Under the pieces are notes generated by a model. That model was not told where the DNA came from, did not search any database, and saw only the letters and a program-made list of their open reading frames with translations. The position numbers and the translations under genes were made by a program. DNA of 62,435 nt, the filler included, from Thermodesulfobacteriota bacterium (lineage in GTDB: Bacteria > DASVDK01), in NCBI GenBank assembly GCA_036381125.1. It is 8 parts of 8 records of this genome, joined end to end, with 100 filler letters (N's around TTAATTAATTAA, not from the genome) between each part and the next. Parts side by side here need not be neighbours in the genome. Positions count along the whole stretch, not along the records: positions 9,376 to 23,276 come from DASVDK010000213.1; 7 more parts are not named here. One strand, written 5' to 3'. The number at the start of each line of letters is the position of its first letter. The first letter of the stretch is position 1. Below are positions 1-62,435 of the stretch, in pieces.

Positions 1-2690
1 TTGGCCGACGCGCCCTCCGCCGCGGCGACGGTCAGGACGAGTCGCCCCGGCAGCACGCGCGCGCGGCGCACGAGCGGCCGCACGTTGACGCGGCGGCGAC
101 GCCCCTTGTGCATCCGCTCGACGACGACCTCGTCGCGCCCGAGGAAGTCGGCGAGGCGGGCGTCGGCGTCGCCGCCGGCCGGCAGGCCGACCTCGTAGTC
201 CACCTCGTAGTCCACCTCGTCGACGAGCGTCGCGAGGGCCGGCGCCTTGAGCGGGACCTCGTGCACCTCCACGAGCTCGAAGCCGCGCGGCAGCTCGGGC
301 GCGAGCCGCGCGCGGAACTCGGCCGGCGCGACGCGGGCGGTCAGCTCCACGTCGAGGTACTCGGCCTCGCTCTCGACGCCGACCGGCAGGGCCGGGCCGA
401 AGACGAGGCGGGGGAGGGGGTGGAAGCCCTCCGAGAACTTGACCGGCAGGCCCGCCCGTCGCAGGGCGCGGGCGAAGACCCCGGACAGTTCGAGGTGCGC
501 GATGAAGCGCGCCTCGTCCCGCTTGGCGAAGCGCACGCGGATCCGCTGCACGGCCGGCAGCTTCGGGATGTCGGCGAGCCCGAGCAGCATGGACGAGGCG
601 GCCTCCTCCCCCTCCGGCGCGGCGACCGCGCCGCGGCCCCCCTCGCCGCGGATGATCCGCTCGATCTCGTCGTCGAGCGGCGCGGTGGCGCCGGGGGTGC
701 CGGGCGTCCAGGGCTCGAGCGCCGAGGAGCCGGGCGCCTCGGTGCCGTCGGCCGACATGTCGGCGCGCCAGTCCTCCTGCGCGAGGCGCAGCCGCCTGTA
801 GCCGGTCGTCTGCCCGGCCGCCGCCCGCCGCTGTACGTACGGCTGGAGCACCACCGGCCTCGGCTGGAGGCCGTCGAAGGTGCAGGTGCCGCACGCCCCG
901 CAGCGCGCGTCGGAGAAGTCGGGCCGGCACTCGGGCGTGTAGGCGCGCGCGTAGGCCGCCTTGCGCTCCCGCAGGAGGAACTTCTTGAGGACTCTCGTGT
1001 CGAGGTGGTCCCAGGGGAGGACCTCGTCGAGGTCCCGGCCGCGCATCCAGGCCTCCATGCCGTCCGGGATCCCGGCGAAGGCCTGCCGCCACGCGTCGAG
1101 CCTGAAGTGCTCGCGCCAGCCGTCGAAGCGCGCGCCGAGGCGGTAGGCCCGCTCGAGGATGTCGGCCACCCGGCGGTCGCCGCGGGCGAACACCCCCTCG
1201 AGCACCGACAGCTCCGCCTCGTGCCACTTGAACTGGATCCGCGCCTGGCGGCAGGCGTCGCGCAGGAGCTTCTGCTTGCGCAGGATCTCCGCCCGGCCGG
1301 CCTGCGGCTCCCACTGGAAGGGGGTGTGCGGCTTGGGCACGTGGTTCGAGACCGACACCGCCACCGCCTTCGGGCTGCGCGACGGCGAGAGCATGGCCAC
1401 CGTGCGCCCCAGGGCGACGATGTTGTACAGGTCCTCGTCCGTCTCGGTGGGCAGCCCGAGCATGAAGTAGAACTTGATCGACTGCCAGCCCGCGTCGAAG
1501 GCGCGCTTGGCGTCCTCGAGGAGCTTCTCGTCGGTGGCCGCCTTGTTGATCACCTCGCGCAGCCGCCGGCTGCCCGCCTCGGGCGCCATGGTGAAGCCGG
1601 TCTTGCGGACCCGCTTGACCTCGCCGACGACCGCGTCGGTGAGCGTGCCGACCCGCATCGACGGCAGCGACACCGCCACCCGCTGCTCCGCGTAGCGGTC
1701 CATGAGCGACTGCAGGAGCGGGTTGAGGCAGGAGTAGTCGCCGGTCGAGAGCGAGAGGAGCGAGAACTCCTCGAAGCCGGTCCTCGGCAGCGACTCGTCG
1801 ACGATCTTCGCGATCGCCTCGGGGTCACGCTCGCGCGTCGGCCGGTAGATGTAGCCGGCCTGGCAGAAGCGGCACCCCTGGGTGCAGCCGCGGCTGATCT
1901 CCACCGACAGGCGGTCGTGGACGATCCTGGTGAAGGGGACCACGGGGCTGTCCGGGAAGTCCTCGGCCCTGAGCTCGGGCACGACCCGCCGCACGGGGCG
2001 GAAGTCGGTGCCGTCCTTCCGCACGTAGCGCGCGATCCTGCCGGCCGGGTGGTCGTCCGCGTACTCGACGTCCCAGTGCGCCGGCACGTAGATGCCTTCG
2101 ACCTCCCGCTCGAGGCGGACGAGGAGGTCGGCCTTGCGGCGCGCCGGCCCCTCGGCCTTCCAGCGGCGCATCACCTCGGCGATCTCGCGGACCGCGTCCT
2201 CGCCGTCGCCGAGCAGGATGGCGTCGAAGAACGGCGCGATCGGCTCGGGGTTCACCGCGCAGGAGCCGCCGCCGATCACGATGGGGTAGCGCTCGTTCCG
2301 ATCGGCCGCGCGCAGGGGGAGGCCTCCCAGGTCGAGGACCGCGAGGATGTTCGTGTAGGTCAGCTCGTAGGGCAGCGTGATCCCGAGCAGGTCGAAGTCG
2401 CGAAGCGGCATCCGCGACTCGAGGCTCGTGAGCGGCGTGCCGGTCTCGCGCAGCCGTGCCTCCATGTCGGGCCAGGGCGTGTAGACCCGCTCGGCCCAGA
2501 CGCGCGGGTGCCGGTTGAGGATGTGGTAGAGGATCTGCAGCCCGAGGTAGCTCATGCCGACCTCGTACGCGTCGGGGAAGCAGAGCGCGACGCGGAGGTC
2601 GACGGCCGCCGGGTTCTTGTGGACGGCGTTCACCTCGGTGCCGAGGTAGCGCGAAGGCTTGCTGACCTGCGAGAGGTCGAATTCGGCCAT
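1..2690 (-). CDS. B12-binding radical SAM protein (TIGR03960-like) fused to a C-terminal radical SAM-linked domain (TIGR03936/DUF2344-like); runs off window start
   Basis: Minus-strand translation from ATG 2690 gives MAEFDLSQVSKPSRYLGTEVN...FPDAYEVGMSYLG...RGCTQGCRFCQAG (CxxxCxxC). C-terminal part reads RFIAHLEL...SEGFHPLPRLVFGPALPVGVESEAEY. Missing from the ORF track because there is no stop in the window. Confidence 0.9.
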   Translation of the reverse strand, partial: MAEFDLSQVSKPSRYLGTEVNAVHKNPAAVDLRVALCFPDAYEVGMSYLGLQILYHILNRHPRVWAERVYTPWPDMEARLRETGTPLTSLESRMPLRDFDLLGITLPYELTYTNILAVLDLGGLPLRAADRNERYPIVIGGGSCAVNPEPIAPFFDAILLGDGEDAVREIAEVMRRWKAEGPARRKADLLVRLEREVEGIYVPAHWDVEYADDHPAGRIARYVRKDGTDFRPVRRVVPELRAEDFPDSPVVPFTRIVHDRLSVEISRGCTQGCRFCQAGYIYRPTRERDPEAIAKIVDESLPRTGFEEFSLLSLSTGDYSCLNPLLQSLMDRYAEQRVAVSLPSMRVGTLTDAVVGEVKRVRKTGFTMAPEAGSRRLREVINKAATDEKLLEDAKRAFDAGWQSIKFYFMLGLPTETDEDLYNIVALGRTVAMLSPSRSPKAVAVSVSNHVPKPHTPFQWEPQAGRAEILRKQKLLRDACRQARIQFKWHEAELSVLEGVFARGDRRVADILERAYRLGARFDGWREHFRLDAWRQAFAGIPDGMEAWMRGRDLDEVLPWDHLDTRVLKKFLLRERKAAYARAYTPECRPDFSDARCGACGTCTFDGLQPRPVVLQPYVQRRAAAGQTTGYRRLRLAQEDWRADMSADGTEAPGSSALEPWTPGTPGATAPLDDEIERIIRGEGGRGAVAAPEGEEAASSMLLGLADIPKLPAVQRIRVRFAKRDEARFIAHLELSGVFARALRRAGLPVKFSEGFHPLPRLVFGPALPVGVESEAEYLDVELTARVAPAEFRARLAPELPRGFELVEVHEVPLKAPALATLVDEVDYEVDYEVGLPAGGDADARLADFLGRDEVVVERMHKGRRRRVNVRPLVRRARVLPGRLVLTVAAAEGASA

Positions 2691-2726
2691 GCCGTGGTCC
2701 CTACCCGGTTACGCAAAGGACCACAA

Positions 2727-2755
2727 AGTATAGGCGCAAGGCCTGGTTAGGACAA
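2727..2755 (-). promoter_or_regulatory. sigma70-type promoter of the radical SAM gene
   Basis: TTGTCC-N17-TATACT on the minus strand. Confidence 0.6.
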
Positions 2756-2923
2756 CCCCTCCGGGTGAGGCCGATGTCGGTCGCGCGCATCGGCGAACCG
2801 ACGGACGGCCCGGCAGGCGGGCGAGCAGCGCCGCGCGAGGGGCGGGTAGGGGGCGGCCACGCCGATGGCGGCCGCGACGCCGCAGGCCGACCCGGCGAAG
2901 CCGGTCGTCGCCCTCGGGACACC

Positions 2924-2952
2924 TTGACGGCACGGCGCATACTGCATACAAA
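2924..2952 (+). promoter_or_regulatory. sigma70-type promoter of gntR with an overlapping GCATAC direct repeat (candidate operator)
   Basis: TTGACG-N17-TACAAA, 6 nt before the GTG start; GCATAC at 2937-2942 and 2944-2949. Confidence 0.5.
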
Positions 2953-2958
2953 GAGCAC

Positions 2959-3678
2959 GTGACCGAGCGGCGCCGGATCGACTTCCGCATCGAGCGGCCC
3001 CAGACGCTGCGGGAGCAGATCGTCGACTCCATCCGCGACGCCATCATCCACGGCGTCCTCAAGCCGGGGGAGCGCGTCGCCGAGCCGGAGCTGGCGCTCC
3101 GCTTCGGGATCAGCCGCACGCCCATCCGGGAGGCGTTCCGCCAGCTCGAGAGCGAGGGGTACCTCCGCATCACCCCGCGCCGCGGGGCCGTCGTCGTCGC
3201 CCTCACCGAGAAGGACGTCTCCGAGTTCTACGACGTGAAGGCGGTCCTCGAGGGGCATGCGGCGCGACGCGCGGCCACCCGGCTCACGGACGCCGACCTC
3301 GCCGAGCTGGAGCGGCTCAACGCCGAGCTGGCCCGCCTGGCCGGCGAGGGCGACGTGCACGCCTTCTTCGACGTGCACAACGCCTTCCACGACGTCTTCC
3401 TCAGGGCCGCCGACAACGACCGCCTCGAGCAGATGCTGCGCAGCCTCGTGCAGCAGTTCGAGCGTTACCGGCTCGCCTCGCTGGTGCAGCCCGGACGGAT
3501 GCGCCGGTCGGTGGAGGACCACGCGCGGATCATCGAGGCGTTCAGGGCGCGCGACCCGGAGCGCGCCGAGGCGCTGGTGCGCGGCTCGGCGGAGCTGGGG
3601 GGCGAGGTGCTCCGCAGGGTCGTCCGCGGCGAGGGGCCGACCGGCGGCGGCAACGACGGCGCTCCCTCCGCCTCTTGA
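2959..3678 (+). CDS. GntR family (FCD) transcriptional regulator
   Basis: wHTH LKPGERVAEPELALRFGISRTPIREAF; FCD motifs AFH and EDHARII. Confidence 0.92.
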   Translation: MTERRRIDFRIERPQTLREQIVDSIRDAIIHGVLKPGERVAEPELALRFGISRTPIREAFRQLESEGYLRITPRRGAVVVALTEKDVSEFYDVKAVLEGHAARRAATRLTDADLAELERLNAELARLAGEGDVHAFFDVHNAFHDVFLRAADNDRLEQMLRSLVQQFERYRLASLVQPGRMRRSVEDHARIIEAFRARDPERAEALVRGSAELGGEVLRRVVRGEGPTGGGNDGAPSAS

Positions 3679-3773
3679 TTGCATCTCGACCGCTCGCTAG
3701 CGTTAGCAGAATCCCTCCCCAGGTCGACACGTCGAATCGGCGTACCCAGTTCAACAGCTGGAGGTGCACGCCC

Positions 3774-5000
3774 ATGCTGACCCGTCGGACCGTCCTCAAG
3801 GGCGCCGTGGTCGCTGGCGCGGCCGGACCGCTCGTCCGCGCCCGTCGCGTCGCGGCCCAGACGCAGGCCAACCCCTGGAAGATCGGGTTCTCGCTCTCCC
3901 TCACCGGTGCCTATGCCGAGGTCGGCAAGTACCAGGATGAAGGCTACGACCTCTGGCGTCGACACGTCAACGAATCGAGCCAGAAGCTGCTCGGCCGGCC
4001 GATCGAGCTCATCAAGTACGACGATCAGAGCGACCCGGCCACCGCCGCCCGCCTCTTCGAGAAGCTCATCACGGACGACAAGGTGGACTTCGTCCTCGGA
4101 CCCTACTCGAGCGCCACGACGCAGGCCGCCGCCCCGGTGGTCGAGCGGCACGGCTTCCCGATGCTCTGCGCCGGCGCGTCGTCGGAGAGCATCTTCAAGC
4201 GCGGCTTCAAGAACGTCTTCATGACCTACTCGCCCGCGGGCGAGTACCTGAACGGCGCCATCGACATCGCGAAGACGAAGGGTCTCAAGCGGATCGCGGC
4301 GATCAACGAGAACACGCTCTTCCCCAAGGACTCGATCGCGGGCGCGGTCGAGAAGGCGAAGGCCGCCGGCCTCGAGATCGTGGTCCAGGAGTCCTACCCG
4401 AAGGGGGTCACCGACCTCTCGGCCATCCTCACCCGGATCCGCGACGCGAACGCCGACGCGATCTTCGCCGGCTCCTACTTCCAGGACGCGGTTCTCCTCG
4501 TCAAGCAGGCGAAGGAGCTCAACGTCAACCCGAAGATGATCGCGGTCACCGTGGGGGCCGCGCTCGACAGCTTCGGCCGCGACCTCGGCAAGGACGCCGA
4601 GTACATCTTCGGGTCGTCGCAGTGGGAGCCGAACCCGGACCTGCCCTACCCGGGGATCAAGCGGTTCATCGCGGACTACAAGAAGACCTACGGCCGCGAT
4701 CCCGACTACCACTCGTCGTCGGGCTACCAGGCCGGCGAGGTCCTCGCCATCGCGCTCGAGAAGATCGAGAAGTACGACCGCAACAACGACAGGGACCGCG
4801 AGCGCCTGCGCGAGACGATCCGCGGCCTCGACGTCATGACCGTCAACGGCCGGTTCAAGGTCGATCAGACCGGGCTGCAGGTCGGCCACGACATCCTCCT
4901 CATCCAGTGGCTCAAGGGCGAGAAGGTCGTCGTCTGGCCGAACCAGTACGCGACGGGCCAGTACGCCTTCCCCATGCCCGCCTGGAGCCAGAGGACCTGA
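3774..5000 (+). CDS. Branched-chain amino acid-type ABC transporter substrate-binding protein with a Tat signal
   Basis: GGAGG RBS before ATG 3774; TRRTVLK twin-arginine motif; IGFSLSLTG, YDDQSDP, LGPYSS. Confidence 0.9.
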   Translation: MLTRRTVLKGAVVAGAAGPLVRARRVAAQTQANPWKIGFSLSLTGAYAEVGKYQDEGYDLWRRHVNESSQKLLGRPIELIKYDDQSDPATAARLFEKLITDDKVDFVLGPYSSATTQAAAPVVERHGFPMLCAGASSESIFKRGFKNVFMTYSPAGEYLNGAIDIAKTKGLKRIAAINENTLFPKDSIAGAVEKAKAAGLEIVVQESYPKGVTDLSAILTRIRDANADAIFAGSYFQDAVLLVKQAKELNVNPKMIAVTVGAALDSFGRDLGKDAEYIFGSSQWEPNPDLPYPGIKRFIADYKKTYGRDPDYHSSSGYQAGEVLAIALEKIEKYDRNNDRDRERLRETIRGLDVMTVNGRFKVDQTGLQVGHDILLIQWLKGEKVVVWPNQYATGQYAFPMPAWSQRT

Positions 5001-5031
5001 GGTCGGCGGCGCGCGGCGTCCGCTCGAGCGG

Positions 5032-5069
5032 CGGGACGGGCTCCCTCGGGGTCGGGGGAGCCCGTCCCG
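5032..5069 (+). other. 14-bp stem-loop after the substrate-binding protein gene (likely mRNA-stabilising or attenuating hairpin)
   Basis: CGGGACGGGCTCCC-N10-GGGAGCCCGTCCCG. Confidence 0.6.
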
Positions 5070-5120
5070 TGACGCGGGGCGGCGCAGGAGGGGGGTCTCA
5101 CCGATGACGGCCGAAGACCC

Positions 5121-5987
5121 GTGAGCCCGGCGCTCCTCGCGCAGGGCCTCGTGACCGGCGTGCTCCTCGGGGGCGTCTACGCCCTGGTCGCCCTCGGGCT
5201 CACGCTGATCTTCGGCGTCATGCGCGTCATCAACGTGGCCCACGGGACGCTCCTCATGGTGGGCGCGTACGTGACGTTCACCGCGGCGAACGGCCTCGGC
5301 ATGAACCCGCTGGCGTCGCTCCTCGTCTCGGCGCCGCTCCTCTTCCTGCTCGGGGTGCTCGTCCAGCGGTTCGTCGTCGAGCGGGTCGTCGGCGCACCCG
5401 AGCTCCAGGGGCTCCTCGTCACCTTCGGCGTGTCGATCATCCTCATCAACCTCGCCCTGCGCGTCTTCAAGCCGGACATCCGGGCCGTGACCTACCTGTC
5501 GGGCTCGCTCACGCTCGGCGGCGTCGCGTTCTCGGTCCCCCGCCTGATCGCGTTCGCCGTGGCGGTCGCCGCGACGGCGGCGGCCATGCTCTTCCTCAAG
5601 CGCTCCCGCCTCGGCAAGGCGATCCGGGCGACCGCCCAGAACCAGACGGTGGCCGTCGTCTGCGGCGTCGACGTGAAGCGGATCCGGCTGGTGGCCTTCG
5701 GGCTCGGCGCGGCCCTCGCCGGCGTCGGGGGGAGCCTGATCAGCATCATGTACGCCATCTACCCGGAGATGGGCTCGCTCTACACGCTCAAGGCGTTCTG
5801 CGTGGTGGTCCTCGGGGGGCTCGGCTCCTACCTCGGCGCCCTCCTCGGCGGGGTGATCCTCGGCCTCGCCGAGTCGTTCACCGGGCTCTACGTGGGGACG
5901 CAGGCGGCGGAGGCCGTGGCCTATCTCCTCCTCGTCGCGGTCCTCCTCGTCCGGCCGCAGGGGCTGCTGGGAGAGCGGCGGCAGTGA
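5121..5987 (+). CDS. livH: Branched-chain amino acid ABC permease
   Basis: GVLLGGVYALVALGLTLIFGVMRVINVAHG; GKAIRATAQN. Confidence 0.9.
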   Translation: MSPALLAQGLVTGVLLGGVYALVALGLTLIFGVMRVINVAHGTLLMVGAYVTFTAANGLGMNPLASLLVSAPLLFLLGVLVQRFVVERVVGAPELQGLLVTFGVSIILINLALRVFKPDIRAVTYLSGSLTLGGVAFSVPRLIAFAVAVAATAAAMLFLKRSRLGKAIRATAQNQTVAVVCGVDVKRIRLVAFGLGAALAGVGGSLISIMYAIYPEMGSLYTLKAFCVVVLGGLGSYLGALLGGVILGLAESFTGLYVGTQAAEAVAYLLLVAVLLVRPQGLLGERRQ

Positions 5988-6913
5988 AGGGCCGCGCGGC
6001 CGTCGCGACGATCGTCGTCCTGGCGGCCCTCGGCGCCTTCGGCGCGACGACCGAGAACACCTACTACCTCTCCGTCGGGTACTCGATCTTCCTCTACGTC
6101 GCCCTCGCCTCCTCGTGGAACGTCATGTCGGGCTTCACCGGCTACACGTCCTTCGGCCACGTCGCGTTCTACGGCGTCGGCGCGTACACGGCCGCCATCC
6201 TCATGTTCGACCACTTCTGGAGCTGGGCGCCGGCCTTCCTCGCCGGCGGCCTCGCGGCGGCGCTGCTCGCGGCGGTCATCGGGTGGCCCTGCCTGCGCCT
6301 CAAGGGCCCGTACTTCGCGATCTCCATGCTCGGGATCGCGGAGGTCCTGCGCATCGTGGGCCTCACCTGGGAGAGCGTCACGTACGGCGGCACCGGGATC
6401 CCGCTCCTCTCCGCGCTCTCGCTGCGAGGCTTCTACTTCCTCATGGGCGGCGTGGCGCTGGCGGCGGTGGGCGTGACGCTGGCCGTCTCGCGCACCAGGT
6501 TCGGCCTGCGCCTCCTCGCGCTCCGGGAGGACGAGGTCGGCGCCGAGACGATGGGCATCAACACGACGGCCCACAAGCTCGCGGCCTTCGTGCTGTCGGC
6601 CGTCATCCCGGGGATCGCCGGCGGGATCGACGCCTCGCGCGTCGGCTTCATCGAGCCGATCAGCACGTTCAACGTCTTCATCACGATCCAGATGATCATC
6701 ATGACCATGTTCGGCGGGCGGGCCACGGTGCTCGGCCCGGTCATCGGCGCGGTGGTGCTGAGCGTCGTGCGCGAGGCGCTCTGGGCCCGGTACCCGTACG
6801 ACTACCAGGCGCTCTTCGGGGTGCTGATCATCGCCCTGGTCCTCTTCATGCCGGAGGGGGTCATGGGGGTCGTGCAGGCGCGCCGTCGGGCGGCGAAGGT
6901 GCCGGCGCCGTGA
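5984..6913 (+). CDS. livM: Branched-chain amino acid ABC permease
   Basis: SWNVMSGFTGYTSFGHVAFYGVGAY; LRLKGPYFAI; GTGA overlap with livH. Confidence 0.9.
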   Translation: MKGRAAVATIVVLAALGAFGATTENTYYLSVGYSIFLYVALASSWNVMSGFTGYTSFGHVAFYGVGAYTAAILMFDHFWSWAPAFLAGGLAAALLAAVIGWPCLRLKGPYFAISMLGIAEVLRIVGLTWESVTYGGTGIPLLSALSLRGFYFLMGGVALAAVGVTLAVSRTRFGLRLLALREDEVGAETMGINTTAHKLAAFVLSAVIPGIAGGIDASRVGFIEPISTFNVFITIQMIIMTMFGGRATVLGPVIGAVVLSVVREALWARYPYDYQALFGVLIIALVLFMPEGVMGVVQARRRAAKVPAP

Positions 6914-7609
6914 GCGGGCCGATCCTCGAGGTCCGCGAGGTCCGCAAGCGCTTCGGCGGCCTCCAGGCGCTGGCGGGGCCCTCCTTCGACGTGCCGGAGG
7001 GGACGATCGTGGGGCTCATCGGCCCGAACGGGTCGGGCAAGAGCACGCTCTTCGACTGCATCACCGGCACCGAGCGCCTCGACGGCGGCGAGGTGCGCTT
7101 CGCGGGCCGCCGGATCTCGGGCCTCGCCCCGTACCAGATCGCCCGCCGCGGCGTCGGCCGGACGTTCCAGCTCAATCGCCTCTTCGGCCGGCTCTCCGTG
7201 CTCGAGAACCTGCTCGCGGTCCGCGGCCCGCTCGAGGGCGGGCGGGCCGAGGCGCGGGCGCACGAGCTGATCGAGCTGGTCGGCCTCACGCGGGTCACGC
7301 ACGAGCTGGCCGCGAACCTCTCCTACGGTCAGTCGAAGCTGCTCGAGTTCATCCGGGCGCTGATGCTCGACCCGGTCCTCGTCCTGCTCGACGAGCCGGC
7401 CGCCGGCGTGAACCCGACGCTCCTCGAGCGGATCGTCGGCTACATCCGCGGGCTGCGCGACCGCGGCGTGACCGTCCTCGTCGTCGAGCACAACATGGGG
7501 TTCATCATGGGGCTCTGCGACCAGGTCGTCGTGCTCGACCACGGCGAGAAGATCGCCGAAGGGCCGCCGCGGCAGATCCGGGAGGACGAGCGGGTGATCG
7601 AGGCGTACT

Positions 7610-7620
<11 letters not shown>
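6910..7620 (+). CDS. livG: Branched-chain amino acid ABC ATP-binding protein
   Basis: GPNGSGKST Walker A; LSYGQ; LLDEPAAG; VEHNM; GTG start overlaps the livM stop. Confidence 0.9.
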
Positions 7621-8329
<709 letters not shown>

Positions 8330-8348
8330 GCCACGGAGAAAGGACATC

Positions 8349-9275
8349 ATGGCGACACATCGGATCGGCGTGATCCCGGGCGACGGGGTCGGGACGGAGG
8401 TGGTGGCGGAGGGCCTCAAGGCCCTCAAGGCGGTCTCGGACGTCTCGGGCGGCAGCCTTCGCTTCGAGACCGAGACGTTCGACTGGGGCAGCGAGCGGTA
8501 CCTCAAGACGGGCCGCATGATGCCCGAGAACGGGCTCGAGACGCTCGAGAAGTTCGACGCGCTCTACCTCGGCGCCGTCGGCGACCCGCGCATCCCGGAC
8601 CACATCACGCTCCACAACCTGCTCCTGCCGATCAAGATGGGCTTCGACCTCTACGTCGGGCTGCGGCCGGTCAGGCTCTACCCGGGCGTCGACTCGGCCC
8701 TGGCCAACAAGGCGCCCGGCTCGATCGACATCGTCCTCATCCGCGAGAACACGCAGGGCGAGTACGTCGACATCGGCGGCATCGTCGGCCAGGGCACCTC
8801 CACGGTCGCCCTCCAGGGGGCGCTCTTCACGTACGAGGGGTGCGAGCGGATCATCCGATACGCCTTCGAGTACGCGCGCAACCACGGCCGCCGGAAGGTC
8901 ACGTCCATCACCAAGTCGAACGCGCAGAAGTTCGGCATGGTCTTCTGGGACCGGGTCTTCAAGGAGGTTGCGGCGCGGTTCCCCGAGATCCAGACCGAGT
9001 CGAAGCTCATCGACGCCGCCTCGATGGACGTGATCCGCAAGCCGGAGGCCTACGACGTCGTCGTGGCCTCGAACCTCTTCGCCGACATCATCAGCGACCT
9101 CATCGCGGCCGTCACGGGGGGCATGGGGGTGGCGCCCGGCGGGTCGTTCCGCCCGGACCGCAGCAAGCCGGGACTCTTCGACCCGGTCCACGGCTCGGCG
9201 TTCGACATCATGGGGAAGGGGATCGCCAACCCGATCGCGGCCATCCTCACCGCCGCCCTGATGCTCGACTACCTG
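8349..9275 (+). CDS. Isocitrate/isopropylmalate/tartrate dehydrogenase family protein (3' truncated by contig end)
   Basis: IPGDGVGTEV; RENTQGEY; ASNLFADIISD; FDPVHGSAFDIMGKGIANP. Confidence 0.9.
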
Positions 9276-9375
9276 NNNNNNNNNNNNNNNNNNNNNNNNN
9301 NNNNNNNNNNNNNNNNNNNTTAATTAATTAANNNNNNNNNNNNNNNNNNNNNNNNNNNNNNNNNNNNNNNNNNNN
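9276..9375. other. Artificial contig linker
   Basis: N-run, TTAATTAATTAA (stops in all six frames), N-run. Confidence 0.98.
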
Positions 9376-9617
9376 GGCCCCCGGGTGTGGGTCCGGGGCG
9401 ACGCCCCGGTCGAGCGGAGGCCCGGCTTTGCGGGGCCGGAGCGGACGGCGGCCTGCCCGCCGTTGATGGCGCGGACGCCGGCCGCGAGCCGTTGGCAAAG
9501 GCGCGGCGGGAGCCGCGCCGTGAGGCGAGCGGCCACCGGTCGAAGCGAGCCGAAGGCTCGCGTGGAGCGGAGCCCGGGTTGACCCCGGGCGGAGCGGACG
9601 GCGGCCGCGAGCCGTTG
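9376..9617 (+). repeat. Tandem copies of a modular palindromic (REP/MITE-like) repeat: partial copy 9376-9466, full copy 9485-9617
   Basis: Shares CGAGCCGTTGGC...GTGAGGCGAGCGGCCACCGG...GAGCGGAGC...GGAGCGGACGGCGGCCGCGAGCCGTTG with 27119-27254 (minus strand). Confidence 0.85.
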
Positions 9618-9638
9618 TTGGAGGAGAAGGAGAGCATC

Positions 9639-9746
9639 GTGATCAGCGAGCGCAAGCGCGAGATCAAGCGCCGACGCCACCGCAGGGAGAAGGCGCTCAA
9701 GGCCAGGCGCCGGGCCGCGGCCCAGGCCAGGACCAAGGCCCGATAG
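9639..9746 (+). CDS. Small Arg/Lys-rich protein (resembles the DUF6800 family)
   Basis: AGGAG RBS; MISERKREIKRRRHRREKALKARRRAAAQARTKAR. Confidence 0.6.
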   Translation: MISERKREIKRRRHRREKALKARRRAAAQARTKAR

Positions 9747-9778
9747 CCGTGCCGGCGGGGCGAGCGGCTCGCCCCGCC

Positions 9779-9807
9779 TTGACGGCCCGGCGGCCGTCGA
9801 TTACGCT
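9779..9807 (+). promoter_or_regulatory. sigma70 promoter of tRNA-His
   Basis: TTGACG-N17-TACGCT. Confidence 0.6.
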
Positions 9808-9823
9808 TTCTCGTTCGTCGTGC

Positions 9824-9900
9824 GGTGAGCGTAGCTTAGTCGGTAGAGCGCCGGGTTGTGGCCCCGGAGGTCGTGGGTTCAAATCCCATCGCTCACCCCA
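9824..9900 (+). tRNA. tRNA-His (GTG) with encoded G-1 and CCA
   Basis: Acceptor GTGAGCG/CGCTCAC; anticodon arm CCGGG-TTGTGGC-CCCGG; T-loop GTTCAAATC; 3' CCA. Confidence 0.96.
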
Positions 9901-9941
9901 ACATCCTCGTCCGCAAGCGCCACGCGCCCCAAGGGTTCCCG

Positions 9942-10250
9942 ATGCCGGACTTCGTAACCGTCGCCCAGGTGGGTGACCTCGCCCCTGGAGAGGGCCGGGT
10001 CGTCGAGGTCGACGGGGCCAGCATCGCGCTCTTCAACGCGGGCGGCGTCTTCTACGCCCTCGACAACACCTGCCCCCATCGCGGCGGCCCGCTCGGAGAG
10101 GGGCTGGTCGAGGGGGACACCGTCACCTGCCCCTGGCACAACTGGTCGTTCCGGCTCGCGACGGGCGAGCACGTCGCCACGTCGAAGGTCAAGGTGGCCT
10201 GCTACCCGGTGCGGGTGGTGGGGACCGACGTGCAGGTGAAGGTCGCGTGA
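9942..10250 (+). CDS. Rieske [2Fe-2S] ferredoxin (NirD/dioxygenase ferredoxin-like)
   Basis: CPHRGG and CPWH motifs. Confidence 0.92.
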   Translation: MPDFVTVAQVGDLAPGEGRVVEVDGASIALFNAGGVFYALDNTCPHRGGPLGEGLVEGDTVTCPWHNWSFRLATGEHVATSKVKVACYPVRVVGTDVQVKVA

Positions 10251-10612
10251 AAGTCGCCCTCACCGCGGTCGACGACCTCTTCTTCATCGCGAAGATCGAC
10301 CACGGCCTCGCGCAGGTGGGGTTCGAGCGGGAGGCGGTGTCGGAGGCGGAGGCGGTGCTGTCGGCCAGACGGGCGGGGCGGGGCGACCTGCTGATCCTCG
10401 ACCTCGGGCACCGGCGCGTCGACCCCTTCGCCCTGCTCGAGGCGGTGAAGGGGGACCCGGCGGGGCGCGACCTGCCGGTGCTCGCCTACGTCTCGCACGT
10501 CGACGCCGAACGGTGGGCCCGGGCGGAGGCCCTCGGCGCCGACAAGGTGGTTGCCCGGTCGGAGTTCTCGGCGCGACTGCCCCGGCTCGTGGCCGACCTC
10601 GCGCGCGCCTGA
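10247..10612 (+). CDS. Stand-alone receiver-like (CheY-fold) protein
   Basis: VDDLFF, LLILDL, AYVSH, ALGADKVV pattern; GTGA coupling to the Rieske gene. Confidence 0.75.
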   Translation: MKVALTAVDDLFFIAKIDHGLAQVGFEREAVSEAEAVLSARRAGRGDLLILDLGHRRVDPFALLEAVKGDPAGRDLPVLAYVSHVDAERWARAEALGADKVVARSEFSARLPRLVADLARA

Positions 10613-10643
10613 ACGTCGCGCCGACCGACCGGCGCGGCCGCGC

Positions 10644-11063
10644 CTAGTTGATCGTGTTCGACGTCGGCATCCCGATCGTGGTCGACCGCACCGAGAGCCC
10701 CGAGCCCTGGTGGTGAACGAGCAGCCAGGCGCCTGCCACCCGCTCGAACACGTTCGTCGCCGCCACCGCGCCTTCCATCGCCTCCCCGTTCGCGACCGCG
10801 GTGATGTGCTCCACACAGATCACCACGGCGAGACGCTCGCTCTCGAAGAGGTGAACGTTGGACACGCGGACGCGAAAGAGGTCGGTCGCTTCGAAGATCC
10901 GGCGCCAGGACGCTTCGACGGCCGCCCAGCCCTTGAGCGGCGCCTCGCCCGGATGCGCGCAGCGGACCTCGTCCGTCTGCTTCCAGACGCTGGCCATGGC
11001 GTCGAGGTCCTGCGCCTCCATGGCGCGGTAGAAGGCCGTGTTCGCGGCGATCGGCGTCGACAT
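10644..11063 (-). CDS. SnoaL/NTF2-like protein
   Basis: ANTAFYRAMEAQDLDAMASVW; CAHPG; ATNVFE; WLLVHHQGS. Confidence 0.85.
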   Translation of the reverse strand: MSTPIAANTAFYRAMEAQDLDAMASVWKQTDEVRCAHPGEAPLKGWAAVEASWRRIFEATDLFRVRVSNVHLFESERLAVVICVEHITAVANGEAMEGAVAATNVFERVAGAWLLVHHQGSGLSVRSTTIGMPTSNTIN

Positions 11064-11131
11064 GGTACGATCTTCGAATGCAGGCGAGCCGATGTCAAAC
11101 CGCCGAGGGCACCCAAGGAGGAGACGTATCG

Positions 11132-11611
11132 ATGGCTCGCCCCACCGCGAAGCTGACCGTCGGCGACGAGGCGCCCGACTTCACGCTGCCCGACCAGGAG
11201 GGCAGGCCCTGGAGGCTTGCCGGCCTCCGGGGCGCGAAGCACGCGGTGCTCGCGTTCGTCCCCGCCGCGTTCACGCCCGTCTGAACCGTCCAGATGCCGG
11301 CGTACGAGGAGGACCTCCCCGAGTTCGCCCGGTACGATGCCCAGGTCGTGGGCATCGACGTGGACAATCACCCATCCAACGCCGCCTGGGCCAGGTCGAT
11401 GGGCGGCCTGAGCTACCCGCTCCTGTCGGACTTCTGGCCGCACGGCTTCGTCGCGACGAAGTACCAGGTGCTCCGCCCGGAGGGCTACACCGAGCGCGCG
11501 ATCTTCGTCGTCGACAAGCAGGGGAAGATCGCGTACGTCGACATCCACGACATCAACGAGCAGCCGGACAACGGCGAACTCTTCAAGGTCCTGCGGACCC
11601 TGCAGCGCTAG
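11132..11611 (+). CDS. Selenocysteine-containing peroxiredoxin (AhpE-like); in-frame UGA 11282-11284 read as Sec51
   Basis: AGGAGG RBS. Two in-frame ORF halves are joined by a single TGA exactly at the peroxidatic site (PAAFTPV*TVQM, matching PxxxTxxC). LSDFWPHG and ERAIFVVDK motifs lie downstream. Confidence 0.9.
11301..11320 (+). promoter_or_regulatory. Candidate bacterial SECIS hairpin (peroxiredoxin)
   Basis: GAGG-AGGA-CCTC; the loop starts 25 nt after the UGA and contains G. Confidence 0.4.
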
Positions 11612-11627
11612 GCCGTCCGGAGCGTCG

Positions 11628-12308
11628 ATGACGATCGAGATGTCGCGCCTCTGCATCCCCTTCACGCCGCTCGCGCGCCCGCTCGCCGACTGCCGCGTGG
11701 CGCTCGTCTCCACGGCGGGCGTCTACGCGGCCGGCCAGGAGCCGTTCGATCCGGACAACGACGTCTCCATCCGCGTGGTGCCCTCGGGCGCGGCGACCGG
11801 CGCCTTGCGCGTCTCCCACGGGCACTACGACCACGCGTCGGCCGATCGCGATCCGAACGTCGTCTTCCCGCTCGACCGGCTCCGCGAGATGGCGGCGGCG
11901 GGCGAGATCAAGGAACTCGCGCCTGGCGCGGTCTCCATGGGCTTCACGCAGTCCTTCCGGGTCGTCCGGGACGAGACGACCCCCCGGATCGTCGACGAGG
12001 TGAACCGCTGGAGCGTCGACGCCTGCGTCCTCACGGCCGGCTGACCGCTCTGCCACAGGAGCGTGGTCACGATCCAGCGAGCCATCGAGATGACCGGCGT
12101 GTCGACCGTCCTGGTCACCGTGGACCCCGAGCAGTCCCGGGCCGCGCGGCCTCCGCGGGGGCTCTACCCGGAGGGCTTCCCCATCGGCGAGAGCCTCGGC
12201 CGGCCGGGCGAGCGCGAGGTCCAGCGGCACGTGCTGCACGACGCGCTCTCGCTCCTCGCCCGCTACCCGGAGGAGCCGGGGGGCATCGTCGCGCGCGCGT
12301 ACCGGTAG
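11628..12308 (+). CDS. Selenoprotein of the GrdB/PrdB (glycine/betaine/D-proline reductase B) family; in-frame UGA 12042-12044 read as Sec139
   Basis: PFTPLARPLADCRVALVSTAGVY; HYDH...DPNVVFPLDRLRE; VLTAG*PLCHRSVVTIQRAIE matches the PrdB TAG-U-xx-CHRS motif; both halves in frame. Confidence 0.88.
12058..12075 (+). promoter_or_regulatory. Candidate bacterial SECIS hairpin (PrdB-like gene)
   Basis: GGA-G-CGT-GGTC-ACG-A-TCC; GGUC loop 20 nt after the UGA. Confidence 0.45.
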
Positions 12309-12312
12309 GCGC

Positions 12313-13137
12313 GTGGTTCGGGTGCCGCCCAGGCTCGTCGGGCGCCACGAGCTGCTCGACGAGCCCCGCGTCGACCCTCGCGCCCTCGAGGCGAGCCTCG
12401 CGGACCTGCGCGTCATCAACCGCATCCTCGGCTACACGGCCGGCGCCGTGTCCGACGTGTGGCCGCTCGTCCGGGAGGCGGCGAGCCGGAGGCGAGGGCG
12501 GCCCGTGGTCGTCCTCGACGCCGGGGCCGGGTCCGCCGACATCGCCCTCGCGCTGGCCCGGCGAGCGGACCGCGAGCGCCTCCCCCTCACGGTGCTCGCG
12601 CTCGACAACCACCCGGAGGTGCTCGGCGTCGCGAGGCGGTACCTCGCTCGCGTCGGGCGGGGCGCCGGGGCCCGGGTGCGCCTGGTGCGGGGCGACGCGC
12701 TCTCGCTCCCGCTCGGCGACGGCGGCGTCGACGTCGCGCTCGCCTCCCTGCTCCTCCACCACCTCGACGGTGATGCGGCCGTGGCGCTCCTCCGCGAGCT
12801 GGCGCGGGTGGCCCGCACGGGCGTCGTCGTGAGCGACCTCGTCCGCCACCCGCTCGCCCTGCTCGGCATCCGCGTGCTCACCCGTCTCGGCCCCTTCCAC
12901 CCGATGACGCGCCACGACGGCGCGCTCTCGGTCCGGCGCGCCTACACCGAGGCGGAACTCCGCGACCTGGCGGCCCGCGCGGGCCTTGGCGAGCACGGCC
13001 GCGAGTTGCGGCATCCGCTCTGGCGAATGGCCTGGGTCTGGAGGCCGGCCGGTGACGCCCCTCGGCACTCCCCCGCAGCGCGTTTCGTGCCCGAGCCGTC
13101 CGGACCGGGCGATCTGCGAGGCACGTCGCGAGGTTAG
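12313..13137 (+). CDS. Class I SAM-dependent methyltransferase
   Basis: VLDAGAGSAD motif I; GDALSLP; SLLLHHL; SDLVR; HDGALSVRRAYT. Confidence 0.88.
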   Translation: MVRVPPRLVGRHELLDEPRVDPRALEASLADLRVINRILGYTAGAVSDVWPLVREAASRRRGRPVVVLDAGAGSADIALALARRADRERLPLTVLALDNHPEVLGVARRYLARVGRGAGARVRLVRGDALSLPLGDGGVDVALASLLLHHLDGDAAVALLRELARVARTGVVVSDLVRHPLALLGIRVLTRLGPFHPMTRHDGALSVRRAYTEAELRDLAARAGLGEHGRELRHPLWRMAWVWRPAGDAPRHSPAARFVPEPSGPGDLRGTSRG

Positions 13138-13140
13138 CTG

Positions 13141-13156
13141 TGGTACGGGTCTTGCT
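13141..13156 (+). promoter_or_regulatory. sigma54 (-24/-12) promoter upstream of cheW
   Basis: TGGTACG-GGTC-TTGCT (GG-N10-GC). Confidence 0.65.
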
Positions 13157-13197
13157 GCCCACTGCGGCGGCCCGCTCTCGCTCACGGAGGAGTCGCC

Positions 13198-13668
13198 GTG
13201 ATCAAGAAGTTCGTGACGCTCGGCCTCGGCGCGTCCCGATACGCCGTCGAGGTCAGCAAGGTGCGGGAGATCCTCGCCCGCTTCGAAGTCGCGCCGCTCC
13301 CCAAGACCCCGGCCTACATCGAGGGGATCATCAGCCTGCGCGGCGAGATCATCCCGGTCGTCGATCTTCGGGTCCGCTTCGAGCTTCCGGCGAAGGTCCG
13401 AGACGAGGAGACCCGGATCATCGTCGTCGAGCTGCCCGACTGCCAGGTCGGCATCAAGGTGGACCGCGTCTTCGAGGTCCTCAAGCTCGACGAGGCCGCC
13501 ATCGAGCCTCCGCCGCCCCTCGTGGCCGGCCTCAAGGCGGACTACCTCGAGGGCGTGTGCGAGGTGCAGGGCCGCCTCGTCACCATCCTGCGCCTCGACG
13601 CCATCCTCTCCACGACCGAGCGCATCCAGCTTGCCGAGGAGGTCGCCGCCGCGCAGGCGACCCTCTAG
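13198..13668 (+). CDS. cheW: Chemotaxis coupling protein CheW
   Basis: YAVEVSKVREI; LPKTPAYIEGIISLRGEIIPVVDLR; GIKVDRV. Confidence 0.92.
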   Translation: MIKKFVTLGLGASRYAVEVSKVREILARFEVAPLPKTPAYIEGIISLRGEIIPVVDLRVRFELPAKVRDEETRIIVVELPDCQVGIKVDRVFEVLKLDEAAIEPPPPLVAGLKADYLEGVCEVQGRLVTILRLDAILSTTERIQLAEEVAAAQATL

Positions 13669-13783
13669 GCGGACGCGACCCCCGGTGAGCCGGCGCTGAC
13701 CGCCGCTCGCCACGAGACGGGTGGACAAGCGGCCCGCGGCGATGCACCGTGTGGGGCACACGGTGCAGCGGGAGGTCCATGCC

Positions 13784-14224
13784 ATGGGTGTACGGATGCT
13801 GGTCGCGGTGGACGGCAGCGAGGGCAGCGAGCGAGCGCTGCGGGAGGCGCTCCGGCTCTCGGCGGGCGACAGGCCGCGTGTCCGCCTCGTCCACGTGCTC
13901 GACACGGCTCTCTACCTCGACGTGTTCGGCGAGGAGCCGCAGGTTCACGAGGCCTGGCGCCGTACGGGTCAGACGTACCTCGACCGCGCGGCCGCGATCG
14001 CGCAGGCCGCCGGCGCCGAGACCGAGACCGCGCTGATCGAGAAGCCCGGCGGACAGCGGACGAGCCGGGCGATCACCGACGAGGCGGAGCGCTGGGGGGC
14101 CGACCTGATCGTGCTCGGCACGCACGGGCGGCGCGGGCTCGATCACGTCCTCCTCGGGAGCGTCGCGGAAGGGGTTGTCCGCGCTGCCTCCGTCCCGGTC
14201 CTCACCGTTCGGGCCGCCTCCTGA
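13784..14224 (+). CDS. Universal stress protein (Usp)
   Basis: LVAVDGSEGS; DLIVLGTHGRRGLDHVLLGSVAEGVVR; GGAGG RBS. Confidence 0.92.
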   Translation: MGVRMLVAVDGSEGSERALREALRLSAGDRPRVRLVHVLDTALYLDVFGEEPQVHEAWRRTGQTYLDRAAAIAQAAGAETETALIEKPGGQRTSRAITDEAERWGADLIVLGTHGRRGLDHVLLGSVAEGVVRAASVPVLTVRAAS

Positions 14225-14347
14225 GCGTCGTCAAGGCTCACCCCTCGAGGGCCCGACCGCTGCGACCTCGATGCACCGTCCGCGCGGGAAGCCCTGCTCC
14301 CGCGGCGGGCGCGGTGCTGGCGCAGGGCAGGAAAGGTCGTTTCCCTC

Positions 14348-14845
14348 ATGCGTACCACCCGAACCGCCGCGGCCGCGCTCGCGTTCGCCCTGGCGGCGTC
14401 GCCCGCGATCGCCCAACAGAGCGGTACGTCGTCGACGCAGTCGCAGACGAGCCGGTCCGGCGGCCAGCAGGACGTGAGCCGGCAGGACCTCCAGAAGTAC
14501 GTCCAGGCCCTTCAGTCGATGTCCCAGGTCGAGCCCGACATCGAGCAGGCGCTCCAGCAGGGGCAGCCCGTGGATTTCTCGGTTCTCAACCGGGTCCCGC
14601 AGGACGACGCGAAAAAGGCCATCCAGCAGTCGGGGCTGTCGAACGACGAGTTCCGCTTCATCACCGAGAAGCTCGACCAGGACCCCTCGGTCAAGCAGCA
14701 GTTCCAGCAGGTCGCCCGGCAGCAGATGCAGCAGGGGGGCAGCCAGTCGGGCAGCATGTCCGGCTCGGGCGGCCCGCAACCGGGCGGCTCCCAGCCAGGC
14801 GGCGCGCAGTCCGGAGGTGCGCAGCCGTCGTCGAGCCCGCAGTAG
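14348..14845 (+). CDS. Secreted Gln/Ser/Gly-rich protein with a DUF4168-like core
   Basis: Signal peptide ending AIA-Q; AIQQSGLSNDEFRFI...DP; low-complexity tails. Confidence 0.65.
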   Translation: MRTTRTAAAALAFALAASPAIAQQSGTSSTQSQTSRSGGQQDVSRQDLQKYVQALQSMSQVEPDIEQALQQGQPVDFSVLNRVPQDDAKKAIQQSGLSNDEFRFITEKLDQDPSVKQQFQQVARQQMQQGGSQSGSMSGSGGPQPGGSQPGGAQSGGAQPSSSPQ

Positions 14846-14905
14846 CGCGGCGCGAGTGCGGGCGGGAGCGCAGGCCGCGCCCCGTCCGCGCCTCGCTCGA
14901 GGGCT

Positions 14906-15844
14906 TCAGCGGACGGTTCGCGACGTGACCGCGTGGGCGGCGCGCAGCAGGTGGAAGGTGATGAGCGCCTGCGTGATGGCGAGCGGGTTGCTGTGCCGCC
15001 GCTCGAAGCGATCGGCGTAGAGCCCGATGGCGGCCGGCAGCGGGCGCACGTCGGCGGGCATGGAGCGCCAGATCGCCTGCTCGACGCGGGCCGTCTCCTC
15101 GGGCGTGACCTGGCCGTCGATCTCCAGGAAGTCCACCGGCAGCCCGTCGTCGCGCCCCAGCGTCAGGCGGACCGGTCCGTCGTCGGCGTCTCCCAGGATG
15201 GCGCTCAGGTTGGGGTGGGGGATCCTCGGCCGCAGCACGAGCCGGACGTTGAGGTGGCCGTCCCCGCCGGCGGCCGGCCCGGATGCGCCGGGATGGAAGC
15301 GGACCACCAGGTCGGCGTGTGCGCGCTGCGGGCGGATGAAGCGGGCCGAGTCGGGCTCGCGCCGCTCGAGGTCGCGCAGCACCTCGTTGGGCGTGTACCC
15401 GCGCTTGGTCGTGTCGCGCGTGATCTTCCAGAGGCGCCTGAGTTCCTCGGCGGGGTCCAGGTAGACCTTCACGTCGAAGCACTCGCGCATCCGCTCCGTG
15501 TAGAGGCCGAAGAGGCCCTCGACGATGATGAAGCGCTTCGGCGACACGTACTCCGGCCGGGCGAGGGTGCCGTCGCGGTGGTCGTAGACCGGCTTGAGGA
15601 TCGGCTCGCCGCGACAGAGGCGCTGCAGGTCGAGCTCGAGCACGTCGAGGTAGTTGGCGTCCGGGTGGAGGGGCGTCAGGTTTCGGATCCGGCGCTCGTG
15701 GCGATCGTACTTGTGGTAGTCGTCGGTGCAGACCTTCGTGACGCGGTCCGGCCCGAGGATCTCGGCGATCCCGTCCGTGAGCGTCGTCTTGCCCGCCGCG
15801 CTGTCGCCGACGACGGCCAGTACGATCGGCCGCTCGAGTGCCAT
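14906..15844 (-). CDS. prk: Phosphoribulokinase (PRK/uridine kinase family, cyanobacterial/archaeal-type)
   Basis: VVGDSAAGKTT Walker A; DDYHKYDR; KPVYDH; IIVEGL; WKITRDTTKRGY; FIRPQR. Confidence 0.8.
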   Translation of the reverse strand: MALERPIVLAVVGDSAAGKTTLTDGIAEILGPDRVTKVCTDDYHKYDRHERRIRNLTPLHPDANYLDVLELDLQRLCRGEPILKPVYDHRDGTLARPEYVSPKRFIIVEGLFGLYTERMRECFDVKVYLDPAEELRRLWKITRDTTKRGYTPNEVLRDLERREPDSARFIRPQRAHADLVVRFHPGASGPAAGGDGHLNVRLVLRPRIPHPNLSAILGDADDGPVRLTLGRDDGLPVDFLEIDGQVTPEETARVEQAIWRSMPADVRPLPAAIGLYADRFERRHSNPLAITQALITFHLLRAAHAVTSRTVR

Positions 15845-15873
15845 GGCCCTCCCTCTTTGTGAAAATACTCTCA

Positions 15874-15902
15874 AGCATGGCCGCATGACCGGCGCTTGTC
15901 AA
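15874..15902 (-). promoter_or_regulatory. sigma70 promoter of prk
   Basis: TTGACA-N17-CATGCT. Confidence 0.6.
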
Positions 15903-15991
15903 CTTCCGCGAGCCTCGGGGCTCCCCGGTCGTGTCGGCAACGCGTCGCCGCGGCCGGTCGCGACCTCCCGGCGCGCCGGCTCGGCCGCCCC

Positions 15992-16090
15992 GGAAAACGG
16001 AAAGACCTGACCCCCTGGAAAACGAGTGGGGTCAGACCCCCTGGAAAACGGAAAGACCTGACCCCATGGAAAATGGAAAGACCTGACCCC
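15992..16090. repeat. Four tandem ~25-bp units GGAAAACGGAAAGACCTGACCCC(CT)
   Basis: Units start at 15992, 16017 (variant carrying the GGGGTCAGACCCC palindrome), 16043 and 16068. Confidence 0.9.
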
Positions 16091-16091
16091 G

Positions 16092-17246
16092 CTACGAGAG
16101 GGCCTGCTCGAGGTCCTCCAGGAGGTCGTCGACGTGCTCGATGCCGACGGAGAGGCGAACCATGGTGTCGGAGATGCCGAGCGCCGCGCGCCGCTCGGGC
16201 GGCAGCGAGGCGTGCGTCATGATCGCCGGGTGCTCGACGAGCGACTCGACGCCGCCGAGCGACTCGGCCAGGGCGAAGAGCCTGAGCCGCTCGAGGAACC
16301 GGCGCGCCTCCTCGAGGCCGCCGTGCAGGTCGCAGGTGATCATGCCGCCGAAGCCCCGCATCTGCCGCTTCGCGAGCGCGTGCTGCGGGTGGGACGGCAG
16401 CCCCGGGTAGCGCACCCGGGCGATCCTCGGATGCGTCTCGAGGAACCGCGCGATCGCCATGGCGTTGGCCTCGTGCTGCCGCATCCGGAGCGGGAGCGTC
16501 TTCACCCCGCGCATGGCGAGCCAGCTGTCCATGGGGCCCGCGACCGCGCCGATGGCGTTCTGCAGGAAGCCGAGGCGCTCCGCCAGGTCCTCGCGGTCGG
16601 TCACGACCACGCCGCCGATCACGTCCGAGTGCCCGGCCAGGTACTTGGTGGCCGAGTGGACCACCACGTCGATCCCGAAGCGGAGCGGCTGCTGGAAGTA
16701 GGGGCTCGGGAAGGTGTTGTCGCAGATGGTGAGCCATCCGTGCCGGCGGGCGACAGTGGCCATCGCCTCGAGATCGACGAGCTTCAGGGCGGGGTTGGTC
16801 GGGGTCTCGATCCAGACGCCGCGCGTCCGTCCGGTCGCCGCCCGGGCGAGGTTGGCCGGGTCGGTCAGGTCCGCGTAGGCGAAGTCGAGCCCGTAGTCGC
16901 GCAGCACCCGCTCGAACAGGCGGAAGGTGCCGCCGTACATGTCGTCCATCGCGATGACGTGGTCGCCCGCCTTGAAGAGGTGCATGACCGTCGTCGACGC
17001 GGCCATCCCGCTCGCGAAGGCGAAGCCGAAGCGGCCCCCCTCGAGCGCCGCCACGTTCGCCTCGTAGGCCGCTCGCGTCGGGTTCTTCGTGCGCGAGTAG
17101 TCGTAGCCGCGGTGCCGGCCCGGCGACTCCTGGACGAACGTCGAGGTCTGGTAGATCGGCGTCATGATGGCGCCGGTCGCGGGGTCGGGCTCCTGCCCCG
17201 CGTGGACCGCCAGCGTCTCGAACCGGTGCTCGGGCCTCGTCTTCAC
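16092..17246 (-). CDS. Cystathionine gamma-lyase/synthase (Cys/Met metabolism PLP enzyme)
   Basis: TPIYQTSTF; YSRTKNPTR; IETPTNP; HSATKYLAGHSD; AESLGGVESL. Confidence 0.93.
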   Translation of the reverse strand: MKTRPEHRFETLAVHAGQEPDPATGAIMTPIYQTSTFVQESPGRHRGYDYSRTKNPTRAAYEANVAALEGGRFGFAFASGMAASTTVMHLFKAGDHVIAMDDMYGGTFRLFERVLRDYGLDFAYADLTDPANLARAATGRTRGVWIETPTNPALKLVDLEAMATVARRHGWLTICDNTFPSPYFQQPLRFGIDVVVHSATKYLAGHSDVIGGVVVTDREDLAERLGFLQNAIGAVAGPMDSWLAMRGVKTLPLRMRQHEANAMAIARFLETHPRIARVRYPGLPSHPQHALAKRQMRGFGGMITCDLHGGLEEARRFLERLRLFALAESLGGVESLVEHPAIMTHASLPPERRAALGISDTMVRLSVGIEHVDDLLEDLEQALS

Positions 17247-17274
17247 GCCGTCCGCCTCCCTCGATCCTGCTTGC

Positions 17275-18663
17275 CTACTTGATCCGCTCGCCCAGGTAGG
17301 TGATCAGGTCGATCTTCGTCACGAGGCCGTAGAAGTCGTCGCCCCGCGTCACGATCGCCACCTCGCCCCGGTCGAGGATCGGCATGAGTGCCTCGGCCGG
17401 CGCGTCGGGGTCGACCGTGTTGAGCTTCGTGACGACGAGCCGCTCGATCGTGTCGGTCGCCGTGACCCGGCCCTGCACGAGCGGGACGACGAGGTCCGAC
17501 TCGTCGATGATGCCGAGGAGCTTGTCCCCCGCCATGACCGGCAGCTGCGAGATGCCGTGCGCCTTCATCTTGGTGATCACGTCGCGCACCGTGTCGAACT
17601 GCCCGCACGTGACGACCTCCCCGCGGTCGTACCGGCGCGAGACGACGTCCTTCACCGTGCCGAGCGCCACGCGCCGCTCGAAGAAGCCGGCCTCGCGCAT
17701 CCAGTCGTCGTTGTAGAGCTTCGACAGGTAGCGGCTGCCGCTGTCCGGCAGGACCACCACCACGTTGAGCGGCCGGCCGCCCGCCTCCTCGTGCTCGCGC
17801 ACGAAGCGGAGCGCGCCCACGACCGCGGCACCGCCCGAGCTGCCGGTGTAGAGGCCCTCGCTCGTGAGCAGCTCGCGCGCCATCAGGTAGGACTCCTTGT
17901 CGTTGACGCGCACGACCTCGTCGATCGCCGTGAGGTCCATCGTGCTCGGGAAGAAGTCCTCGCCGATCCCCTCGATGAGGTACGCGTGCGGCTCGACGAC
18001 CTCGCCACGCTCGAAGAAGTCCTTGTAGACCGATCCCTCGGGGTCCACGCCGACGATCCGGACGTCGGGCTTGCGCTCCTTGAGGTAGCGCGACACGCCG
18101 GTGATCGTGCCGCCGGTCCCCATCCCGGCCACGAAGGCGTCGATCTCGCCGCCGGTCTGCTCCCAGATCTCCGGGCCGGTGGTCCGGTAGTGGGCCAGCG
18201 GGTTGTCGGGGTTGTGGTACTGGTTCGCGTAGAAGGCGTTCGGCGTCTCCCGCGCGAGGCGCTCGGCGACGGAGTAGTAGCTGCGGGGGTCGTCCGGGGC
18301 GACGTTCGTGGGGGTGACGATCACCTTCGCGCCGAAGGCGCGGAGGTTCTGGATCTTCTCCTGGCTCTGCTTGTCCGGCATGACGAAGACGAGCCTGTAG
18401 CCCTTGATGGCGGCCACGAGCGCGAGCCCCATGCCGGTGTTGCCCGAGGTCGCCTCGACGATCGTCGCGCCAGGCCCGATGTCGCCCCGCCGCTCCGCCG
18501 CCTCGAGGATCGTCACGCCGATCCGGTCCTTGATCGACCCGCCCGGGTTCAGGTACTCGAGCTTGGCGGCGATCGTCGACCTGAGCCGCCCGGTCACCCG
18601 GTTGAGCTTCACGATCGGCGTCCCGCCGACCGCCTCGAGCACGTTCCGCTTCATCGCCTTCAT
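17275..18663 (-). CDS. cbs: Cystathionine beta-synthase with C-terminal CBS domains
   Basis: KLEYLNPGGSIKDR; EATSGNTG; GMGTGGT; IEGIG; PDSGSRYLSK; ISQLPV in the CBS pair. Confidence 0.9.
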   Translation of the reverse strand: MKAMKRNVLEAVGGTPIVKLNRVTGRLRSTIAAKLEYLNPGGSIKDRIGVTILEAAERRGDIGPGATIVEATSGNTGMGLALVAAIKGYRLVFVMPDKQSQEKIQNLRAFGAKVIVTPTNVAPDDPRSYYSVAERLARETPNAFYANQYHNPDNPLAHYRTTGPEIWEQTGGEIDAFVAGMGTGGTITGVSRYLKERKPDVRIVGVDPEGSVYKDFFERGEVVEPHAYLIEGIGEDFFPSTMDLTAIDEVVRVNDKESYLMARELLTSEGLYTGSSGGAAVVGALRFVREHEEAGGRPLNVVVVLPDSGSRYLSKLYNDDWMREAGFFERRVALGTVKDVVSRRYDRGEVVTCGQFDTVRDVITKMKAHGISQLPVMAGDKLLGIIDESDLVVPLVQGRVTATDTIERLVVTKLNTVDPDAPAEALMPILDRGEVAIVTRGDDFYGLVTKIDLITYLGERIK

Positions 18664-19356
18664 GGCGAGGCTCCCCTTGCCGGCGCCGGGCACGGCCGGT
18701 CCCGCGACGGAACCGGGCCGGTTCGGCAGGGAACCAGTGTAGGCATCGCGGGAGGCCGGGTGCAAACGGGGGATCGACCGGAGGGCTCGAGGCGGACGAC
18801 CCTGCGGCCGCTTCGGAAGGCCGTCGTCCTGCGGGGCGAGGCGCCGGGGCGGTGGCGACGAGGAGTTCGCGCGTCTCGGAAGGCGGAAGGTCGCCGTGCA
18901 GCGTGCTCGCCTCGTCGAAGACCAGGACCGCCACGTTATCGGCGCTGGCGACGTCGCACACGTCCCGCGCGGTCTCCGCAGAGATGCTCCCGGCGTCACC
19001 GGTCGGGAACGTGAGAGGCCTGGGCGGCTCGACGTTGCCAACCGCCTGTCCGGCTGGCTCGAAAACGAGCGCGTGCCTCCAGTGCATCTCCGCACCTTCG
19101 CCCGAGGCGCCGCAGGGACTAGGGACTGACGGAGAGCCGCGGCCGCAGGCGGTCATCACGGGACTCACGCTATGGCCAGCGCGCCTCGGACTGCCGCGGT
19201 GGGACTGCTGCGGCGTGGCGAGCGGCGCGGGACCGCCGTGGTGCAGAGACCGGTCGACGGCCAGTGCTCGCCCGGTGGACGCCCGTGAGGAGCGACCGGT
19301 CGGTGTGGCGTGGACCGAGGGCCGGCCGTTGCACGACCGGGCAAGGCGGCCGCGCC

Positions 19357-19365
19357 TGGTATACT
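19357..19365 (+). promoter_or_regulatory. Extended -10 promoter of tRNA-Arg
   Basis: TG-G-TATACT, 8 nt upstream of the tRNA. Confidence 0.55.
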
Positions 19366-19373
19366 CCGATCGC

Positions 19374-19450
19374 GCGCCCGTAGCTCAGCTGGATAGAGCA
19401 CCAGGCTTCGAACCTGGGGGCCGGGGGTTCGAGCCCCTCCGGGCGCGCCA
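19374..19450 (+). tRNA. tRNA-Arg (TCG)
   Basis: Acceptor GCGCCCG/CGGGCGC; anticodon arm CCAGG-CTTCGAA-CCTGG; T-loop GTTCGAGC; 3' CCA. Confidence 0.95.
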
Positions 19451-19722
19451 CTCACGCCTGTGCGATCTCGGACCGGATGGCGCTAGCGGCCTCGGGCCCA
19501 GGCCCGACGCCCCCCTGCCCGCCGGCAGGTCCCCACGTCGAGCTGCCGCTCCTCCCTCCTCGCGGCGCCGTTGCCGCGACCGCGGCGAAGCGCGTGTTCC
19601 GGACGGCCAGCGTCAGAGCCGGTGCCGCAGAGTGTCACCGGCCGTGACCGGGCTGCGGGTCCATGATCGGAACCCTGCGCGGAGCATGGCGAAATCCGAT
19701 GCCGCGCGGCCGGGACGCCCGG

Positions 19723-19738
19723 CGGCACGTCGGTTGCT
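19723..19738 (+). promoter_or_regulatory. sigma54 (-24/-12) promoter of the RR-GAF-Hpt operon
   Basis: CGGCACG-TCGG-TTGCT. Confidence 0.65.
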
Positions 19739-19783
19739 AGGAGGACGGGCGCTCCCATACCCGCCGACCGCGCGAGGGGCCCG

Positions 19784-20155
19784 ATGACGCGCAAGAAGAT
19801 CCTCCTGGTGGACGATGCCGAGACGGTCCTGCTCGTCGAGCGGATGGCGCTCGGCAAGGAGCCGTACGAGCTGGTGACGGCGAAGGACGGCGCCGAGGCG
19901 ATCGCGAAGGCGACCGTCATGCGGCCCGATCTGATCCTCATGGACGTCGTCATGCCGAAGATGAACGGCTTCGAGGCGTGCCGGCGGCTCCGGGAATCGG
20001 AGGCGACGAAGGACATCCCGATCGTCCTCGTCACGACCCGCGCGGAGGCCGAGAGCATGCAGACCGGCTTCGAGAGCGGGTGCACCGACTACCTCACCAA
20101 GCCGATCAACGGGGCGGAGCTCCTCGCCAAGGTCAAGCAGTACCTCGGGCAATGA
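19784..20155 (+). CDS. Single-domain response regulator
   Basis: ILLVDD; LILMDVVMP; YLTKP. Confidence 0.93.
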   Translation: MTRKKILLVDDAETVLLVERMALGKEPYELVTAKDGAEAIAKATVMRPDLILMDVVMPKMNGFEACRRLRESEATKDIPIVLVTTRAEAESMQTGFESGCTDYLTKPINGAELLAKVKQYLGQ

Positions 20156-20925
20156 GTCGGCCCGACGACGGCGCGGCTGCCTACGCCCAGAGGGTCCACG
20201 AGAGCACCTGGCGCTTCGCGCAGGAGCTGCTGGCCGAGAACGAGCGGCTGCGCGCGGCGGTCGCCCTCCTCGAGAGCGACAAGGGGCTCCTCGAGGAGCG
20301 GCTCCGCTCGACTCGCGCCCTGCTCGAGCAGCACGAGCAGGCGCGTGCCCAGTTGCAGGAGCGGCTCGGGAAGATCGAGGCCGACAGCGGCCGGCTCGCG
20401 GCGCAGTGCGAGCAGCTCGAGCAGCAGAACTGGATCCAGCTCAACCTCTACGTCGCGAGCTATCGGCTCAACGGAACGCTCGACCGCGACGAGCTCGTGC
20501 GGACCATCCAGGAGATCATCGCCAACCTGATCGGCTCCGAGGAGGCGGCGATCTTCGAGCTGGACCGCGACCGCGGCCTCCTGCGGCTCGTCGCGTCGTT
20601 CGGCGTCGACGCGTCGGGCCTCGATCGGATCCCGCTCGGCGAGGGCGTCATCGGGAAGGCCGTGCTCGACGGGGAGACCTACGTCGCGCCGTCCGCGGCG
20701 GGTGGGCGCCGGCCGGCCGCCGGCCGAGAGCCGACGGCGGTGATCCCGCTCAAGGTCGGGGGAACGGTGACCGGCGCGATCGTCATCTTCCGGCTCCTCC
20801 CGCAGAAGGCGGGCCTCGAAGCGGTCGACCGGGAGCTGTTCGCCGTGCTGGGGACCCACGCGGCAATGGCCCTCTACTGCACGCGGCTGCACGCCCGAGC
20901 GGTAGCGGCGGGGGGCGGCCTGTGA
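20152..20925 (+). CDS. Coiled-coil plus GAF domain protein
   Basis: Heptad-rich N-terminus; LGEGVIGKAV; VIPLKVGG; ATGA coupling to the response regulator. Confidence 0.8.
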   Translation: MSRPDDGAAAYAQRVHESTWRFAQELLAENERLRAAVALLESDKGLLEERLRSTRALLEQHEQARAQLQERLGKIEADSGRLAAQCEQLEQQNWIQLNLYVASYRLNGTLDRDELVRTIQEIIANLIGSEEAAIFELDRDRGLLRLVASFGVDASGLDRIPLGEGVIGKAVLDGETYVAPSAAGGRRPAAGREPTAVIPLKVGGTVTGAIVIFRLLPQKAGLEAVDRELFAVLGTHAAMALYCTRLHARAVAAGGGL

Positions 20926-20958
20926 TCGGGCGGCCGCGGATACCCTAGGAGGACCGAC

Positions 20959-21366
20959 GTGGGCATCGACCGCGAGGCGGTCATCCGCACGTACCTCGCG
21001 GAGGCCGATGGGCAGCTCGGGCAGATCGAGGAGGGGCTCCGCGCGCTCGAGGCGCGGCCGGACGACGCGGGCCGGCTCGAGACGATCTGCCGGGCCGTCC
21101 ACACGCTCAAGGGCACCTCGGCCATGCTCGAGTTCCACCGCGTCGCCGAGTTCGCCCGCGCCGTCGAGGAGGTGCTCGAGCGGCTCGGCGCCGGGACGCT
21201 CGGGGCACGCGACGGGCTCGTGCCGCTCCTCCTCTCGGCGGTCGACGCGCTTCGTGAGTTCGTTCCCGAGGCCGCGGCCGGCGTCCGGGAGTTCCGGCCG
21301 GAGCACGAGGCTCTCCTGCGTCGGCTCGCGGCCGTCGGGGCGGAGGAGACCCCCGGCCCGACGTGA
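20959..21366 (+). CDS. Stand-alone Hpt (CheA P1-like) protein
   Basis: YLAEADGQLGQIEEGL; RAVHTLKG phospho-His motif; AGGAGG RBS. Confidence 0.85.
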   Translation: MGIDREAVIRTYLAEADGQLGQIEEGLRALEARPDDAGRLETICRAVHTLKGTSAMLEFHRVAEFARAVEEVLERLGAGTLGARDGLVPLLLSAVDALREFVPEAAAGVREFRPEHEALLRRLAAVGAEETPGPT

Positions 21367-21370
21367 GGCC

Positions 21371-22102
21371 TCACCGCCGCGACCGCCGGCGCGCGGACGC
21401 CCGTGCGGCGAGCCGCCTTTCCAGATCGAGCGCGTGCGGCAGCGGGAGATCGAGGCCGTCTCGGACCGCGGCCTTCGCGGCCCGCACCGCCTCCCCGGGG
21501 AGCGCGGCCACGGTCCGGGCGAGTGCGAGGGCCGCAGGGACGAGCGCGTCGATCGGCACGACGCGGTTGACCAGGCCGACGGCGAGGGCGGTACCCGCGT
21601 CGACTCGTTTCCCGGTCAGGAGCATCTCGACCGCGGGGCCCCTGGGGATCGCCCGGATGAGCGTCTGCGTCCCGCCCCCGGCCGGGATCAGCCCGAGACC
21701 CGTCTCCGGCAGGCCGAGGGTGGTGCCCTCCGCGGCCAGCCTGAGGTCGCAGAGGAGCGCGAGCTCGAGTCCGGCGCCGAGCGTCGGTCCGTGAAGCGCC
21801 GCGATCCCCGGCTTGTCGAGGCTCCGTAGCAGCTCCCAGTTGTCGCGCGCGTCACGCACCTCGCGCGCCGCGGTCACCGACGGGGCGGAGCCGAACTCGC
21901 CGAGGTCCGCGCCGGCGCAGAAGCAGCGGCCGGCTCCCGAGAGGACGAACGCGCCCACGTCCGGGTCGTCCCGCACGGCGGCGAGCACCTCGGACAGGTC
22001 ATCGCGCATCGCCATGTTGAGCGTGTTGAGCGCTTCGGGCCGGTTGAGCCGCACGTGCGCGACCCGACCCGCCTTCTCGAAGATCACCGTCCGGAAGCCC
22101 AC
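21371..22102 (-). CDS. Enoyl-CoA hydratase/isomerase
   Basis: LNRPEALN; FCAGADL; GAGLEL; LPETGLG (both catalytic Glu present). Confidence 0.9.
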   Translation of the reverse strand: MGFRTVIFEKAGRVAHVRLNRPEALNTLNMAMRDDLSEVLAAVRDDPDVGAFVLSGAGRCFCAGADLGEFGSAPSVTAAREVRDARDNWELLRSLDKPGIAALHGPTLGAGLELALLCDLRLAAEGTTLGLPETGLGLIPAGGGTQTLIRAIPRGPAVEMLLTGKRVDAGTALAVGLVNRVVPIDALVPAALALARTVAALPGEAVRAAKAAVRDGLDLPLPHALDLERRLAARASARRRSRR

Positions 22103-22106
22103 GCCT

Positions 22107-23276
22107 TCACCTCCCGTCGTCCCGTTCCGACAGCACGCGTGCCGTGTCGGCGCCGAGCGGCCGGGCGCCGTCGGTCCCGCGCCGGGGCGGCGCGTCGGCG
22201 ATCCGCCACGGCGGACCCGGGACGCGGAAGCGCCGGCCCGTCTCGTCCTCGACGGCCGCCCAGAACCCTCGCGCCTCGAGTAGTGGGTCGGCGCAGATGG
22301 CCGCGACGTCGCGGACCGGGGCTGCCGGAATTCCAACCGCGGCCAGACGGGCGGCGACCGCCTCGGCCGAGTGCCGGGCGAGCCAGGCGTCGAGCCGCGC
22401 CGCCCCCGAGCCTCGCCGCGGGGGCGGCAGGGAGCCGGCCGCTCCGGACGAGGCCTCGTCGGCGGCCGCGATCCGATCGAGCAGGCGGGTCTGCTGCGGC
22501 GTGCCGCAGGCGATCGCCACCCACGACCGTCCATGCTCGCACGCGAAGATCCCCGCCAGCGGGCCGCGAGCCGGGGCCCGGCGGCGCGGCGCCGGAGGGG
22601 CGGGGGCGTGGCGGAGCGAGGTGCGGGCCGCGTCGAGCAGCTCGTCGCCGATGGCCTGCAGCAGCGCCTCCCACTGGGACAGCTCGACGTCGGCGCCGCC
22701 GTGGCCGGCGGCGCGGCGGTAGAGGCCGGCGACCGACACGGCGGCGCCGAGCACGCCCGAGAGGGCATCGCTCACCGCGACCGCCGGCAGGCGCGGCTCG
22801 CCCCCGGCGCCGCCCTGGACGACGAGCCCGGCGAGCGCCTCGAGGGTCGCGCCGTAACCAACGTAGTCGCGATACGGCCCGCTCCTGCCGAAGGCGGGCA
22901 TCGACACGGTGACGACGTCGCGGTTCACGCGCCTGATTGCCGAGGCGAGGCCGAGGTTCCCCATGACGCGGGGGCTGAAGTTCTCGATGACGAGATCCGC
23001 ACGGGCGACGAGGCGGAGGAGGTCGGCCCGCCCCGCTTCCGTCGCGAGGTCGAGCGCCAGGTTGAGCTTCCCGTGGTTGAGTTCGTGGAAGAAGGGTGCG
23101 GCGGCGGCTCCGCGGCCCCGGATGCCGTCGGGCCGGCGCGGCCCTTCGACCTTCCAGATCGTCGCCCCGAGGTCGAGCAGCAGGCGGGTCGCGTATGGAC
23201 CCGCCCACATGGCCGTCAGGTCGACCACGCGCACCCCTCGCAACGGCAAGTCGCCGGGCGAGTCGCGGGCCCGGCC
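22107..23276 (-). CDS. Family III (CaiB/BaiF) CoA transferase, 5' truncated by contig end
   Basis: PLRGVRVVDLTAMWAGP; LNHGK; IENFSPRVM. Confidence 0.85.
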   Translation of the reverse strand, partial: GRARDSPGDLPLRGVRVVDLTAMWAGPYATRLLLDLGATIWKVEGPRRPDGIRGRGAAAAPFFHELNHGKLNLALDLATEAGRADLLRLVARADLVIENFSPRVMGNLGLASAIRRVNRDVVTVSMPAFGRSGPYRDYVGYGATLEALAGLVVQGGAGGEPRLPAVAVSDALSGVLGAAVSVAGLYRRAAGHGGADVELSQWEALLQAIGDELLDAARTSLRHAPAPPAPRRRAPARGPLAGIFACEHGRSWVAIACGTPQQTRLLDRIAAADEASSGAAGSLPPPRRGSGAARLDAWLARHSAEAVAARLAAVGIPAAPVRDVAAICADPLLEARGFWAAVEDETGRRFRVPGPPWRIADAPPRRGTDGARPLGADTARVLSERDDGR

Positions 23277-23376
23277 NNNNNNNNNNNNNNNNNNNNNNNN
23301 NNNNNNNNNNNNNNNNNNNNTTAATTAATTAANNNNNNNNNNNNNNNNNNNNNNNNNNNNNNNNNNNNNNNNNNNN
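23277..23376. other. Artificial contig linker
   Basis: N-run, TTAATTAATTAA, N-run. Confidence 0.98.
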
Positions 23377-23585
23377 GCCCAGGCCTCGTCCCCGGCCGAT
23401 CCCGGCCGCGCCGCCGAGACGAGCAGCAGCACGGCCAGGACGCCCATGGCCAGCGACAGCCAGAAGGGCAGGAAGCCGGAGCCGGGCCCGGTCTCGCTCC
23501 AGTACGGGTACTGCCGCCCGGCGACCCCGAACCCGACGGCGAAGAGGAGGAGCAGGATGCCGCCGATCCGATCGGCCCGGCTCAC
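23377..23585 (-). CDS. tctB: Tripartite tricarboxylate transporter small membrane subunit TctB (partial)
   Basis: GPGSGFLPFW motif; hydrophobic; directly downstream of tctC. Confidence 0.75.
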
Positions 23586-23597
23586 GGCGGCCCGCCC

Positions 23598-24572
23598 CTA
23601 CGGCTTGACCGCGCCCATGTCGATGAGCGCCTTGCGGTACTTCTCCCGGACCTGGTCGAGGTACGCGTTGGCCTCCTCGCCGGTCATGAAGACGGGGGTG
23701 AGGAGGTTCCTCTTGATGTAGCCCTTCTGCCACCGTTCCGTCTCGCTGACCTTGCGCAGCGCGTTCTGCCACCACGTGACCGCTTCCGGGCTCATGTCGG
23801 CCGGCCCGACCACGCCGCGCATCTGGTCCCAGAGGACGTCGTAGCCCAGCTCCTTGAAGGTCGGCACCTGGTTGGCGTCCGGCATCCGCTTCTCGGCGGC
23901 GACCGCAAGGAACCTCGCCTTGCCCGCCTCGATCTGCGCCTGGACCTCGTTGGGGTTCTCGACCGCCGCGTCGATGTGGCCGCCGAGGAGCGCGGCCGTG
24001 ACCTCGCCGCCCGAGTTGAACGGCACGTACTTCACCTTGATCCCGGTCGCCTTCTCCATCAGGTAGGTGAAGATGTGGTCCTCGGCGTTCGTGCTCGTGC
24101 CGCCGACGGAGAGGGTGTTCGGCTGCGACTTGGCCGCCTCGAGGAACTGCTGGATGGTCTGGTACTTCGAGTCGGAGCGGACCGCGAGCGTCAGCTCGTC
24201 GACCGCGACGATCGCGAGGATCGTCATGCCGTCGCGGTGGTCGCCGGGGACCCGCCCCTCGATCTTGCCCGACACGATCGTCGGCGTGGCGCCGGCGATG
24301 ACGTAGTCGTTCCCCTTCTTGCCGACGAGGTAGTTGTAGCCGACGGCGCCGCTGCCGCCGGCCCGGTTGACGACGTTGAGCGGCACGGGCGAGATCCGGT
24401 TCTCGTCCATGATGCCGGTGATGGTGCGCATCAGGTTGTCGGTGCCGCCGCCCGGCGCGTACGGGACGACGACCTCGATGGGGCGGGAGGGGTAGTCCGC
24501 GGCGGGGGCGTCCGTGACGGCGGCGAGGCCGAGAGCAGCGAGGGCGAGGGCGATGACGCGTGGCTTCGTCAT
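23598..24572 (-). CDS. tctC: Tripartite tricarboxylate transporter substrate-binding protein (TctC/Bug)
   Basis: YPSRPIEVVVPYAPGGGTD; NRAGGSG; VPTFKELG. Confidence 0.9.
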   Translation of the reverse strand: MTKPRVIALALAALGLAAVTDAPAADYPSRPIEVVVPYAPGGGTDNLMRTITGIMDENRISPVPLNVVNRAGGSGAVGYNYLVGKKGNDYVIAGATPTIVSGKIEGRVPGDHRDGMTILAIVAVDELTLAVRSDSKYQTIQQFLEAAKSQPNTLSVGGTSTNAEDHIFTYLMEKATGIKVKYVPFNSGGEVTAALLGGHIDAAVENPNEVQAQIEAGKARFLAVAAEKRMPDANQVPTFKELGYDVLWDQMRGVVGPADMSPEAVTWWQNALRKVSETERWQKGYIKRNLLTPVFMTGEEANAYLDQVREKYRKALIDMGAVKP

Positions 24573-24612
24573 GCGGGTGTCACCTCCGTTGGGGGGTCGT
24601 TCGACCGTGCGG

Positions 24613-25797
24613 TCAGGCGACGATGCCGGTGTCGAAGAGGTGCGCGCGCTCCGCCTTCCCGTAACCGAGTTCCTCCAGAATCGCGTCCGTGTGCTCCCCG
24701 AGCAGGGGCGCCGGCCGGTCGACCGCTCCCGGGGTCTCCGACAGCTTGACCGGCACCCCGAGCGCCTTGATCGGCCCGGCGCCGGGGTGGTCGAGGTCGA
24801 CCACCATCCGGCGCGCGAGGGCGTGCGGGTCGCTCAACGCTTCGGGGTAGGTGTTGATGGGGCCCGAGGGCACCCCCTCCCGCTCGAGGCGGGCGAGCCA
24901 GTACGCCCGCGGCCGGGTCGCGGTCGTCTTCTCGACCTCGGCGACCAGCTCGGCCCGGTGCGCGAGCCGCTCCTTGCGGCCCCGGAACCGCGCGTCCTCG
25001 AGGAGGTCGGGCCGGCCGATGCCGCGGGCGAAGCCCTCGAACAGCCTGTCGTTGTTGGCCCCCACCGTGAAGTACCCGTCCTCGGCGCGCAGAGCCTGGT
25101 AGGGCGCCGACAGCCGGTGCGCCGAGCCGAGCGGTCCCGGCACGCGGCCGGTCAGCCAGTACTCCGCCGACTCCCACACGGTCAGGGCCATGGCCGCCTC
25201 GAGCAGCGAGGTGTCGACGAACTGCCCCTCCCCGGTCCGCTCGCGGTACTCGAGCGCGCAGAGGACGCCGATGGCGCCGTAGAGGCCGGCGGCGAGGTCG
25301 CTGATGGGGATGCCCGCCTTGGCCGGCGGACCGTCCGGCTCGCCCGTGACGCTCATGATCCCGCTCATCCCCTGGGCGACGAGGTCGAAGCCGCCGCGCG
25401 CGGCGTACGGCCCGGTGGCACCGAATCCGCTGATGGCGCAGTAGACGAGACGGGGGTTCACGCGGCGCAGCGTCTCGTAGCCGACCCCCAGGCGGTCGAC
25501 GACGCCGGGCCGGTAGTTCTGGACGAGCACGTCCGATCGCGCCGCGAGGCGGTGGAGGACCTCGACCCCCTCGGGTCGCTTGAGATCGACCGCGAGGCTG
25601 CGCTTGTTGCGGTTGACGGCCAGGAAGGCCCCGCTGTGCCCGTTGCGCTGCACGACGCCGGGCCTGCGGCCCTCCTCGCCGCCGGGCGGCTCGACCTTGA
25701 CGACGTCGGCCCCCATGTCGGCGAGGTTCATCGTGCAGAACGGGCCGGCCATCGCCTGCGTGAGATCGACGACCCGGATGCCCTCGAGCGGCTTCAT
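24613..25797 (-). CDS. Family III CoA transferase
   Basis: PLEGIRVVDLTQAMAGP; NRNKRS; GFDLVAQGMSG; ISDLAAG. Confidence 0.92.
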   Translation of the reverse strand: MKPLEGIRVVDLTQAMAGPFCTMNLADMGADVVKVEPPGGEEGRRPGVVQRNGHSGAFLAVNRNKRSLAVDLKRPEGVEVLHRLAARSDVLVQNYRPGVVDRLGVGYETLRRVNPRLVYCAISGFGATGPYAARGGFDLVAQGMSGIMSVTGEPDGPPAKAGIPISDLAAGLYGAIGVLCALEYRERTGEGQFVDTSLLEAAMALTVWESAEYWLTGRVPGPLGSAHRLSAPYQALRAEDGYFTVGANNDRLFEGFARGIGRPDLLEDARFRGRKERLAHRAELVAEVEKTTATRPRAYWLARLEREGVPSGPINTYPEALSDPHALARRMVVDLDHPGAGPIKALGVPVKLSETPGAVDRPAPLLGEHTDAILEELGYGKAERAHLFDTGIVA

Positions 25798-25803
25798 CGC
25801 GGT

Positions 25804-26565
25804 CTACTCCCCCGTGAATCGCGCCGGTCGCTTCTCGAAGAACGCGGCGAGCGCCTCCCGGTGGTCGCGCGTCGCCTGGAGGGCGGCGAAGCGCGCCCGC
25901 TCCCGCGCGAGGGCGCCGGCGAGCGGCTCCGGACCGGCCGCCTCCAGCATCGCGGCCTTGTTCGCCCGGACCGCGAGCGGCGCGCGCTCGGCGACCACGC
26001 GTGCCACGGCCGCCGACTCGGCGAGGAGGTCGACGTCCGGGACGACGCGGGAGACGAGGCCGAGCTCGAGCGCCTCGTCCGCCGGCACCGTTCGCCCGGT
26101 GAGCAGGAGGTCGCGGGCGACCGTCTCGCCGGCGAGCCGGGTCAGGCGGGCGGTCGAGGCGATGAGCCCGACCTTGACGCCGACGCCGGCGAAGCGCGCC
26201 GATTCGCCCGCCACCCGGATGTCGCACGCCAGCGCCAGCTCGAAGCCTCCCCCGTACGCGTAGCCGCGCACCGCCGCGATCACGGCGCCCGGGTACCGCT
26301 CGATGCGCGAGAGGACCGCCTCGTCCGCCTCGAGGAAGGGCCGCACCGTCTCGCGCGTCAGCGTCTCCTCCTCCCGGAGGTCGGCGCCGGCCGAGAACGC
26401 CCGCTCCCCCGCCCCGGTGAGGACCACGGCTCGCACCCGTCTCGCCTCGCACTCGGCCAGGCCCGCGAGGAGCCCCGCCCGCACCGTGTCGGTGATGACG
26501 TTGAGCGGCGGGTTGTCGACGACGAGCGTGGCGACCGTCCCGTCGACCTCGACGCGGACCGTCAC
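25804..26565 (-). CDS. Crotonase-fold (enoyl-CoA hydratase/isomerase) protein
   Basis: FSAGADL; GGGFELALACD; DHREALAAFFEKRPARFTG. Confidence 0.9.
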   Translation of the reverse strand: MTVRVEVDGTVATLVVDNPPLNVITDTVRAGLLAGLAECEARRVRAVVLTGAGERAFSAGADLREEETLTRETVRPFLEADEAVLSRIERYPGAVIAAVRGYAYGGGFELALACDIRVAGESARFAGVGVKVGLIASTARLTRLAGETVARDLLLTGRTVPADEALELGLVSRVVPDVDLLAESAAVARVVAERAPLAVRANKAAMLEAAGPEPLAGALARERARFAALQATRDHREALAAFFEKRPARFTGE

Positions 26566-26569
26566 GGCG

Positions 26570-27088
26570 CTAGCCCCCCGCCCCGCGGAAGTTCCGGTGC
26601 CACAGCTCGAGGTAGGAGGCGGCGTTGTGGCGGATGTCGGCCAGCTCCTCCTCGCTCATCTGCCGGATCGGTTTGGCCGGCACCCCCATGACGAGCCACC
26701 CGGCCGGCACGACCTTGCCGGGCGGCACCAGCGCCCCGGCCCCCACCTGGGCACCGCGCTCGACGACCGCGCCGTTGAGGACGACGGCGCCGATGCCGAT
26801 GCGCGCGTCGTCGTGGACCGTCGCCCCGTGCACGACCGCGCCGTGGCCGATCGTGACGTTGTCCCCGATGATGCACGGGTTGTGGGGCGTGACGTGGAGG
26901 ACGGCCCCGTCCTGCACGTTCGAGTTCTTGCCGAGCCTGACGGGGCTCCCCTCGTCGCCGCGCAGGACCGCGCAGGGCCAGACGCTCGCCCCCGCCTCGA
27001 TGGTCACGTCCCCGATCACCTGGGCCGCCGGGTCCACGTAGGCCTCGGGATCGACCTTCGGGGTCCAGCCCTGCACGCTCCGGATCAT
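26570..27088 (-). CDS. Gamma carbonic anhydrase-like hexapeptide protein (CaiE/PaaY/YrdA-like)
   Basis: VIGDVTI; LRGD; NVQDGAVLH; IGHGAVVHG. Confidence 0.9.
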   Translation of the reverse strand: MIRSVQGWTPKVDPEAYVDPAAQVIGDVTIEAGASVWPCAVLRGDEGSPVRLGKNSNVQDGAVLHVTPHNPCIIGDNVTIGHGAVVHGATVHDDARIGIGAVVLNGAVVERGAQVGAGALVPPGKVVPAGWLVMGVPAKPIRQMSEEELADIRHNAASYLELWHRNFRGAGG

Positions 27089-27118
27089 CCGGCTGCCTCC
27101 CGCATCGCGCGCTCCTAT

Positions 27119-27254
27119 CAACGGCTCGCGGCCGCCGTCCGCTCCGGCCGGGGCAAGCCCGCGCTCCGCTCCTCGGCGCGCCTGCGGCGCGCCAACCGCC
27201 CGGTGGCCGCTCGCCTCACGGCGCGGCTGCCGCCGCGCCTTCGCCAACGGCTCG
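27119..27254 (-). repeat. Second full copy of the modular palindromic repeat seen at 9485-9617
   Basis: Near-identical conserved blocks with sequence-swapped hairpins. Confidence 0.85.
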
Positions 27255-27938
27255 GCGCTCCTGTGCCTCGGCCTCCTCGAGGGTCACGTCGAGCGCCCCG
27301 TTGATGAGCCGCTTCGTCGCGGCGACCGTGTCGGGGTCGAGCGCCGCCGCGCGAGCCGCCCACAGGCCGGCCTCGGCGAGGAGCCGCCCGGGCGGGACGA
27401 CCGCCGACAGGAGCCCCATCCGGTACGCCTCGCCCGCGTCGAGCGTGCGGCCGGTGAGGAGCGCGTCGCGCGCCCGTCCCTCCGGGAGGAGCCGCCTGAG
27501 CTGCACGTTCGACGCGATGAGCCCCACCTTGACCCCGACCGCGCCGAGCCGGGCCGCGGTCGACCCGATCCGCACGTCGCACCAGAGGGCGAGCGTGAGC
27601 CCGCCGCCCATGGCCCAGCCGTTCACCGCGGCGATCACCGGCCCTGCGAAGGCGCGGATGGCGTCGCCGACCGCCTCGGCCCGCCGCTGGAAGTCGCCGA
27701 CGGTCTCGGGGGCGAGGCCCGCCTCCTCGCGCAGGTCCGCCCCGCCGCAGAAGGCGCGCTCCCCGGCGCCGGTGACGACGACCGCCCGCACCCGGTCGCG
27801 CTCGAAGTGCTCGAACGCCTCGAGGATCCCGCCGCGGAGCGCGTCGGTCAGGACGTTCATCGGCGGGTTGTCGAGCACGACGTAACCGACCTCCCGCTCG
27901 ATCCGCCAGCACGCCTCGCCGCCGCCGCGCACGGTCAC
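27216..27938 (-). CDS. Crotonase-fold protein whose C-terminus is encoded by the repeat
   Basis: LDNPPMNVL; FCGGADL; GGGLTLALWCD. Confidence 0.85.
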   Translation of the reverse strand: MTVRGGGEACWRIEREVGYVVLDNPPMNVLTDALRGGILEAFEHFERDRVRAVVVTGAGERAFCGGADLREEAGLAPETVGDFQRRAEAVGDAIRAFAGPVIAAVNGWAMGGGLTLALWCDVRIGSTAARLGAVGVKVGLIASNVQLRRLLPEGRARDALLTGRTLDAGEAYRMGLLSAVVPPGRLLAEAGLWAARAAALDPDTVAATKRLINGALDVTLEEAEAQERRAVGEGAAAAAP

Positions 27939-28651
27939 TCGCCCCGGAAGACCGGCCGCGTCCCGGCGAAGAACGCCGCCACCGCCGCCTTGTGGTCGCG
28001 CGTCTCGACGAGCCGAGCGAAGAGGTCGTGCTCCATCGCCAGGGCCGCCGCCGGGCCGAGGTCGCGCGCCTGCCTCACCGCCCGCCTGGCGGCGGCGACG
28101 GCGAGCGGCGCGCGCGAGGCGATGGTCCCGGCCGCGGCGCGCGCCTCCTCGAGGAGCGAGGCCGCCGGGACCACGCGCGAGACGAGGCCGACGCGGCGGG
28201 CATCGCGGGCGTCGAGCGTGCGGCCGGTGAGCGCGACGTCGCGGGCCCCCGCCTCGCCGAGCAGGTGCACGAGGCGGGCCACGCAGCGGGCCGGCGCGCC
28301 GTCGATCCCGGCGGCGGCGACGCGCGCCGTCTCGGCCGCGATGCGCACGTCGGTCTCGAGAACGGCCGCCAGGGCGGGCCCGCCCACGTGCCCGTCGAGC
28401 GCCGCCACGACCGGAAGCCGCCCCTCCCTGAAGCGGCGCCGCACCTCGTCGGCCACGGCGGCCCCCTCGCCGCCGGACGGCCGGTCGCCCCACCCCGCGA
28501 CGACGACCGCACGCACGCTCCGGTCGGCCTCGAGCGACGCGAGCGCGTCGGCCAGCGCGCGCAGCCACCGGTCCGCCGGCCCCGGCGCGCCGGCCAGCAC
28601 GGCGACCGCTCCGTGCCGCGTCGCGGCGAGGTCCACGGCGGCCGCGCTCAC
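27935..28651 (-). CDS. Divergent crotonase-fold protein
   Basis: PVVAALDGHVGG; LTGRTLDA; DHKAAVAAFF...FRGE; degenerate N-terminus. Confidence 0.75.
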   Translation of the reverse strand: MSAAAVDLAATRHGAVAVLAGAPGPADRWLRALADALASLEADRSVRAVVVAGWGDRPSGGEGAAVADEVRRRFREGRLPVVAALDGHVGGPALAAVLETDVRIAAETARVAAAGIDGAPARCVARLVHLLGEAGARDVALTGRTLDARDARRVGLVSRVVPAASLLEEARAAAGTIASRAPLAVAAARRAVRQARDLGPAAALAMEHDLFARLVETRDHKAAVAAFFAGTRPVFRGE

Positions 28652-29823
28652 ACGACCCCCCTGCGCCGAAGCTCGGCGATCTCGCCCGGGCCGTAGCCGA
28701 TCTCCCGGAGCACCGCGTCGGTGTCCTCCCCGAGCCGCGGCGCCGCCTTGCGCACCGCGGCCGGAGACTTCTCGAGCTTGACCGGGTTGCCGAGCACCTT
28801 CACGCGCCCGGCCGTCGGGTGGTCGATCTCCTGGACCATCCCCCGCGCCTGCGCGTGCGGATCCGCCAGCGCCTCGGGCACGGTGTAGATCGGGCCGCAC
28901 GGCACGCCCGCGCGCTCGAGCACCGCCATCCAGTGCGCACGCGGCCGGGTGACGGTGACCCGCTCGAGGATCTCGGCCAGCTCGTTGCGGTTGTCGTGGC
29001 GGTCGCCCGGCGCGGCGAAGCGAGGGTCGGTGATCAGCTCGGGCAGGCCGAGCGCCTCGGCGAGGCGGTGCCACATCCGCTCGTTGGCGCCGCCGACGGT
29101 GAAGTAGCCGTCGGACGCGCGCAGCGCCTGGTAGGGCGCGTTCAGCCGGTGGGCCGTGCCGAGCCGCCTGGGGACGCGTCCCGTGAACCAGTACTCGGTC
29201 GCCTCCCAGACCGAGAGCGCCAGCCCCGCCTCGAAGAGCGAGGTGTCCACGAACTGCCCGCGGCCGGTGACCCGCCGCGCCCTGAGGGCGCAGAGGATGC
29301 CGAACGCGGCGAACAGCCCGGCGCCGAGGTCGGTCACCGGCACGCCCACCTTGACGGGCGGCCCGCCCTCGGCCCCGGTGACGCTCATGATCCCGCTCAT
29401 GCCCTGCGCGACGAGGTCGAAGCCGCCGCGCGACGCGTAGGGCCCGGACTGCCCGAAGCCGGAGATGGAGCAGTAGACGAGGCGCGGGTTGACCTCCCGG
29501 AGCCTCGCGTAGTCGACGCCGAGACGCGCCGCGACGCCGGGTCGGAAGTTCTCCACCGCGACGTCGGCCGTGGCGATCAGGCGCGTGAAGACCGCGACCC
29601 CCTCCGGCTGCTTCAGGTCGAGCGTGATCCCCCGCTTGTTGCGGTTCACTGCGAGGAACGCCGACCTCGGGTCGACGCCGAGCTGGCGGCGCGTGCTGTC
29701 GCCGTCCGGCGGCTCGACCTTGATGACCTCGGCCCCCATGTCGCCGAGGAGCTGACTGCACGAGGGGCCGGCCATGACCTGGGTCTGGTCGACGACGCGG
29801 ATCCCCTCGAGCGGCCCCGCCAT
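28648..29823 (-). CDS. Family III CoA transferase
   Basis: PLEGIRVVDQTQVMAGP; NRNKRG; ENFRPG; paralogue of 24613-25797. Confidence 0.92.
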   Translation of the reverse strand: MAGPLEGIRVVDQTQVMAGPSCSQLLGDMGAEVIKVEPPDGDSTRRQLGVDPRSAFLAVNRNKRGITLDLKQPEGVAVFTRLIATADVAVENFRPGVAARLGVDYARLREVNPRLVYCSISGFGQSGPYASRGGFDLVAQGMSGIMSVTGAEGGPPVKVGVPVTDLGAGLFAAFGILCALRARRVTGRGQFVDTSLFEAGLALSVWEATEYWFTGRVPRRLGTAHRLNAPYQALRASDGYFTVGGANERMWHRLAEALGLPELITDPRFAAPGDRHDNRNELAEILERVTVTRPRAHWMAVLERAGVPCGPIYTVPEALADPHAQARGMVQEIDHPTAGRVKVLGNPVKLEKSPAAVRKAAPRLGEDTDAVLREIGYGPGEIAELRRRGVV

Positions 29824-29825
29824 GG

Positions 29826-30617
29826 TCAGCGGCCCCGCCACTGCGGCCTGCGCTTCTCGAGGAACGCGCGCACGCCTTCCTTGAAGTCCTCGCTCAGATA
29901 GCAGGAGAGGATGATGTCCTCGGCGTCCTTCACCGTGAAGGCCTCGAGGAGCCGGCGGCCGTACTCCTTCACGCCGGCGAGCGTGAGGGGCGCGAGCGTC
30001 GCGATGTGCGCCGCGAGCTCGCGGACGCGCGACTCGAGCGCCTCGCCGGGGTGGACCTCGTCGACGAGCCCGATGGCCTTCGCCTCGGCCGCGTCGACCA
30101 GGCGGGCGGTCAGGAGGATCTCCCGCGCGCGCACCGGCCCGACGGTGGCCGCGAGGAGCGCGACCCCCGTGGGCGCGACGATGTTGCCGAGCGTCCGCGC
30201 GATGGGGATGCCGAAGCGGGCGTGGCTCGCCGCGATGCGCAGGTCGCACGCGATCGCCATGCCGAGCCCGCCGCCGACCGCGTCCCCCTGCACCATGGCG
30301 ATGGTCGGCTTCGTCATCGCCACGACCCGCCTGAGGACGCGGCTCACGCGCGCCTCGTAGGCGAGGGCGTGCTCCGCGGTGGTGAAGTCGAGGAACTGGC
30401 GGATGTCGGTGCCCGTCACGAACGCCTTCGTGCCGGCGCCGCGCAGGACCACCACGCGGACCTCCGGGTCGGCGTCGAACCGCTCGCACGCGTCGTGGAG
30501 CCCCTCGTACATCTCGAAGGTCATGGCGTTGCGGGCGTCGGGACGGTTGAAGGTGACGATGGCGGTCGGACCGTCTCGCTCGATGAGGAGGTCGCCGCCC
30601 GTTGCCGGCTGGCTCAT
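29826..30617 (-). CDS. Crotonase-fold protein
   Basis: FNRPDARNAM; FVTGTDI; GIPIARTLG; SEDFKEGVRAFLEKRRP. Confidence 0.9.
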   Translation of the reverse strand: MSQPATGGDLLIERDGPTAIVTFNRPDARNAMTFEMYEGLHDACERFDADPEVRVVVLRGAGTKAFVTGTDIRQFLDFTTAEHALAYEARVSRVLRRVVAMTKPTIAMVQGDAVGGGLGMAIACDLRIAASHARFGIPIARTLGNIVAPTGVALLAATVGPVRAREILLTARLVDAAEAKAIGLVDEVHPGEALESRVRELAAHIATLAPLTLAGVKEYGRRLLEAFTVKDAEDIILSCYLSEDFKEGVRAFLEKRRPQWRGR

Positions 30618-30760
30618 GCTGACGTCGCTCCCGCGTGGCGGAACCTCCACTCCTCTATAGGATTGGAGGCGTAGTGGTCCAGGCTATCGGAGCCGCCGGG
30701 GCCGGTCAAGCGAAAAGCCGTTCGACGCCCGCCCGGGCGTCGAACGGCAGGCCCGGCTCG

Positions 30761-31510
30761 CTAGAGCTGCTCCGGCTCGAGCGTCACCGTGCAGCGGTAG
30801 AGATCGGCCCGGTACTCGCCGCTCGAGACCAGCACGCCGCGTCCGCGCGCGTCGTGATACGTGCGAGCGATGTGGAGGATGGGGAACCCGAGCGGGACCC
30901 GCAGGAGCTTGGCGGCGGTCGCGCCCGCCACGTGCGCGCCGATCGACTGCTCGCACCGCCCCATCCGCACGCCGCAGAAGCGTTCGAGGAGCGACACGAG
31001 CGGCGCCCTGGCCAGCTCGGCCGTGGGGAGGTCGGCGTCGAAGGCCCCCGGGACGAACGACTCCAGGTACGCCAGGACCCGGCCACGCACCGAGACGAGC
31101 CGCCGGAACATGGTCGCCTCGTCGCTGTCGCCGAGGCCGAGCGAGAGGCGCACCTCGGGCGGCGGCACGAGCCGGCGCCGCGACAGGAGGCGCACGCGCG
31201 AGTCGGGCTCGAACTGCATGAGGTCGACGAGCGAGCCGGTGAGCCGCGGGCTGTTCACGCGGGGCGCGGGCTGCAGGACGATCGTCCCCCTGCCCTGGTG
31301 GCGCGAGACGTGCCCTTCGTCGACGAGCATCTGGATCGCTCGGCGCATGGTCCCCACACTCACGTCGAACTCGCGCGCGAGGTCCTGTTCGGCGGGGAGG
31401 AGGTCGCCCGCCTTCCAGGTGGTCCCGAGGTGGTTCCGGAGGACGAGCGCGATCTGGTAGTAGAGTGGTGTCGGCGGGTGCGTCCAGTCCACCGTTGGCC
31501 GGACCGTCAT
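30761..31510 (-). CDS. GntR family (HutC/UTRA) regulator
   Basis: PLYYQIA; LPAEQDLAREFDVS; HQGRGT; YRADLY; TTGACT-N17-TAGAAG upstream. Confidence 0.88.
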   Translation of the reverse strand: MTVRPTVDWTHPPTPLYYQIALVLRNHLGTTWKAGDLLPAEQDLAREFDVSVGTMRRAIQMLVDEGHVSRHQGRGTIVLQPAPRVNSPRLTGSLVDLMQFEPDSRVRLLSRRRLVPPPEVRLSLGLGDSDEATMFRRLVSVRGRVLAYLESFVPGAFDADLPTAELARAPLVSLLERFCGVRMGRCEQSIGAHVAGATAAKLLRVPLGFPILHIARTYHDARGRGVLVSSGEYRADLYRCTVTLEPEQL

Positions 31511-31676
31511 ACCGCTACTTCTAGTCTCGGCCGTGCGCGAAGTCAACCGGCGCCGGTCGCCGCCGCGTCGAGCGGGCGGCCATCGTACCTGGTAGCATGG
31601 GCCTGGCCCATGTGCTATATCTCCGCTCCTCCGGAGACGGCGCACCGTCACGCATCCGCCTGGTTGGAACCCGAAC

Positions 31677-32915
31677 GTGCCCGACACACCGACGAACGGC
31701 AGCCCTCGCGGCCCGGATCTCTCGGGCCTCAAGATCGACGAGCGCGCCAGGCGGCACCCGGCGCGCGTCGGCCCGCGCGCGATTGCCGTCGGGCTGGCGG
31801 TCCTCCTCGTCCTGTCCGCCGGCGCGTTCGCCCTGCTGCGGGAGGGCGCGCCGACTGTGAACGTCGTCACCGTGCGCGCGACCGCCGGAGGGGGCCGTCC
31901 GGCCCTGCTCAACGCGAGCGGGTACGTCACGCCTCGGCGGCGGGCCACGGTCGCGGCCAAGATCACCGCGCGGGTCAACGAGATCCTCGCCGAGGAGGGG
32001 ATGCACGTCGAGGCCGGGCAGGTCCTGGCGAGGCTCGACGACTCGGACGCCCGGGCGCGGCTCCTCTCGGCCAGGGCCGATCGCGACGCGACGGCCGCGA
32101 CGCTCGGCGAGCTGCGCGTGAACCTCGCCAACGCCGAGCGCGGGCTCGCGCGCATGGACGAGCTGTGGAAGGCGGGGTTCGTCGCCGAGCAGGCGCGCGA
32201 CCAGGCGGCCACCGCCGTGGAGGCGCTGAAGGCGCGCATCGCGCTCGCCCGTGAGCAGGTCGACGCCGCCGAGGCGCGCGTCCGGGTCGCCGAGCAGGAC
32301 CTCGACAACTGCACGGTGCGGGCCCCCTTCGGCGGCGTCGTCGTCTCGAAGGACGCCCAGCGCGGCGAGATGGTCTCGCCCGTCTCGGCCGGCGGCGGCT
32401 TCACGCGGACCGGGATCGCGACCATCGTCGACATGACGTCGCTCGAGATCGAGGTCGACGTGAACGAGTCGTACATCGCCCGGGTCCGTCCCGGCCAGCC
32501 GGTCACGGCCGTCCTCGACGCCTACCCCGACTGGCAGATCCCGGCGACGGTCCGCACCGTGATCCCGACCGCGGACCGGCAGAAGGCGACGGTGAAGGTC
32601 CGGGTGGCGTTCGACCGCTTGGACCCGCGCATCCTGCCGGACATGGGGGTGAAGGTCGCGTTCCTCGGCGAGGCGCCGAGCGCGCCGGCGGCGGCCGGCA
32701 CGGTCCTGGTCCCGCGGGCCGCCCTGCGCGAGGAGGGCGAGACCGTCGCCGTGTTCGTCCACCGGGAGGGCCGGGTCGAGCGGCGCGCGGTGCGCCTCGG
32801 CGGGACGCGAGGCGACGAGCGCGAGGTGATCGCGGGGCTCTCCGACGGCGAGGAAGTCGTCGTCAGCGGCATCGACACGCTGCGCGACGGCCAGCAGGTA
32901 CGGGTGAGACGGTAG
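31677..32915 (+). CDS. Efflux periplasmic adaptor (MacA/HlyD-like)
   Basis: [35 protein letters not shown]. Confidence 0.9.
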
Positions 32916-32923
32916 GAGGCGCC

Positions 32924-33649
32924 ATGGCCAGGATCGACGGGCGGGGCGACGGCAGCAGCCTGATCCAGGCGCGCGGGCTCGGCAAGACGTACCGGCGCGG
33001 CGGCGAGGAGATCCACGTCCTCCAGGGGCTGAACCTCGACGTCGACCGCGGCGACTTCGTCGCGTTCATGGGGCCGAGCGGCTCGGGCAAGAGCACGCTG
33101 CTCAACCTCCTCGGCGGGCTCGACCTCCCCTCGGTCGGCAGCATCAGGGTGGACGGCGACGAGATCACGCGCATGTCGGCCCGCAAGCTGACGGCCTGGC
33201 GGGCGCGCCACGTGGGGTTCGTCTTCCAGATGTACAACCTGATCCCCGTGCTCACCGCCTTCCAGAACGTCGAGCTTCCGCTCCTGCTGACCGGGCTCTC
33301 GAAGCCCGAGCGCCGACGCCACGTGGAGACGGCGCTCGCGGTCGTCGGCCTCGCCGATCGCATGCACCACTACCCGCGACAGCTCTCGGGCGGGCAGGAG
33401 CAGCGGGTCGGCATCGCGCGCGCCATCGTGGCCGATCCGACCTTCCTGCTCTGCGACGAACCGACCGGCGACCTCGATCGCAAGAGCGCCGACGAGATCC
33501 TCGACCTCCTCGACCGGCTCGTCCGGGAGCACGGCAAGACCGTGCTCATGGTCACCCACGACCCGCTGGCCGCGGAACGGGCCCGGGTGGTCCTGCACCT
33601 GGAGAAGGGGGTTCTCGTGGAGGGCGCGACGGCGGGACGGGGCCGATGA
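32924..33649 (+). CDS. ABC ATP-binding protein (LolD/MacB type)
   Basis: [30 protein letters not shown]. Confidence 0.92.
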
Positions 33650-34788
33650 AGTACCGCCACCTGGTCCTCGCCAACCTGTTCCGCAAGAAGGTCCGGACCG
33701 TCCTGACCGTCGGCTCCTTCGCGGTCGCCCTCTTCCTGTTCGGCATCCTCGCGGTCGTCCACGGCGCGTTCCAGCAGGGGGTGGAGGTGGCCGGCGCCGA
33801 CCGGCTCGTGGTCGTCAACCGGGTCTCGATCATCCAGCCGCTCCCCCTCGCCTACCGGGACCGGCTGGCCCGCATGCCCGGGATCACCGGCGTGACGTTC
33901 GCGAACTGGTTCGGCGGCGTCTACCAGGAGGAGCGCAACTTCTTCCCGCAGTTCGCCATCGACCCCGAGGGCTACCGGCAGATGTTCCCCGAGTTCGTCG
34001 TGCCCGACGACCAGTGGCAGGCGTTCCTGGGCGACAAGGAGGGGGCGATCGTCGGCGAGTCCCTGGCGGAGCGCTTCGGCTGGAAGGTAGGCGACCGCAT
34101 CCCCATTCGGGGCACCATCTACCCCGGCACCTGGGAGTTCAACATCCGCGGCGTCTATCGGGGCCGGCGGGCGGAGGACGACACCACGCAGTTCTGGTTC
34201 CGCTGGGACTACCTGGACGAGCGGATCGACGCGGAGCAGAGGGGCCGCGTCGGCTGGTACACGGTCCGGATCGCCGACCCCGACGACGCGGTGCGGATCG
34301 TCAAGGCGATCGACGAGGCGTTCGCCAACTCGCCCGCGGAGACCAGGACCGACACGGAGAAGGCCTTCGCGGCCTCCTGGGTCAAGCAGATGGGCAACAT
34401 CCAGCTCCTGATCCTGAGCGTCGGCGGCGTGGTCTTCTTCACGCTCCTGCTCGTGACCGGCAACACGATGGCCATCGCCGTGCGCGAGCGGACGCGTGAG
34501 CTCGCGGTCCTCAAGGCGGTCGGCTTCTCCGACCGCTTCGTGCTCGCGCTGGTCATCGCGGAGACGATCGTCATCGCGGCGGTCGGCGGCGGCATCGGGC
34601 TCGGGCTCGCGAAGCTCTTCACCCTGGGGGGCGATCCCACCGGCGGCTTCCTCCCCTTCTTCTACCTGCCTCCCGACGCGATGCTCCTCGGGTCGGCGGT
34701 CGCGGTCGCCGTGGGGCTCGCGGCGGGGATCCTGCCGGCGCTCTCCGCCGGCAGGCTGCGCGTCGTCGACGCGCTCAGGCGGGTCTGA
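33646..34788 (+). CDS. ABC permease (FtsX/MacB type)
   Basis: [22 protein letters not shown]. Confidence 0.9.
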
Positions 34789-34789
34789 C

Positions 34790-35959
34790 ATGGCCATTCC
34801 CCTGATCTACAACGTGCGGAGCCTCAAGGCGCGCTGGACCTCGTCGGTCGTGGCGGTGCTCGGCATCGCCGGGACGGTCGGCGTGTTCGTGGCCATGCTG
34901 TCGCTGGCGCGCGGCTTCGAGGCGGCGCTCGTGGCGTCGGGCTCCCCCCAGAACGCGATCGTCCGGCGGGCGGGCGCCACCTCCGAGCTGGACAGCAACA
35001 TCGTGCTCGACCAGGTGCGGGTCATCGAGGACGCGCCCGGCGTCGCGCGCGCCGACGGCCGCCCCCTGGTGAGCCCCGAGGTCGTCGTCGTGGCCCCCTT
35101 CCCGCTCAAGGCCCGCGACACCGACGCGAACGTCTCGGTGCGCGGCGTCTCGCCCCTGGCGCTCTCGGTGCGGCCGGCGGTGAGGGTGGTCGACGGCCGG
35201 TTCTTCGAGCCCGGGCTGAACGAGCTGGTCATCGGCCGGAACGTGGCCGCCAGCTACGGCGGGCTGGAACTCGGCCGGACCGTCCGGTTCGGCGGCAGCG
35301 CCTGGACCGTCGTCGGCGTGTTCGACGCCGGCGGGAGCGCGTTCGACTCCGAGATCTGGTGCGACGCCGCCGTCCTCAAGCAGGCGTTCCAGCGCCCCCC
35401 CAACTTCTTCCAGTCGGTCACCGTCCGACTCGCCTCCCCCGAGGCCCTCACCCGGTTCAAGGATGCGCTCACCACCGACCCCCGTCTGTCCGTACAGGTC
35501 GACCGGGAGGTGGACTACTACGCGAAGCAGTCGCGGGCGCTCACGACCCTCATCACCGTCCTGGGGAGCATCGTGGCGCTGGTGATGGGCGTCGGCGCCG
35601 TCTTCGGGGCGCTCAACACCATGTACTCGGCCGTCGCCGAGCGCTCGCGCGAGATCGCCACCATGCGGGCGATCGGGTTCGGCAGCGGCAGCGTCGTGCT
35701 GTCCTTCGTGGCCGAGGCCCTCTGCATCGCGCTCGTCGGCGGGATCCTCGGCTGCCTCGCCGTCCTGCCGCTGAACGGCCTCACGACCGGGACCATGAAC
35801 TGGGCGACCTTCTCCCACCTCGCCTTCGCGTTCCGCATCACGCCCGTCCTGCTCCTCTGGGGGCTCCTGTTCGCGCTCCTCATGGGGCTCGTCGGCGGCC
35901 TGCCGCCGGCCGTTCGCGCGGCCCGCGCGCGGATCGCGGCGACCCTGCGGGAACTCTGA
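34790..35959 (+). CDS. ABC permease (FtsX/MacB type)
   Basis: NTMYSAVAERSREIATMRAIGF. Confidence 0.9.
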   Translation: MAIPLIYNVRSLKARWTSSVVAVLGIAGTVGVFVAMLSLARGFEAALVASGSPQNAIVRRAGATSELDSNIVLDQVRVIEDAPGVARADGRPLVSPEVVVVAPFPLKARDTDANVSVRGVSPLALSVRPAVRVVDGRFFEPGLNELVIGRNVAASYGGLELGRTVRFGGSAWTVVGVFDAGGSAFDSEIWCDAAVLKQAFQRPPNFFQSVTVRLASPEALTRFKDALTTDPRLSVQVDREVDYYAKQSRALTTLITVLGSIVALVMGVGAVFGALNTMYSAVAERSREIATMRAIGFGSGSVVLSFVAEALCIALVGGILGCLAVLPLNGLTTGTMNWATFSHLAFAFRITPVLLLWGLLFALLMGLVGGLPPAVRAARARIAATLREL

Positions 35960-36002
35960 GATCGTGTGCCGTTTCACGCGTGCTCGGGCCGCGCTGCTCG
36001 TC

Positions 36003-36275
36003 CTACCGTCGCTGGGCGGCCGTGTCGGCCGCGGCGTAATCGGCCAGCCGTCTGCATTTCACGTGGCCCCAGACGCGCTCGTCCGGGTTGAGCTCCGGCG
36101 CGTAGGCCGGCAGCGACACGGTTTCGATCGCCGGCTGCGTGGCCACGTAGCCGCGGGCGCCGCTGATGCCGGCGCAGCTTGCGCAGCACGGAGAAAGAGC
36201 AGCCGGGCCGGCGCCGGCGTCAAGCAGTGGGCGATGGCCGCCTCGTCGCGCTCGCGCGCCCGGCGCCCCGGCAGT
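36003..36275 (-). pseudogene. IS630-family transposase remnant
   Basis: RRARERDEAAIA and LPAYAPELNPDERVWGHVK motifs in different frames; the DDE core between them is missing. Confidence 0.75.
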
Positions 36276-36432
36276 GGCGCTGGAGCACGGTGGTGACCCG
36301 AGCCGCCGTCCACCGCCGCAACGCCGTCCGGTTGAGCCGCGACCGGCGGCCGAGCCCGGCACGGGGATTCGGGAACGCCGCTTTCTGTTCCTTTTTCCAG
36401 GCTGGAATCATTGGAACCGATTTCGCCCGCGC

Positions 36433-36461
36433 TTGAAGCGACATACAGCGTGGGATAGAGT
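36433..36461 (+). promoter_or_regulatory. sigma70 promoter (leaderless) of the DHFR-family gene
   Basis: TTGAAG-N17-TAGAGT, 7 nt before the ATG. Confidence 0.6.
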
Positions 36462-36468
36462 CAGCGCC

Positions 36469-37017
36469 ATGGGGCTCTTGACCTTCGCGCTCAACGTGAC
36501 GCTGGACGGGTGTTACGACCACCGCGAAATGGTCGCCAACGACGAGATGCTCCGCTACTGGACACGCGTGATGGACGCGGCGGGAGCGATGCTCTTCGGG
36601 CGCCGGACTTACGAGCTGATGGAGGAGGCCTGGCCCCAGGTGGCGCGAGACCCGAAGGCGAAACCGTCGGACCGGGACTGGGCGAAGAAGCTCGAAGCCA
36701 AGCCCAAGTACGTGGTCTCGACTACGCGCCGCGACTTCCCGTGGAGCAACACGTATCACGTCGAAGGGAACCTGACCCGGGCGGTGAAGGCGTTGAAGAA
36801 GGCCACGCCGCGCGGACTGCTGGTGGGTAGCCCCAAACTTTCGGCCGCGCTTCAGCGCCTGGACCTCGTGGACGAATATCGCTTCGTGGTCCACCCCGTG
36901 GTGGCCGGGCACGGTCCGTTCTTGTTTTCCGGCCTGTGGCCATCATTGCGCCTGAAGTTCGTGACCGCGACACGGCTCAAATCGGGTATCGTGGCGTTGC
37001 ACTATCGCCGGCGCTAG
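36469..37017 (+). CDS. Dihydrofolate reductase/RibD C-terminal family protein
   Basis: NVTLDG; LFGRRTYELM; KYVVS; LVDEYRFVVHPVVAGHG. Confidence 0.88.
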   Translation: MGLLTFALNVTLDGCYDHREMVANDEMLRYWTRVMDAAGAMLFGRRTYELMEEAWPQVARDPKAKPSDRDWAKKLEAKPKYVVSTTRRDFPWSNTYHVEGNLTRAVKALKKATPRGLLVGSPKLSAALQRLDLVDEYRFVVHPVVAGHGPFLFSGLWPSLRLKFVTATRLKSGIVALHYRRR

Positions 37018-37098
37018 CTGTGGGTGCTTGAGGAAGTTGTTCGATGGTGCATCGGCTCCTCCGCCGCCCGGCTGGCAGCCCTCGGCCCCTGGCTGCGG

Positions 37099-37315
37099 AA
37101 CGTTCCTGATGGCTTCTGGGAGCAGATCGCCCCGCTCATTCCGGCTCGCCGGAATCGTGTACCGACTCCGCGCCGGCCGCCAGTGGAAGGCCCTGCCCAG
37201 GGAGTTCGGCTCTGGCTCGACCTGCCACCGACGCGTCAAGGCGTGGTGCGCCGCTCGCGTCTTCACCAAGGTCTTCTGCACGCGCCTCGAGTTCTACGGC
37301 CGCAGACGCGGCATC
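37099..37315 (+). pseudogene. IS5-family transposase N-terminal remnant (DUF4096-like)
   Basis: VPDGFWEQIAPLIP, then a frame change to LAGIVYRLRAGRQWKALPREFGSGSTCHRR. Confidence 0.75.
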
Positions 37316-37394
37316 CATGCGCGCTCATCGCGTTGCGCCAGGCCCTGTGACATTTTCGGGATCGGTTCCTGGTAATCCTCCGACAGTGTCGTCT

Positions 37395-37924
37395 CCAGCC
37401 GAATTTCGGCCGCTCGTCCGAGCGGAGCGCGCCGTGCCGGCACCAGCCCGCCCTCAGTAGCCACGCGCGGGCTGCCGTCACCGGACACGGCACGCCGGCC
37501 GAGGGAAAGACCCGCACTTCGCGCCACCCGTCGAACCACCGGGCCGACGAGCACGGATCCAGCGCGCCTTCGGCGGGCTGGTGCTTTCTCCCGTTCATCA
37601 GCACGTACACGAGCGCATGGCGCACCTCACGCGGAGTTGCCAGGTCCCGCCGGTGGTAGCGGTCCCCCCACACGCTCCCCGTTCGACGCAGCGCGCGGTT
37701 CACGGCGCGAGGCGAATCGCCTCGCGCAGCGCACCAGAGGCGCGCATGCCGCGCAGGCCTGGTAGCCCGGCGCGCGCACGCAGGGTGATGTGCGCGGGGT
37801 GCCGGGCGTCGTGGTAGGGGCGCGTCCGATGCGGCACGTTCGGCCGGGGACCACGCGGCCTGCGGCCGGCACCAGGGCGCCGGTCGCCCCAGGTGTCGGG
37901 GAGCGACAATGCCAGTTGACGCAC
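37395..37924 (-). pseudogene. Y1/HUH (RAYT-like) tyrosine transposase with internal deletion and frameshift
   Basis: WGDRRPGAGR...HPAHITLR, then NRALRRTGSVWGDRYH...ALVYVLMNGRKH...DPCSS; no HUH motif. Confidence 0.75.
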
Positions 37925-38021
37925 GGACGACCCTCTCGCGGAGCGTGCTGACGTGAACGCGGAGAGCCGATCGAAGAGAGGACGGGAGAGTCGGGAAAGA
38001 CGCGCCGCTCGATTGGGCAGT

Positions 38022-38050
38022 ATTCTATCGGATACCGATAGGGCAGTCAA
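38022..38050 (-). promoter_or_regulatory. sigma70 promoter with an internal palindrome upstream of the RAYT-like gene
   Basis: TTGACT-N17-TAGAAT; CTATCGG-N3-CCGATAG at 38025-38041. Confidence 0.55.
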
Positions 38051-38227
38051 GAAGCACGCACGGAGTCCACGCCGAGACATCGGCCAGGGCCGGCGGGAAG
38101 AGGTCCTTCGTCGGCTCTCCTCCGCGCTGCCGCATGGTGGAGCCACGCTCGTGCCGCCCGGCGAGTACGGGTTCGGTCGCCGGTCCGCAATCGTGATCAG
38201 CGCGATCCGAAGGTGATGAGTGGGGGC

Positions 38228-39568
38228 CTACATCGGCCCCGCCGCGGCCGTCGCGGCGGTGAAGGCCTCGTCGAGGAGGCGGAGCGCCTCGTCGACCTCG
38301 GACTCGGAGACGAGCAGGCTCGGGCCGATGCGCAGGACGTTGCGGTAGAGGCCGGCGCGGCCGACGAGGAGGCCGCGCCGCCGCGCCTCGTCCATGACGC
38401 GGGTGAGGAGCGCGGCGGCCGGCGCCCTGGCCGCCCCGCTTTCGGGGTCGATCAGCTCGAGCCCCTGCATGAGGCCGAGACCTCGGACGTCGCCGATGAC
38501 GGGGTGCCTGGCCTTGAGCGCCTCGAGCCCCTGGCGAAGCCGCCGCCCCAGCCGCTCGGCGCGGCCGGGCCCGTCCTCGCGCTCGAGCACCCGGATGGTG
38601 GCGAGCGAGGCGGCGGCGCAGACGGGGTTGCCGCCGAACGTGGAGAAGCCGGCCCCCTTCACCGCGGAGGCGACCGCCTCGGTCGCCATCGTGGCGGCGA
38701 GCGGCATGCCGCCCGCGATCCCCTTGGCCATGGCCATGAGGTCCGGCTCGACGCCGTAGTGCTCGATCGCGAACCACCGACCGGTCCGGCCGAAGCCGCT
38801 CTGGACCTCGTCGTCCACGAAGAGGCCGCCGTAGCGGCGCACGATCCCGACGGCCACCTGGAAGTACTCCCTGGGGGGCGTCACGAAGCCGCCGGTCCCC
38901 TGCACCGGCTCGGCCACGAAGGCGGCCGGCTGGCCGCTGCCCGACGTCTGGAGCACCGACTCGAGGTCCTTGGCGCAGCGCAGCTCGCACGACGGGTAGG
39001 TGAGGCCGAAGTCGCACCGGTAGCAGTAGGGCGCGTGCCCGAACGCGACGCCGGGGACCTGCGTCGGGACGCCGCGCCAGCCCGCCTGCCCGGTGAGCGC
39101 CTGCCCGAGGGCGCTGCGGCCGGAGTAGCCGTGGCGCAGCGCCACCACCTCCTGGCGGCCGGTGGCCGCCTTGGCGAGGAGGACCGCGGTGTCGACCGCC
39201 TCGCTCCCGCTGTTGGTGAAGAAGGTGCGGCGGAGGTCCCCCGGCGCGAGGCGCGCGAGCGTCTCGGCGAGGTCGACGGCCGGCTCGGTGGCGTACAGGG
39301 CGGAGACGTGCACGAGCGTGCGCGCCTGCGCCGCCACCGCCTCGGCCACCTCCGGGTGCGCGTGGCCGACCGACGTGACGAGGATGCCGCCGAAGAAGTC
39401 GAGGTACTCGCGGCCGTCGGCGTCCCACAGCCGGCTCCCCTCCCCGCGCGCCACGACGAGCGGCTCGTCGTAGTAGTGGCCCGCTCCCGGGAGGAAGTAG
39501 CGCCGGGCCCTCTCGCGGATGTCGGCCGACGGCGCGGACGTCCCGGACGCGCGATCCCGGGTGGTCAT
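38228..39568 (-). CDS. Class III PLP aminotransferase
   Basis: [47 protein letters not shown]. Confidence 0.92.
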
Positions 39569-40692
39569 GCCTCGATCCCCGCGAGCGCCCGCTCGATCGG
39601 AAGGTAGTCGAGCCCGAGGTCGCGCGCCACGGCGGCGTGCGTGCACTGCCCGAGCCAGACGTTGAGCCCGCGCGCCAGGGCCGGGTCCTCGCGCATCGCC
39701 CTCGCGTAGCCCCGGTCGGCCAGCTTGCGGAGGTAGGGCAAGGTGGCGTTCGTGAGGGCGAACGTCGAGGTGCGCGCGACCGCGCCCGGCATGTTGGCCA
39801 CGCAGTAGTGGACCACGCCGTCGACCTCGTACGTCGGGTCGGCGTGGGTCGTCGGCCGGGTGGTCTCCACGCATCCCCCCTGGTCGACCGCGACGTCGAC
39901 GATGACCGCGCCCCGCTTCATGAGGCCGAGCATCTGCCGGGTGACGAGCCGCGGCGCCCTGGCGCCGACGACGAGCACGGCGCCGATCACGAGGTCGGCC
40001 TCGGCCAGCGCCGCCTCCACGCTGTAGCGGTTCGAGGCGACGGTCTTCACCCGCCCGCCGAAGCGGTCGTCGAGTTCGCGCAGGCGCTGGACGTTCACGT
40101 CGAGGATCGTCACGTCGGCGCCCATCCCGGCGGCGACCCTGGCCGCGTTCGACCCGACGACGCCGCCCCCGAGGATGACGACCCGCGCCGGCTCGACGCC
40201 GGGGACGCCGGACAGGAGCACCCCGCGGCCGCCCGAGACGTTCTCGAGCGCCCTGGCCCCGGCCTGGATGCTCATGCGACCCGCCACCTCGCTCATCGGC
40301 GTCAGGAGCGGAAGCGAGCGGTCGGCGAGCTCGATCGTCTCGTAGGCGATGCCGATGATGCGGCGATCGAGGAGCGCGCGGGCGAGCCTCGGGGCCGGGG
40401 CGAGGTGGAGGTAGGCGAAGAGGAGCTGCCCCTCGCGCAGGAGCGGCCACTCCTCCGGCTGCGGCTCCTTCACCTTGACGACGAGATCGGCCTCGCCGAA
40501 GACGGCCGCCGCGTCGGGCGCGATGCGCGCCCCGGCTCGGGCGTAGTCCGCGTCGTCGACCCCGCTGCCGAGGCCCGCACCGGCCTGCACGATCACGCGG
40601 TGGCCCGACTCGACGAGCGCCCGCACGCCGGCCGGCACGAGCGCGACCCGGTACTCGTGGGGCTTCACCTCCGCAGGGACACCGATCAGCAC
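39565..40692 (-). CDS. ald: Alanine dehydrogenase
   Basis: [44 protein letters not shown]. Confidence 0.95.
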
Positions 40693-42437
40693 CCGGTGAA
40701 TCTAGCGCCCTGCTCCCCGTTCGGCCAGGCTGCCCCGCCGCGCCCGCCGTCGGCCCTGAGGAAGTCGAAGTCGCACCCCTGGTCGGCCTGCAGCACGTGC
40801 CGCGCATAGAGCGCGGCGTAGCCGCGGGCGGGAAGGGGCGTCGGCGACCAGGACGCCCGCCGTCGCGCCAGCTCCGCCTCGGCCACGAGGAGGTCGAGCC
40901 GGCGCTCCCGGACCGAGAGGCGAATGCGGTCGCCGGTGCGCACGAAGGCCAGCGGGCCGCCGGCCGCGGCCTCGGGCGCGACGTGGAGCACGACCGTGCC
41001 GAACGCGGTGCCGCTCATGCGGGCGTCGGAGATGCGCAGCATGTCCCTGACGCCCGCGCGCGCGAGCTTCGAGGGGATCGGCAGGTACCCCGCCTCGGGC
41101 ATCCCGGCGCCGAGGGGGCCGGCCCCCTTGAGGACCAGCGCGTCCTCGGGCGTCACGTCGAGATCCGGGTCGTCGATCCGTCGTGCGAGGTCATCGAGCC
41201 CGTCGAAGACGACGGCGCGCGCCTCGCGCTCGAGGAGCGCCTCGTCCGCGGCCGCCACCTTGAGGATCGCCCCCCTGGGGGCGAGGCTGCCGAAGAGCGC
41301 CACGAGGCCGCCGGTCGGCCGGAAGGGGTTGCTCGCCGGGCGGATCACCGCCCGGTCCACGAAACCGTCCGGCCCGTCGAGCCGATCGGCAAGCGCCTGC
41401 CCGGTCACGCCGCGCACCGTCTGGTGGAGGAGCGGCCGCAGCTCGCGCAGCACCGCCCCCACCCCGCCCGCCGCGTGGAAGTCCTCCATGTAGTGCCGCC
41501 CCACCGGCTTGAGGTCGACGAGGACCGGGGTCGTATCGGACAGCTCGTTGAGCCGCGCGAGGGGGAGCTCCGCGCCGACCCGCCCCGCGAGCGCGGCGAG
41601 GTGCACGACCGCGTTCGTCGAGCCGCCGATGGCGAGCAGCACCCGGAGCGCGTTCTCGAGCGCCTCGGGCGCGAGGACCTCCCGCGGCGTCGGTCCGCCC
41701 TCGGCCGCCATGCGAGCCGCCAGGGCGCCGCTTGCCTCGGCGGCGCGCAGCCGGTCGGCGTGCACCGCGGGGATGGCGGCCGTGCCGGGCAGCGCCATGC
41801 CGAGCGTCTCGGCCAGGACCGCCATGGTGCTCGCCGTCCCCATGACGGCGCAGGTCCCGGCGGTCGTGGCGAGGCTCCCCTCGACGACCTCGATCTCGGC
41901 CGCGGAGACCTCGCCGGCCCGATGGCGCGCCCAGAAGCGGCGGCAGTCGGTGCAGGCACCGAGACGCTCCCCCCGGTAGCGGCCGGTCATCATCGGGCCG
42001 ACCACGAGCTGGACCGCCGGCCGGCCCGCGGAGGCCGCCCCCATGAGCTGCGCCGGGACCGTCTTGTCGCACCCGCCGACGAGGACCACCGCGTCCATCG
42101 GCTGCGCGCGGATCATCTCCTCGACGTCCATCGCCATGAGGTTCCTGAAGACGAGGCTCGTCGGGCTCAGGAAGACCTCGCCCAGGGAGATGGTCGGGAA
42201 CTCGAGCGGCAGGGCGTCGCCGGCCAGGACGCCGCGCTTGACCGCCTCGAGCAGCTCGGGCGTGGTGCGGTGGCAGTTGTTGAAGCCGGAGGGCGCGACG
42301 GCGATGCCGACGACCGGGCGGTCGAGCATGCCGCGCGAGTAGCCCATCGAGCGGGCGAACGAGCGGCGCAGGTAGCGCGCGAAGTCGGGGTCGCCGTAGC
42401 TCGTGAGGCCGCGGCCGAGGCCACGTGGAGCGCTCAT
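40686..42437 (-). CDS. IlvD/Edd family dehydratase
   Basis: FNNCH; GGCDKTVP; GTCAVMGTASTM; GGSTNA; SDARMSGT. Confidence 0.92.
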   Translation of the reverse strand: MSAPRGLGRGLTSYGDPDFARYLRRSFARSMGYSRGMLDRPVVGIAVAPSGFNNCHRTTPELLEAVKRGVLAGDALPLEFPTISLGEVFLSPTSLVFRNLMAMDVEEMIRAQPMDAVVLVGGCDKTVPAQLMGAASAGRPAVQLVVGPMMTGRYRGERLGACTDCRRFWARHRAGEVSAAEIEVVEGSLATTAGTCAVMGTASTMAVLAETLGMALPGTAAIPAVHADRLRAAEASGALAARMAAEGGPTPREVLAPEALENALRVLLAIGGSTNAVVHLAALAGRVGAELPLARLNELSDTTPVLVDLKPVGRHYMEDFHAAGGVGAVLRELRPLLHQTVRGVTGQALADRLDGPDGFVDRAVIRPASNPFRPTGGLVALFGSLAPRGAILKVAAADEALLEREARAVVFDGLDDLARRIDDPDLDVTPEDALVLKGAGPLGAGMPEAGYLPIPSKLARAGVRDMLRISDARMSGTAFGTVVLHVAPEAAAGGPLAFVRTGDRIRLSVRERRLDLLVAEAELARRRASWSPTPLPARGYAALYARHVLQADQGCDFDFLRADGGRGGAAWPNGEQGARFTGC

Positions 42438-42476
42438 CGGCGCCAGTATAGCCTCCGCGCCGCGCCCTACCGAGCC

Positions 42477-42576
42477 NNNNNNNNNNNNNNNNNNNNNNNN
42501 NNNNNNNNNNNNNNNNNNNNTTAATTAATTAANNNNNNNNNNNNNNNNNNNNNNNNNNNNNNNNNNNNNNNNNNNN
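42477..42576. other. Artificial contig linker
   Basis: N-run, TTAATTAATTAA, N-run. Confidence 0.98.
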
Positions 42577-43026
42577 GTAGGCGCGGATCCAGGCAGGCGC
42601 GTTACGGAGGTCGTCGTTCCACTCGCCGGTGCAAACGATGCCGTCGTCGAGCCTGGCGTAGATCGCCTGGCGCATCCAGCGGCCCCCCTCGCGCGTCCGC
42701 AGGAGCACCATGACACGCCGCGCGTCGCGCCCCGAGGCGGCGGTGGCCTCCGGCAGCGCGGCGCAGAGGATGGCTCCGCTCACGCTGCGGCCGACGAGGG
42801 GGCGCAGGCCGTGCAGCAGGCGGAGACCGTCCTGATCGGGCACCAGGCCGAGCGGTGCGCAGGCGAGGCTGTCGGCGCGGTCGCTGACGAGGAGCACGTA
42901 GGCGCCGAGCCCTTCGGTCCAGTCCACGGCCGACTCGCACGCCGCCTCGTAGACCCCCTCGGCCAGCTCGACGAGGTCGTCGAACGGCGCCGTCTGTCGG
43001 AATCCGCGGCTCTCCCCCGTCCCCAT
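42577..43026 (-). CDS. Hypothetical protein (3' truncated)
   Basis: Protein-like ORF divergent from dedA; no recognised motif. Confidence 0.5.
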
Positions 43027-43097
43027 GGCGGAGCGGACCGTACACCTGAGGACCAGCCGATGTCAACGCTCGAATACGCAGGGAGAGTGCGCCCGAA

Positions 43098-44342
43098 ATG
43101 GATGGGCCGCTGAGCCCGATCGTCGCTCGCTTCGGCTACCTGGCCGTGTTCGTCGGCGTCTTCCTCGAGAGCGCCGGCGTGCCGGTGCCGGGGGAGACGC
43201 TCCTCCTCGCGGGCGCCTTCTTCGCGCACCAGGGATCGCTCGCCCTCGCCTGGGTCATCGCGGTGGCCGCCGCCGCCGCCGTCCTCGGCGACAACCTGGG
43301 CTACGTCCTCGGCCGACGGGGCGGCCGCCCGATGATCGAGCGCCGGGGGCGGCGGGTGGGGCTCACCCCGGCCCGCCTCGCCGCGATCGACGCGTTCTTC
43401 GCCCGGCACGGCGCGCGCGCGGTCTTCTTCGGCCGGTTCGTCACCGGCGTCCGGGTCTTCGTGGCCGTGGCGGCCGGGATCGCGCGCGTCCCCTGGCCGC
43501 ACTTCCTCGCCTGGAACGCGGCCGGGGCGCTGGTCTGGTCGGTGACCGTCGGGCTCGCGGGCTACGTCTTCGGGCAGAGCGTGATCGCCGCCGAGCACCT
43601 GCTCGGCCGGGCCGGGCTCTTCGCGATGGCGATCGTCGGGGCCCTTGCCGTGGCGGCCCTGGCGTGGCGCCACGGCCGCCGCCTGACGGCCCTGACCGCC
43701 GGCCGGGTGCCGGCCGGCCTCACCGCGAGGGAGATCCTCCTCGTCGTCGCCAACGCCGTGTCCATCGGCGTCTTCGCGAGGATCGCCGAGGAGGTCGCAC
43801 ACCGCCGGACGGCGCGCTTCGACGAGGTGGTGGCGATGGCCGTCCTCGCCTGGCGGTCTCCCGGTCTCGACCTCGTCATGATGGCCCTCTCGGCCATCGG
43901 CGCCTATCCGTTCCTCGCCGTGGTCGTCGCCGCGGTGGCGGGGTGGGCCTGGCGCCGCGGCGACCGAGGCGCGGCCGGCGCGCTGGTGGCCGTGTCGCTG
44001 GTCGACGTGACGCTGAACGCCCTGCTCAAGACGGCCTTCGAGCGGGGTCGCCCCGACCTCTGGGCGCTCGTGGTGGAGCCGCAGAGCTACAGCTTCCCGA
44101 GCGGGCACGCCATGGGCGCCGCCGCCATCTACGGCTTCGCCGCCGTGGTGGTCGCGCGCCTGGCCCCCCAGGCCCGACCGCTGCTCGCCGTGGCGACGCC
44201 GTTGCTCGTCCTCGGCATCGGCCTCTCGCGCGTCTACCTCGGCGTTCACTGGCCGACCGACGTGCTCGCCGGCTTCGCGGCCGGCGCCCTCCTCCTCCTC
44301 TGGGCCACCTACCTGCTGGACGGCACGCGCCGGGCCCCGTGA
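43098..44342 (+). CDS. DedA-PAP2 phosphatase fusion membrane protein
   Basis: DedA motifs ESAGVPVPGE, GDNLGY, GRFVTGVR; PAP2 motifs K..FERGRP, SFPSGH, SRVYLGVHWPTD. Confidence 0.92.
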   Translation: MDGPLSPIVARFGYLAVFVGVFLESAGVPVPGETLLLAGAFFAHQGSLALAWVIAVAAAAAVLGDNLGYVLGRRGGRPMIERRGRRVGLTPARLAAIDAFFARHGARAVFFGRFVTGVRVFVAVAAGIARVPWPHFLAWNAAGALVWSVTVGLAGYVFGQSVIAAEHLLGRAGLFAMAIVGALAVAALAWRHGRRLTALTAGRVPAGLTAREILLVVANAVSIGVFARIAEEVAHRRTARFDEVVAMAVLAWRSPGLDLVMMALSAIGAYPFLAVVVAAVAGWAWRRGDRGAAGALVAVSLVDVTLNALLKTAFERGRPDLWALVVEPQSYSFPSGHAMGAAAIYGFAAVVVARLAPQARPLLAVATPLLVLGIGLSRVYLGVHWPTDVLAGFAAGALLLLWATYLLDGTRRAP

Positions 44343-44349
44343 TAGGCTC

Positions 44350-45399
44350 GTGTCCATGCGCGTCCGTGCGCTCGCGCGGGCCCTGCTCGCCGCCGCGCTC
44401 TTCGGGGCGGCCACGCCGGCGAGCAAGTGGCTCCTGTCGGACCTGACGCCGTTTCAGCTCGCCGGGCTCCTCTACCTCGGCGCCGCGCTGGGCGTCTGCT
44501 CCGGCGCGGTACGTGGCGGCCGCGTGCCTCTTCCGGCGGGCGGCGACCGCAATCGCGCCCGGCTGCTGGGCGCCGTCGTCGCGGGCGGCCTGGTGGGCCC
44601 GGTGCTCCTGCTCGTCGGCCTTCGGCTGGCCGAGGCGGCCTCCGTGTCGCTGTGGCTCAGCTTCGAGCTGACGGCGACGGCCCTGCTGGGGGCCCTCGTC
44701 TTTCGAGACCACCTCGGTCGCGCCGGGTGGGCCGGGGTCGCGATGGCGCTGGCCGCCTCGTGCCTGCTCTCCGCGGAGGGCGGGGCCGCGGGGCCCACGG
44801 CGGGCACGCTCGTGCTCCTCGCCTGTCTCTGCTGGGGTCTGGACAATCACCTCACCGCGCTCATCGACGGCGTCACGCCCAGCCAGAGCACGTTCTGGAA
44901 GGCGCTCGTCGCCGGCACGGTCAACCTCGGGATCGGCGTCGCGCTCGACCCCTTCACCGCTCGCCCGCCCCTCGTCCTCGCCGGGCTGCTCGTCGGCGCC
45001 TGGTCGTATGGTGCAAGCATCGTCCTGTACATCACGGCCGCCCAGGGGCTCGGCGCCACCCGGGCGCAGATCGCGTTCGCCACGGCGCCTCTCTTCGGCG
45101 TGCTGCTGTCCGTGACGTGGCTGGGAGAGTCGCTCGCGCCCGTCCACGCGGCCGCGGCGGCGCTGTTCCTCGCGAGCGTCGCGCTCGTGACCGCCGACCG
45201 GCACGCGCACGCCCACGAGCACGAGGCGCTGGAGCACGAGCACGGACACCGACACGACGACGGCCACCACACGCACGAGCATCCCGGTCTGCGCCCGTCC
45301 GCGTGGCACACCCATCGCCACCGTCACGAGCCGGTCGTCCACAGCCACCCGCACTGGCCAGACCTCCACCACCGGCACCGTCACGACGCCGATCCGTGA
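44350..45399 (+). CDS. DMT/EamA transporter with a His-rich C-terminal tail
   Basis: AGLLYLGA; WGLDNHLT; tail HAHAHEH...HWPDLHHRHRH. Confidence 0.88.
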   Translation: MSMRVRALARALLAAALFGAATPASKWLLSDLTPFQLAGLLYLGAALGVCSGAVRGGRVPLPAGGDRNRARLLGAVVAGGLVGPVLLLVGLRLAEAASVSLWLSFELTATALLGALVFRDHLGRAGWAGVAMALAASCLLSAEGGAAGPTAGTLVLLACLCWGLDNHLTALIDGVTPSQSTFWKALVAGTVNLGIGVALDPFTARPPLVLAGLLVGAWSYGASIVLYITAAQGLGATRAQIAFATAPLFGVLLSVTWLGESLAPVHAAAAALFLASVALVTADRHAHAHEHEALEHEHGHRHDDGHHTHEHPGLRPSAWHTHRHRHEPVVHSHPHWPDLHHRHRHDADP

Positions 45400-45464
45400 C
45401 CATGTCGGGCGGAACCGCCGACCGTCCCGCGGGCGCGAGCGAATCGGAGGCACGACGCCGCACG

Positions 45465-46130
45465 TCAGGTCGCGGCAAGCGCGGCGCGAACGTCGTGGAG
45501 CGTCTCGAAGGGGGTGAACGGGAGGCCGGCGGCCCGCATCGCCTCGGCCAGGTGGTCGCGGGCGAAGACGGCCGAGCCGCGGCCGGCCGCGGCGACGAGC
45601 GACGCGGCCTCGACGTCTCCCGCCCCGTCGCCCACGTAGGCCACCGGGCGGCCGGCGGCGAGGAGCGCCTCGACGCTCCGGCGCTTGCCGGCCTCGGTCG
45701 GCCCGGCCTCCGCGAAGACGACGCGCCACCGCGCGCCGCCATCCGGCTCCTCCTCGACGACGAGGTCGTTGGCCAGGATGGTGAGCGCGTCCGCGTGCGA
45801 GCCGAGGAAGTGCCGGATCACCGGCCGGAGGCCCCCCGAGACGAGCCGCATCTCGACGCCGGCGCCGCGGGCCCACGCGAGGAGATCCGGGAAGCCGGGG
45901 TCGAGGCGCACCTTCGCCTCGAGGAAGCCGAACGCGACCTCTCGGCTGGCCGTGACCGAGCCGACCATCCGCTCGATGGCCTCGCGCACGCCGAGGCGCC
46001 CGCGGTCGACGTCGCGGGCCATCCGACGCGCGCGGAGCGGCCCCATCCCCAGCTCCGCGAGGAGCCGGATCGTGTCGGGCCGGACGACGGTGCCGTCGAA
46101 GTCGAGGAGGAGCGCGAGCGGGCCGGACAT
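45465..46130 (-). CDS. HAD-IB phosphatase (MtnX-like)
   Basis: DFDGT; LVSGG; YVGDGAGD; VFARD. Confidence 0.85.
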   Translation of the reverse strand: MSGPLALLLDFDGTVVRPDTIRLLAELGMGPLRARRMARDVDRGRLGVREAIERMVGSVTASREVAFGFLEAKVRLDPGFPDLLAWARGAGVEMRLVSGGLRPVIRHFLGSHADALTILANDLVVEEEPDGGARWRVVFAEAGPTEAGKRRSVEALLAAGRPVAYVGDGAGDVEAASLVAAAGRGSAVFARDHLAEAMRAAGLPFTPFETLHDVRAALAAT

Positions 46131-46250
46131 GCGGGGACCCTAGCACGGGCCCCTTGGGGTCTGCTACCCTTCGCGCCGCACGTCGTGCCGGCCGCCCGCC
46201 GCGGCGCTCGCTGCGGGGGCCGGGACGGCGTCGGCGAGAGGAGAAGGGCT

Positions 46251-47054
46251 GTGGCCGAGCCGCGCGAGGTCCCCCCCGAGGCCAGGGCCGCCGTCGACCG
46301 CTTCACGGCGCAGGTGCGCGAGGCGTTCGGCGCGAGGCTCATGTCGGTCGTCCTCTACGGCAGCGCCGCGAGCGGCGACTACGTTCACGGGCGGTCGGAC
46401 CTCAACCTGGCGCTCGTGCTCGAGACGGTGGCGCTCGAGGACCTCGACCGCTGCCGCCCCTTCCTCGAGGGGTGGCGCAAGGACGGCATCGCCCTGCCGC
46501 TCCTCCTCACGCCCACCGAGGTCCAGCGCTCGGCCGACATCTTCCCGGTGGAGTTCCTCGACATCTGCGAGTACCACGTGCTCCTCTACGGCGCCGACTT
46601 CTTCGCCGACCTCGACATCGACCCCCGGTACCTCCGCTTCCAGGTCGAGCACGAGCTCAAGGCGAAGGTGCTCTCGCTGCGGGAGTCGTACCTGGGCGGG
46701 CTCGACCGGGGGACGCTCGAGGCGCTGGTCGAGGAGCTGTTCGAGACCTCGGTGCCCTCGGTCCTCGCCCTCGGGCGCAACCTGCTCCGCGCGTCCGGGC
46801 AACGGCCGCCCGCCCGCAGGCGGGACACGCCGGCGGCCCTCGAGCGCGCCTTCGGCCTCACGCTGCCGGTGCTCGCCGACCTCGCTCGCCGGCGGGCGGG
46901 CCGCGCGCCCCTGGCGGCCGGCGGCGACGCGAAGGCACAGTTCGGCCGGTACCTCGAGGAGGTCGAGTCGCTCGCCCGCGTGGCCGACAGTCTCGGCGAC
47001 CCGGCCGCCTGGCGAGGCGAGCGACCCGGCGGCGGGGCCGGGCCCTCCGCGTGA
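46251..47054 (+). CDS. Nucleotidyltransferase-fold protein (LemA/TPM-associated)
   Basis: LYGSAASGDY...SDLN; SADIFPVEFLDI; LRFQVEHELK. Confidence 0.75.
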   Translation: MAEPREVPPEARAAVDRFTAQVREAFGARLMSVVLYGSAASGDYVHGRSDLNLALVLETVALEDLDRCRPFLEGWRKDGIALPLLLTPTEVQRSADIFPVEFLDICEYHVLLYGADFFADLDIDPRYLRFQVEHELKAKVLSLRESYLGGLDRGTLEALVEELFETSVPSVLALGRNLLRASGQRPPARRRDTPAALERAFGLTLPVLADLARRRAGRAPLAAGGDAKAQFGRYLEEVESLARVADSLGDPAAWRGERPGGGAGPSA

Positions 47055-47836
47055 CGCTGGCGCGGGCGACGGCCGTCGCCGTCGGCTGGCTCGTATCCCT
47101 GTGCCTGCTCGCGGCGGCGGCCGCTGCCACGATCCCACCGCGCCCCTCCGGGCCGGGCGCGCGCCCGATCGTCGACGCGGCCGGGGTCCTCTCGGCGGAG
47201 CAGATCGAGCGGCTCGACGCCACGCTCGGCGGTCTCTACCGGAAGACCGGCGTCACGGCCGGCGTCCTCACGGTGACCTCCATCGCCCCCGACACGATCG
47301 AGGACTACGCCGTGCGCGCCTTCGCCGACTGGCGGCTCGGGCGGGAGGGCAAGGACGACGGGCTCCTGCTCGTGGTCGCCGTCGAGGACCGGCGCGTCCG
47401 GCTCGAGACCGGCTACGCCATCGAGGGGACGCTGCCCGACGGCCGGGTCGGCGAGCTGCTCGACCGGTACGCGGTGCCGTACTTTCGCGAGGGCCGCTAC
47501 GGCGACGGGATCGTGGCCGTGATGGACGCGGCGGCGGCCGTCCTGGCCGCCGAGGCCCCGCCCGATCCGCCGGCCGGAGCCCCTCCGGCCGGCTCGCGCG
47601 GGCCCGGCCCCGGGTGGCTGATCCTGCTGCTCGTCGCCGCCGTGCTGCTCGCCCGGATGCTGGGCGGGCCGGGAGGACGGCACCGGCGCTTCGGCCCCGG
47701 CCGCCCGCGACGCGGCTACCGCGGCCCCATCATCGTGCCGGGCGGCTTCGGCGGCTTCGGCGGCGGCTCCCGGGGCGGTGGGTGGGGCGGCTTCGGGGGC
47801 CGCTCGGGCGGCGGCGGCGCGAGCCGCGGGTGGTAG
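47051..47836 (+). CDS. TPM domain protein
   Basis: VDAAGVLS; WRLGREGKDDGLLL; RLETGYAIEG; C-terminal GGRSGGGGASRGW. Confidence 0.9.
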   Translation: MTLARATAVAVGWLVSLCLLAAAAAATIPPRPSGPGARPIVDAAGVLSAEQIERLDATLGGLYRKTGVTAGVLTVTSIAPDTIEDYAVRAFADWRLGREGKDDGLLLVVAVEDRRVRLETGYAIEGTLPDGRVGELLDRYAVPYFREGRYGDGIVAVMDAAAAVLAAEAPPDPPAGAPPAGSRGPGPGWLILLLVAAVLLARMLGGPGGRHRRFGPGRPRRGYRGPIIVPGGFGGFGGGSRGGGWGGFGGRSGGGGASRGW

Positions 47837-47846
47837 GAGAGGATCG

Positions 47847-48002
47847 ATGCGTGTCGTCGTGATCGGGATCGTGGTGCTGCTCGGGCTGCTGGTTCTGGCC
47901 GGGGGCTGGTTCGTCGGCCAGCGCAACACGCTCGTCGACATGCGCGGGCGGGCCCAGGCGCAGTGGACGCAGGTCGAGAACCAGCTCCAGCGGCGCAACG
48001 AC
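47847..48002 (+). CDS. lemA: LemA family protein (partial)
   Basis: N-terminal TM helix; WTQVENQLQRRND. Confidence 0.85.
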
Positions 48003-48102
48003 NNNNNNNNNNNNNNNNNNNNNNNNNNNNNNNNNNNNNNNNNNNNTTAATTAATTAANNNNNNNNNNNNNNNNNNNNNNNNNNNNNNNNNNNNNNNNNN
48101 NN
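48003..48102. other. Artificial contig linker
   Basis: N-run, TTAATTAATTAA, N-run. Confidence 0.98.
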
Positions 48103-49455
48103 CCGCCTGGTGCGGTAGTCGGTGTTGAGCGCGGCGAGGCGCTCGTCCAGGCATCTGGCGAATCGGGCGAGGTCGGCCGGCGCCGTCTCGAACTCCACGA
48201 TCCACTCGTGCGCGCCTCGCGCGGCCCTCGGCCCGGGAAAGCGCGGCGCCACCGTGTACTCGACCAGGCGCGCGCCGGTCGCCGCGAGGGCCGCCGCCAT
48301 CGCCTGCTCGACCTCCTCGACGATGACGTTCTCGCCGAACGCGTTCACGAAGTGCCGCGTGCGTCCGGCGATGACGATGCGCGGCGGCCGCGTGGAGAGG
48401 AAGCGCACGGTGTCGCCGAGGACGTAGGCGAAGAGGCCGGCGCAGGTGGAGACGACGACCGCGTAGACCGGGCCCGCCTCGACGTCGGCGAGGGTGCGGC
48501 GCGGCGGCGAGCGGTCGCCGAGCGAGGCCACGGGGACGAACTCGAAGAAGATCCCGCCGTCCGGGACGAGGTCGAGCCCGCCCGCGCGGTCGGTCTGGAT
48601 GGCGAGGAACCCCTCGGAGGCCGGGTACAGCTCGAGCGTCTCGAAGGGCCGGCCGACCGCGTCGGCGAGGCGCGCGCGGAAGGGCGCCATGTGGACGCCG
48701 CCGTGGAGGAACACGCGGAAGCCCGGCCAGATGTCGCCGATGGTCCGGCCGCCCGCCATGGCACGCAGCCGCTCGAAGAGGAGGAGGGTCCAGGAGGGCA
48801 TGCCGCCCACGAGCCGGATGTCGGCGGCGATCGCCTCCGCGGCCATCCGGCCGAGCCGGGTCTCCCAGTCGGCGATCGCCGCCACCTCGCGCCGCGGGTA
48901 GCCGATCCCCCCGAGGAACCAGGGGACCGCGTCGTACATGATGCCCGACAGGTCGCCCACCCGACGCACGGGGTCGCCGCCCACCGGCGAGAGCGACGAC
49001 GAGCCGGAGAGGAAGAGGAGGCCGCCGTCGAAGAGGCCGGCGTCGCCCGTCCAGTGGACGTAGTGGGCGAGCGCATCCCAGGCCGCGCTCCGCTGGCTCG
49101 CGATCATCTCCCGGGAGACCGGGATCGTCTTGTCGCCCGCCGTCGTGCCCGAGGTCTTGGCGAAGCGGTCGATCCGCCCCGGCCAGGAGACGTCCGGCTC
49201 GCCGGCCAGGGCGCGGTCGATCCAGGGCCGGTAGTCGAGGTAGGTGCGCAGCGGCACGCGCGCCTGGAAGTCGGCCGCCGTGCGGATGCCGCCGAAGTCG
49301 TGCCGGCGGCCGAAGTCGGTGTCCCGCGCGCGCCGGACGAGGCGTGCGAGGACCGCCGCCTGGGCCGCCTCCGGCGCCTCGAGCGCGCGGGCGAGGCGCG
49401 CCACCCGCCGGGCGGCGAGCATGCGGATGGCCGGATGGAGCGGCGCGAGCCGCAT
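48103..49455 (-). CDS. GH3 family acyl-adenylate/amido synthetase (3' truncated)
   Basis: FAKTSGTTAGDK; LYPASEGF; GIFFEF; YVLGDTV; GRT...NAFGE. Confidence 0.88.
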
Positions 49456-49457
49456 GG

Positions 49458-50216
49458 TCAGCTCACGACCGCATGGTCGGCCCGTGCGAGCGCGGCCGCG
49501 CGGCCGGCGTCTCGCGCCGCGAGCCGCTCGAGGAAGTCGGCCACGGCGGCCACGAAGGCGGCCGGCGCCTCGAGCATCGGCGCGTGCCCGCAGCGCGGGA
49601 TGGTCACGAGGCGCGCGTCGGGGAGCCCGGCCAGGAAGGCCGCGCCGACCGCGGGCGGCGTGATGCGGTCCTCCTCGCCCCACACGAGGAGCGTCGGCGC
49701 CTCGATGGCGGCGAGGTGGCCAGCCATGGGATAGTCACGCGTGGCCCGGGCCCAGGCGATCATCGCGCGGGTCTGCCCGCGGTCCCGCAGGAACGCGTGC
49801 ACGTCGCGGACGAGGCCGTCGGTGACGAAGCCGGGGTCGTAGAAGACCTCCTCGAGCTTCGCCCGCACGAAGGCGGGCGAGGGCGACGCCGGCACGCCGC
49901 GCGTGAAGCTCCGCTCGAGAAGCCCCGCGCTTCCGGCGAGGACGAGGCCCGCCGCGCGCGACGGGTATCGCAGCGCGAAGTCGAGCGCCACGTGCCCGCC
50001 GAAGGAGTTGCCGAGGAGCACGACCCGGTCGATCCCCCGCGCGGAGAGCCAGCCGGCCACGAAGCGCGTCAGGGCCGGCACCCCGCCGCGCGCCTGCTCG
50101 AGCGTGAGCGGGAGGGCCGGCGCGACGACGCGGTGGCGCGCGCCGAAGGCGAGCCGCACGGCGTCCCAGTGGTCAGGCCGCCCGAAGAGCCCGTGGAGTC
50201 CGCACAGGGTCGACAT
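49458..50216 (-). CDS. Alpha/beta hydrolase
   Basis: LHGLFG; GNSFGG nucleophile elbow; WGEED; GHAPMLE. Confidence 0.9.
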   Translation of the reverse strand: MSTLCGLHGLFGRPDHWDAVRLAFGARHRVVAPALPLTLEQARGGVPALTRFVAGWLSARGIDRVVLLGNSFGGHVALDFALRYPSRAAGLVLAGSAGLLERSFTRGVPASPSPAFVRAKLEEVFYDPGFVTDGLVRDVHAFLRDRGQTRAMIAWARATRDYPMAGHLAAIEAPTLLVWGEEDRITPPAVGAAFLAGLPDARLVTIPRCGHAPMLEAPAAFVAAVADFLERLAARDAGRAAALARADHAVVS

Positions 50217-50219
50217 CGC

Positions 50220-50957
50220 TCACAGGGCCAGCCCGCCGTTCACGTCGATCACCTGCCCGGTGATCCAGACGCCGTCGGGCGAGACCAGGAACGCCACCAC
50301 CCTGGCGATGTCGTCCGGCTCCCCCACCCGGCCGAGCGCGATCTGGGGCGCGAGCCGGGCCCGGTTGTCCGGCGTCAGCATCTCCGTGGCGGTCGCGCCG
50401 GGGGCGACGGTGTTGACCGTGATGCCGAGCGGCCCCAGGTCCTGCGCCATCGAGGGCGTCATCCCCTCGAGCGCCCCCTTCGAGGCCGCGTAGGCGGCGT
50501 GCCCCGGGAAGGCGCGATGCCCGGCGCCCGAGCCGATGTGGACGATCCGGCCGCCCGGACGGCCGCGCCGGCGGCGCACCATCTCCGAGGACGCGACGAG
50601 CGGCGCGCGCACGTTGACCGCGAGCTGCAGGTCGACCGCGGCCGGGTCGACCTCCCCCATCGGCGTCGGCGCCAGGGCGCCGGCGTTGTTGACGAGGATG
50701 TCCACCGTACCGAGTGCGGCCTCGACCCGATCGAACAGGGGGCCGATGGTCGAGACGTCGGCGAGGTCCGCCGCGAACGCCGAGGCCCGACCGCCCGCTC
50801 GCACGATCTCCTCCACCACCCGCTCCGCGGCCTCTCGCCGTCTCCGGTAGTGCACCGCGACCGCAGCGCCCTCCGCCGCCAGACGCCGCGCGACGGCGGC
50901 GCCGATGCCGCGCGAGGCGCCGGTCACGAGCGCCACCTGCCCGGCAAGCCGCGTCAT
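50220..50957 (-). CDS. Short-chain dehydrogenase/reductase
   Basis: TGASRGIG; NNAG; YAASK; NTVAPG. Confidence 0.92.
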   Translation of the reverse strand: MTRLAGQVALVTGASRGIGAAVARRLAAEGAAVAVHYRRRREAAERVVEEIVRAGGRASAFAADLADVSTIGPLFDRVEAALGTVDILVNNAGALAPTPMGEVDPAAVDLQLAVNVRAPLVASSEMVRRRRGRPGGRIVHIGSGAGHRAFPGHAAYAASKGALEGMTPSMAQDLGPLGITVNTVAPGATATEMLTPDNRARLAPQIALGRVGEPDDIARVVAFLVSPDGVWITGQVIDVNGGLAL

Positions 50958-51250
50958 CGCGCCAGCGCTCCGCCGATGGCCGCGGCGATGATGAGCAGGA
51001 CGCGGCCGACGATCAGGTAGAGCGTGACCCCGAGCCCCAGGAACCCCCCCACGACCGGAAGGCTGAAGTAGGTGAACGCGAGGAAGAGGAGCACGCCGAC
51101 GATGATGGCCGGCAGGATGGCTGCCATCATCGCGGTGCCGGGCGAGCCGGCGATGTAGCCGCCGACGAGGCCCGCCACGATCGGGCCGATGATCGGCGCC
51201 CAGAAGAGGACGACGTCGATGAGGACCATGACGATCATGGCGGAGATCAT
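50954..51250 (-). CDS. Small integral membrane protein
   Basis: Hydrophobic 98 aa; PIIGPIVAGLVGGY; ATGA overlaps on both sides. Confidence 0.75.
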   Translation of the reverse strand: MISAMIVMVLIDVVLFWAPIIGPIVAGLVGGYIAGSPGTAMMAAILPAIIVGVLLFLAFTYFSLPVVGGFLGLGVTLYLIVGRVLLIIAAAIGGALAR

Positions 51251-52470
51251 GGGCGAGAGTCTAGCGCGGGGCGGCCCGTGTACCGCAGGATCCAGAGCCC
51301 CTGGTTCTTGTTGGTGATGTAGATGTAGCCTCGCCGGTCGACCAGGACGTCCTCGGTCTGCACGACGAGCCGATCGGGAGGCTGCGGCCCGAAGCGCTGC
51401 GTCGGATCGGGCGGGATGAAGTACCCGATCTCCTTCGGCACCCGCGGGTTCTCGATGTCGTAGATGCGCAGGCCCGCGTTGAAGTACGTGAGGTAGACGC
51501 GGTCGTCCCGCCGCTCGACGAACTCGCTGTGGAAGTGCGGGTTGATGTTGTACGGTCCGAACCGTCCCCCCTTCTCGCAGAAGTCCCGGTACGGCGACTT
51601 GCGCGAGGGAACGGGCAGCGGCAGGACGCTGTGCAACCCGATGTTCGCGAGGAACGGCGGGCTGAAGTCGAGCTGGCCGACCATCCTGGGGGCGGACACG
51701 TCGCTGATGTCGAGGATCACCACGCCCGCCGCGCCGTACGAGAGGTACGCGAGGTTCCCCTCCACGTACGGCGGCCCGTGCAGGCTGACGCCCGGCTCCG
51801 GCGTCTCGCCGCCCGCCTCGTGCTGCCCCGGCACCCACCAGCGGCCGGCCTCGACCGGACGCGTCGGGTCGCTGATGTCGAGGATCACGTAGATCTCTCC
51901 GCTGTATCCCGGCATTCCGGCGGCGAGGTGGACGTACCGGCCGCCGGCGTAGAAGTTCCGGTGCGTGCCGGTCCCGCCCGTTCGGAAGTGGCCGAGCAGC
52001 TCGGGATTCGTCGGATCCGCGAGGCTCCAGACGAGCACGCCCTCCTCGAACGGCTGGTTCGGATCGCCGCCCCAGCTCTCCGGCATCTGCTCGAGGGCGG
52101 TGATCATCGTCCCCTCGTCGACCTCCATCTGGATCGTCCAGGTGTTCTCCGGCCCCGGGATGAACCTGACCACGCTCGGCTGCGACGGGTCCGTCACGTC
52201 CAGGATCGACCATCCTCTGTGCCAGAGGTGTCCCGTGTAGAGGTACCAGCGCCCGCCGACCTCCTGGATCGCCAGCTTGAACGGCGGCCTGCCGTTCACG
52301 TCGGTGTAGCCGACCACTCGCACGTTGCTGGCCTCCGGCTTGTCGGCTCGGCCTCGTCTCTCTCGGTCCGCGGCGCCGGCGCTGTCGGGGAGCAGGCCGG
52401 CGACGATCAGCAGCGCGGTCAGGACGCCGGACGCGCGCCTCGCGCGCGACCGATGGCTTGCATGACCCAT
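51247..52470 (-). CDS. LVIVD-repeat beta-propeller protein, apparently with an internal deletion
   Basis: Repeats SILDVTDP, ILDISDP, ILDISD, IYDIENP; signal peptide. Confidence 0.8.
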   Translation of the reverse strand: MGHASHRSRARRASGVLTALLIVAGLLPDSAGAADRERRGRADKPEASNVRVVGYTDVNGRPPFKLAIQEVGGRWYLYTGHLWHRGWSILDVTDPSQPSVVRFIPGPENTWTIQMEVDEGTMITALEQMPESWGGDPNQPFEEGVLVWSLADPTNPELLGHFRTGGTGTHRNFYAGGRYVHLAAGMPGYSGEIYVILDISDPTRPVEAGRWWVPGQHEAGGETPEPGVSLHGPPYVEGNLAYLSYGAAGVVILDISDVSAPRMVGQLDFSPPFLANIGLHSVLPLPVPSRKSPYRDFCEKGGRFGPYNINPHFHSEFVERRDDRVYLTYFNAGLRIYDIENPRVPKEIGYFIPPDPTQRFGPQPPDRLVVQTEDVLVDRRGYIYITNKNQGLWILRYTGRPALDSRP

Positions 52471-52534
52471 TCCGTCTCTCCTCTTGAGAATTCAGCGTGT
52501 GCGGAGGACGCAGCCTCTGCGGCAGGGGCGGCGC

Positions 52535-52634
52535 NNNNNNNNNNNNNNNNNNNNNNNNNNNNNNNNNNNNNNNNNNNNTTAATTAATTAANNNNNNNNNN
52601 NNNNNNNNNNNNNNNNNNNNNNNNNNNNNNNNNN
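52535..52634. other. Artificial contig linker
   Basis: N-run, TTAATTAATTAA, N-run. Confidence 0.98.
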
Positions 52635-53554
52635 CGGCGCAGGACGAAGTCGAGCGCGCCCGCGAGGACGATGACGAGGCCGAGGACCACCTCGGCCACG
52701 AACGGGGAGATCCCCATGAGGTTGAGCCCGTTCAGGAGGCTCTGGACGAAGAACGCGCCGGCGAGCACGGGGAACGGCGACCCGGTTCCGCCGCTGAGCG
52801 CGGTGCCCCCGATCACGGCGGCGGCGATCGCCGACAGCTCGAGCCCGGAGCCCTCCGTGGGCAGGCCGGCTCCCGCGCGGCCGAGGAACACGAGACCGGC
52901 GAGGCTGGCCGCGAGGCCGCAGAGGGCGTACGCCGCCGCCAGCGTACGGCGCACCGGCACCCCGACCAGCTCGGCGGCCCTCGGGTCGCTGCCCACCATG
53001 TAGAGGCGCCGGCCGAGCCGCAGCCGCGCGAGGGCCGCCGCGAGGCCGGCGGTCACGGCCAGGACGATCAGCGCGGTTGCCGGCACGCCCAGGACCTCCC
53101 CGTAGGTCACGTCCATGAGCGGCATGTCGGGCGGCAGCATGACCGCCTGGTTCCCGTCGCTCAGGAGCAGGGCCGCGCCGCGGGCGAAGAGCAGCATGCC
53201 GAGCGTGGCGATGATCGGCTGGATCCCGAGGTAGCCGACGAGGAGCCCGTTCACCGCGCCGCAGGCGAGCCCCACGGCCGGGACGGCGAGAAGGCCGGGC
53301 CACCCGGCCTGGCCGGCCGCGAGCGCGCCGGCCACCGTGGCCAGCGCGGCCACCGAGCCGACGGAGATGTCGAAGCCGCGCGTGACGATGACCAGCATCT
53401 GCCCGAGGGCCGCCAGGGCGAGCGGGGCGACCTGGCCGGCGATGTTGAGTCCGTTCGACACCGAGAGGAAGAACGGGTTCACCGTGCCGAGGACGACCCA
53501 GGCGCCGACGACGGCGAGCGGGGCGACCAGGTCGCGGGCGGCCGGGCGGGTCAC
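52635..53554 (-). CDS. Sugar (RbsC-type) ABC permease, 3' truncated
   Basis: GFDISVGS; IATLGML; LELSAIAAAVIGG. Confidence 0.88.
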
Positions 53555-54516
53555 GACCCGTCCCCCTTTCGGGCGGGCCAGCGGATCCGCTGCGCCACGA
53601 CGGCGCCGACGGTGAGGGCGCCGATCAGCATCAGTTGGACCGAGGACGCGACGTTGAGGAGCACGACGGCGTTCTGCACGACCGCGACGATCAGGACGCC
53701 CGTGAGGACGTGGAGGGCGCTGCCGGCGCCGCCGGTCAACGGGAGCCCGCCGATGGCGCAGGCGGCGATCGCCTCGAACGGGAGCGTCGGGTAGAGGTTC
53801 GGCTGGCCGGAGGCGACGCGGGAGGTGAGGATCACGCCGGCCGCTCCCACGAAGCCGCCGCCGATCAGGTAGGCCATGAAGAGCCGCTGCCGCACGTCGA
53901 CGCCCGCGGCCTCCGCCGCCCGCGGGCTCGAGCCGATGAGGTACCAGGTGCGCCCGAGGACCGTGCGACGCAGGAGCAGGGAGAGGGCGGCGAAGCCGAG
54001 CGCCCCGGCCGCGACGGGCGCCGGCAGGCCGAGGACGCGGCCGTACGCCGGCCACGAGAACCCCGGCGCGGCGGGCGCGTCGAGCGGGATGCCGCCGACG
54101 AGGAGGCTCGCGAGGCCATGGCCGGCGATCAGCATGCCGAGCGTGGCGAGGAACGGGGGCATCTCGAGCCAGCCGACCAGGAGGCCGTTGAGGGCGCCGA
54201 CGGCCAGCGCGGCCGCCGCGCCGAGCGCCAGGGCCTCCGGCGCCCCCACGTGGGGCAGGGCGAGGACAGCCACGACGCTCGTCAGCGCGACCGACGACCC
54301 GCTCGAGAAGTCGATCCCGCCGCTCACGACGACCACCGCCTGGCCGTACGCCGCGAGCGCGAGGATGGCGGCCACGCGGGCGACGTTCGCGAGGTTGCCG
54401 ACCGTGAGGAAGCGCGGCACGACGAGCGCGAGGAGGACGAGGAGGGCGAGGAGCACCCACGCCGCGGGCGGTACGGCGCCGAGGCCCGGTTCGATCGCCC
54501 GCAGGCGGCGGCTCAC
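53551..54516 (-). CDS. Sugar (RbsC-type) ABC permease
   Basis: GGIDFSSGS; PPFLATLGM; FEAIAACAIGG. Confidence 0.88.
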   Translation of the reverse strand: MSRRLRAIEPGLGAVPPAAWVLLALLVLLALVVPRFLTVGNLANVARVAAILALAAYGQAVVVVSGGIDFSSGSSVALTSVVAVLALPHVGAPEALALGAAAALAVGALNGLLVGWLEMPPFLATLGMLIAGHGLASLLVGGIPLDAPAAPGFSWPAYGRVLGLPAPVAAGALGFAALSLLLRRTVLGRTWYLIGSSPRAAEAAGVDVRQRLFMAYLIGGGFVGAAGVILTSRVASGQPNLYPTLPFEAIAACAIGGLPLTGGAGSALHVLTGVLIVAVVQNAVVLLNVASSVQLMLIGALTVGAVVAQRIRWPARKGDGS

Positions 54517-56006
54517 GCCGCGGCCCCCGTGAGGTGCGCGAGGACCTCGGCCGCGGCGCACGCGCGCGGCCGCTCGGCGACGACCCGGCCGGCTCGCATC
54601 ACGAGGAGCCGGTCGGCGAGCGAGAGGACCTCGTCGAGGTCGCTCGAGACGAGCACCACCGCGGTCCCGGCCGCGGCGGCGCCCGCGAGCGCCTGGTGGA
54701 TGACCTCGCGCGCGCCGACGTCGACGCCGCGCGTCGGCTCGAGGGCGACGAGGAGCCGCATGCCGGACATCGCGAGGTTGCGCAGGACGAGCACCTTCTG
54801 CTGGTTGCCGCCGGAGAGCCGCCGGATGGGGGCCGCCGGCTCCGGCGGGCTCACCGCCAGCCGCCGCACCCAGGGGAGGACCCGGGCTGTCTCGCGGCCC
54901 TTCCGCAGCCACCCCGCCGGCGCGACCTCCCCGAGGATCGCCACGCTGCCGTTGGCGAGCACGGAGAGGCCCGGAAAGAGGCCGTCCGTCTCGCGATCGG
55001 CCGGGACGAGCCCGATGCCGGCCCGCGTCGCCGCCACGCGGTCGCCCACCGCGAGCGGCCGGCCCCCGAGGGAGATCCGGCCGGCGCGGGCCGGAAGCGC
55101 GCCGGCCAGGGCCGCCCCGAGCTCGAGCGCGCCGGACCCCACGAGCCCGACGACGCCCAGCACCTCGCCGCGCCGCACGGCGAGCGAGACGTCCGAGAAG
55201 AGGCCGGGCGCCGCGAGGCCCTCGACGCGCAGGACGTCGTCACCGGCGGCCCGCGGGGCCCGGGGCGCGCGCTCGACCGCGTGGCCGATCATCGCCTCGA
55301 CGATGTCGCGGCCGGAGAGCGCCGCCCGCGGCGCCCCCTCGACGACGGTCACCCCGTCGCGCAGCACCGAGACGCGATCGGCCAGCGCCTCGACCTCGTC
55401 GATCTTGTGGCTGATGAAGAGCACCGCCTTGCCCTGGAGGCAGACGGCCCTGAGCGCCCGGAAGAGGCGGTCGGCCTCGGCGCGGTTCAGCGCCGCGGTC
55501 GGCTCGTCGAGGACGAGGACCCGGCACTCCCGGCCGAGCCCCCTCGCGATCTCGACGAGCTGGCGCTGGCCGAGCGACAGGCGGCCGACAGGGGTCCGGG
55601 GATCGAGGTCGAGGCCCGCCTCGGACAGCATCCGGCGGGCGCGGTCGAGCGTGGCGAGCCCCGGACGCCGCGCCAGGGCGGGTCCGTCCGCCAGCTCGAA
55701 GGCGAAGAGGTTCTCGAGGACGCTGAGGTGCGGCATCAGCGTGAGGTGCTGGTAGATGGGGACGATGCCGGCCAGGACCGCCTCGCGGACGCCTGCCGGC
55801 GCGAGCGGGCGCCCCTCGAGCCGGACCTCCCCGGCGTCGGGCCTGAGCGCCCCCACCAGGATCTTGACGAGGGTGCTCTTGCCGGCGCCGTTCTCGCCCA
55901 TCAGGGCGTGAACCTCCCCGGCGTGGAGCGTCAGGTTCGCCCCACGGAGCGCCAGGGTTGCGCCGAAGCGCCTGGCGATCGACGAGGCGGCAAGCACCGG
56001 ATGCAT
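54513..56006 (-). CDS. Sugar ABC ATP-binding protein (RbsA-type, two NBDs)
   Basis: GENGAGKST; LDEPTAAL; ISHK; LSGGNQQK; EPTRGVDVG. Confidence 0.92.
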   Translation of the reverse strand: MHPVLAASSIARRFGATLALRGANLTLHAGEVHALMGENGAGKSTLVKILVGALRPDAGEVRLEGRPLAPAGVREAVLAGIVPIYQHLTLMPHLSVLENLFAFELADGPALARRPGLATLDRARRMLSEAGLDLDPRTPVGRLSLGQRQLVEIARGLGRECRVLVLDEPTAALNRAEADRLFRALRAVCLQGKAVLFISHKIDEVEALADRVSVLRDGVTVVEGAPRAALSGRDIVEAMIGHAVERAPRAPRAAGDDVLRVEGLAAPGLFSDVSLAVRRGEVLGVVGLVGSGALELGAALAGALPARAGRISLGGRPLAVGDRVAATRAGIGLVPADRETDGLFPGLSVLANGSVAILGEVAPAGWLRKGRETARVLPWVRRLAVSPPEPAAPIRRLSGGNQQKVLVLRNLAMSGMRLLVALEPTRGVDVGAREVIHQALAGAAAAGTAVVLVSSDLDEVLSLADRLLVMRAGRVVAERPRACAAAEVLAHLTGAAA

Positions 56007-56063
56007 CCAGGTAACTCTATCGCTGCCTCGATTCCAGGCACAACCGATGTTTTTGCGGTCCGT

Positions 56064-56082
56064 CCATGAGCTAAACTCATGG
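56064..56082. promoter_or_regulatory. LysR recognition site (T-N11-A dyad)
   Basis: CCATGAG-CTAAA-CTCATGG between the divergent lysR and ABC operon. Confidence 0.7.
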
Positions 56083-56104
56083 CTATGCGATCGCGGAGCG
56101 ACCG

Positions 56105-56827
56105 GTGACCCGGCGGCTGCCCTCGCTCTCGTCGGTGCGCGCGTTCGAGGCGGCCGGGCGGCGCCTGAGCTTCACCGGCGCCGCCGAGGAGCTGAACGTG
56201 ACCCAGGGGGCCGTGAGCCGGCAGGTACGGGCCCTCGAGGAGTACCTCGGGGTCCGGCTCTTCCGGCGCGCGGCCCGCTCCGTGGTCCTCACGGCCGAGG
56301 GGGAGGAGTACCTCCGCGCCGTGCGCGAGAGCTTCGACCGGCTCGAGCAGGCGACGCTCCGGATCCTCGGGCGGCCCGAGTCGCGGGTGCTCACGCTGAA
56401 CGTCCTCCCGACGCTCGCGTCGCGATGGGTGATCCCGCGGCTCCTGTCGTTCACCGAGCCGAACACGCCCATCGAGGTGCGCATGATCACGTCGATCGCG
56501 CCGGTCGACTTCGGGCGCGACGACATCGACGTGGCCATCCGCGTCGGCAGCCCGCACGGCCAGGTGGTCGAGCCGGGCCGGGCGCGGATCGACCTGGTCA
56601 TGACCGACGACTGGCGAGGCGTGAGCGCCGACTTCCTCTTCCCCGACGTGATCGTGCCGGTGGCGAGCCGGGGCCTGCTCGCCTCCGGCCGGCCGCTCGC
56701 GACCCCCGGGGTCCCTGGCGAACCAGGTGCGGCTCCAGACGGCCACGCGGCCGCACGCGTGGGCCGACCGGCTCGCGGCGGTCGGGGGCGGCGGGGCACC
56801 GTTGACGCACCGGCCGGGGTCCTGTAA
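56105..56827 (+). pseudogene. LysR (GcvA-like) regulator, frameshifted near 56712
   Basis: HTH SFTGAAEELNVTQGAVSRQV; homology continues in another frame (LANQVRLQTATRPHAWAD) and then decays. Confidence 0.75.
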
Positions 56828-56931
56828 AGATGCGCCGTTTCGAGCAAGGGAACCGCCTGCCAATGTCCCCCGAGTCCGATCAGCCGGTCACCACTCCCCA
56901 GCGGCCGCCCGCCACGTTCGGCCGGATCGAG

Positions 56932-57031
56932 NNNNNNNNNNNNNNNNNNNNNNNNNNNNNNNNNNNNNNNNNNNNTTAATTAATTAANNNNNNNNNNNNN
57001 NNNNNNNNNNNNNNNNNNNNNNNNNNNNNNN
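56932..57031. other. Artificial contig linker
   Basis: N-run, TTAATTAATTAA, N-run. Confidence 0.98.
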
Positions 57032-57131
57032 CGGGGCGTGGACCACGCCGGTGACTCCGAGTCGGGCGGTGAGCTCTTCGTCGCGGCCGGTCGTCTGATC
57101 GAGCTCGCCGACGGTGGGCGGGAGCGCTGAG

Positions 57132-58538
57132 GTGCAGGCCGGAGGCGACACGGCGGCCGAGCTGCTGCCCGCGGAGGTCGCCGAGCGCGTCCTGGCGCGG
57201 GCGCTGGCCTCCGGCGGCGACTTCGCCGAGGTTTTCGCCGAACGGCGGGCCGGGCTCTCGATGGCCGTCGACGAGTCGAGGATCGAGTCCGTGCAGGCGG
57301 GCGCCGAGCAGGGGGCCGGGATCAGGGTCGTGGACGGGGGCACGACCTACTTCGCGCATGTCGACGGCCTCGAGCCGATCGACCTCGAGCGGGCCGCCGC
57401 GGAAGCGGCCTCCGCGCTGCGCGGCGGGCGCCGAGAGCCCCGCCCCCTGCGCGCCGGCGCAGCCGCGCCGCAGCCGATCGAGCAACGCCCCGAGGAGGTC
57501 CCGGCGGAGCGCAAGGCAGCGCTGCTGCGCGAGCTCGACGAGCGCGGCCGCGGCGCCGGAGACGCGATCGCGCAGGTCCTCGCCTCCTACTCCGAGGGCA
57601 GGCGCCAGGTGGCGATCGCCAACTCCGAGGGGGCGTTCAGCGGCGACGACCGCACCCGGGTGCGGATCGGAGTGCAGGCGGTGGCGCGCCGCGGCGAGCG
57701 GGTCGAGACGGGCGCCGAGACGCTCGGCGGCCATCGCGGCTTCGAGCTGCTCGAAGAGGACCCGGGGGAGATCGCCGAGAGCGCCGCCGCAAAGGCGCTG
57801 ACCCTGCTCGACGCCGGGCCGGCGCCGACCGGCTCGATGCCGGTGGTGGTCGGAGGCGGCTTCGGCGGCGTCCTCTTCCACGAGATGACCGGACACGGCC
57901 TCGAGGCCGACCACGTCCAGAAGGGTGCGAGCGTCTATGCCGGCAAGCTCGGCGAGGAGATCGCCCGCCCCCTGCTCAGCGCCTACGACGACGGCTGCCT
58001 CCCCGGCGAGTGGGGGACCGACTCGATCGACGACGAGGGCATCCCGACCCAGAAGACGCTCGTGATCGAGGACGGGCGGCTCACCTCCTATCTCTACGAC
58101 CGGCTCCGCGCCGAGCGGGACGGCGTAGAGTCGACCGGCAACGGCCGCCGCGAGAGCTTCCGCCACCTGCCGATCCCGCGGATGACCAACACCTACATCG
58201 CTCCCGGCGACGCCGAGCCCGAGGCGATGATCTCCGAGGTGCAGAGCGGCTTCTACGCCGTCTCCTTCGGCGGCGGGCAGGTGGACCCGGCGACCGGCGA
58301 CTTCGTCTTCGGCGTCTCCGAGGGCTACCTGATCGAGGGCGGCCGGGTGACAAGGCCGTGCCGGGGCGCGACGCTGATCGGCAACTGCCTGCAGGCGCTG
58401 GCCGCGATCGACGCGGTCGGCAACGACTTCTGGATGAAGTCGGGGATCTGCGGCAAGGGAGGTCAGAGCGTCCCGGTGGGCACGGGACAGGGGCACGTCC
58501 GGATCGCCGCGATGACGGTCGGAGGGACGCAGACGTGA
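57132..58538 (+). CDS. tldD: TldD metalloprotease subunit (start uncertain)
   Basis: LFHEMTGHGLEAD (HExxGH); DDEG; PRMTNTY; CGKGGQ. Confidence 0.92.
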   Translation: MQAGGDTAAELLPAEVAERVLARALASGGDFAEVFAERRAGLSMAVDESRIESVQAGAEQGAGIRVVDGGTTYFAHVDGLEPIDLERAAAEAASALRGGRREPRPLRAGAAAPQPIEQRPEEVPAERKAALLRELDERGRGAGDAIAQVLASYSEGRRQVAIANSEGAFSGDDRTRVRIGVQAVARRGERVETGAETLGGHRGFELLEEDPGEIAESAAAKALTLLDAGPAPTGSMPVVVGGGFGGVLFHEMTGHGLEADHVQKGASVYAGKLGEEIARPLLSAYDDGCLPGEWGTDSIDDEGIPTQKTLVIEDGRLTSYLYDRLRAERDGVESTGNGRRESFRHLPIPRMTNTYIAPGDAEPEAMISEVQSGFYAVSFGGGQVDPATGDFVFGVSEGYLIEGGRVTRPCRGATLIGNCLQALAAIDAVGNDFWMKSGICGKGGQSVPVGTGQGHVRIAAMTVGGTQT

Positions 58539-59532
58539 GCGACGGCCCAGCGGTCGCCGCCCGCGCGGTGGAGGAGGCCCTCGCGGCCGGCGGCGCCGAC
58601 GCCGAGGCGTACTGGTCCGAGGAGGAGAGCCGTGAGGTGCGCGTGCACGGCGGCGAGGTCGAGAGCTTCACGGCGGCGACCGGCCGCGGCGTCGGCGTGC
58701 GCGCCTGGATCGACGGGCGGGTCGGCTACGGGTTCGGAACCGATCTCAGCGACAGTGGCATCGCCGAGATCGCCCGCCGCGCCGTCGGCGCGGCGCGGGT
58801 CGCCGACGAGGACGAGCACGCGGGGCCGCCGCGGCCAGCCGGGGCCGCCGCCGCGATGGAGGGGCTCAGCGACCCCTCGGTCGGCAGCTGGGGGGCGGCC
58901 GAGGCGGTCGAGCTGGCGCTTGCCGTCGAGCGGGCCGCGCTCGACTCCGACCGGCGCGTGGTGGAGGTCGAGCAGGCCGTCTACGTCGACAGCTCGGACC
59001 GGGTGGCCATAGCCGCCTCCACCGGCCTGGCCGGCGACTTCGAGGCGACCAGCTGTTACGCGTATCTGCAGGCGCTCGCCGAGGGCGGCGACGGGCGGGA
59101 GACCGGCCTCGGCTTCGGCCTGGCCCGCGGCCCGGCCGATCTCGACCCGGGGGCGATCGGCCGCGAGGGGGCGGAGCGGGCGACGGCGATGATCGGGGCC
59201 GGCAAGCCTGACTCCCGGTCCTGCCCCGTCGTGCTGGACCAGACGGTCGCGGCCTCCTTCACGTCCCTCCTCGGCCGCGCGCTCGGCGCCGACGCCGTCC
59301 AGCGGGGGCGCTCGCCCCTCGCCGACCGGCTCGGCGACGAGGTGGCCGACGAGGCGTTCGCCCTCAGCGACGACGGCCTCGACGTCGGAGGATTCGCCGC
59401 CGCCCCGATCGACGCCGAGGGGGTGCCGCAACGGCGCACGCCGCTGATCGAGGGCGGCCGCCTCCTCGCCTACCTCTACGACACCTACACGGCCCGCCGT
59501 GGCGGAGCCGTCTCGACCGGTAACGCCGGCCG
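58535..59532 (+). CDS. pmbA: PmbA/TldE subunit (3' truncated)
   Basis: GVGVRAW..GRVG; DAEGVP; YLYDTYTAR; STGNA; coupled to tldD. Confidence 0.88.
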
Positions 59533-59632
59533 NNNNNNNNNNNNNNNNNNNNNNNNNNNNNNNNNNNNNNNNNNNNTTAATTAATTAANNNNNNNNNNNN
59601 NNNNNNNNNNNNNNNNNNNNNNNNNNNNNNNN
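59533..59632. other. Artificial contig linker
   Basis: N-run, TTAATTAATTAA, N-run. Confidence 0.98.
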
Positions 59633-59724
59633 GCCCGACCAGGCCAGGGCCGAGTACCGGCGCGCCCTCGAGCTCGAGCCGGACCCTGGAGGAGACGCGG
59701 CGCAACCTGGAGCTGCTCGGGTAG
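59633..59724 (+). CDS. C-terminal fragment of a TPR protein (apparent 1-nt frameshift)
   Basis: AEYRRALELEPD, then LEETRRNLELLG* in another frame. Confidence 0.5.
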
Positions 59725-59733
59725 CCCCCGGGG

Positions 59734-62435
59734 TCAGGCCTTCTCGATCCTCACGGCGCAGACCTTGAACTCCGGAATCTTCCCGAACGGGTCGAGGGCG
59801 TCGTTCGTCAGGACGTTGGCCGCCGCCTCGTGGAAGTGGAAGGGGATGAAGACGCTGCCCGGTGCGACGCGGCCGGACGCCTCGGCCCGGAGGGTGATCG
59901 TGCCGCGGCGCGACGTGACCCGCAGCATCTCGCCGTCGCGCGCGCCGATGCGCGCGAGGTCCTCGGCCGCGATCTCCACCCAGGGCGACGGCTCGCGGGC
60001 GTCGAGCACCCGCGACCGGCGCGTCATCGTCCCGGTGTGCCAGTGCTCGAGGAGCCGCCCGGTGTTGAGCACGAAGCGGAAGTCGGCGTCGGGCGTCTCG
60101 CGCGCCGGCTCCCACTCGGCCGGCACGAAGCGCCCGCGGCCGGTCGGGAAGTCGCGGTCGAAGAGGACGGTCGTGCCGGGGTGGCCCGGCTCCGGGACCG
60201 GATAGGTGACCGCCTCGCGGGCGAGGCGGTCGTAGGTGAGGCCGGCGATCGACGGCGACACGGCGCAGAGTTCGCGGAAGACCGCCTCGGGGGAGTCGTA
60301 GCGCATCGGGAAGCCGAAGCGGTTCGCCATCTCGATGATGATCGCCCAGTCGGGCCGCGCCTCGCCCGGCGGCGCGACCGCCGCGCGCGTGAGCTGCACG
60401 CGGCGGTCGGTGTTGGTGAAGGTGCCGGTCTTCTCGGCCGCCGCGGCGCCCGGCAGCACCACGTCCGCGTAGCCGGCCGTCTCCGTCAGGAAGATGTCCT
60501 GGACGACCAGCCAGTCGAGCCGCGCGAGCGCCCGCTTGACCTTGTTCACGTTCGGATCGGAGAGGAACGGGTTCTCGCCGAGCACGTACATGCCGCGGAT
60601 GCGCCCCTCGAGCGCCGCCGACGTGATCTCGACGACCGTCAGCCCCGGCGTCGGGTCGAGCGCGACTCCCCACGCCGCCTCGAACCGCGCCCGGGCGGCC
60701 GCGTCCTTCACCGGCTGGTAGTCGGGGAACACCATCGGGATCAGCCCCGCGTCGGACGCGCCCTGCACGTTGTTCTGCCCGCGCAGCGGGTGAAGCCCGG
60801 TCCCCGGCCGACCCACCTGGCCGGTCAGGAGCGCCAGCGAGATCAGGCAGCGCGCGTTGTCGGTGCCGGTCGTGTGCTGGCTGATCCCCATGCCCCAGAA
60901 GATCATGACGTTCTTCGCCCGGCCGACGGCGCGGCCGACGGCCCGCACCGTCTCGGCCGGCACGCCCGTGATCCCGGCAACCACCTCGGGCGGGTAGCGC
61001 CGCACCGTCTCGGCCAGCGCCTCGAAGCCCGTGGTTCGCGTCCGGACGAAGTCGAGGTCGGCCAGCCCCTCCTCGAGGATCACGTGCATCAGGCCGTTCA
61101 GGAACGCCACGTCGGTGCCGGAGCGGAACTGCACCGCGTGCGTCGCGTGCCGCATGAGCCCGGTGCGCCGGACGTCGACCACGATCAGCGTGAGGCCCCG
61201 CCGGGCCGCCTGCTTGATGAACGTGGCCGCGACCGGATGGTTCTCGGTCGGGTTGGCGCCGATGACGAGCGCGCAATCGGCGTGCTCGACGTCGCGGACG
61301 ATGTCGGTCACCGCGCCCGACCCGATCGTCTCGAGGAGCGCCGCCACGGAGGAGGCGTGGCAGAGGCGGGTGCAGTGGTCGACGTTGTTGGTCCCCCACC
61401 CCGCGCGCACGAGCTTCTGGAAGAGGTAGGCCTCCTCGTTCGTGCACTTGGCCGAGCCGAAGCCGGCCAGCGCCGACGGGCCGTACGCGTCGCGGATCTC
61501 CCGCAGCCGGCGGGCCGCGAGGTCGAGCGCCTCGTCCCAGGTCGCCTCGCGGAAGAGCGAGCGGCGGTCGGCCGGCAGGTCGGGCGTCTTCGGCGCGTCC
61601 TCGCGCCGGATCAGGGGGACCGTGAGCCGATCCGGGTGCTGCGCGTAGTCGAACCCGTAGCGCCCCTTGACGCAGAGGCGCCCCAGGTTGGCCGGCCCGT
61701 CGGCCTTCCCCTGCACGCGGACGATGGTGTTGCCCTTCGTCTCGTACGTGATCTGGCAGCCGACGCCGCAGTAGGGGCAGACCGCGTCGGTCTTCGTCGT
61801 CCCGCGGAAGTCGAGCCCCGTGAGCGGCCGATCGACGAGCGCCCCGGTCGGGCAGGCGGCCGCGCACTCGCCGCACGCCACGCAGGACGACGCCCCCATG
61901 GGCCGGTCGTCGTCGAACACGATCCGCGTGCGGCCGCCCTTGCCCCCCCGGTGGATGACGAGGTTCACCTGCACGTCGTCGCAGGCGCGGATGCAGCGGT
62001 CGCAGAGGATGCAGGCGCCGTGATCCACCATGATCATCGGCGCCGAGTCGTCGAGCCGTCGCGGCGGCTCGGGCCGCGGCGCGAAGCGGGGCGGCGCCGG
62101 CTCGGCCGCGGCCGCGCCGTGGCCGTTGCGCGGCCCGTAGCGCCGGTAGTAGGCCTCCAGCTCGCAGTCGCCCGAGAGGCGCTCGCGCGCGCAGGGGGTC
62201 TCGTGGTCGGCCATGAGCAGCTCGCCGAGCGTCGCGCGCGCGGTCCGCACGGCCGGCGTGTCGGTCCGCACCACCTGGCCGGCCTGGGCCTTCTGGACGC
62301 AGGCCGGCGCGAGGACGCGGGCCCCCTCGACCTCCACCACGCAGACGCGGCAGACGCCGACCGGGTCGAGCCCCGGCCTGTGGCAGAGGACCGGCACCGT
62401 CCCGCCGGCGGCCTGCACCGCCTCGAGGAGCGTGG
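59734..62435 (-). CDS. fdhF: Formate dehydrogenase alpha subunit (Mo/W-bisPGD, N-terminal Fe-S domains), Cys form; start lies beyond window end
   Basis: CRVC; CILCDRCIRAC; CVACGECAAACP; CPYCGVGC; DHCTRLCH; LRGQNNVQG; PEFKVCAV. Confidence 0.92.
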   Translation of the reverse strand, partial: TLLEAVQAAGGTVPVLCHRPGLDPVGVCRVCVVEVEGARVLAPACVQKAQAGQVVRTDTPAVRTARATLGELLMADHETPCARERLSGDCELEAYYRRYGPRNGHGAAAAEPAPPRFAPRPEPPRRLDDSAPMIMVDHGACILCDRCIRACDDVQVNLVIHRGGKGGRTRIVFDDDRPMGASSCVACGECAAACPTGALVDRPLTGLDFRGTTKTDAVCPYCGVGCQITYETKGNTIVRVQGKADGPANLGRLCVKGRYGFDYAQHPDRLTVPLIRREDAPKTPDLPADRRSLFREATWDEALDLAARRLREIRDAYGPSALAGFGSAKCTNEEAYLFQKLVRAGWGTNNVDHCTRLCHASSVAALLETIGSGAVTDIVRDVEHADCALVIGANPTENHPVAATFIKQAARRGLTLIVVDVRRTGLMRHATHAVQFRSGTDVAFLNGLMHVILEEGLADLDFVRTRTTGFEALAETVRRYPPEVVAGITGVPAETVRAVGRAVGRAKNVMIFWGMGISQHTTGTDNARCLISLALLTGQVGRPGTGLHPLRGQNNVQGASDAGLIPMVFPDYQPVKDAAARARFEAAWGVALDPTPGLTVVEITSAALEGRIRGMYVLGENPFLSDPNVNKVKRALARLDWLVVQDIFLTETAGYADVVLPGAAAAEKTGTFTNTDRRVQLTRAAVAPPGEARPDWAIIIEMANRFGFPMRYDSPEAVFRELCAVSPSIAGLTYDRLAREAVTYPVPEPGHPGTTVLFDRDFPTGRGRFVPAEWEPARETPDADFRFVLNTGRLLEHWHTGTMTRRSRVLDAREPSPWVEIAAEDLARIGARDGEMLRVTSRRGTITLRAEASGRVAPGSVFIPFHFHEAAANVLTNDALDPFGKIPEFKVCAVRIEKA

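Follow-up and report, generated by a model that had tools for sequence, protein, structure and literature searches.

A conserved gene pair encoding an AhpE-like selenocysteine peroxiredoxin and an orphan PrdB-like selenoprotein, and its possible role as a redox module

The locus described here lies in the genome of a Thermodesulfobacteriota bacterium (GCA_036381125.1). The window, the whole stretch of 62,435 nucleotides that was analysed, consists of eight contigs separated by N spacers; the locus is on the 13.9-kb contig at positions 9376–23276. Three genes are arranged in tandem on the + strand. The first (gene A; 11132..11611, ATG at 11132, TAG stop at 11609–11611) codes for a predicted selenocysteine (Sec) peroxiredoxin (Prx) of the AhpE type, the second (gene B; 11628..12308, ATG at 11628, TAG stop at 12306–12308) for a predicted PrdB-like selenoprotein of the GRDB superfamily, and the third (12313..13137, GTG start at 12313) for a class I SAM methyltransferase of 274 aa (Pfam Methyltransf_25/11). 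The intergenic gaps are 16 nt between genes A and B and 4 nt between gene B and the methyltransferase gene, and the coordinates and anatomy of the sequence-only reading, two closely spaced co-oriented genes with a methyltransferase following, are as it gave them. A Shine-Dalgarno-like sequence, AAGGAGGAG (11115..11123, + strand), is read directly from the sequence 8 nt before the gene A start codon, and ATG 11132 is therefore preferred as the start over an upstream ATG at 11078. Each of the two selenoprotein genes contains an in-frame TGA on the + strand, at 11282..11284 in gene A and at 12042..12044 in gene B. No promoter or terminator was found in a scan of 10500–14400.

With TGA read as Sec (U), gene A specifies a 159 aa protein with U51 at the peroxidatic position (PAAFTPVU), in the motif P44-x3-T48-x2-U51 (PxxxTxxU), and with no Cys anywhere, which bears out the earlier description of a Cys-free peroxiredoxin. 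It matches Pfam AhpC-TSA (PF00578) with 120.2 bits (cut-off 26, E 6.4e-35); its best solved relative is Mycobacterium tuberculosis AhpE Rv2238c (E 7.8e-30, residues 4–144), and AhpE or AhpC/TSA proteins of the mycobacterial type fill the first seven places among the PDB sequence matches (E 8e-30 to 2e-28). The PxxxT/SxxC active site and its conserved Arg are accounted for by P44, T48, U51 (Sec for Cys) and R122, with P44 and R122 invariant, and T48 nearly so, in an alignment of 23 relatives. By its PDB matches, gene A is a one-Cys-type, AhpE-like peroxiredoxin without a resolving Cys. Members of the AhpE subfamily depend on an external thiol partner, and AhpE itself is recycled by mycoredoxin-1/mycothiol. 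Gene A shares with AhpE the motif (PxxxTxxC in Rv2238c), the conserved Arg and the need for an external reductant, and neither protein has a resolving Cys; but the peroxidatic residue of gene A is Sec, and the candidate reductant encoded next to it is a protein of the GRDB/PrdB fold family and not a glutaredoxin or mycoredoxin. Sec at the peroxidatic position is also seen in the known Sec-peroxiredoxins ('Prx, TxxU'; PrxU of Eubacterium acidaminophilum), a family that reviews also list, although gene A is of AhpE type rather than a 2-Cys Prx and matches the NCBIfam PrxU model weakly (35.6 bits, cut-off 270). A fused glutaredoxin domain (PF00462) is present in about 30 of the 120 top-listed Prx relatives, and the three fusions aligned have WCPDC/WCPDS motifs. 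Proteins of this fused kind are among the closest Cys-type relatives of gene A, and thus the clade to which its Prx belongs seems to favour keeping a dedicated CxxC reductant beside the peroxiredoxin.

Gene B, read in the same way, specifies 226 aa with the UxxC redox motif in the context U139-P-L-C142-H-R. It matches Pfam GRDB (PF07355) at residues 57–137 only (36.6 bits, cut-off 22), and NCBIfam TIGR04483 (PrdB) over model positions 20–221 of 238 with 154.9 bits, which is under the curated cut-off of 300; seven PrdB-like relatives score 93.8–196.8 bits with the same model. The protein is thus homologous over its whole length to PrdB (TIGR04483) and GrdB (PF07355), with UxxC and Sec at the same place, but it falls below the equivalog cut-off and is accompanied by a peroxiredoxin instead of PrdA, PrdC, GrdA or GrdE. 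Metagenome surveys count proteins of this kind as 'proline reductase PrdB, UxxC' selenoproteins. The motif U/C-x(2,3)-C-H-R is invariant across the family, and in an AF2 model of gene B (pLDDT 92.9) it is placed between strand 132–137 and helix 143–154. Residues H66, Y67, D68, D75, N77, F80 and P81 are likewise invariant, and together with the length of 226 aa they make the protein more complex than a plain disulfide carrier would be; it could have a substrate of its own. A PDB sequence search with the family gave no match below E 0.3, Foldseek of the model against the PDB gave none at E ≤ 0.001 (best E 2.4e-3, TM 0.40), and an ESM Atlas search with one relative (P0012) returned GRDB/PrdB clusters only. 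The sequence-only reading had found no prdA, grdA or grdE partner on the contig, and none of the GrdA, GrdE, PrdA and PrdC families is present among the Pfam-scanned ORFs of the 13.9-kb contig; in 10 diverse related loci PrdA, PrdC, GrdA and GrdE are all missing within about 3.3 kb of the PrdB-like gene. These searches support the classification of gene B as an orphan PrdB-like protein, without PrdA on the contig or in the 10 diverse loci.

The two in-frame TGAs were compared with the equivalent codons in public genomes, in the loci of the top 80 out of at least 575 confirmed relatives. The gene A column is TGA in 72 of the 78 loci that cover it and TGC/TGT in the other 6; the gene B column is TGA in 65 of 80 loci and TGC/TGT in 15. 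The Prx/PrdB-like residue combinations are Sec/Sec in 62 loci, Sec/Cys in 10, Cys/Sec in 1 and Cys/Cys in 5, with the Prx column uncovered in the remaining 2. Since both columns are TGA or TGC/TGT across loci, they are read as real Sec/Cys pairs and not as errors; the Cys orthologues that had been proposed as a check thus exist for both genes, and each TGA is exactly at the catalytic position, as had been claimed. The coding signal persists beyond both TGAs, with GC3 values flanking the gene A TGA of 0.97 upstream and 0.93 downstream. Across the 62-kb window only four TGAs are flanked on both sides by coding-like sequence (GC3 ≥ 0.88, 40 stop-free codons); two of them are the Sec sites and the other two resemble gene junctions.

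It is barely credible that sequencing errors or pseudogene lesions account for these TGAs, or that they are Trp or Gly codons of another genetic code. Some database gene callers do translate the Prx Sec column as W (P0126, P0127, P0130, P0131), but the two columns are TGA or TGC/TGT and nothing else in independent assemblies, coding continues on the 3' side of both codons, and TGA serves as a normal stop codon in this genome, where 22 of 41 listed high-GC3 frames of the window end in it. The alternative-code and pseudogene readings were rejected on these grounds. Comparison of the loci supports the view that both are genuine Sec/Cys-pair selenoprotein genes, and we infer that Sec is inserted in this organism. 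A point that counts against a Sec-based relay is that selA, selB, selD and tRNA-Sec are all missing from the window's eight contigs (Rfam/tRNA search, and Pfam on the ORFs scanned). The expectation that standard annotation fragments both genes proved correct, as the closest database relatives are N-terminal and C-terminal pieces of 138 and 105 aa, respectively, and the seven closest database PrdB-like proteins all stop at ...TAG directly before the Sec column.

Both genes have a hairpin downstream of the TGA. In bacterial SECIS elements the apical loop is about 16–37 nt after the UGA and includes a G. The candidate SECIS hairpin of gene A (11295..11334, + strand) is present in the minimum-energy structure, with its stem beginning 14 nt after the U of UGA, and it is followed by a second conserved hairpin, AUGCCCA-GGUCG-UGGGCAU (11337..11355, + strand), which is in the RNAalifold consensus and lies beyond the distance from the UGA that is usual for a SECIS. 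The candidate SECIS hairpin of gene B, GGA-G-CGU[GGUC]ACG-A-UCC (12058..12075, + strand), is part of the minimum-energy fold, and its loop occupies positions +24 to +27, counting from the U of the UGA. The SECIS-like hairpins of the sequence-only reading are present at the right distance and conserved in position, but their folding energies are unexceptional for a 72% G+C genome: the z values against shuffles are −1.07 (gene A) and +0.29 (gene B), and the fractions of synonymous-codon resamplings at least as stable are 0.12 and 0.91, respectively. Folding energy was rejected as a SECIS test, as by shuffles and synonymous resampling it does not discriminate in a G+C-rich genome. Rfam at the gathering threshold reports only two tRNAs in the window (tRNA-His and tRNA-Arg), and no bSECIS model reaches threshold.

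Support for the hairpins is accordingly comparative, and the chance-level energies in the window count against the Sec relay reading. RNAalifold does not include the lower stem of the gene A hairpin, because its register shifts between lineages, and this stem was tested as a hand-set, fixed-register structure. Among 22 non-redundant Sec forms, 67.5% of the lower-stem cells are paired in the fixed register, with changes on both sides at 3 of 7 pairs; in the whole 18-pair structure formed by both hairpins 80.6% of cells pair, compared with 33–43% when the partners are slid. The second hairpin has 97.4% of cells paired, and at one pair 7 of the 22 sequences have a G-C to A-U swap. The gene A region folds at −17.5 kcal/mol in Sec forms (n=73) and −9.6 in Cys forms (n=6), a difference partly confounded with G+C content. 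In gene B a strict stem count, unfit for the asymmetric internal loop, recognised just 3 of 66 Sec forms, and loop positions were counted instead: 64 of 66 Sec forms, but only 6 of 15 Cys forms, have GGUC at +24 or +21. The consensus hairpin of the PrdB-like family is 95.2% paired with little covariation, and its register in the window and in one other locus (L022) is shifted by 3 nt.

The association of the two genes is conserved. A Prx of the same subfamily is directly beside the PrdB-like gene in 79 of the 80 loci, the exception being at a contig edge, although 67 of the 80 are labelled Acidobacteriota and these counts are therefore not independent. The Prx is upstream and on the same strand in 76 loci, with a projected gap of 5–437 nt (median about 106), and in three it is convergent to the PrdB-like gene about 60 nt away. 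Carriers of the pair are found in records labelled Acidobacteriota, Chloroflexota, Methylomirabilota and Deltaproteobacteria. Conserved synteny had been suggested as something to look for, and the pair is clearly not unique to the window. Adjacency is kept in the all-Cys pairs as well, which makes the link independent of selenium. Around the pair, no third conserved gene was seen in 10 diverse loci (138 ORFs scanned).

The methyltransferase, which scores 142.3 bits with NCBIfam NF004851 (cut-off 243), is by this comparison a local neighbour only and outside the conserved module. The sequence-only reading had included it in a three-gene system in which it would methylate the product of a Sec-Sec relay. 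The 4 nt between the gene B stop and the methyltransferase start make co-transcription in this organism plausible, but a homologue (E ≤ 1e-5) is found in none of the 80 related loci, a count made without the window's closest relatives (78–94% identity), and the genes downstream of the pair vary by lineage in the 10 diverse loci (ferredoxin, fumarase, LigD, alcohol dehydrogenase, phosphofructokinase). The full three-gene model is thus very improbable, and we did not retain the methyltransferase as part of the system.

The adjacency in 79 of 80 loci strongly suggests that the PrdB-like protein is a functional partner of the Cys-free Prx, and that part of the earlier proposal stands; the relay between them is a further step. 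We give even chances to a two-gene redox module in which the PrdB-like U/CxxC protein would be the dedicated reductant of the Prx. Peroxide would oxidise Prx U51 to a selenenic acid, and the selenolate of U139 in the PrdB-like protein would attack the oxidised U51, so that the two proteins are briefly joined by an Se-Se bond (Se-S or S-S where Cys replaces Sec). C142 would then resolve the mixed bond to leave an intramolecular selenenylsulfide within the PrdB-like protein, which would be re-reduced by one of the cell's general reductants, for example the thioredoxin system. The PrdB-like protein would thereby do for this Prx what mycoredoxin, glutaredoxin, AhpD or AhpF does for other peroxiredoxins; both the direct electron transfer and the upstream reductant are inferred. 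Points in favour, in addition to the adjacency, are the missing third conserved gene, the similarity of the Prx to AhpE with no resolving Cys, the Prx-Grx fusions in its clade, and the position of the invariant U/C-x(2,3)-C-H-R motif at a strand-to-helix junction in the model. The arrangement is reminiscent of AhpC-AhpF, AhpC-AhpD and the Prx-Grx fusions, where a Prx is next to or fused with a CxxC-type protein, but here the PrdB-like fold has no solved relative and no link to Prx recycling was found in the literature searched.

A less likely account, although one with some weight, is that the two genes belong to one stress regulon and exchange no electrons, the PrdB-like protein being a reductase with its own small-molecule or protein substrate; in variants of it, thioredoxin serves each of the two proteins separately, or the Prx acts on the PrdB-like enzyme by protecting or oxidising it. 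The invariant residues beyond the redox motif and the full-length homology to the catalytic selenoprotein of D-proline reductase fit such an enzyme. So does the lack of fusions, which counts against the relay: none of the 120 PrdB-like relatives listed has a Prx domain, and a search of longer Prx relatives gave three hits, none with PF07355 (weak evidence). Against it, PrdA/GrdE, the substrate-activating pyruvoyl partner of the known enzymes, is missing from the contig and the 10 diverse loci, and immediate adjacency to a single Prx subfamily is tighter than a shared regulon needs. That gene B is a genuine D-proline reductase PrdB with PrdA and PrdC elsewhere in the genome is highly improbable, even though PrdB is its best NCBIfam model and relatives are named 'D-proline reductase (dithiol) PrdB' in the sources; the scores of gene B and its seven relatives are far from the TIGR04483 cut-off, PrdA is near the gene in no locus examined (the contig and the 10 diverse loci), and by record label most carriers are soil Acidobacteriota and Chloroflexota. 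The broader form of the relay reading, that orphan PrdB-like proteins are not amino-acid reductases but a new class of peroxiredoxin reductase recycling AhpE-type Sec-Prx by a Se-to-Se relay, is tentative and falls somewhat short of an even chance. If it is correct, the GRDB fold would be a redox carrier that was later recruited by the Stickland reductases, or the reverse.

Selenoprotein operons described previously include grdA-grdB, prdB-prdC, frhA-frhD-hdrA, Prx/SelW, Prx-like/AhpD-like, SAO and Tso (PMC13188914). As in the locus described here, there are two Sec genes per operon, presumably of one pathway, but the Prx/PrdB pair is not among the examples given there. Neither the pairing nor a function for an orphan PrdB-like protein was found in the published literature searched. 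The suggestion of an undescribed system is nevertheless overstated, because the abundant selenoprotein families catalogued from 2005 onwards already include Prx (TxxU) and 'proline reductase PrdB' (UxxC).

The recurrence of the pair in many soil bacteria suggests that orphan PrdB proteins may recycle a peroxide-destroying enzyme, and the near-obligatory link to a Cys-free Sec-Prx offers a concrete, testable function for them. If true, this would add a new class of reductant to peroxiredoxin biology, and the pairs would provide a natural Se-Se, Se-S and S-S series for asking why selenium is used. Both genes are routinely split or mis-translated in public annotation (as the two partial proteins, or with W at the Sec column), and their spread is thus under-counted. 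Most of the PrdB-like carriers found here are no Stickland fermenters, and PrdA is missing from the neighbourhood of the gene. PrdB is among the five most widespread selenoprotein families in bacterial genomes and ranks with the top families in ocean surveys; the Sargasso Sea selenoproteome lists 42 'proline reductase PrdB' and 43 Prx sequences, and the GOS selenoproteome 235 and 253, respectively.

The window consists of eight contigs joined by seven N44-TTAATTAATTAA-N44 spacers (9276–9375, 23277–23376, 42477–42576, 48003–48102, 52535–52634, 56932–57031 and 59533–59632), so that "this contig" refers only to the 72% G+C piece at 9376–23276, and genes on other pieces need not be close. This piece carries a peroxiredoxin gene (gene A) extending from ATG 11132 to TAG 11611 (+) with an in-frame TGA at 11282–11284, preceded by a Shine-Dalgarno-like AAGGAGGAG (11115–11123, +), and a PrdB-like gene (gene B) extending from ATG 11628 to TAG 12308 (+) with an in-frame TGA at 12042–12044. 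The sequence-only reading described these as a tandem selenoprotein operon with a methyltransferase gene (GTG 12313 to 13137, +) as third member, and the gaps it reported, 16 nt between genes A and B and 4 nt between gene B and the methyltransferase gene, agree with the sequence. A SnoaL-like gene lies upstream of gene A on the opposite strand (10644–11063), and CheW and Usp genes are found downstream of the locus in a Pfam scan.

Translated with TGA as U, gene A codes for a 159-aa protein containing U51 and no cysteines. It matches Pfam AhpC-TSA (120.2 bits), its top relative of solved structure is M. tuberculosis AhpE (E 7.8e-30), and P44-x3-T48-x2-U51 and R122 are invariant or nearly so in an alignment of 23 relatives; none of 16 NCBIfam peroxiredoxin models scores at or above its own cut-off. 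The gene B product (226 aa, TGA as U) contains the motif U139-P-L-C142-H-R and passes Pfam GRDB (36.6 bits, cut-off 22). Its alignment with the NCBIfam PrdB model covers almost the full protein but scores 154.9 bits, below the cut-off of 300, with seven relatives at 93.8–196.8 bits, and it is therefore referred to as PrdB-like and not as PrdB. An AlphaFold2 model from 21 aligned sequences is confident (pLDDT 92.9) and places the U-x-x-C motif between a strand (132–137) and a helix (143–154); a sequence search finds no solved relatives of this fold (E > 0.3), and the top Foldseek match has E 2.4e-3 and TM 0.40.

Four lines of evidence, one of them the ordinary use of TGA as a stop in this genome, support the prediction that both in-frame TGAs are selenocysteine codons. 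Only four TGAs in the whole window have coding-like sequence on both sides (GC3 of at least 0.88 over 40 stop-free codons), and two of these are the gene A and B sites, across which the coding signal continues. The other two, at 20923 (+) and 50222 (-), look like stop codons behind which another gene continues in the same frame, an Hpt gene in the former case and a hydrolase gene after an SDR gene in the latter, rather than Sec codons. The seven closest gene B relatives (78–94% identity) are each 138 aa long and end in ...TAG right before the Sec column, and the closest gene A relatives (82–90% identity) are 105-aa pieces beginning right after it, as expected for unrecognized Sec genes and as the sequence-only reading anticipated of standard annotation. 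Full-length gene B relatives (39–52% identity) have Cys at the Sec column. Four "full-length" gene A relatives from public ORF predictions (P0126, P0127, P0130 and P0131) have W there, evidently because some pipelines translate TGA as Trp, which masks a selenoprotein by a route other than truncation. Among the 80 top-ranked gene B relatives, out of at least 575 confirmed in contigs of one genome per species, the gene B column is TGA in 65 and TGC/TGT in 15; in the 78 of these loci that cover it, the gene A column is TGA in 72 and TGC/TGT in six, giving (gene A/gene B) 62 Sec/Sec, ten Sec/Cys, one Cys/Sec and five Cys/Cys loci. Each TGA thus sits at a Cys/Sec position, as had been claimed. Genes for tRNA-Sec, SelA, SelB and SelD are absent from the eight contigs of the window.

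The SECIS-like hairpins of the earlier reading are present and draw support from relatives, but the window folds themselves exceed neither dinucleotide shuffles (z -1.07 for gene A, +0.29 for gene B) nor synonymous-codon resampling (0.12 and 0.91), and the SECIS evidence is therefore comparative and moderate. In gene A the minimum-energy fold gives a candidate hairpin of about 40 nt (11295–11334, +) beginning 14 nt after the U of UGA, followed by a very well conserved second hairpin (11337–11355, +; AUGCCCA-GGUCG-UGGGCAU), presumably beyond the usual SECIS distance from the UGA. A fixed-register structure of 18 pairs spanning both has 80.6% of cells paired in 22 non-redundant Sec forms, compared with 33–43% with slid partners, and its covariation score is reached by none of 500 shuffles; both sides change at three of seven lower-stem pairs, in part through amino-acid changes. 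The stretch folds at -17.5 kcal/mol in Sec forms (n = 73) and -9.6 in Cys forms (n = 6), the latter having lower G+C (0.49 versus 0.58). The second hairpin is 97% paired in the 22 Sec forms, seven of which replace a G-C pair by A-U, and is much weaker in the six Cys forms (-5.0 versus -12.3 kcal/mol). The putative gene B hairpin (12058–12075, +; GGA-G-CGU[GGUC]ACG-A-UCC) is a fold of the window sequence; the consensus stem of the family is 95.2% paired and nearly invariant, so that covariation tells little. Counted from the U of UGA, GGUC occurs at +24 or +21 in 64 of 66 gene B Sec forms versus 6 of 15 Cys forms, where its synonymous loss is possible (ACC-GUC in locus L004 versus ACG-GUC in L003, with an identical peptide stretch there).

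The conserved unit is the pair and not the triplet. In 79 of the 80 loci examined, which hold the top-ranked of at least 575 confirmed relatives, the PrdB-like gene adjoins a same-subfamily peroxiredoxin gene (45–64% identity to gene A), counts that are not independent because 67 of the 80 are titled Acidobacteriota; in the remaining locus the PrdB-like gene begins 146 nt from the contig end. The peroxiredoxin gene is upstream on the same strand in 76 loci (projected gap 5–437 nt, median about 106) and convergent in three, about 60 nt apart. Other records with the pair have titles naming Ktedonobacterales/Ktedonobacteraceae (3), Chloroflexota/Chloroflexia (3), Methylomirabilota (2) and Deltaproteobacteria (1), and the closest database relative of the window is labelled Thermodesulfobacteriota-like by its source, in a truncated label. 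Neighbors in ten diverse loci are unrelated, including NuoB-like, ferredoxin, 2-Cys peroxiredoxin, fumarase, LigD, alcohol dehydrogenase, phosphofructokinase and ThiF-rhodanese genes. In two loci a further peroxiredoxin, of typical 2-Cys kind (FTFVCPTE type), is encoded beside the pair (L011, 4886–5470, +; L042, 4246–4812, -), with a 1-cysPrx_C domain in the L011 copy.

Lacking Cys, an AhpE-type peroxiredoxin is unable to resolve its oxidized Sec by itself and requires a partner. Of the 120 nearest relatives listed, about 30, Cys relatives of gene A, have a fused glutaredoxin domain, with WCPDC/WCPDS motifs in all three aligned fusions, whereas the present clade has instead a constant neighbor with U/C-x(2,3)-C-H-R, invariant across the PrdB-like proteins examined. 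Gene order, motifs and this analogy suggest as the simplest reading, with about even confidence, that the PrdB-like protein may be the reductant of the peroxiredoxin: U139 would attack the peroxiredoxin SeOH, C142 would resolve the mixed bond, and a general system would reduce the resulting selenenylsulfide.

The main rival, that the PrdB-like protein acts on a substrate of its own, is favored by further invariant residues (H66, Y67, D68, D75, N77, F80 and P81) and by the lack of any Prx/PrdB-like fusion among the relatives searched; in view of the near-constant peroxiredoxin neighbor, it is considered less likely than the reductant role. A true proline reductase would fit the near-whole-length PrdB alignment and is unlikely, the scores being under the cut-off and no PrdA-, GrdE- or GrdA-type family being found by Pfam among 138 ORFs around the pair in the ten diverse loci, in keeping with the orphan status first proposed for gene B. 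Coupling to methylation is suggested by the 4-nt gap and is likewise unlikely: none of the 80 loci examined has a homologue of the methyltransferase gene, or of the SnoaL, CheW and Usp genes, which places the methyltransferase outside the conserved unit. TGA is an ordinary stop here, ending 22 of 41 high-GC3 frames, and with Sec or Cys codons recurring at both columns it is improbable that the TGAs are artefacts.

Genes A and B add members to two selenoprotein families already known, and the earlier suggestion that the system was undescribed holds, in the literature searched, for the pairing and not for its components. Both families, Prx (TxxU) and "proline reductase PrdB" (UxxC), are well established and abundant, with listings in the Sargasso Sea (PMC1088965) and GOS (PMC2398784) papers, and a 2006 evolution paper (PMC1794560) classes proline reductase among the homologues of thiol oxidoreductases; the literature covered also includes an Olavius symbiont paper (PMC1976440), a 2022 review (PMC9312934) and a 2016 survey (PMC5029168). 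A 2026 review (PMC13188914) has a "Selenoprotein operon" section, which includes grdA-grdB, prdB-prdC, frhA-frhD-hdrA, Prx/SelW, Prx-like/AhpD-like, SAO and Tso and has no Prx/PrdB pair. The openly accessible full texts searched contain no description of a Prx and PrdB-like pairing. This recurrent association, with the role it suggests for orphan PrdB-like proteins, would add a new variety to the peroxiredoxin-reductant systems, and this paired-function reading is open to direct test.

In two loci (L001, 4647–7165; L062, 234–2644, Methylomirabilota-titled) the pair lies between genes for a NuoB-like protein (PF01058) and a 4Fe-4S dicluster ferredoxin, so that in that lineage it may be connected with an electron chain of membrane or hydrogenase type. 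The contig of the Sec pair also has a Cys/Met-metabolism PLP enzyme gene adjoining one for a PALP+CBS-domain enzyme (cystathionine beta-synthase-like; 16092–19095, -); these are transsulfuration-type, and it would be speculative to tie them to the supply of selenium or thiols. A molybdopterin oxidoreductase resembling formate dehydrogenase, with 2Fe-2S and 4Fe-4S domains (59734–62433, -), has no in-frame TGA and, if FdhA, would be a non-Sec form.
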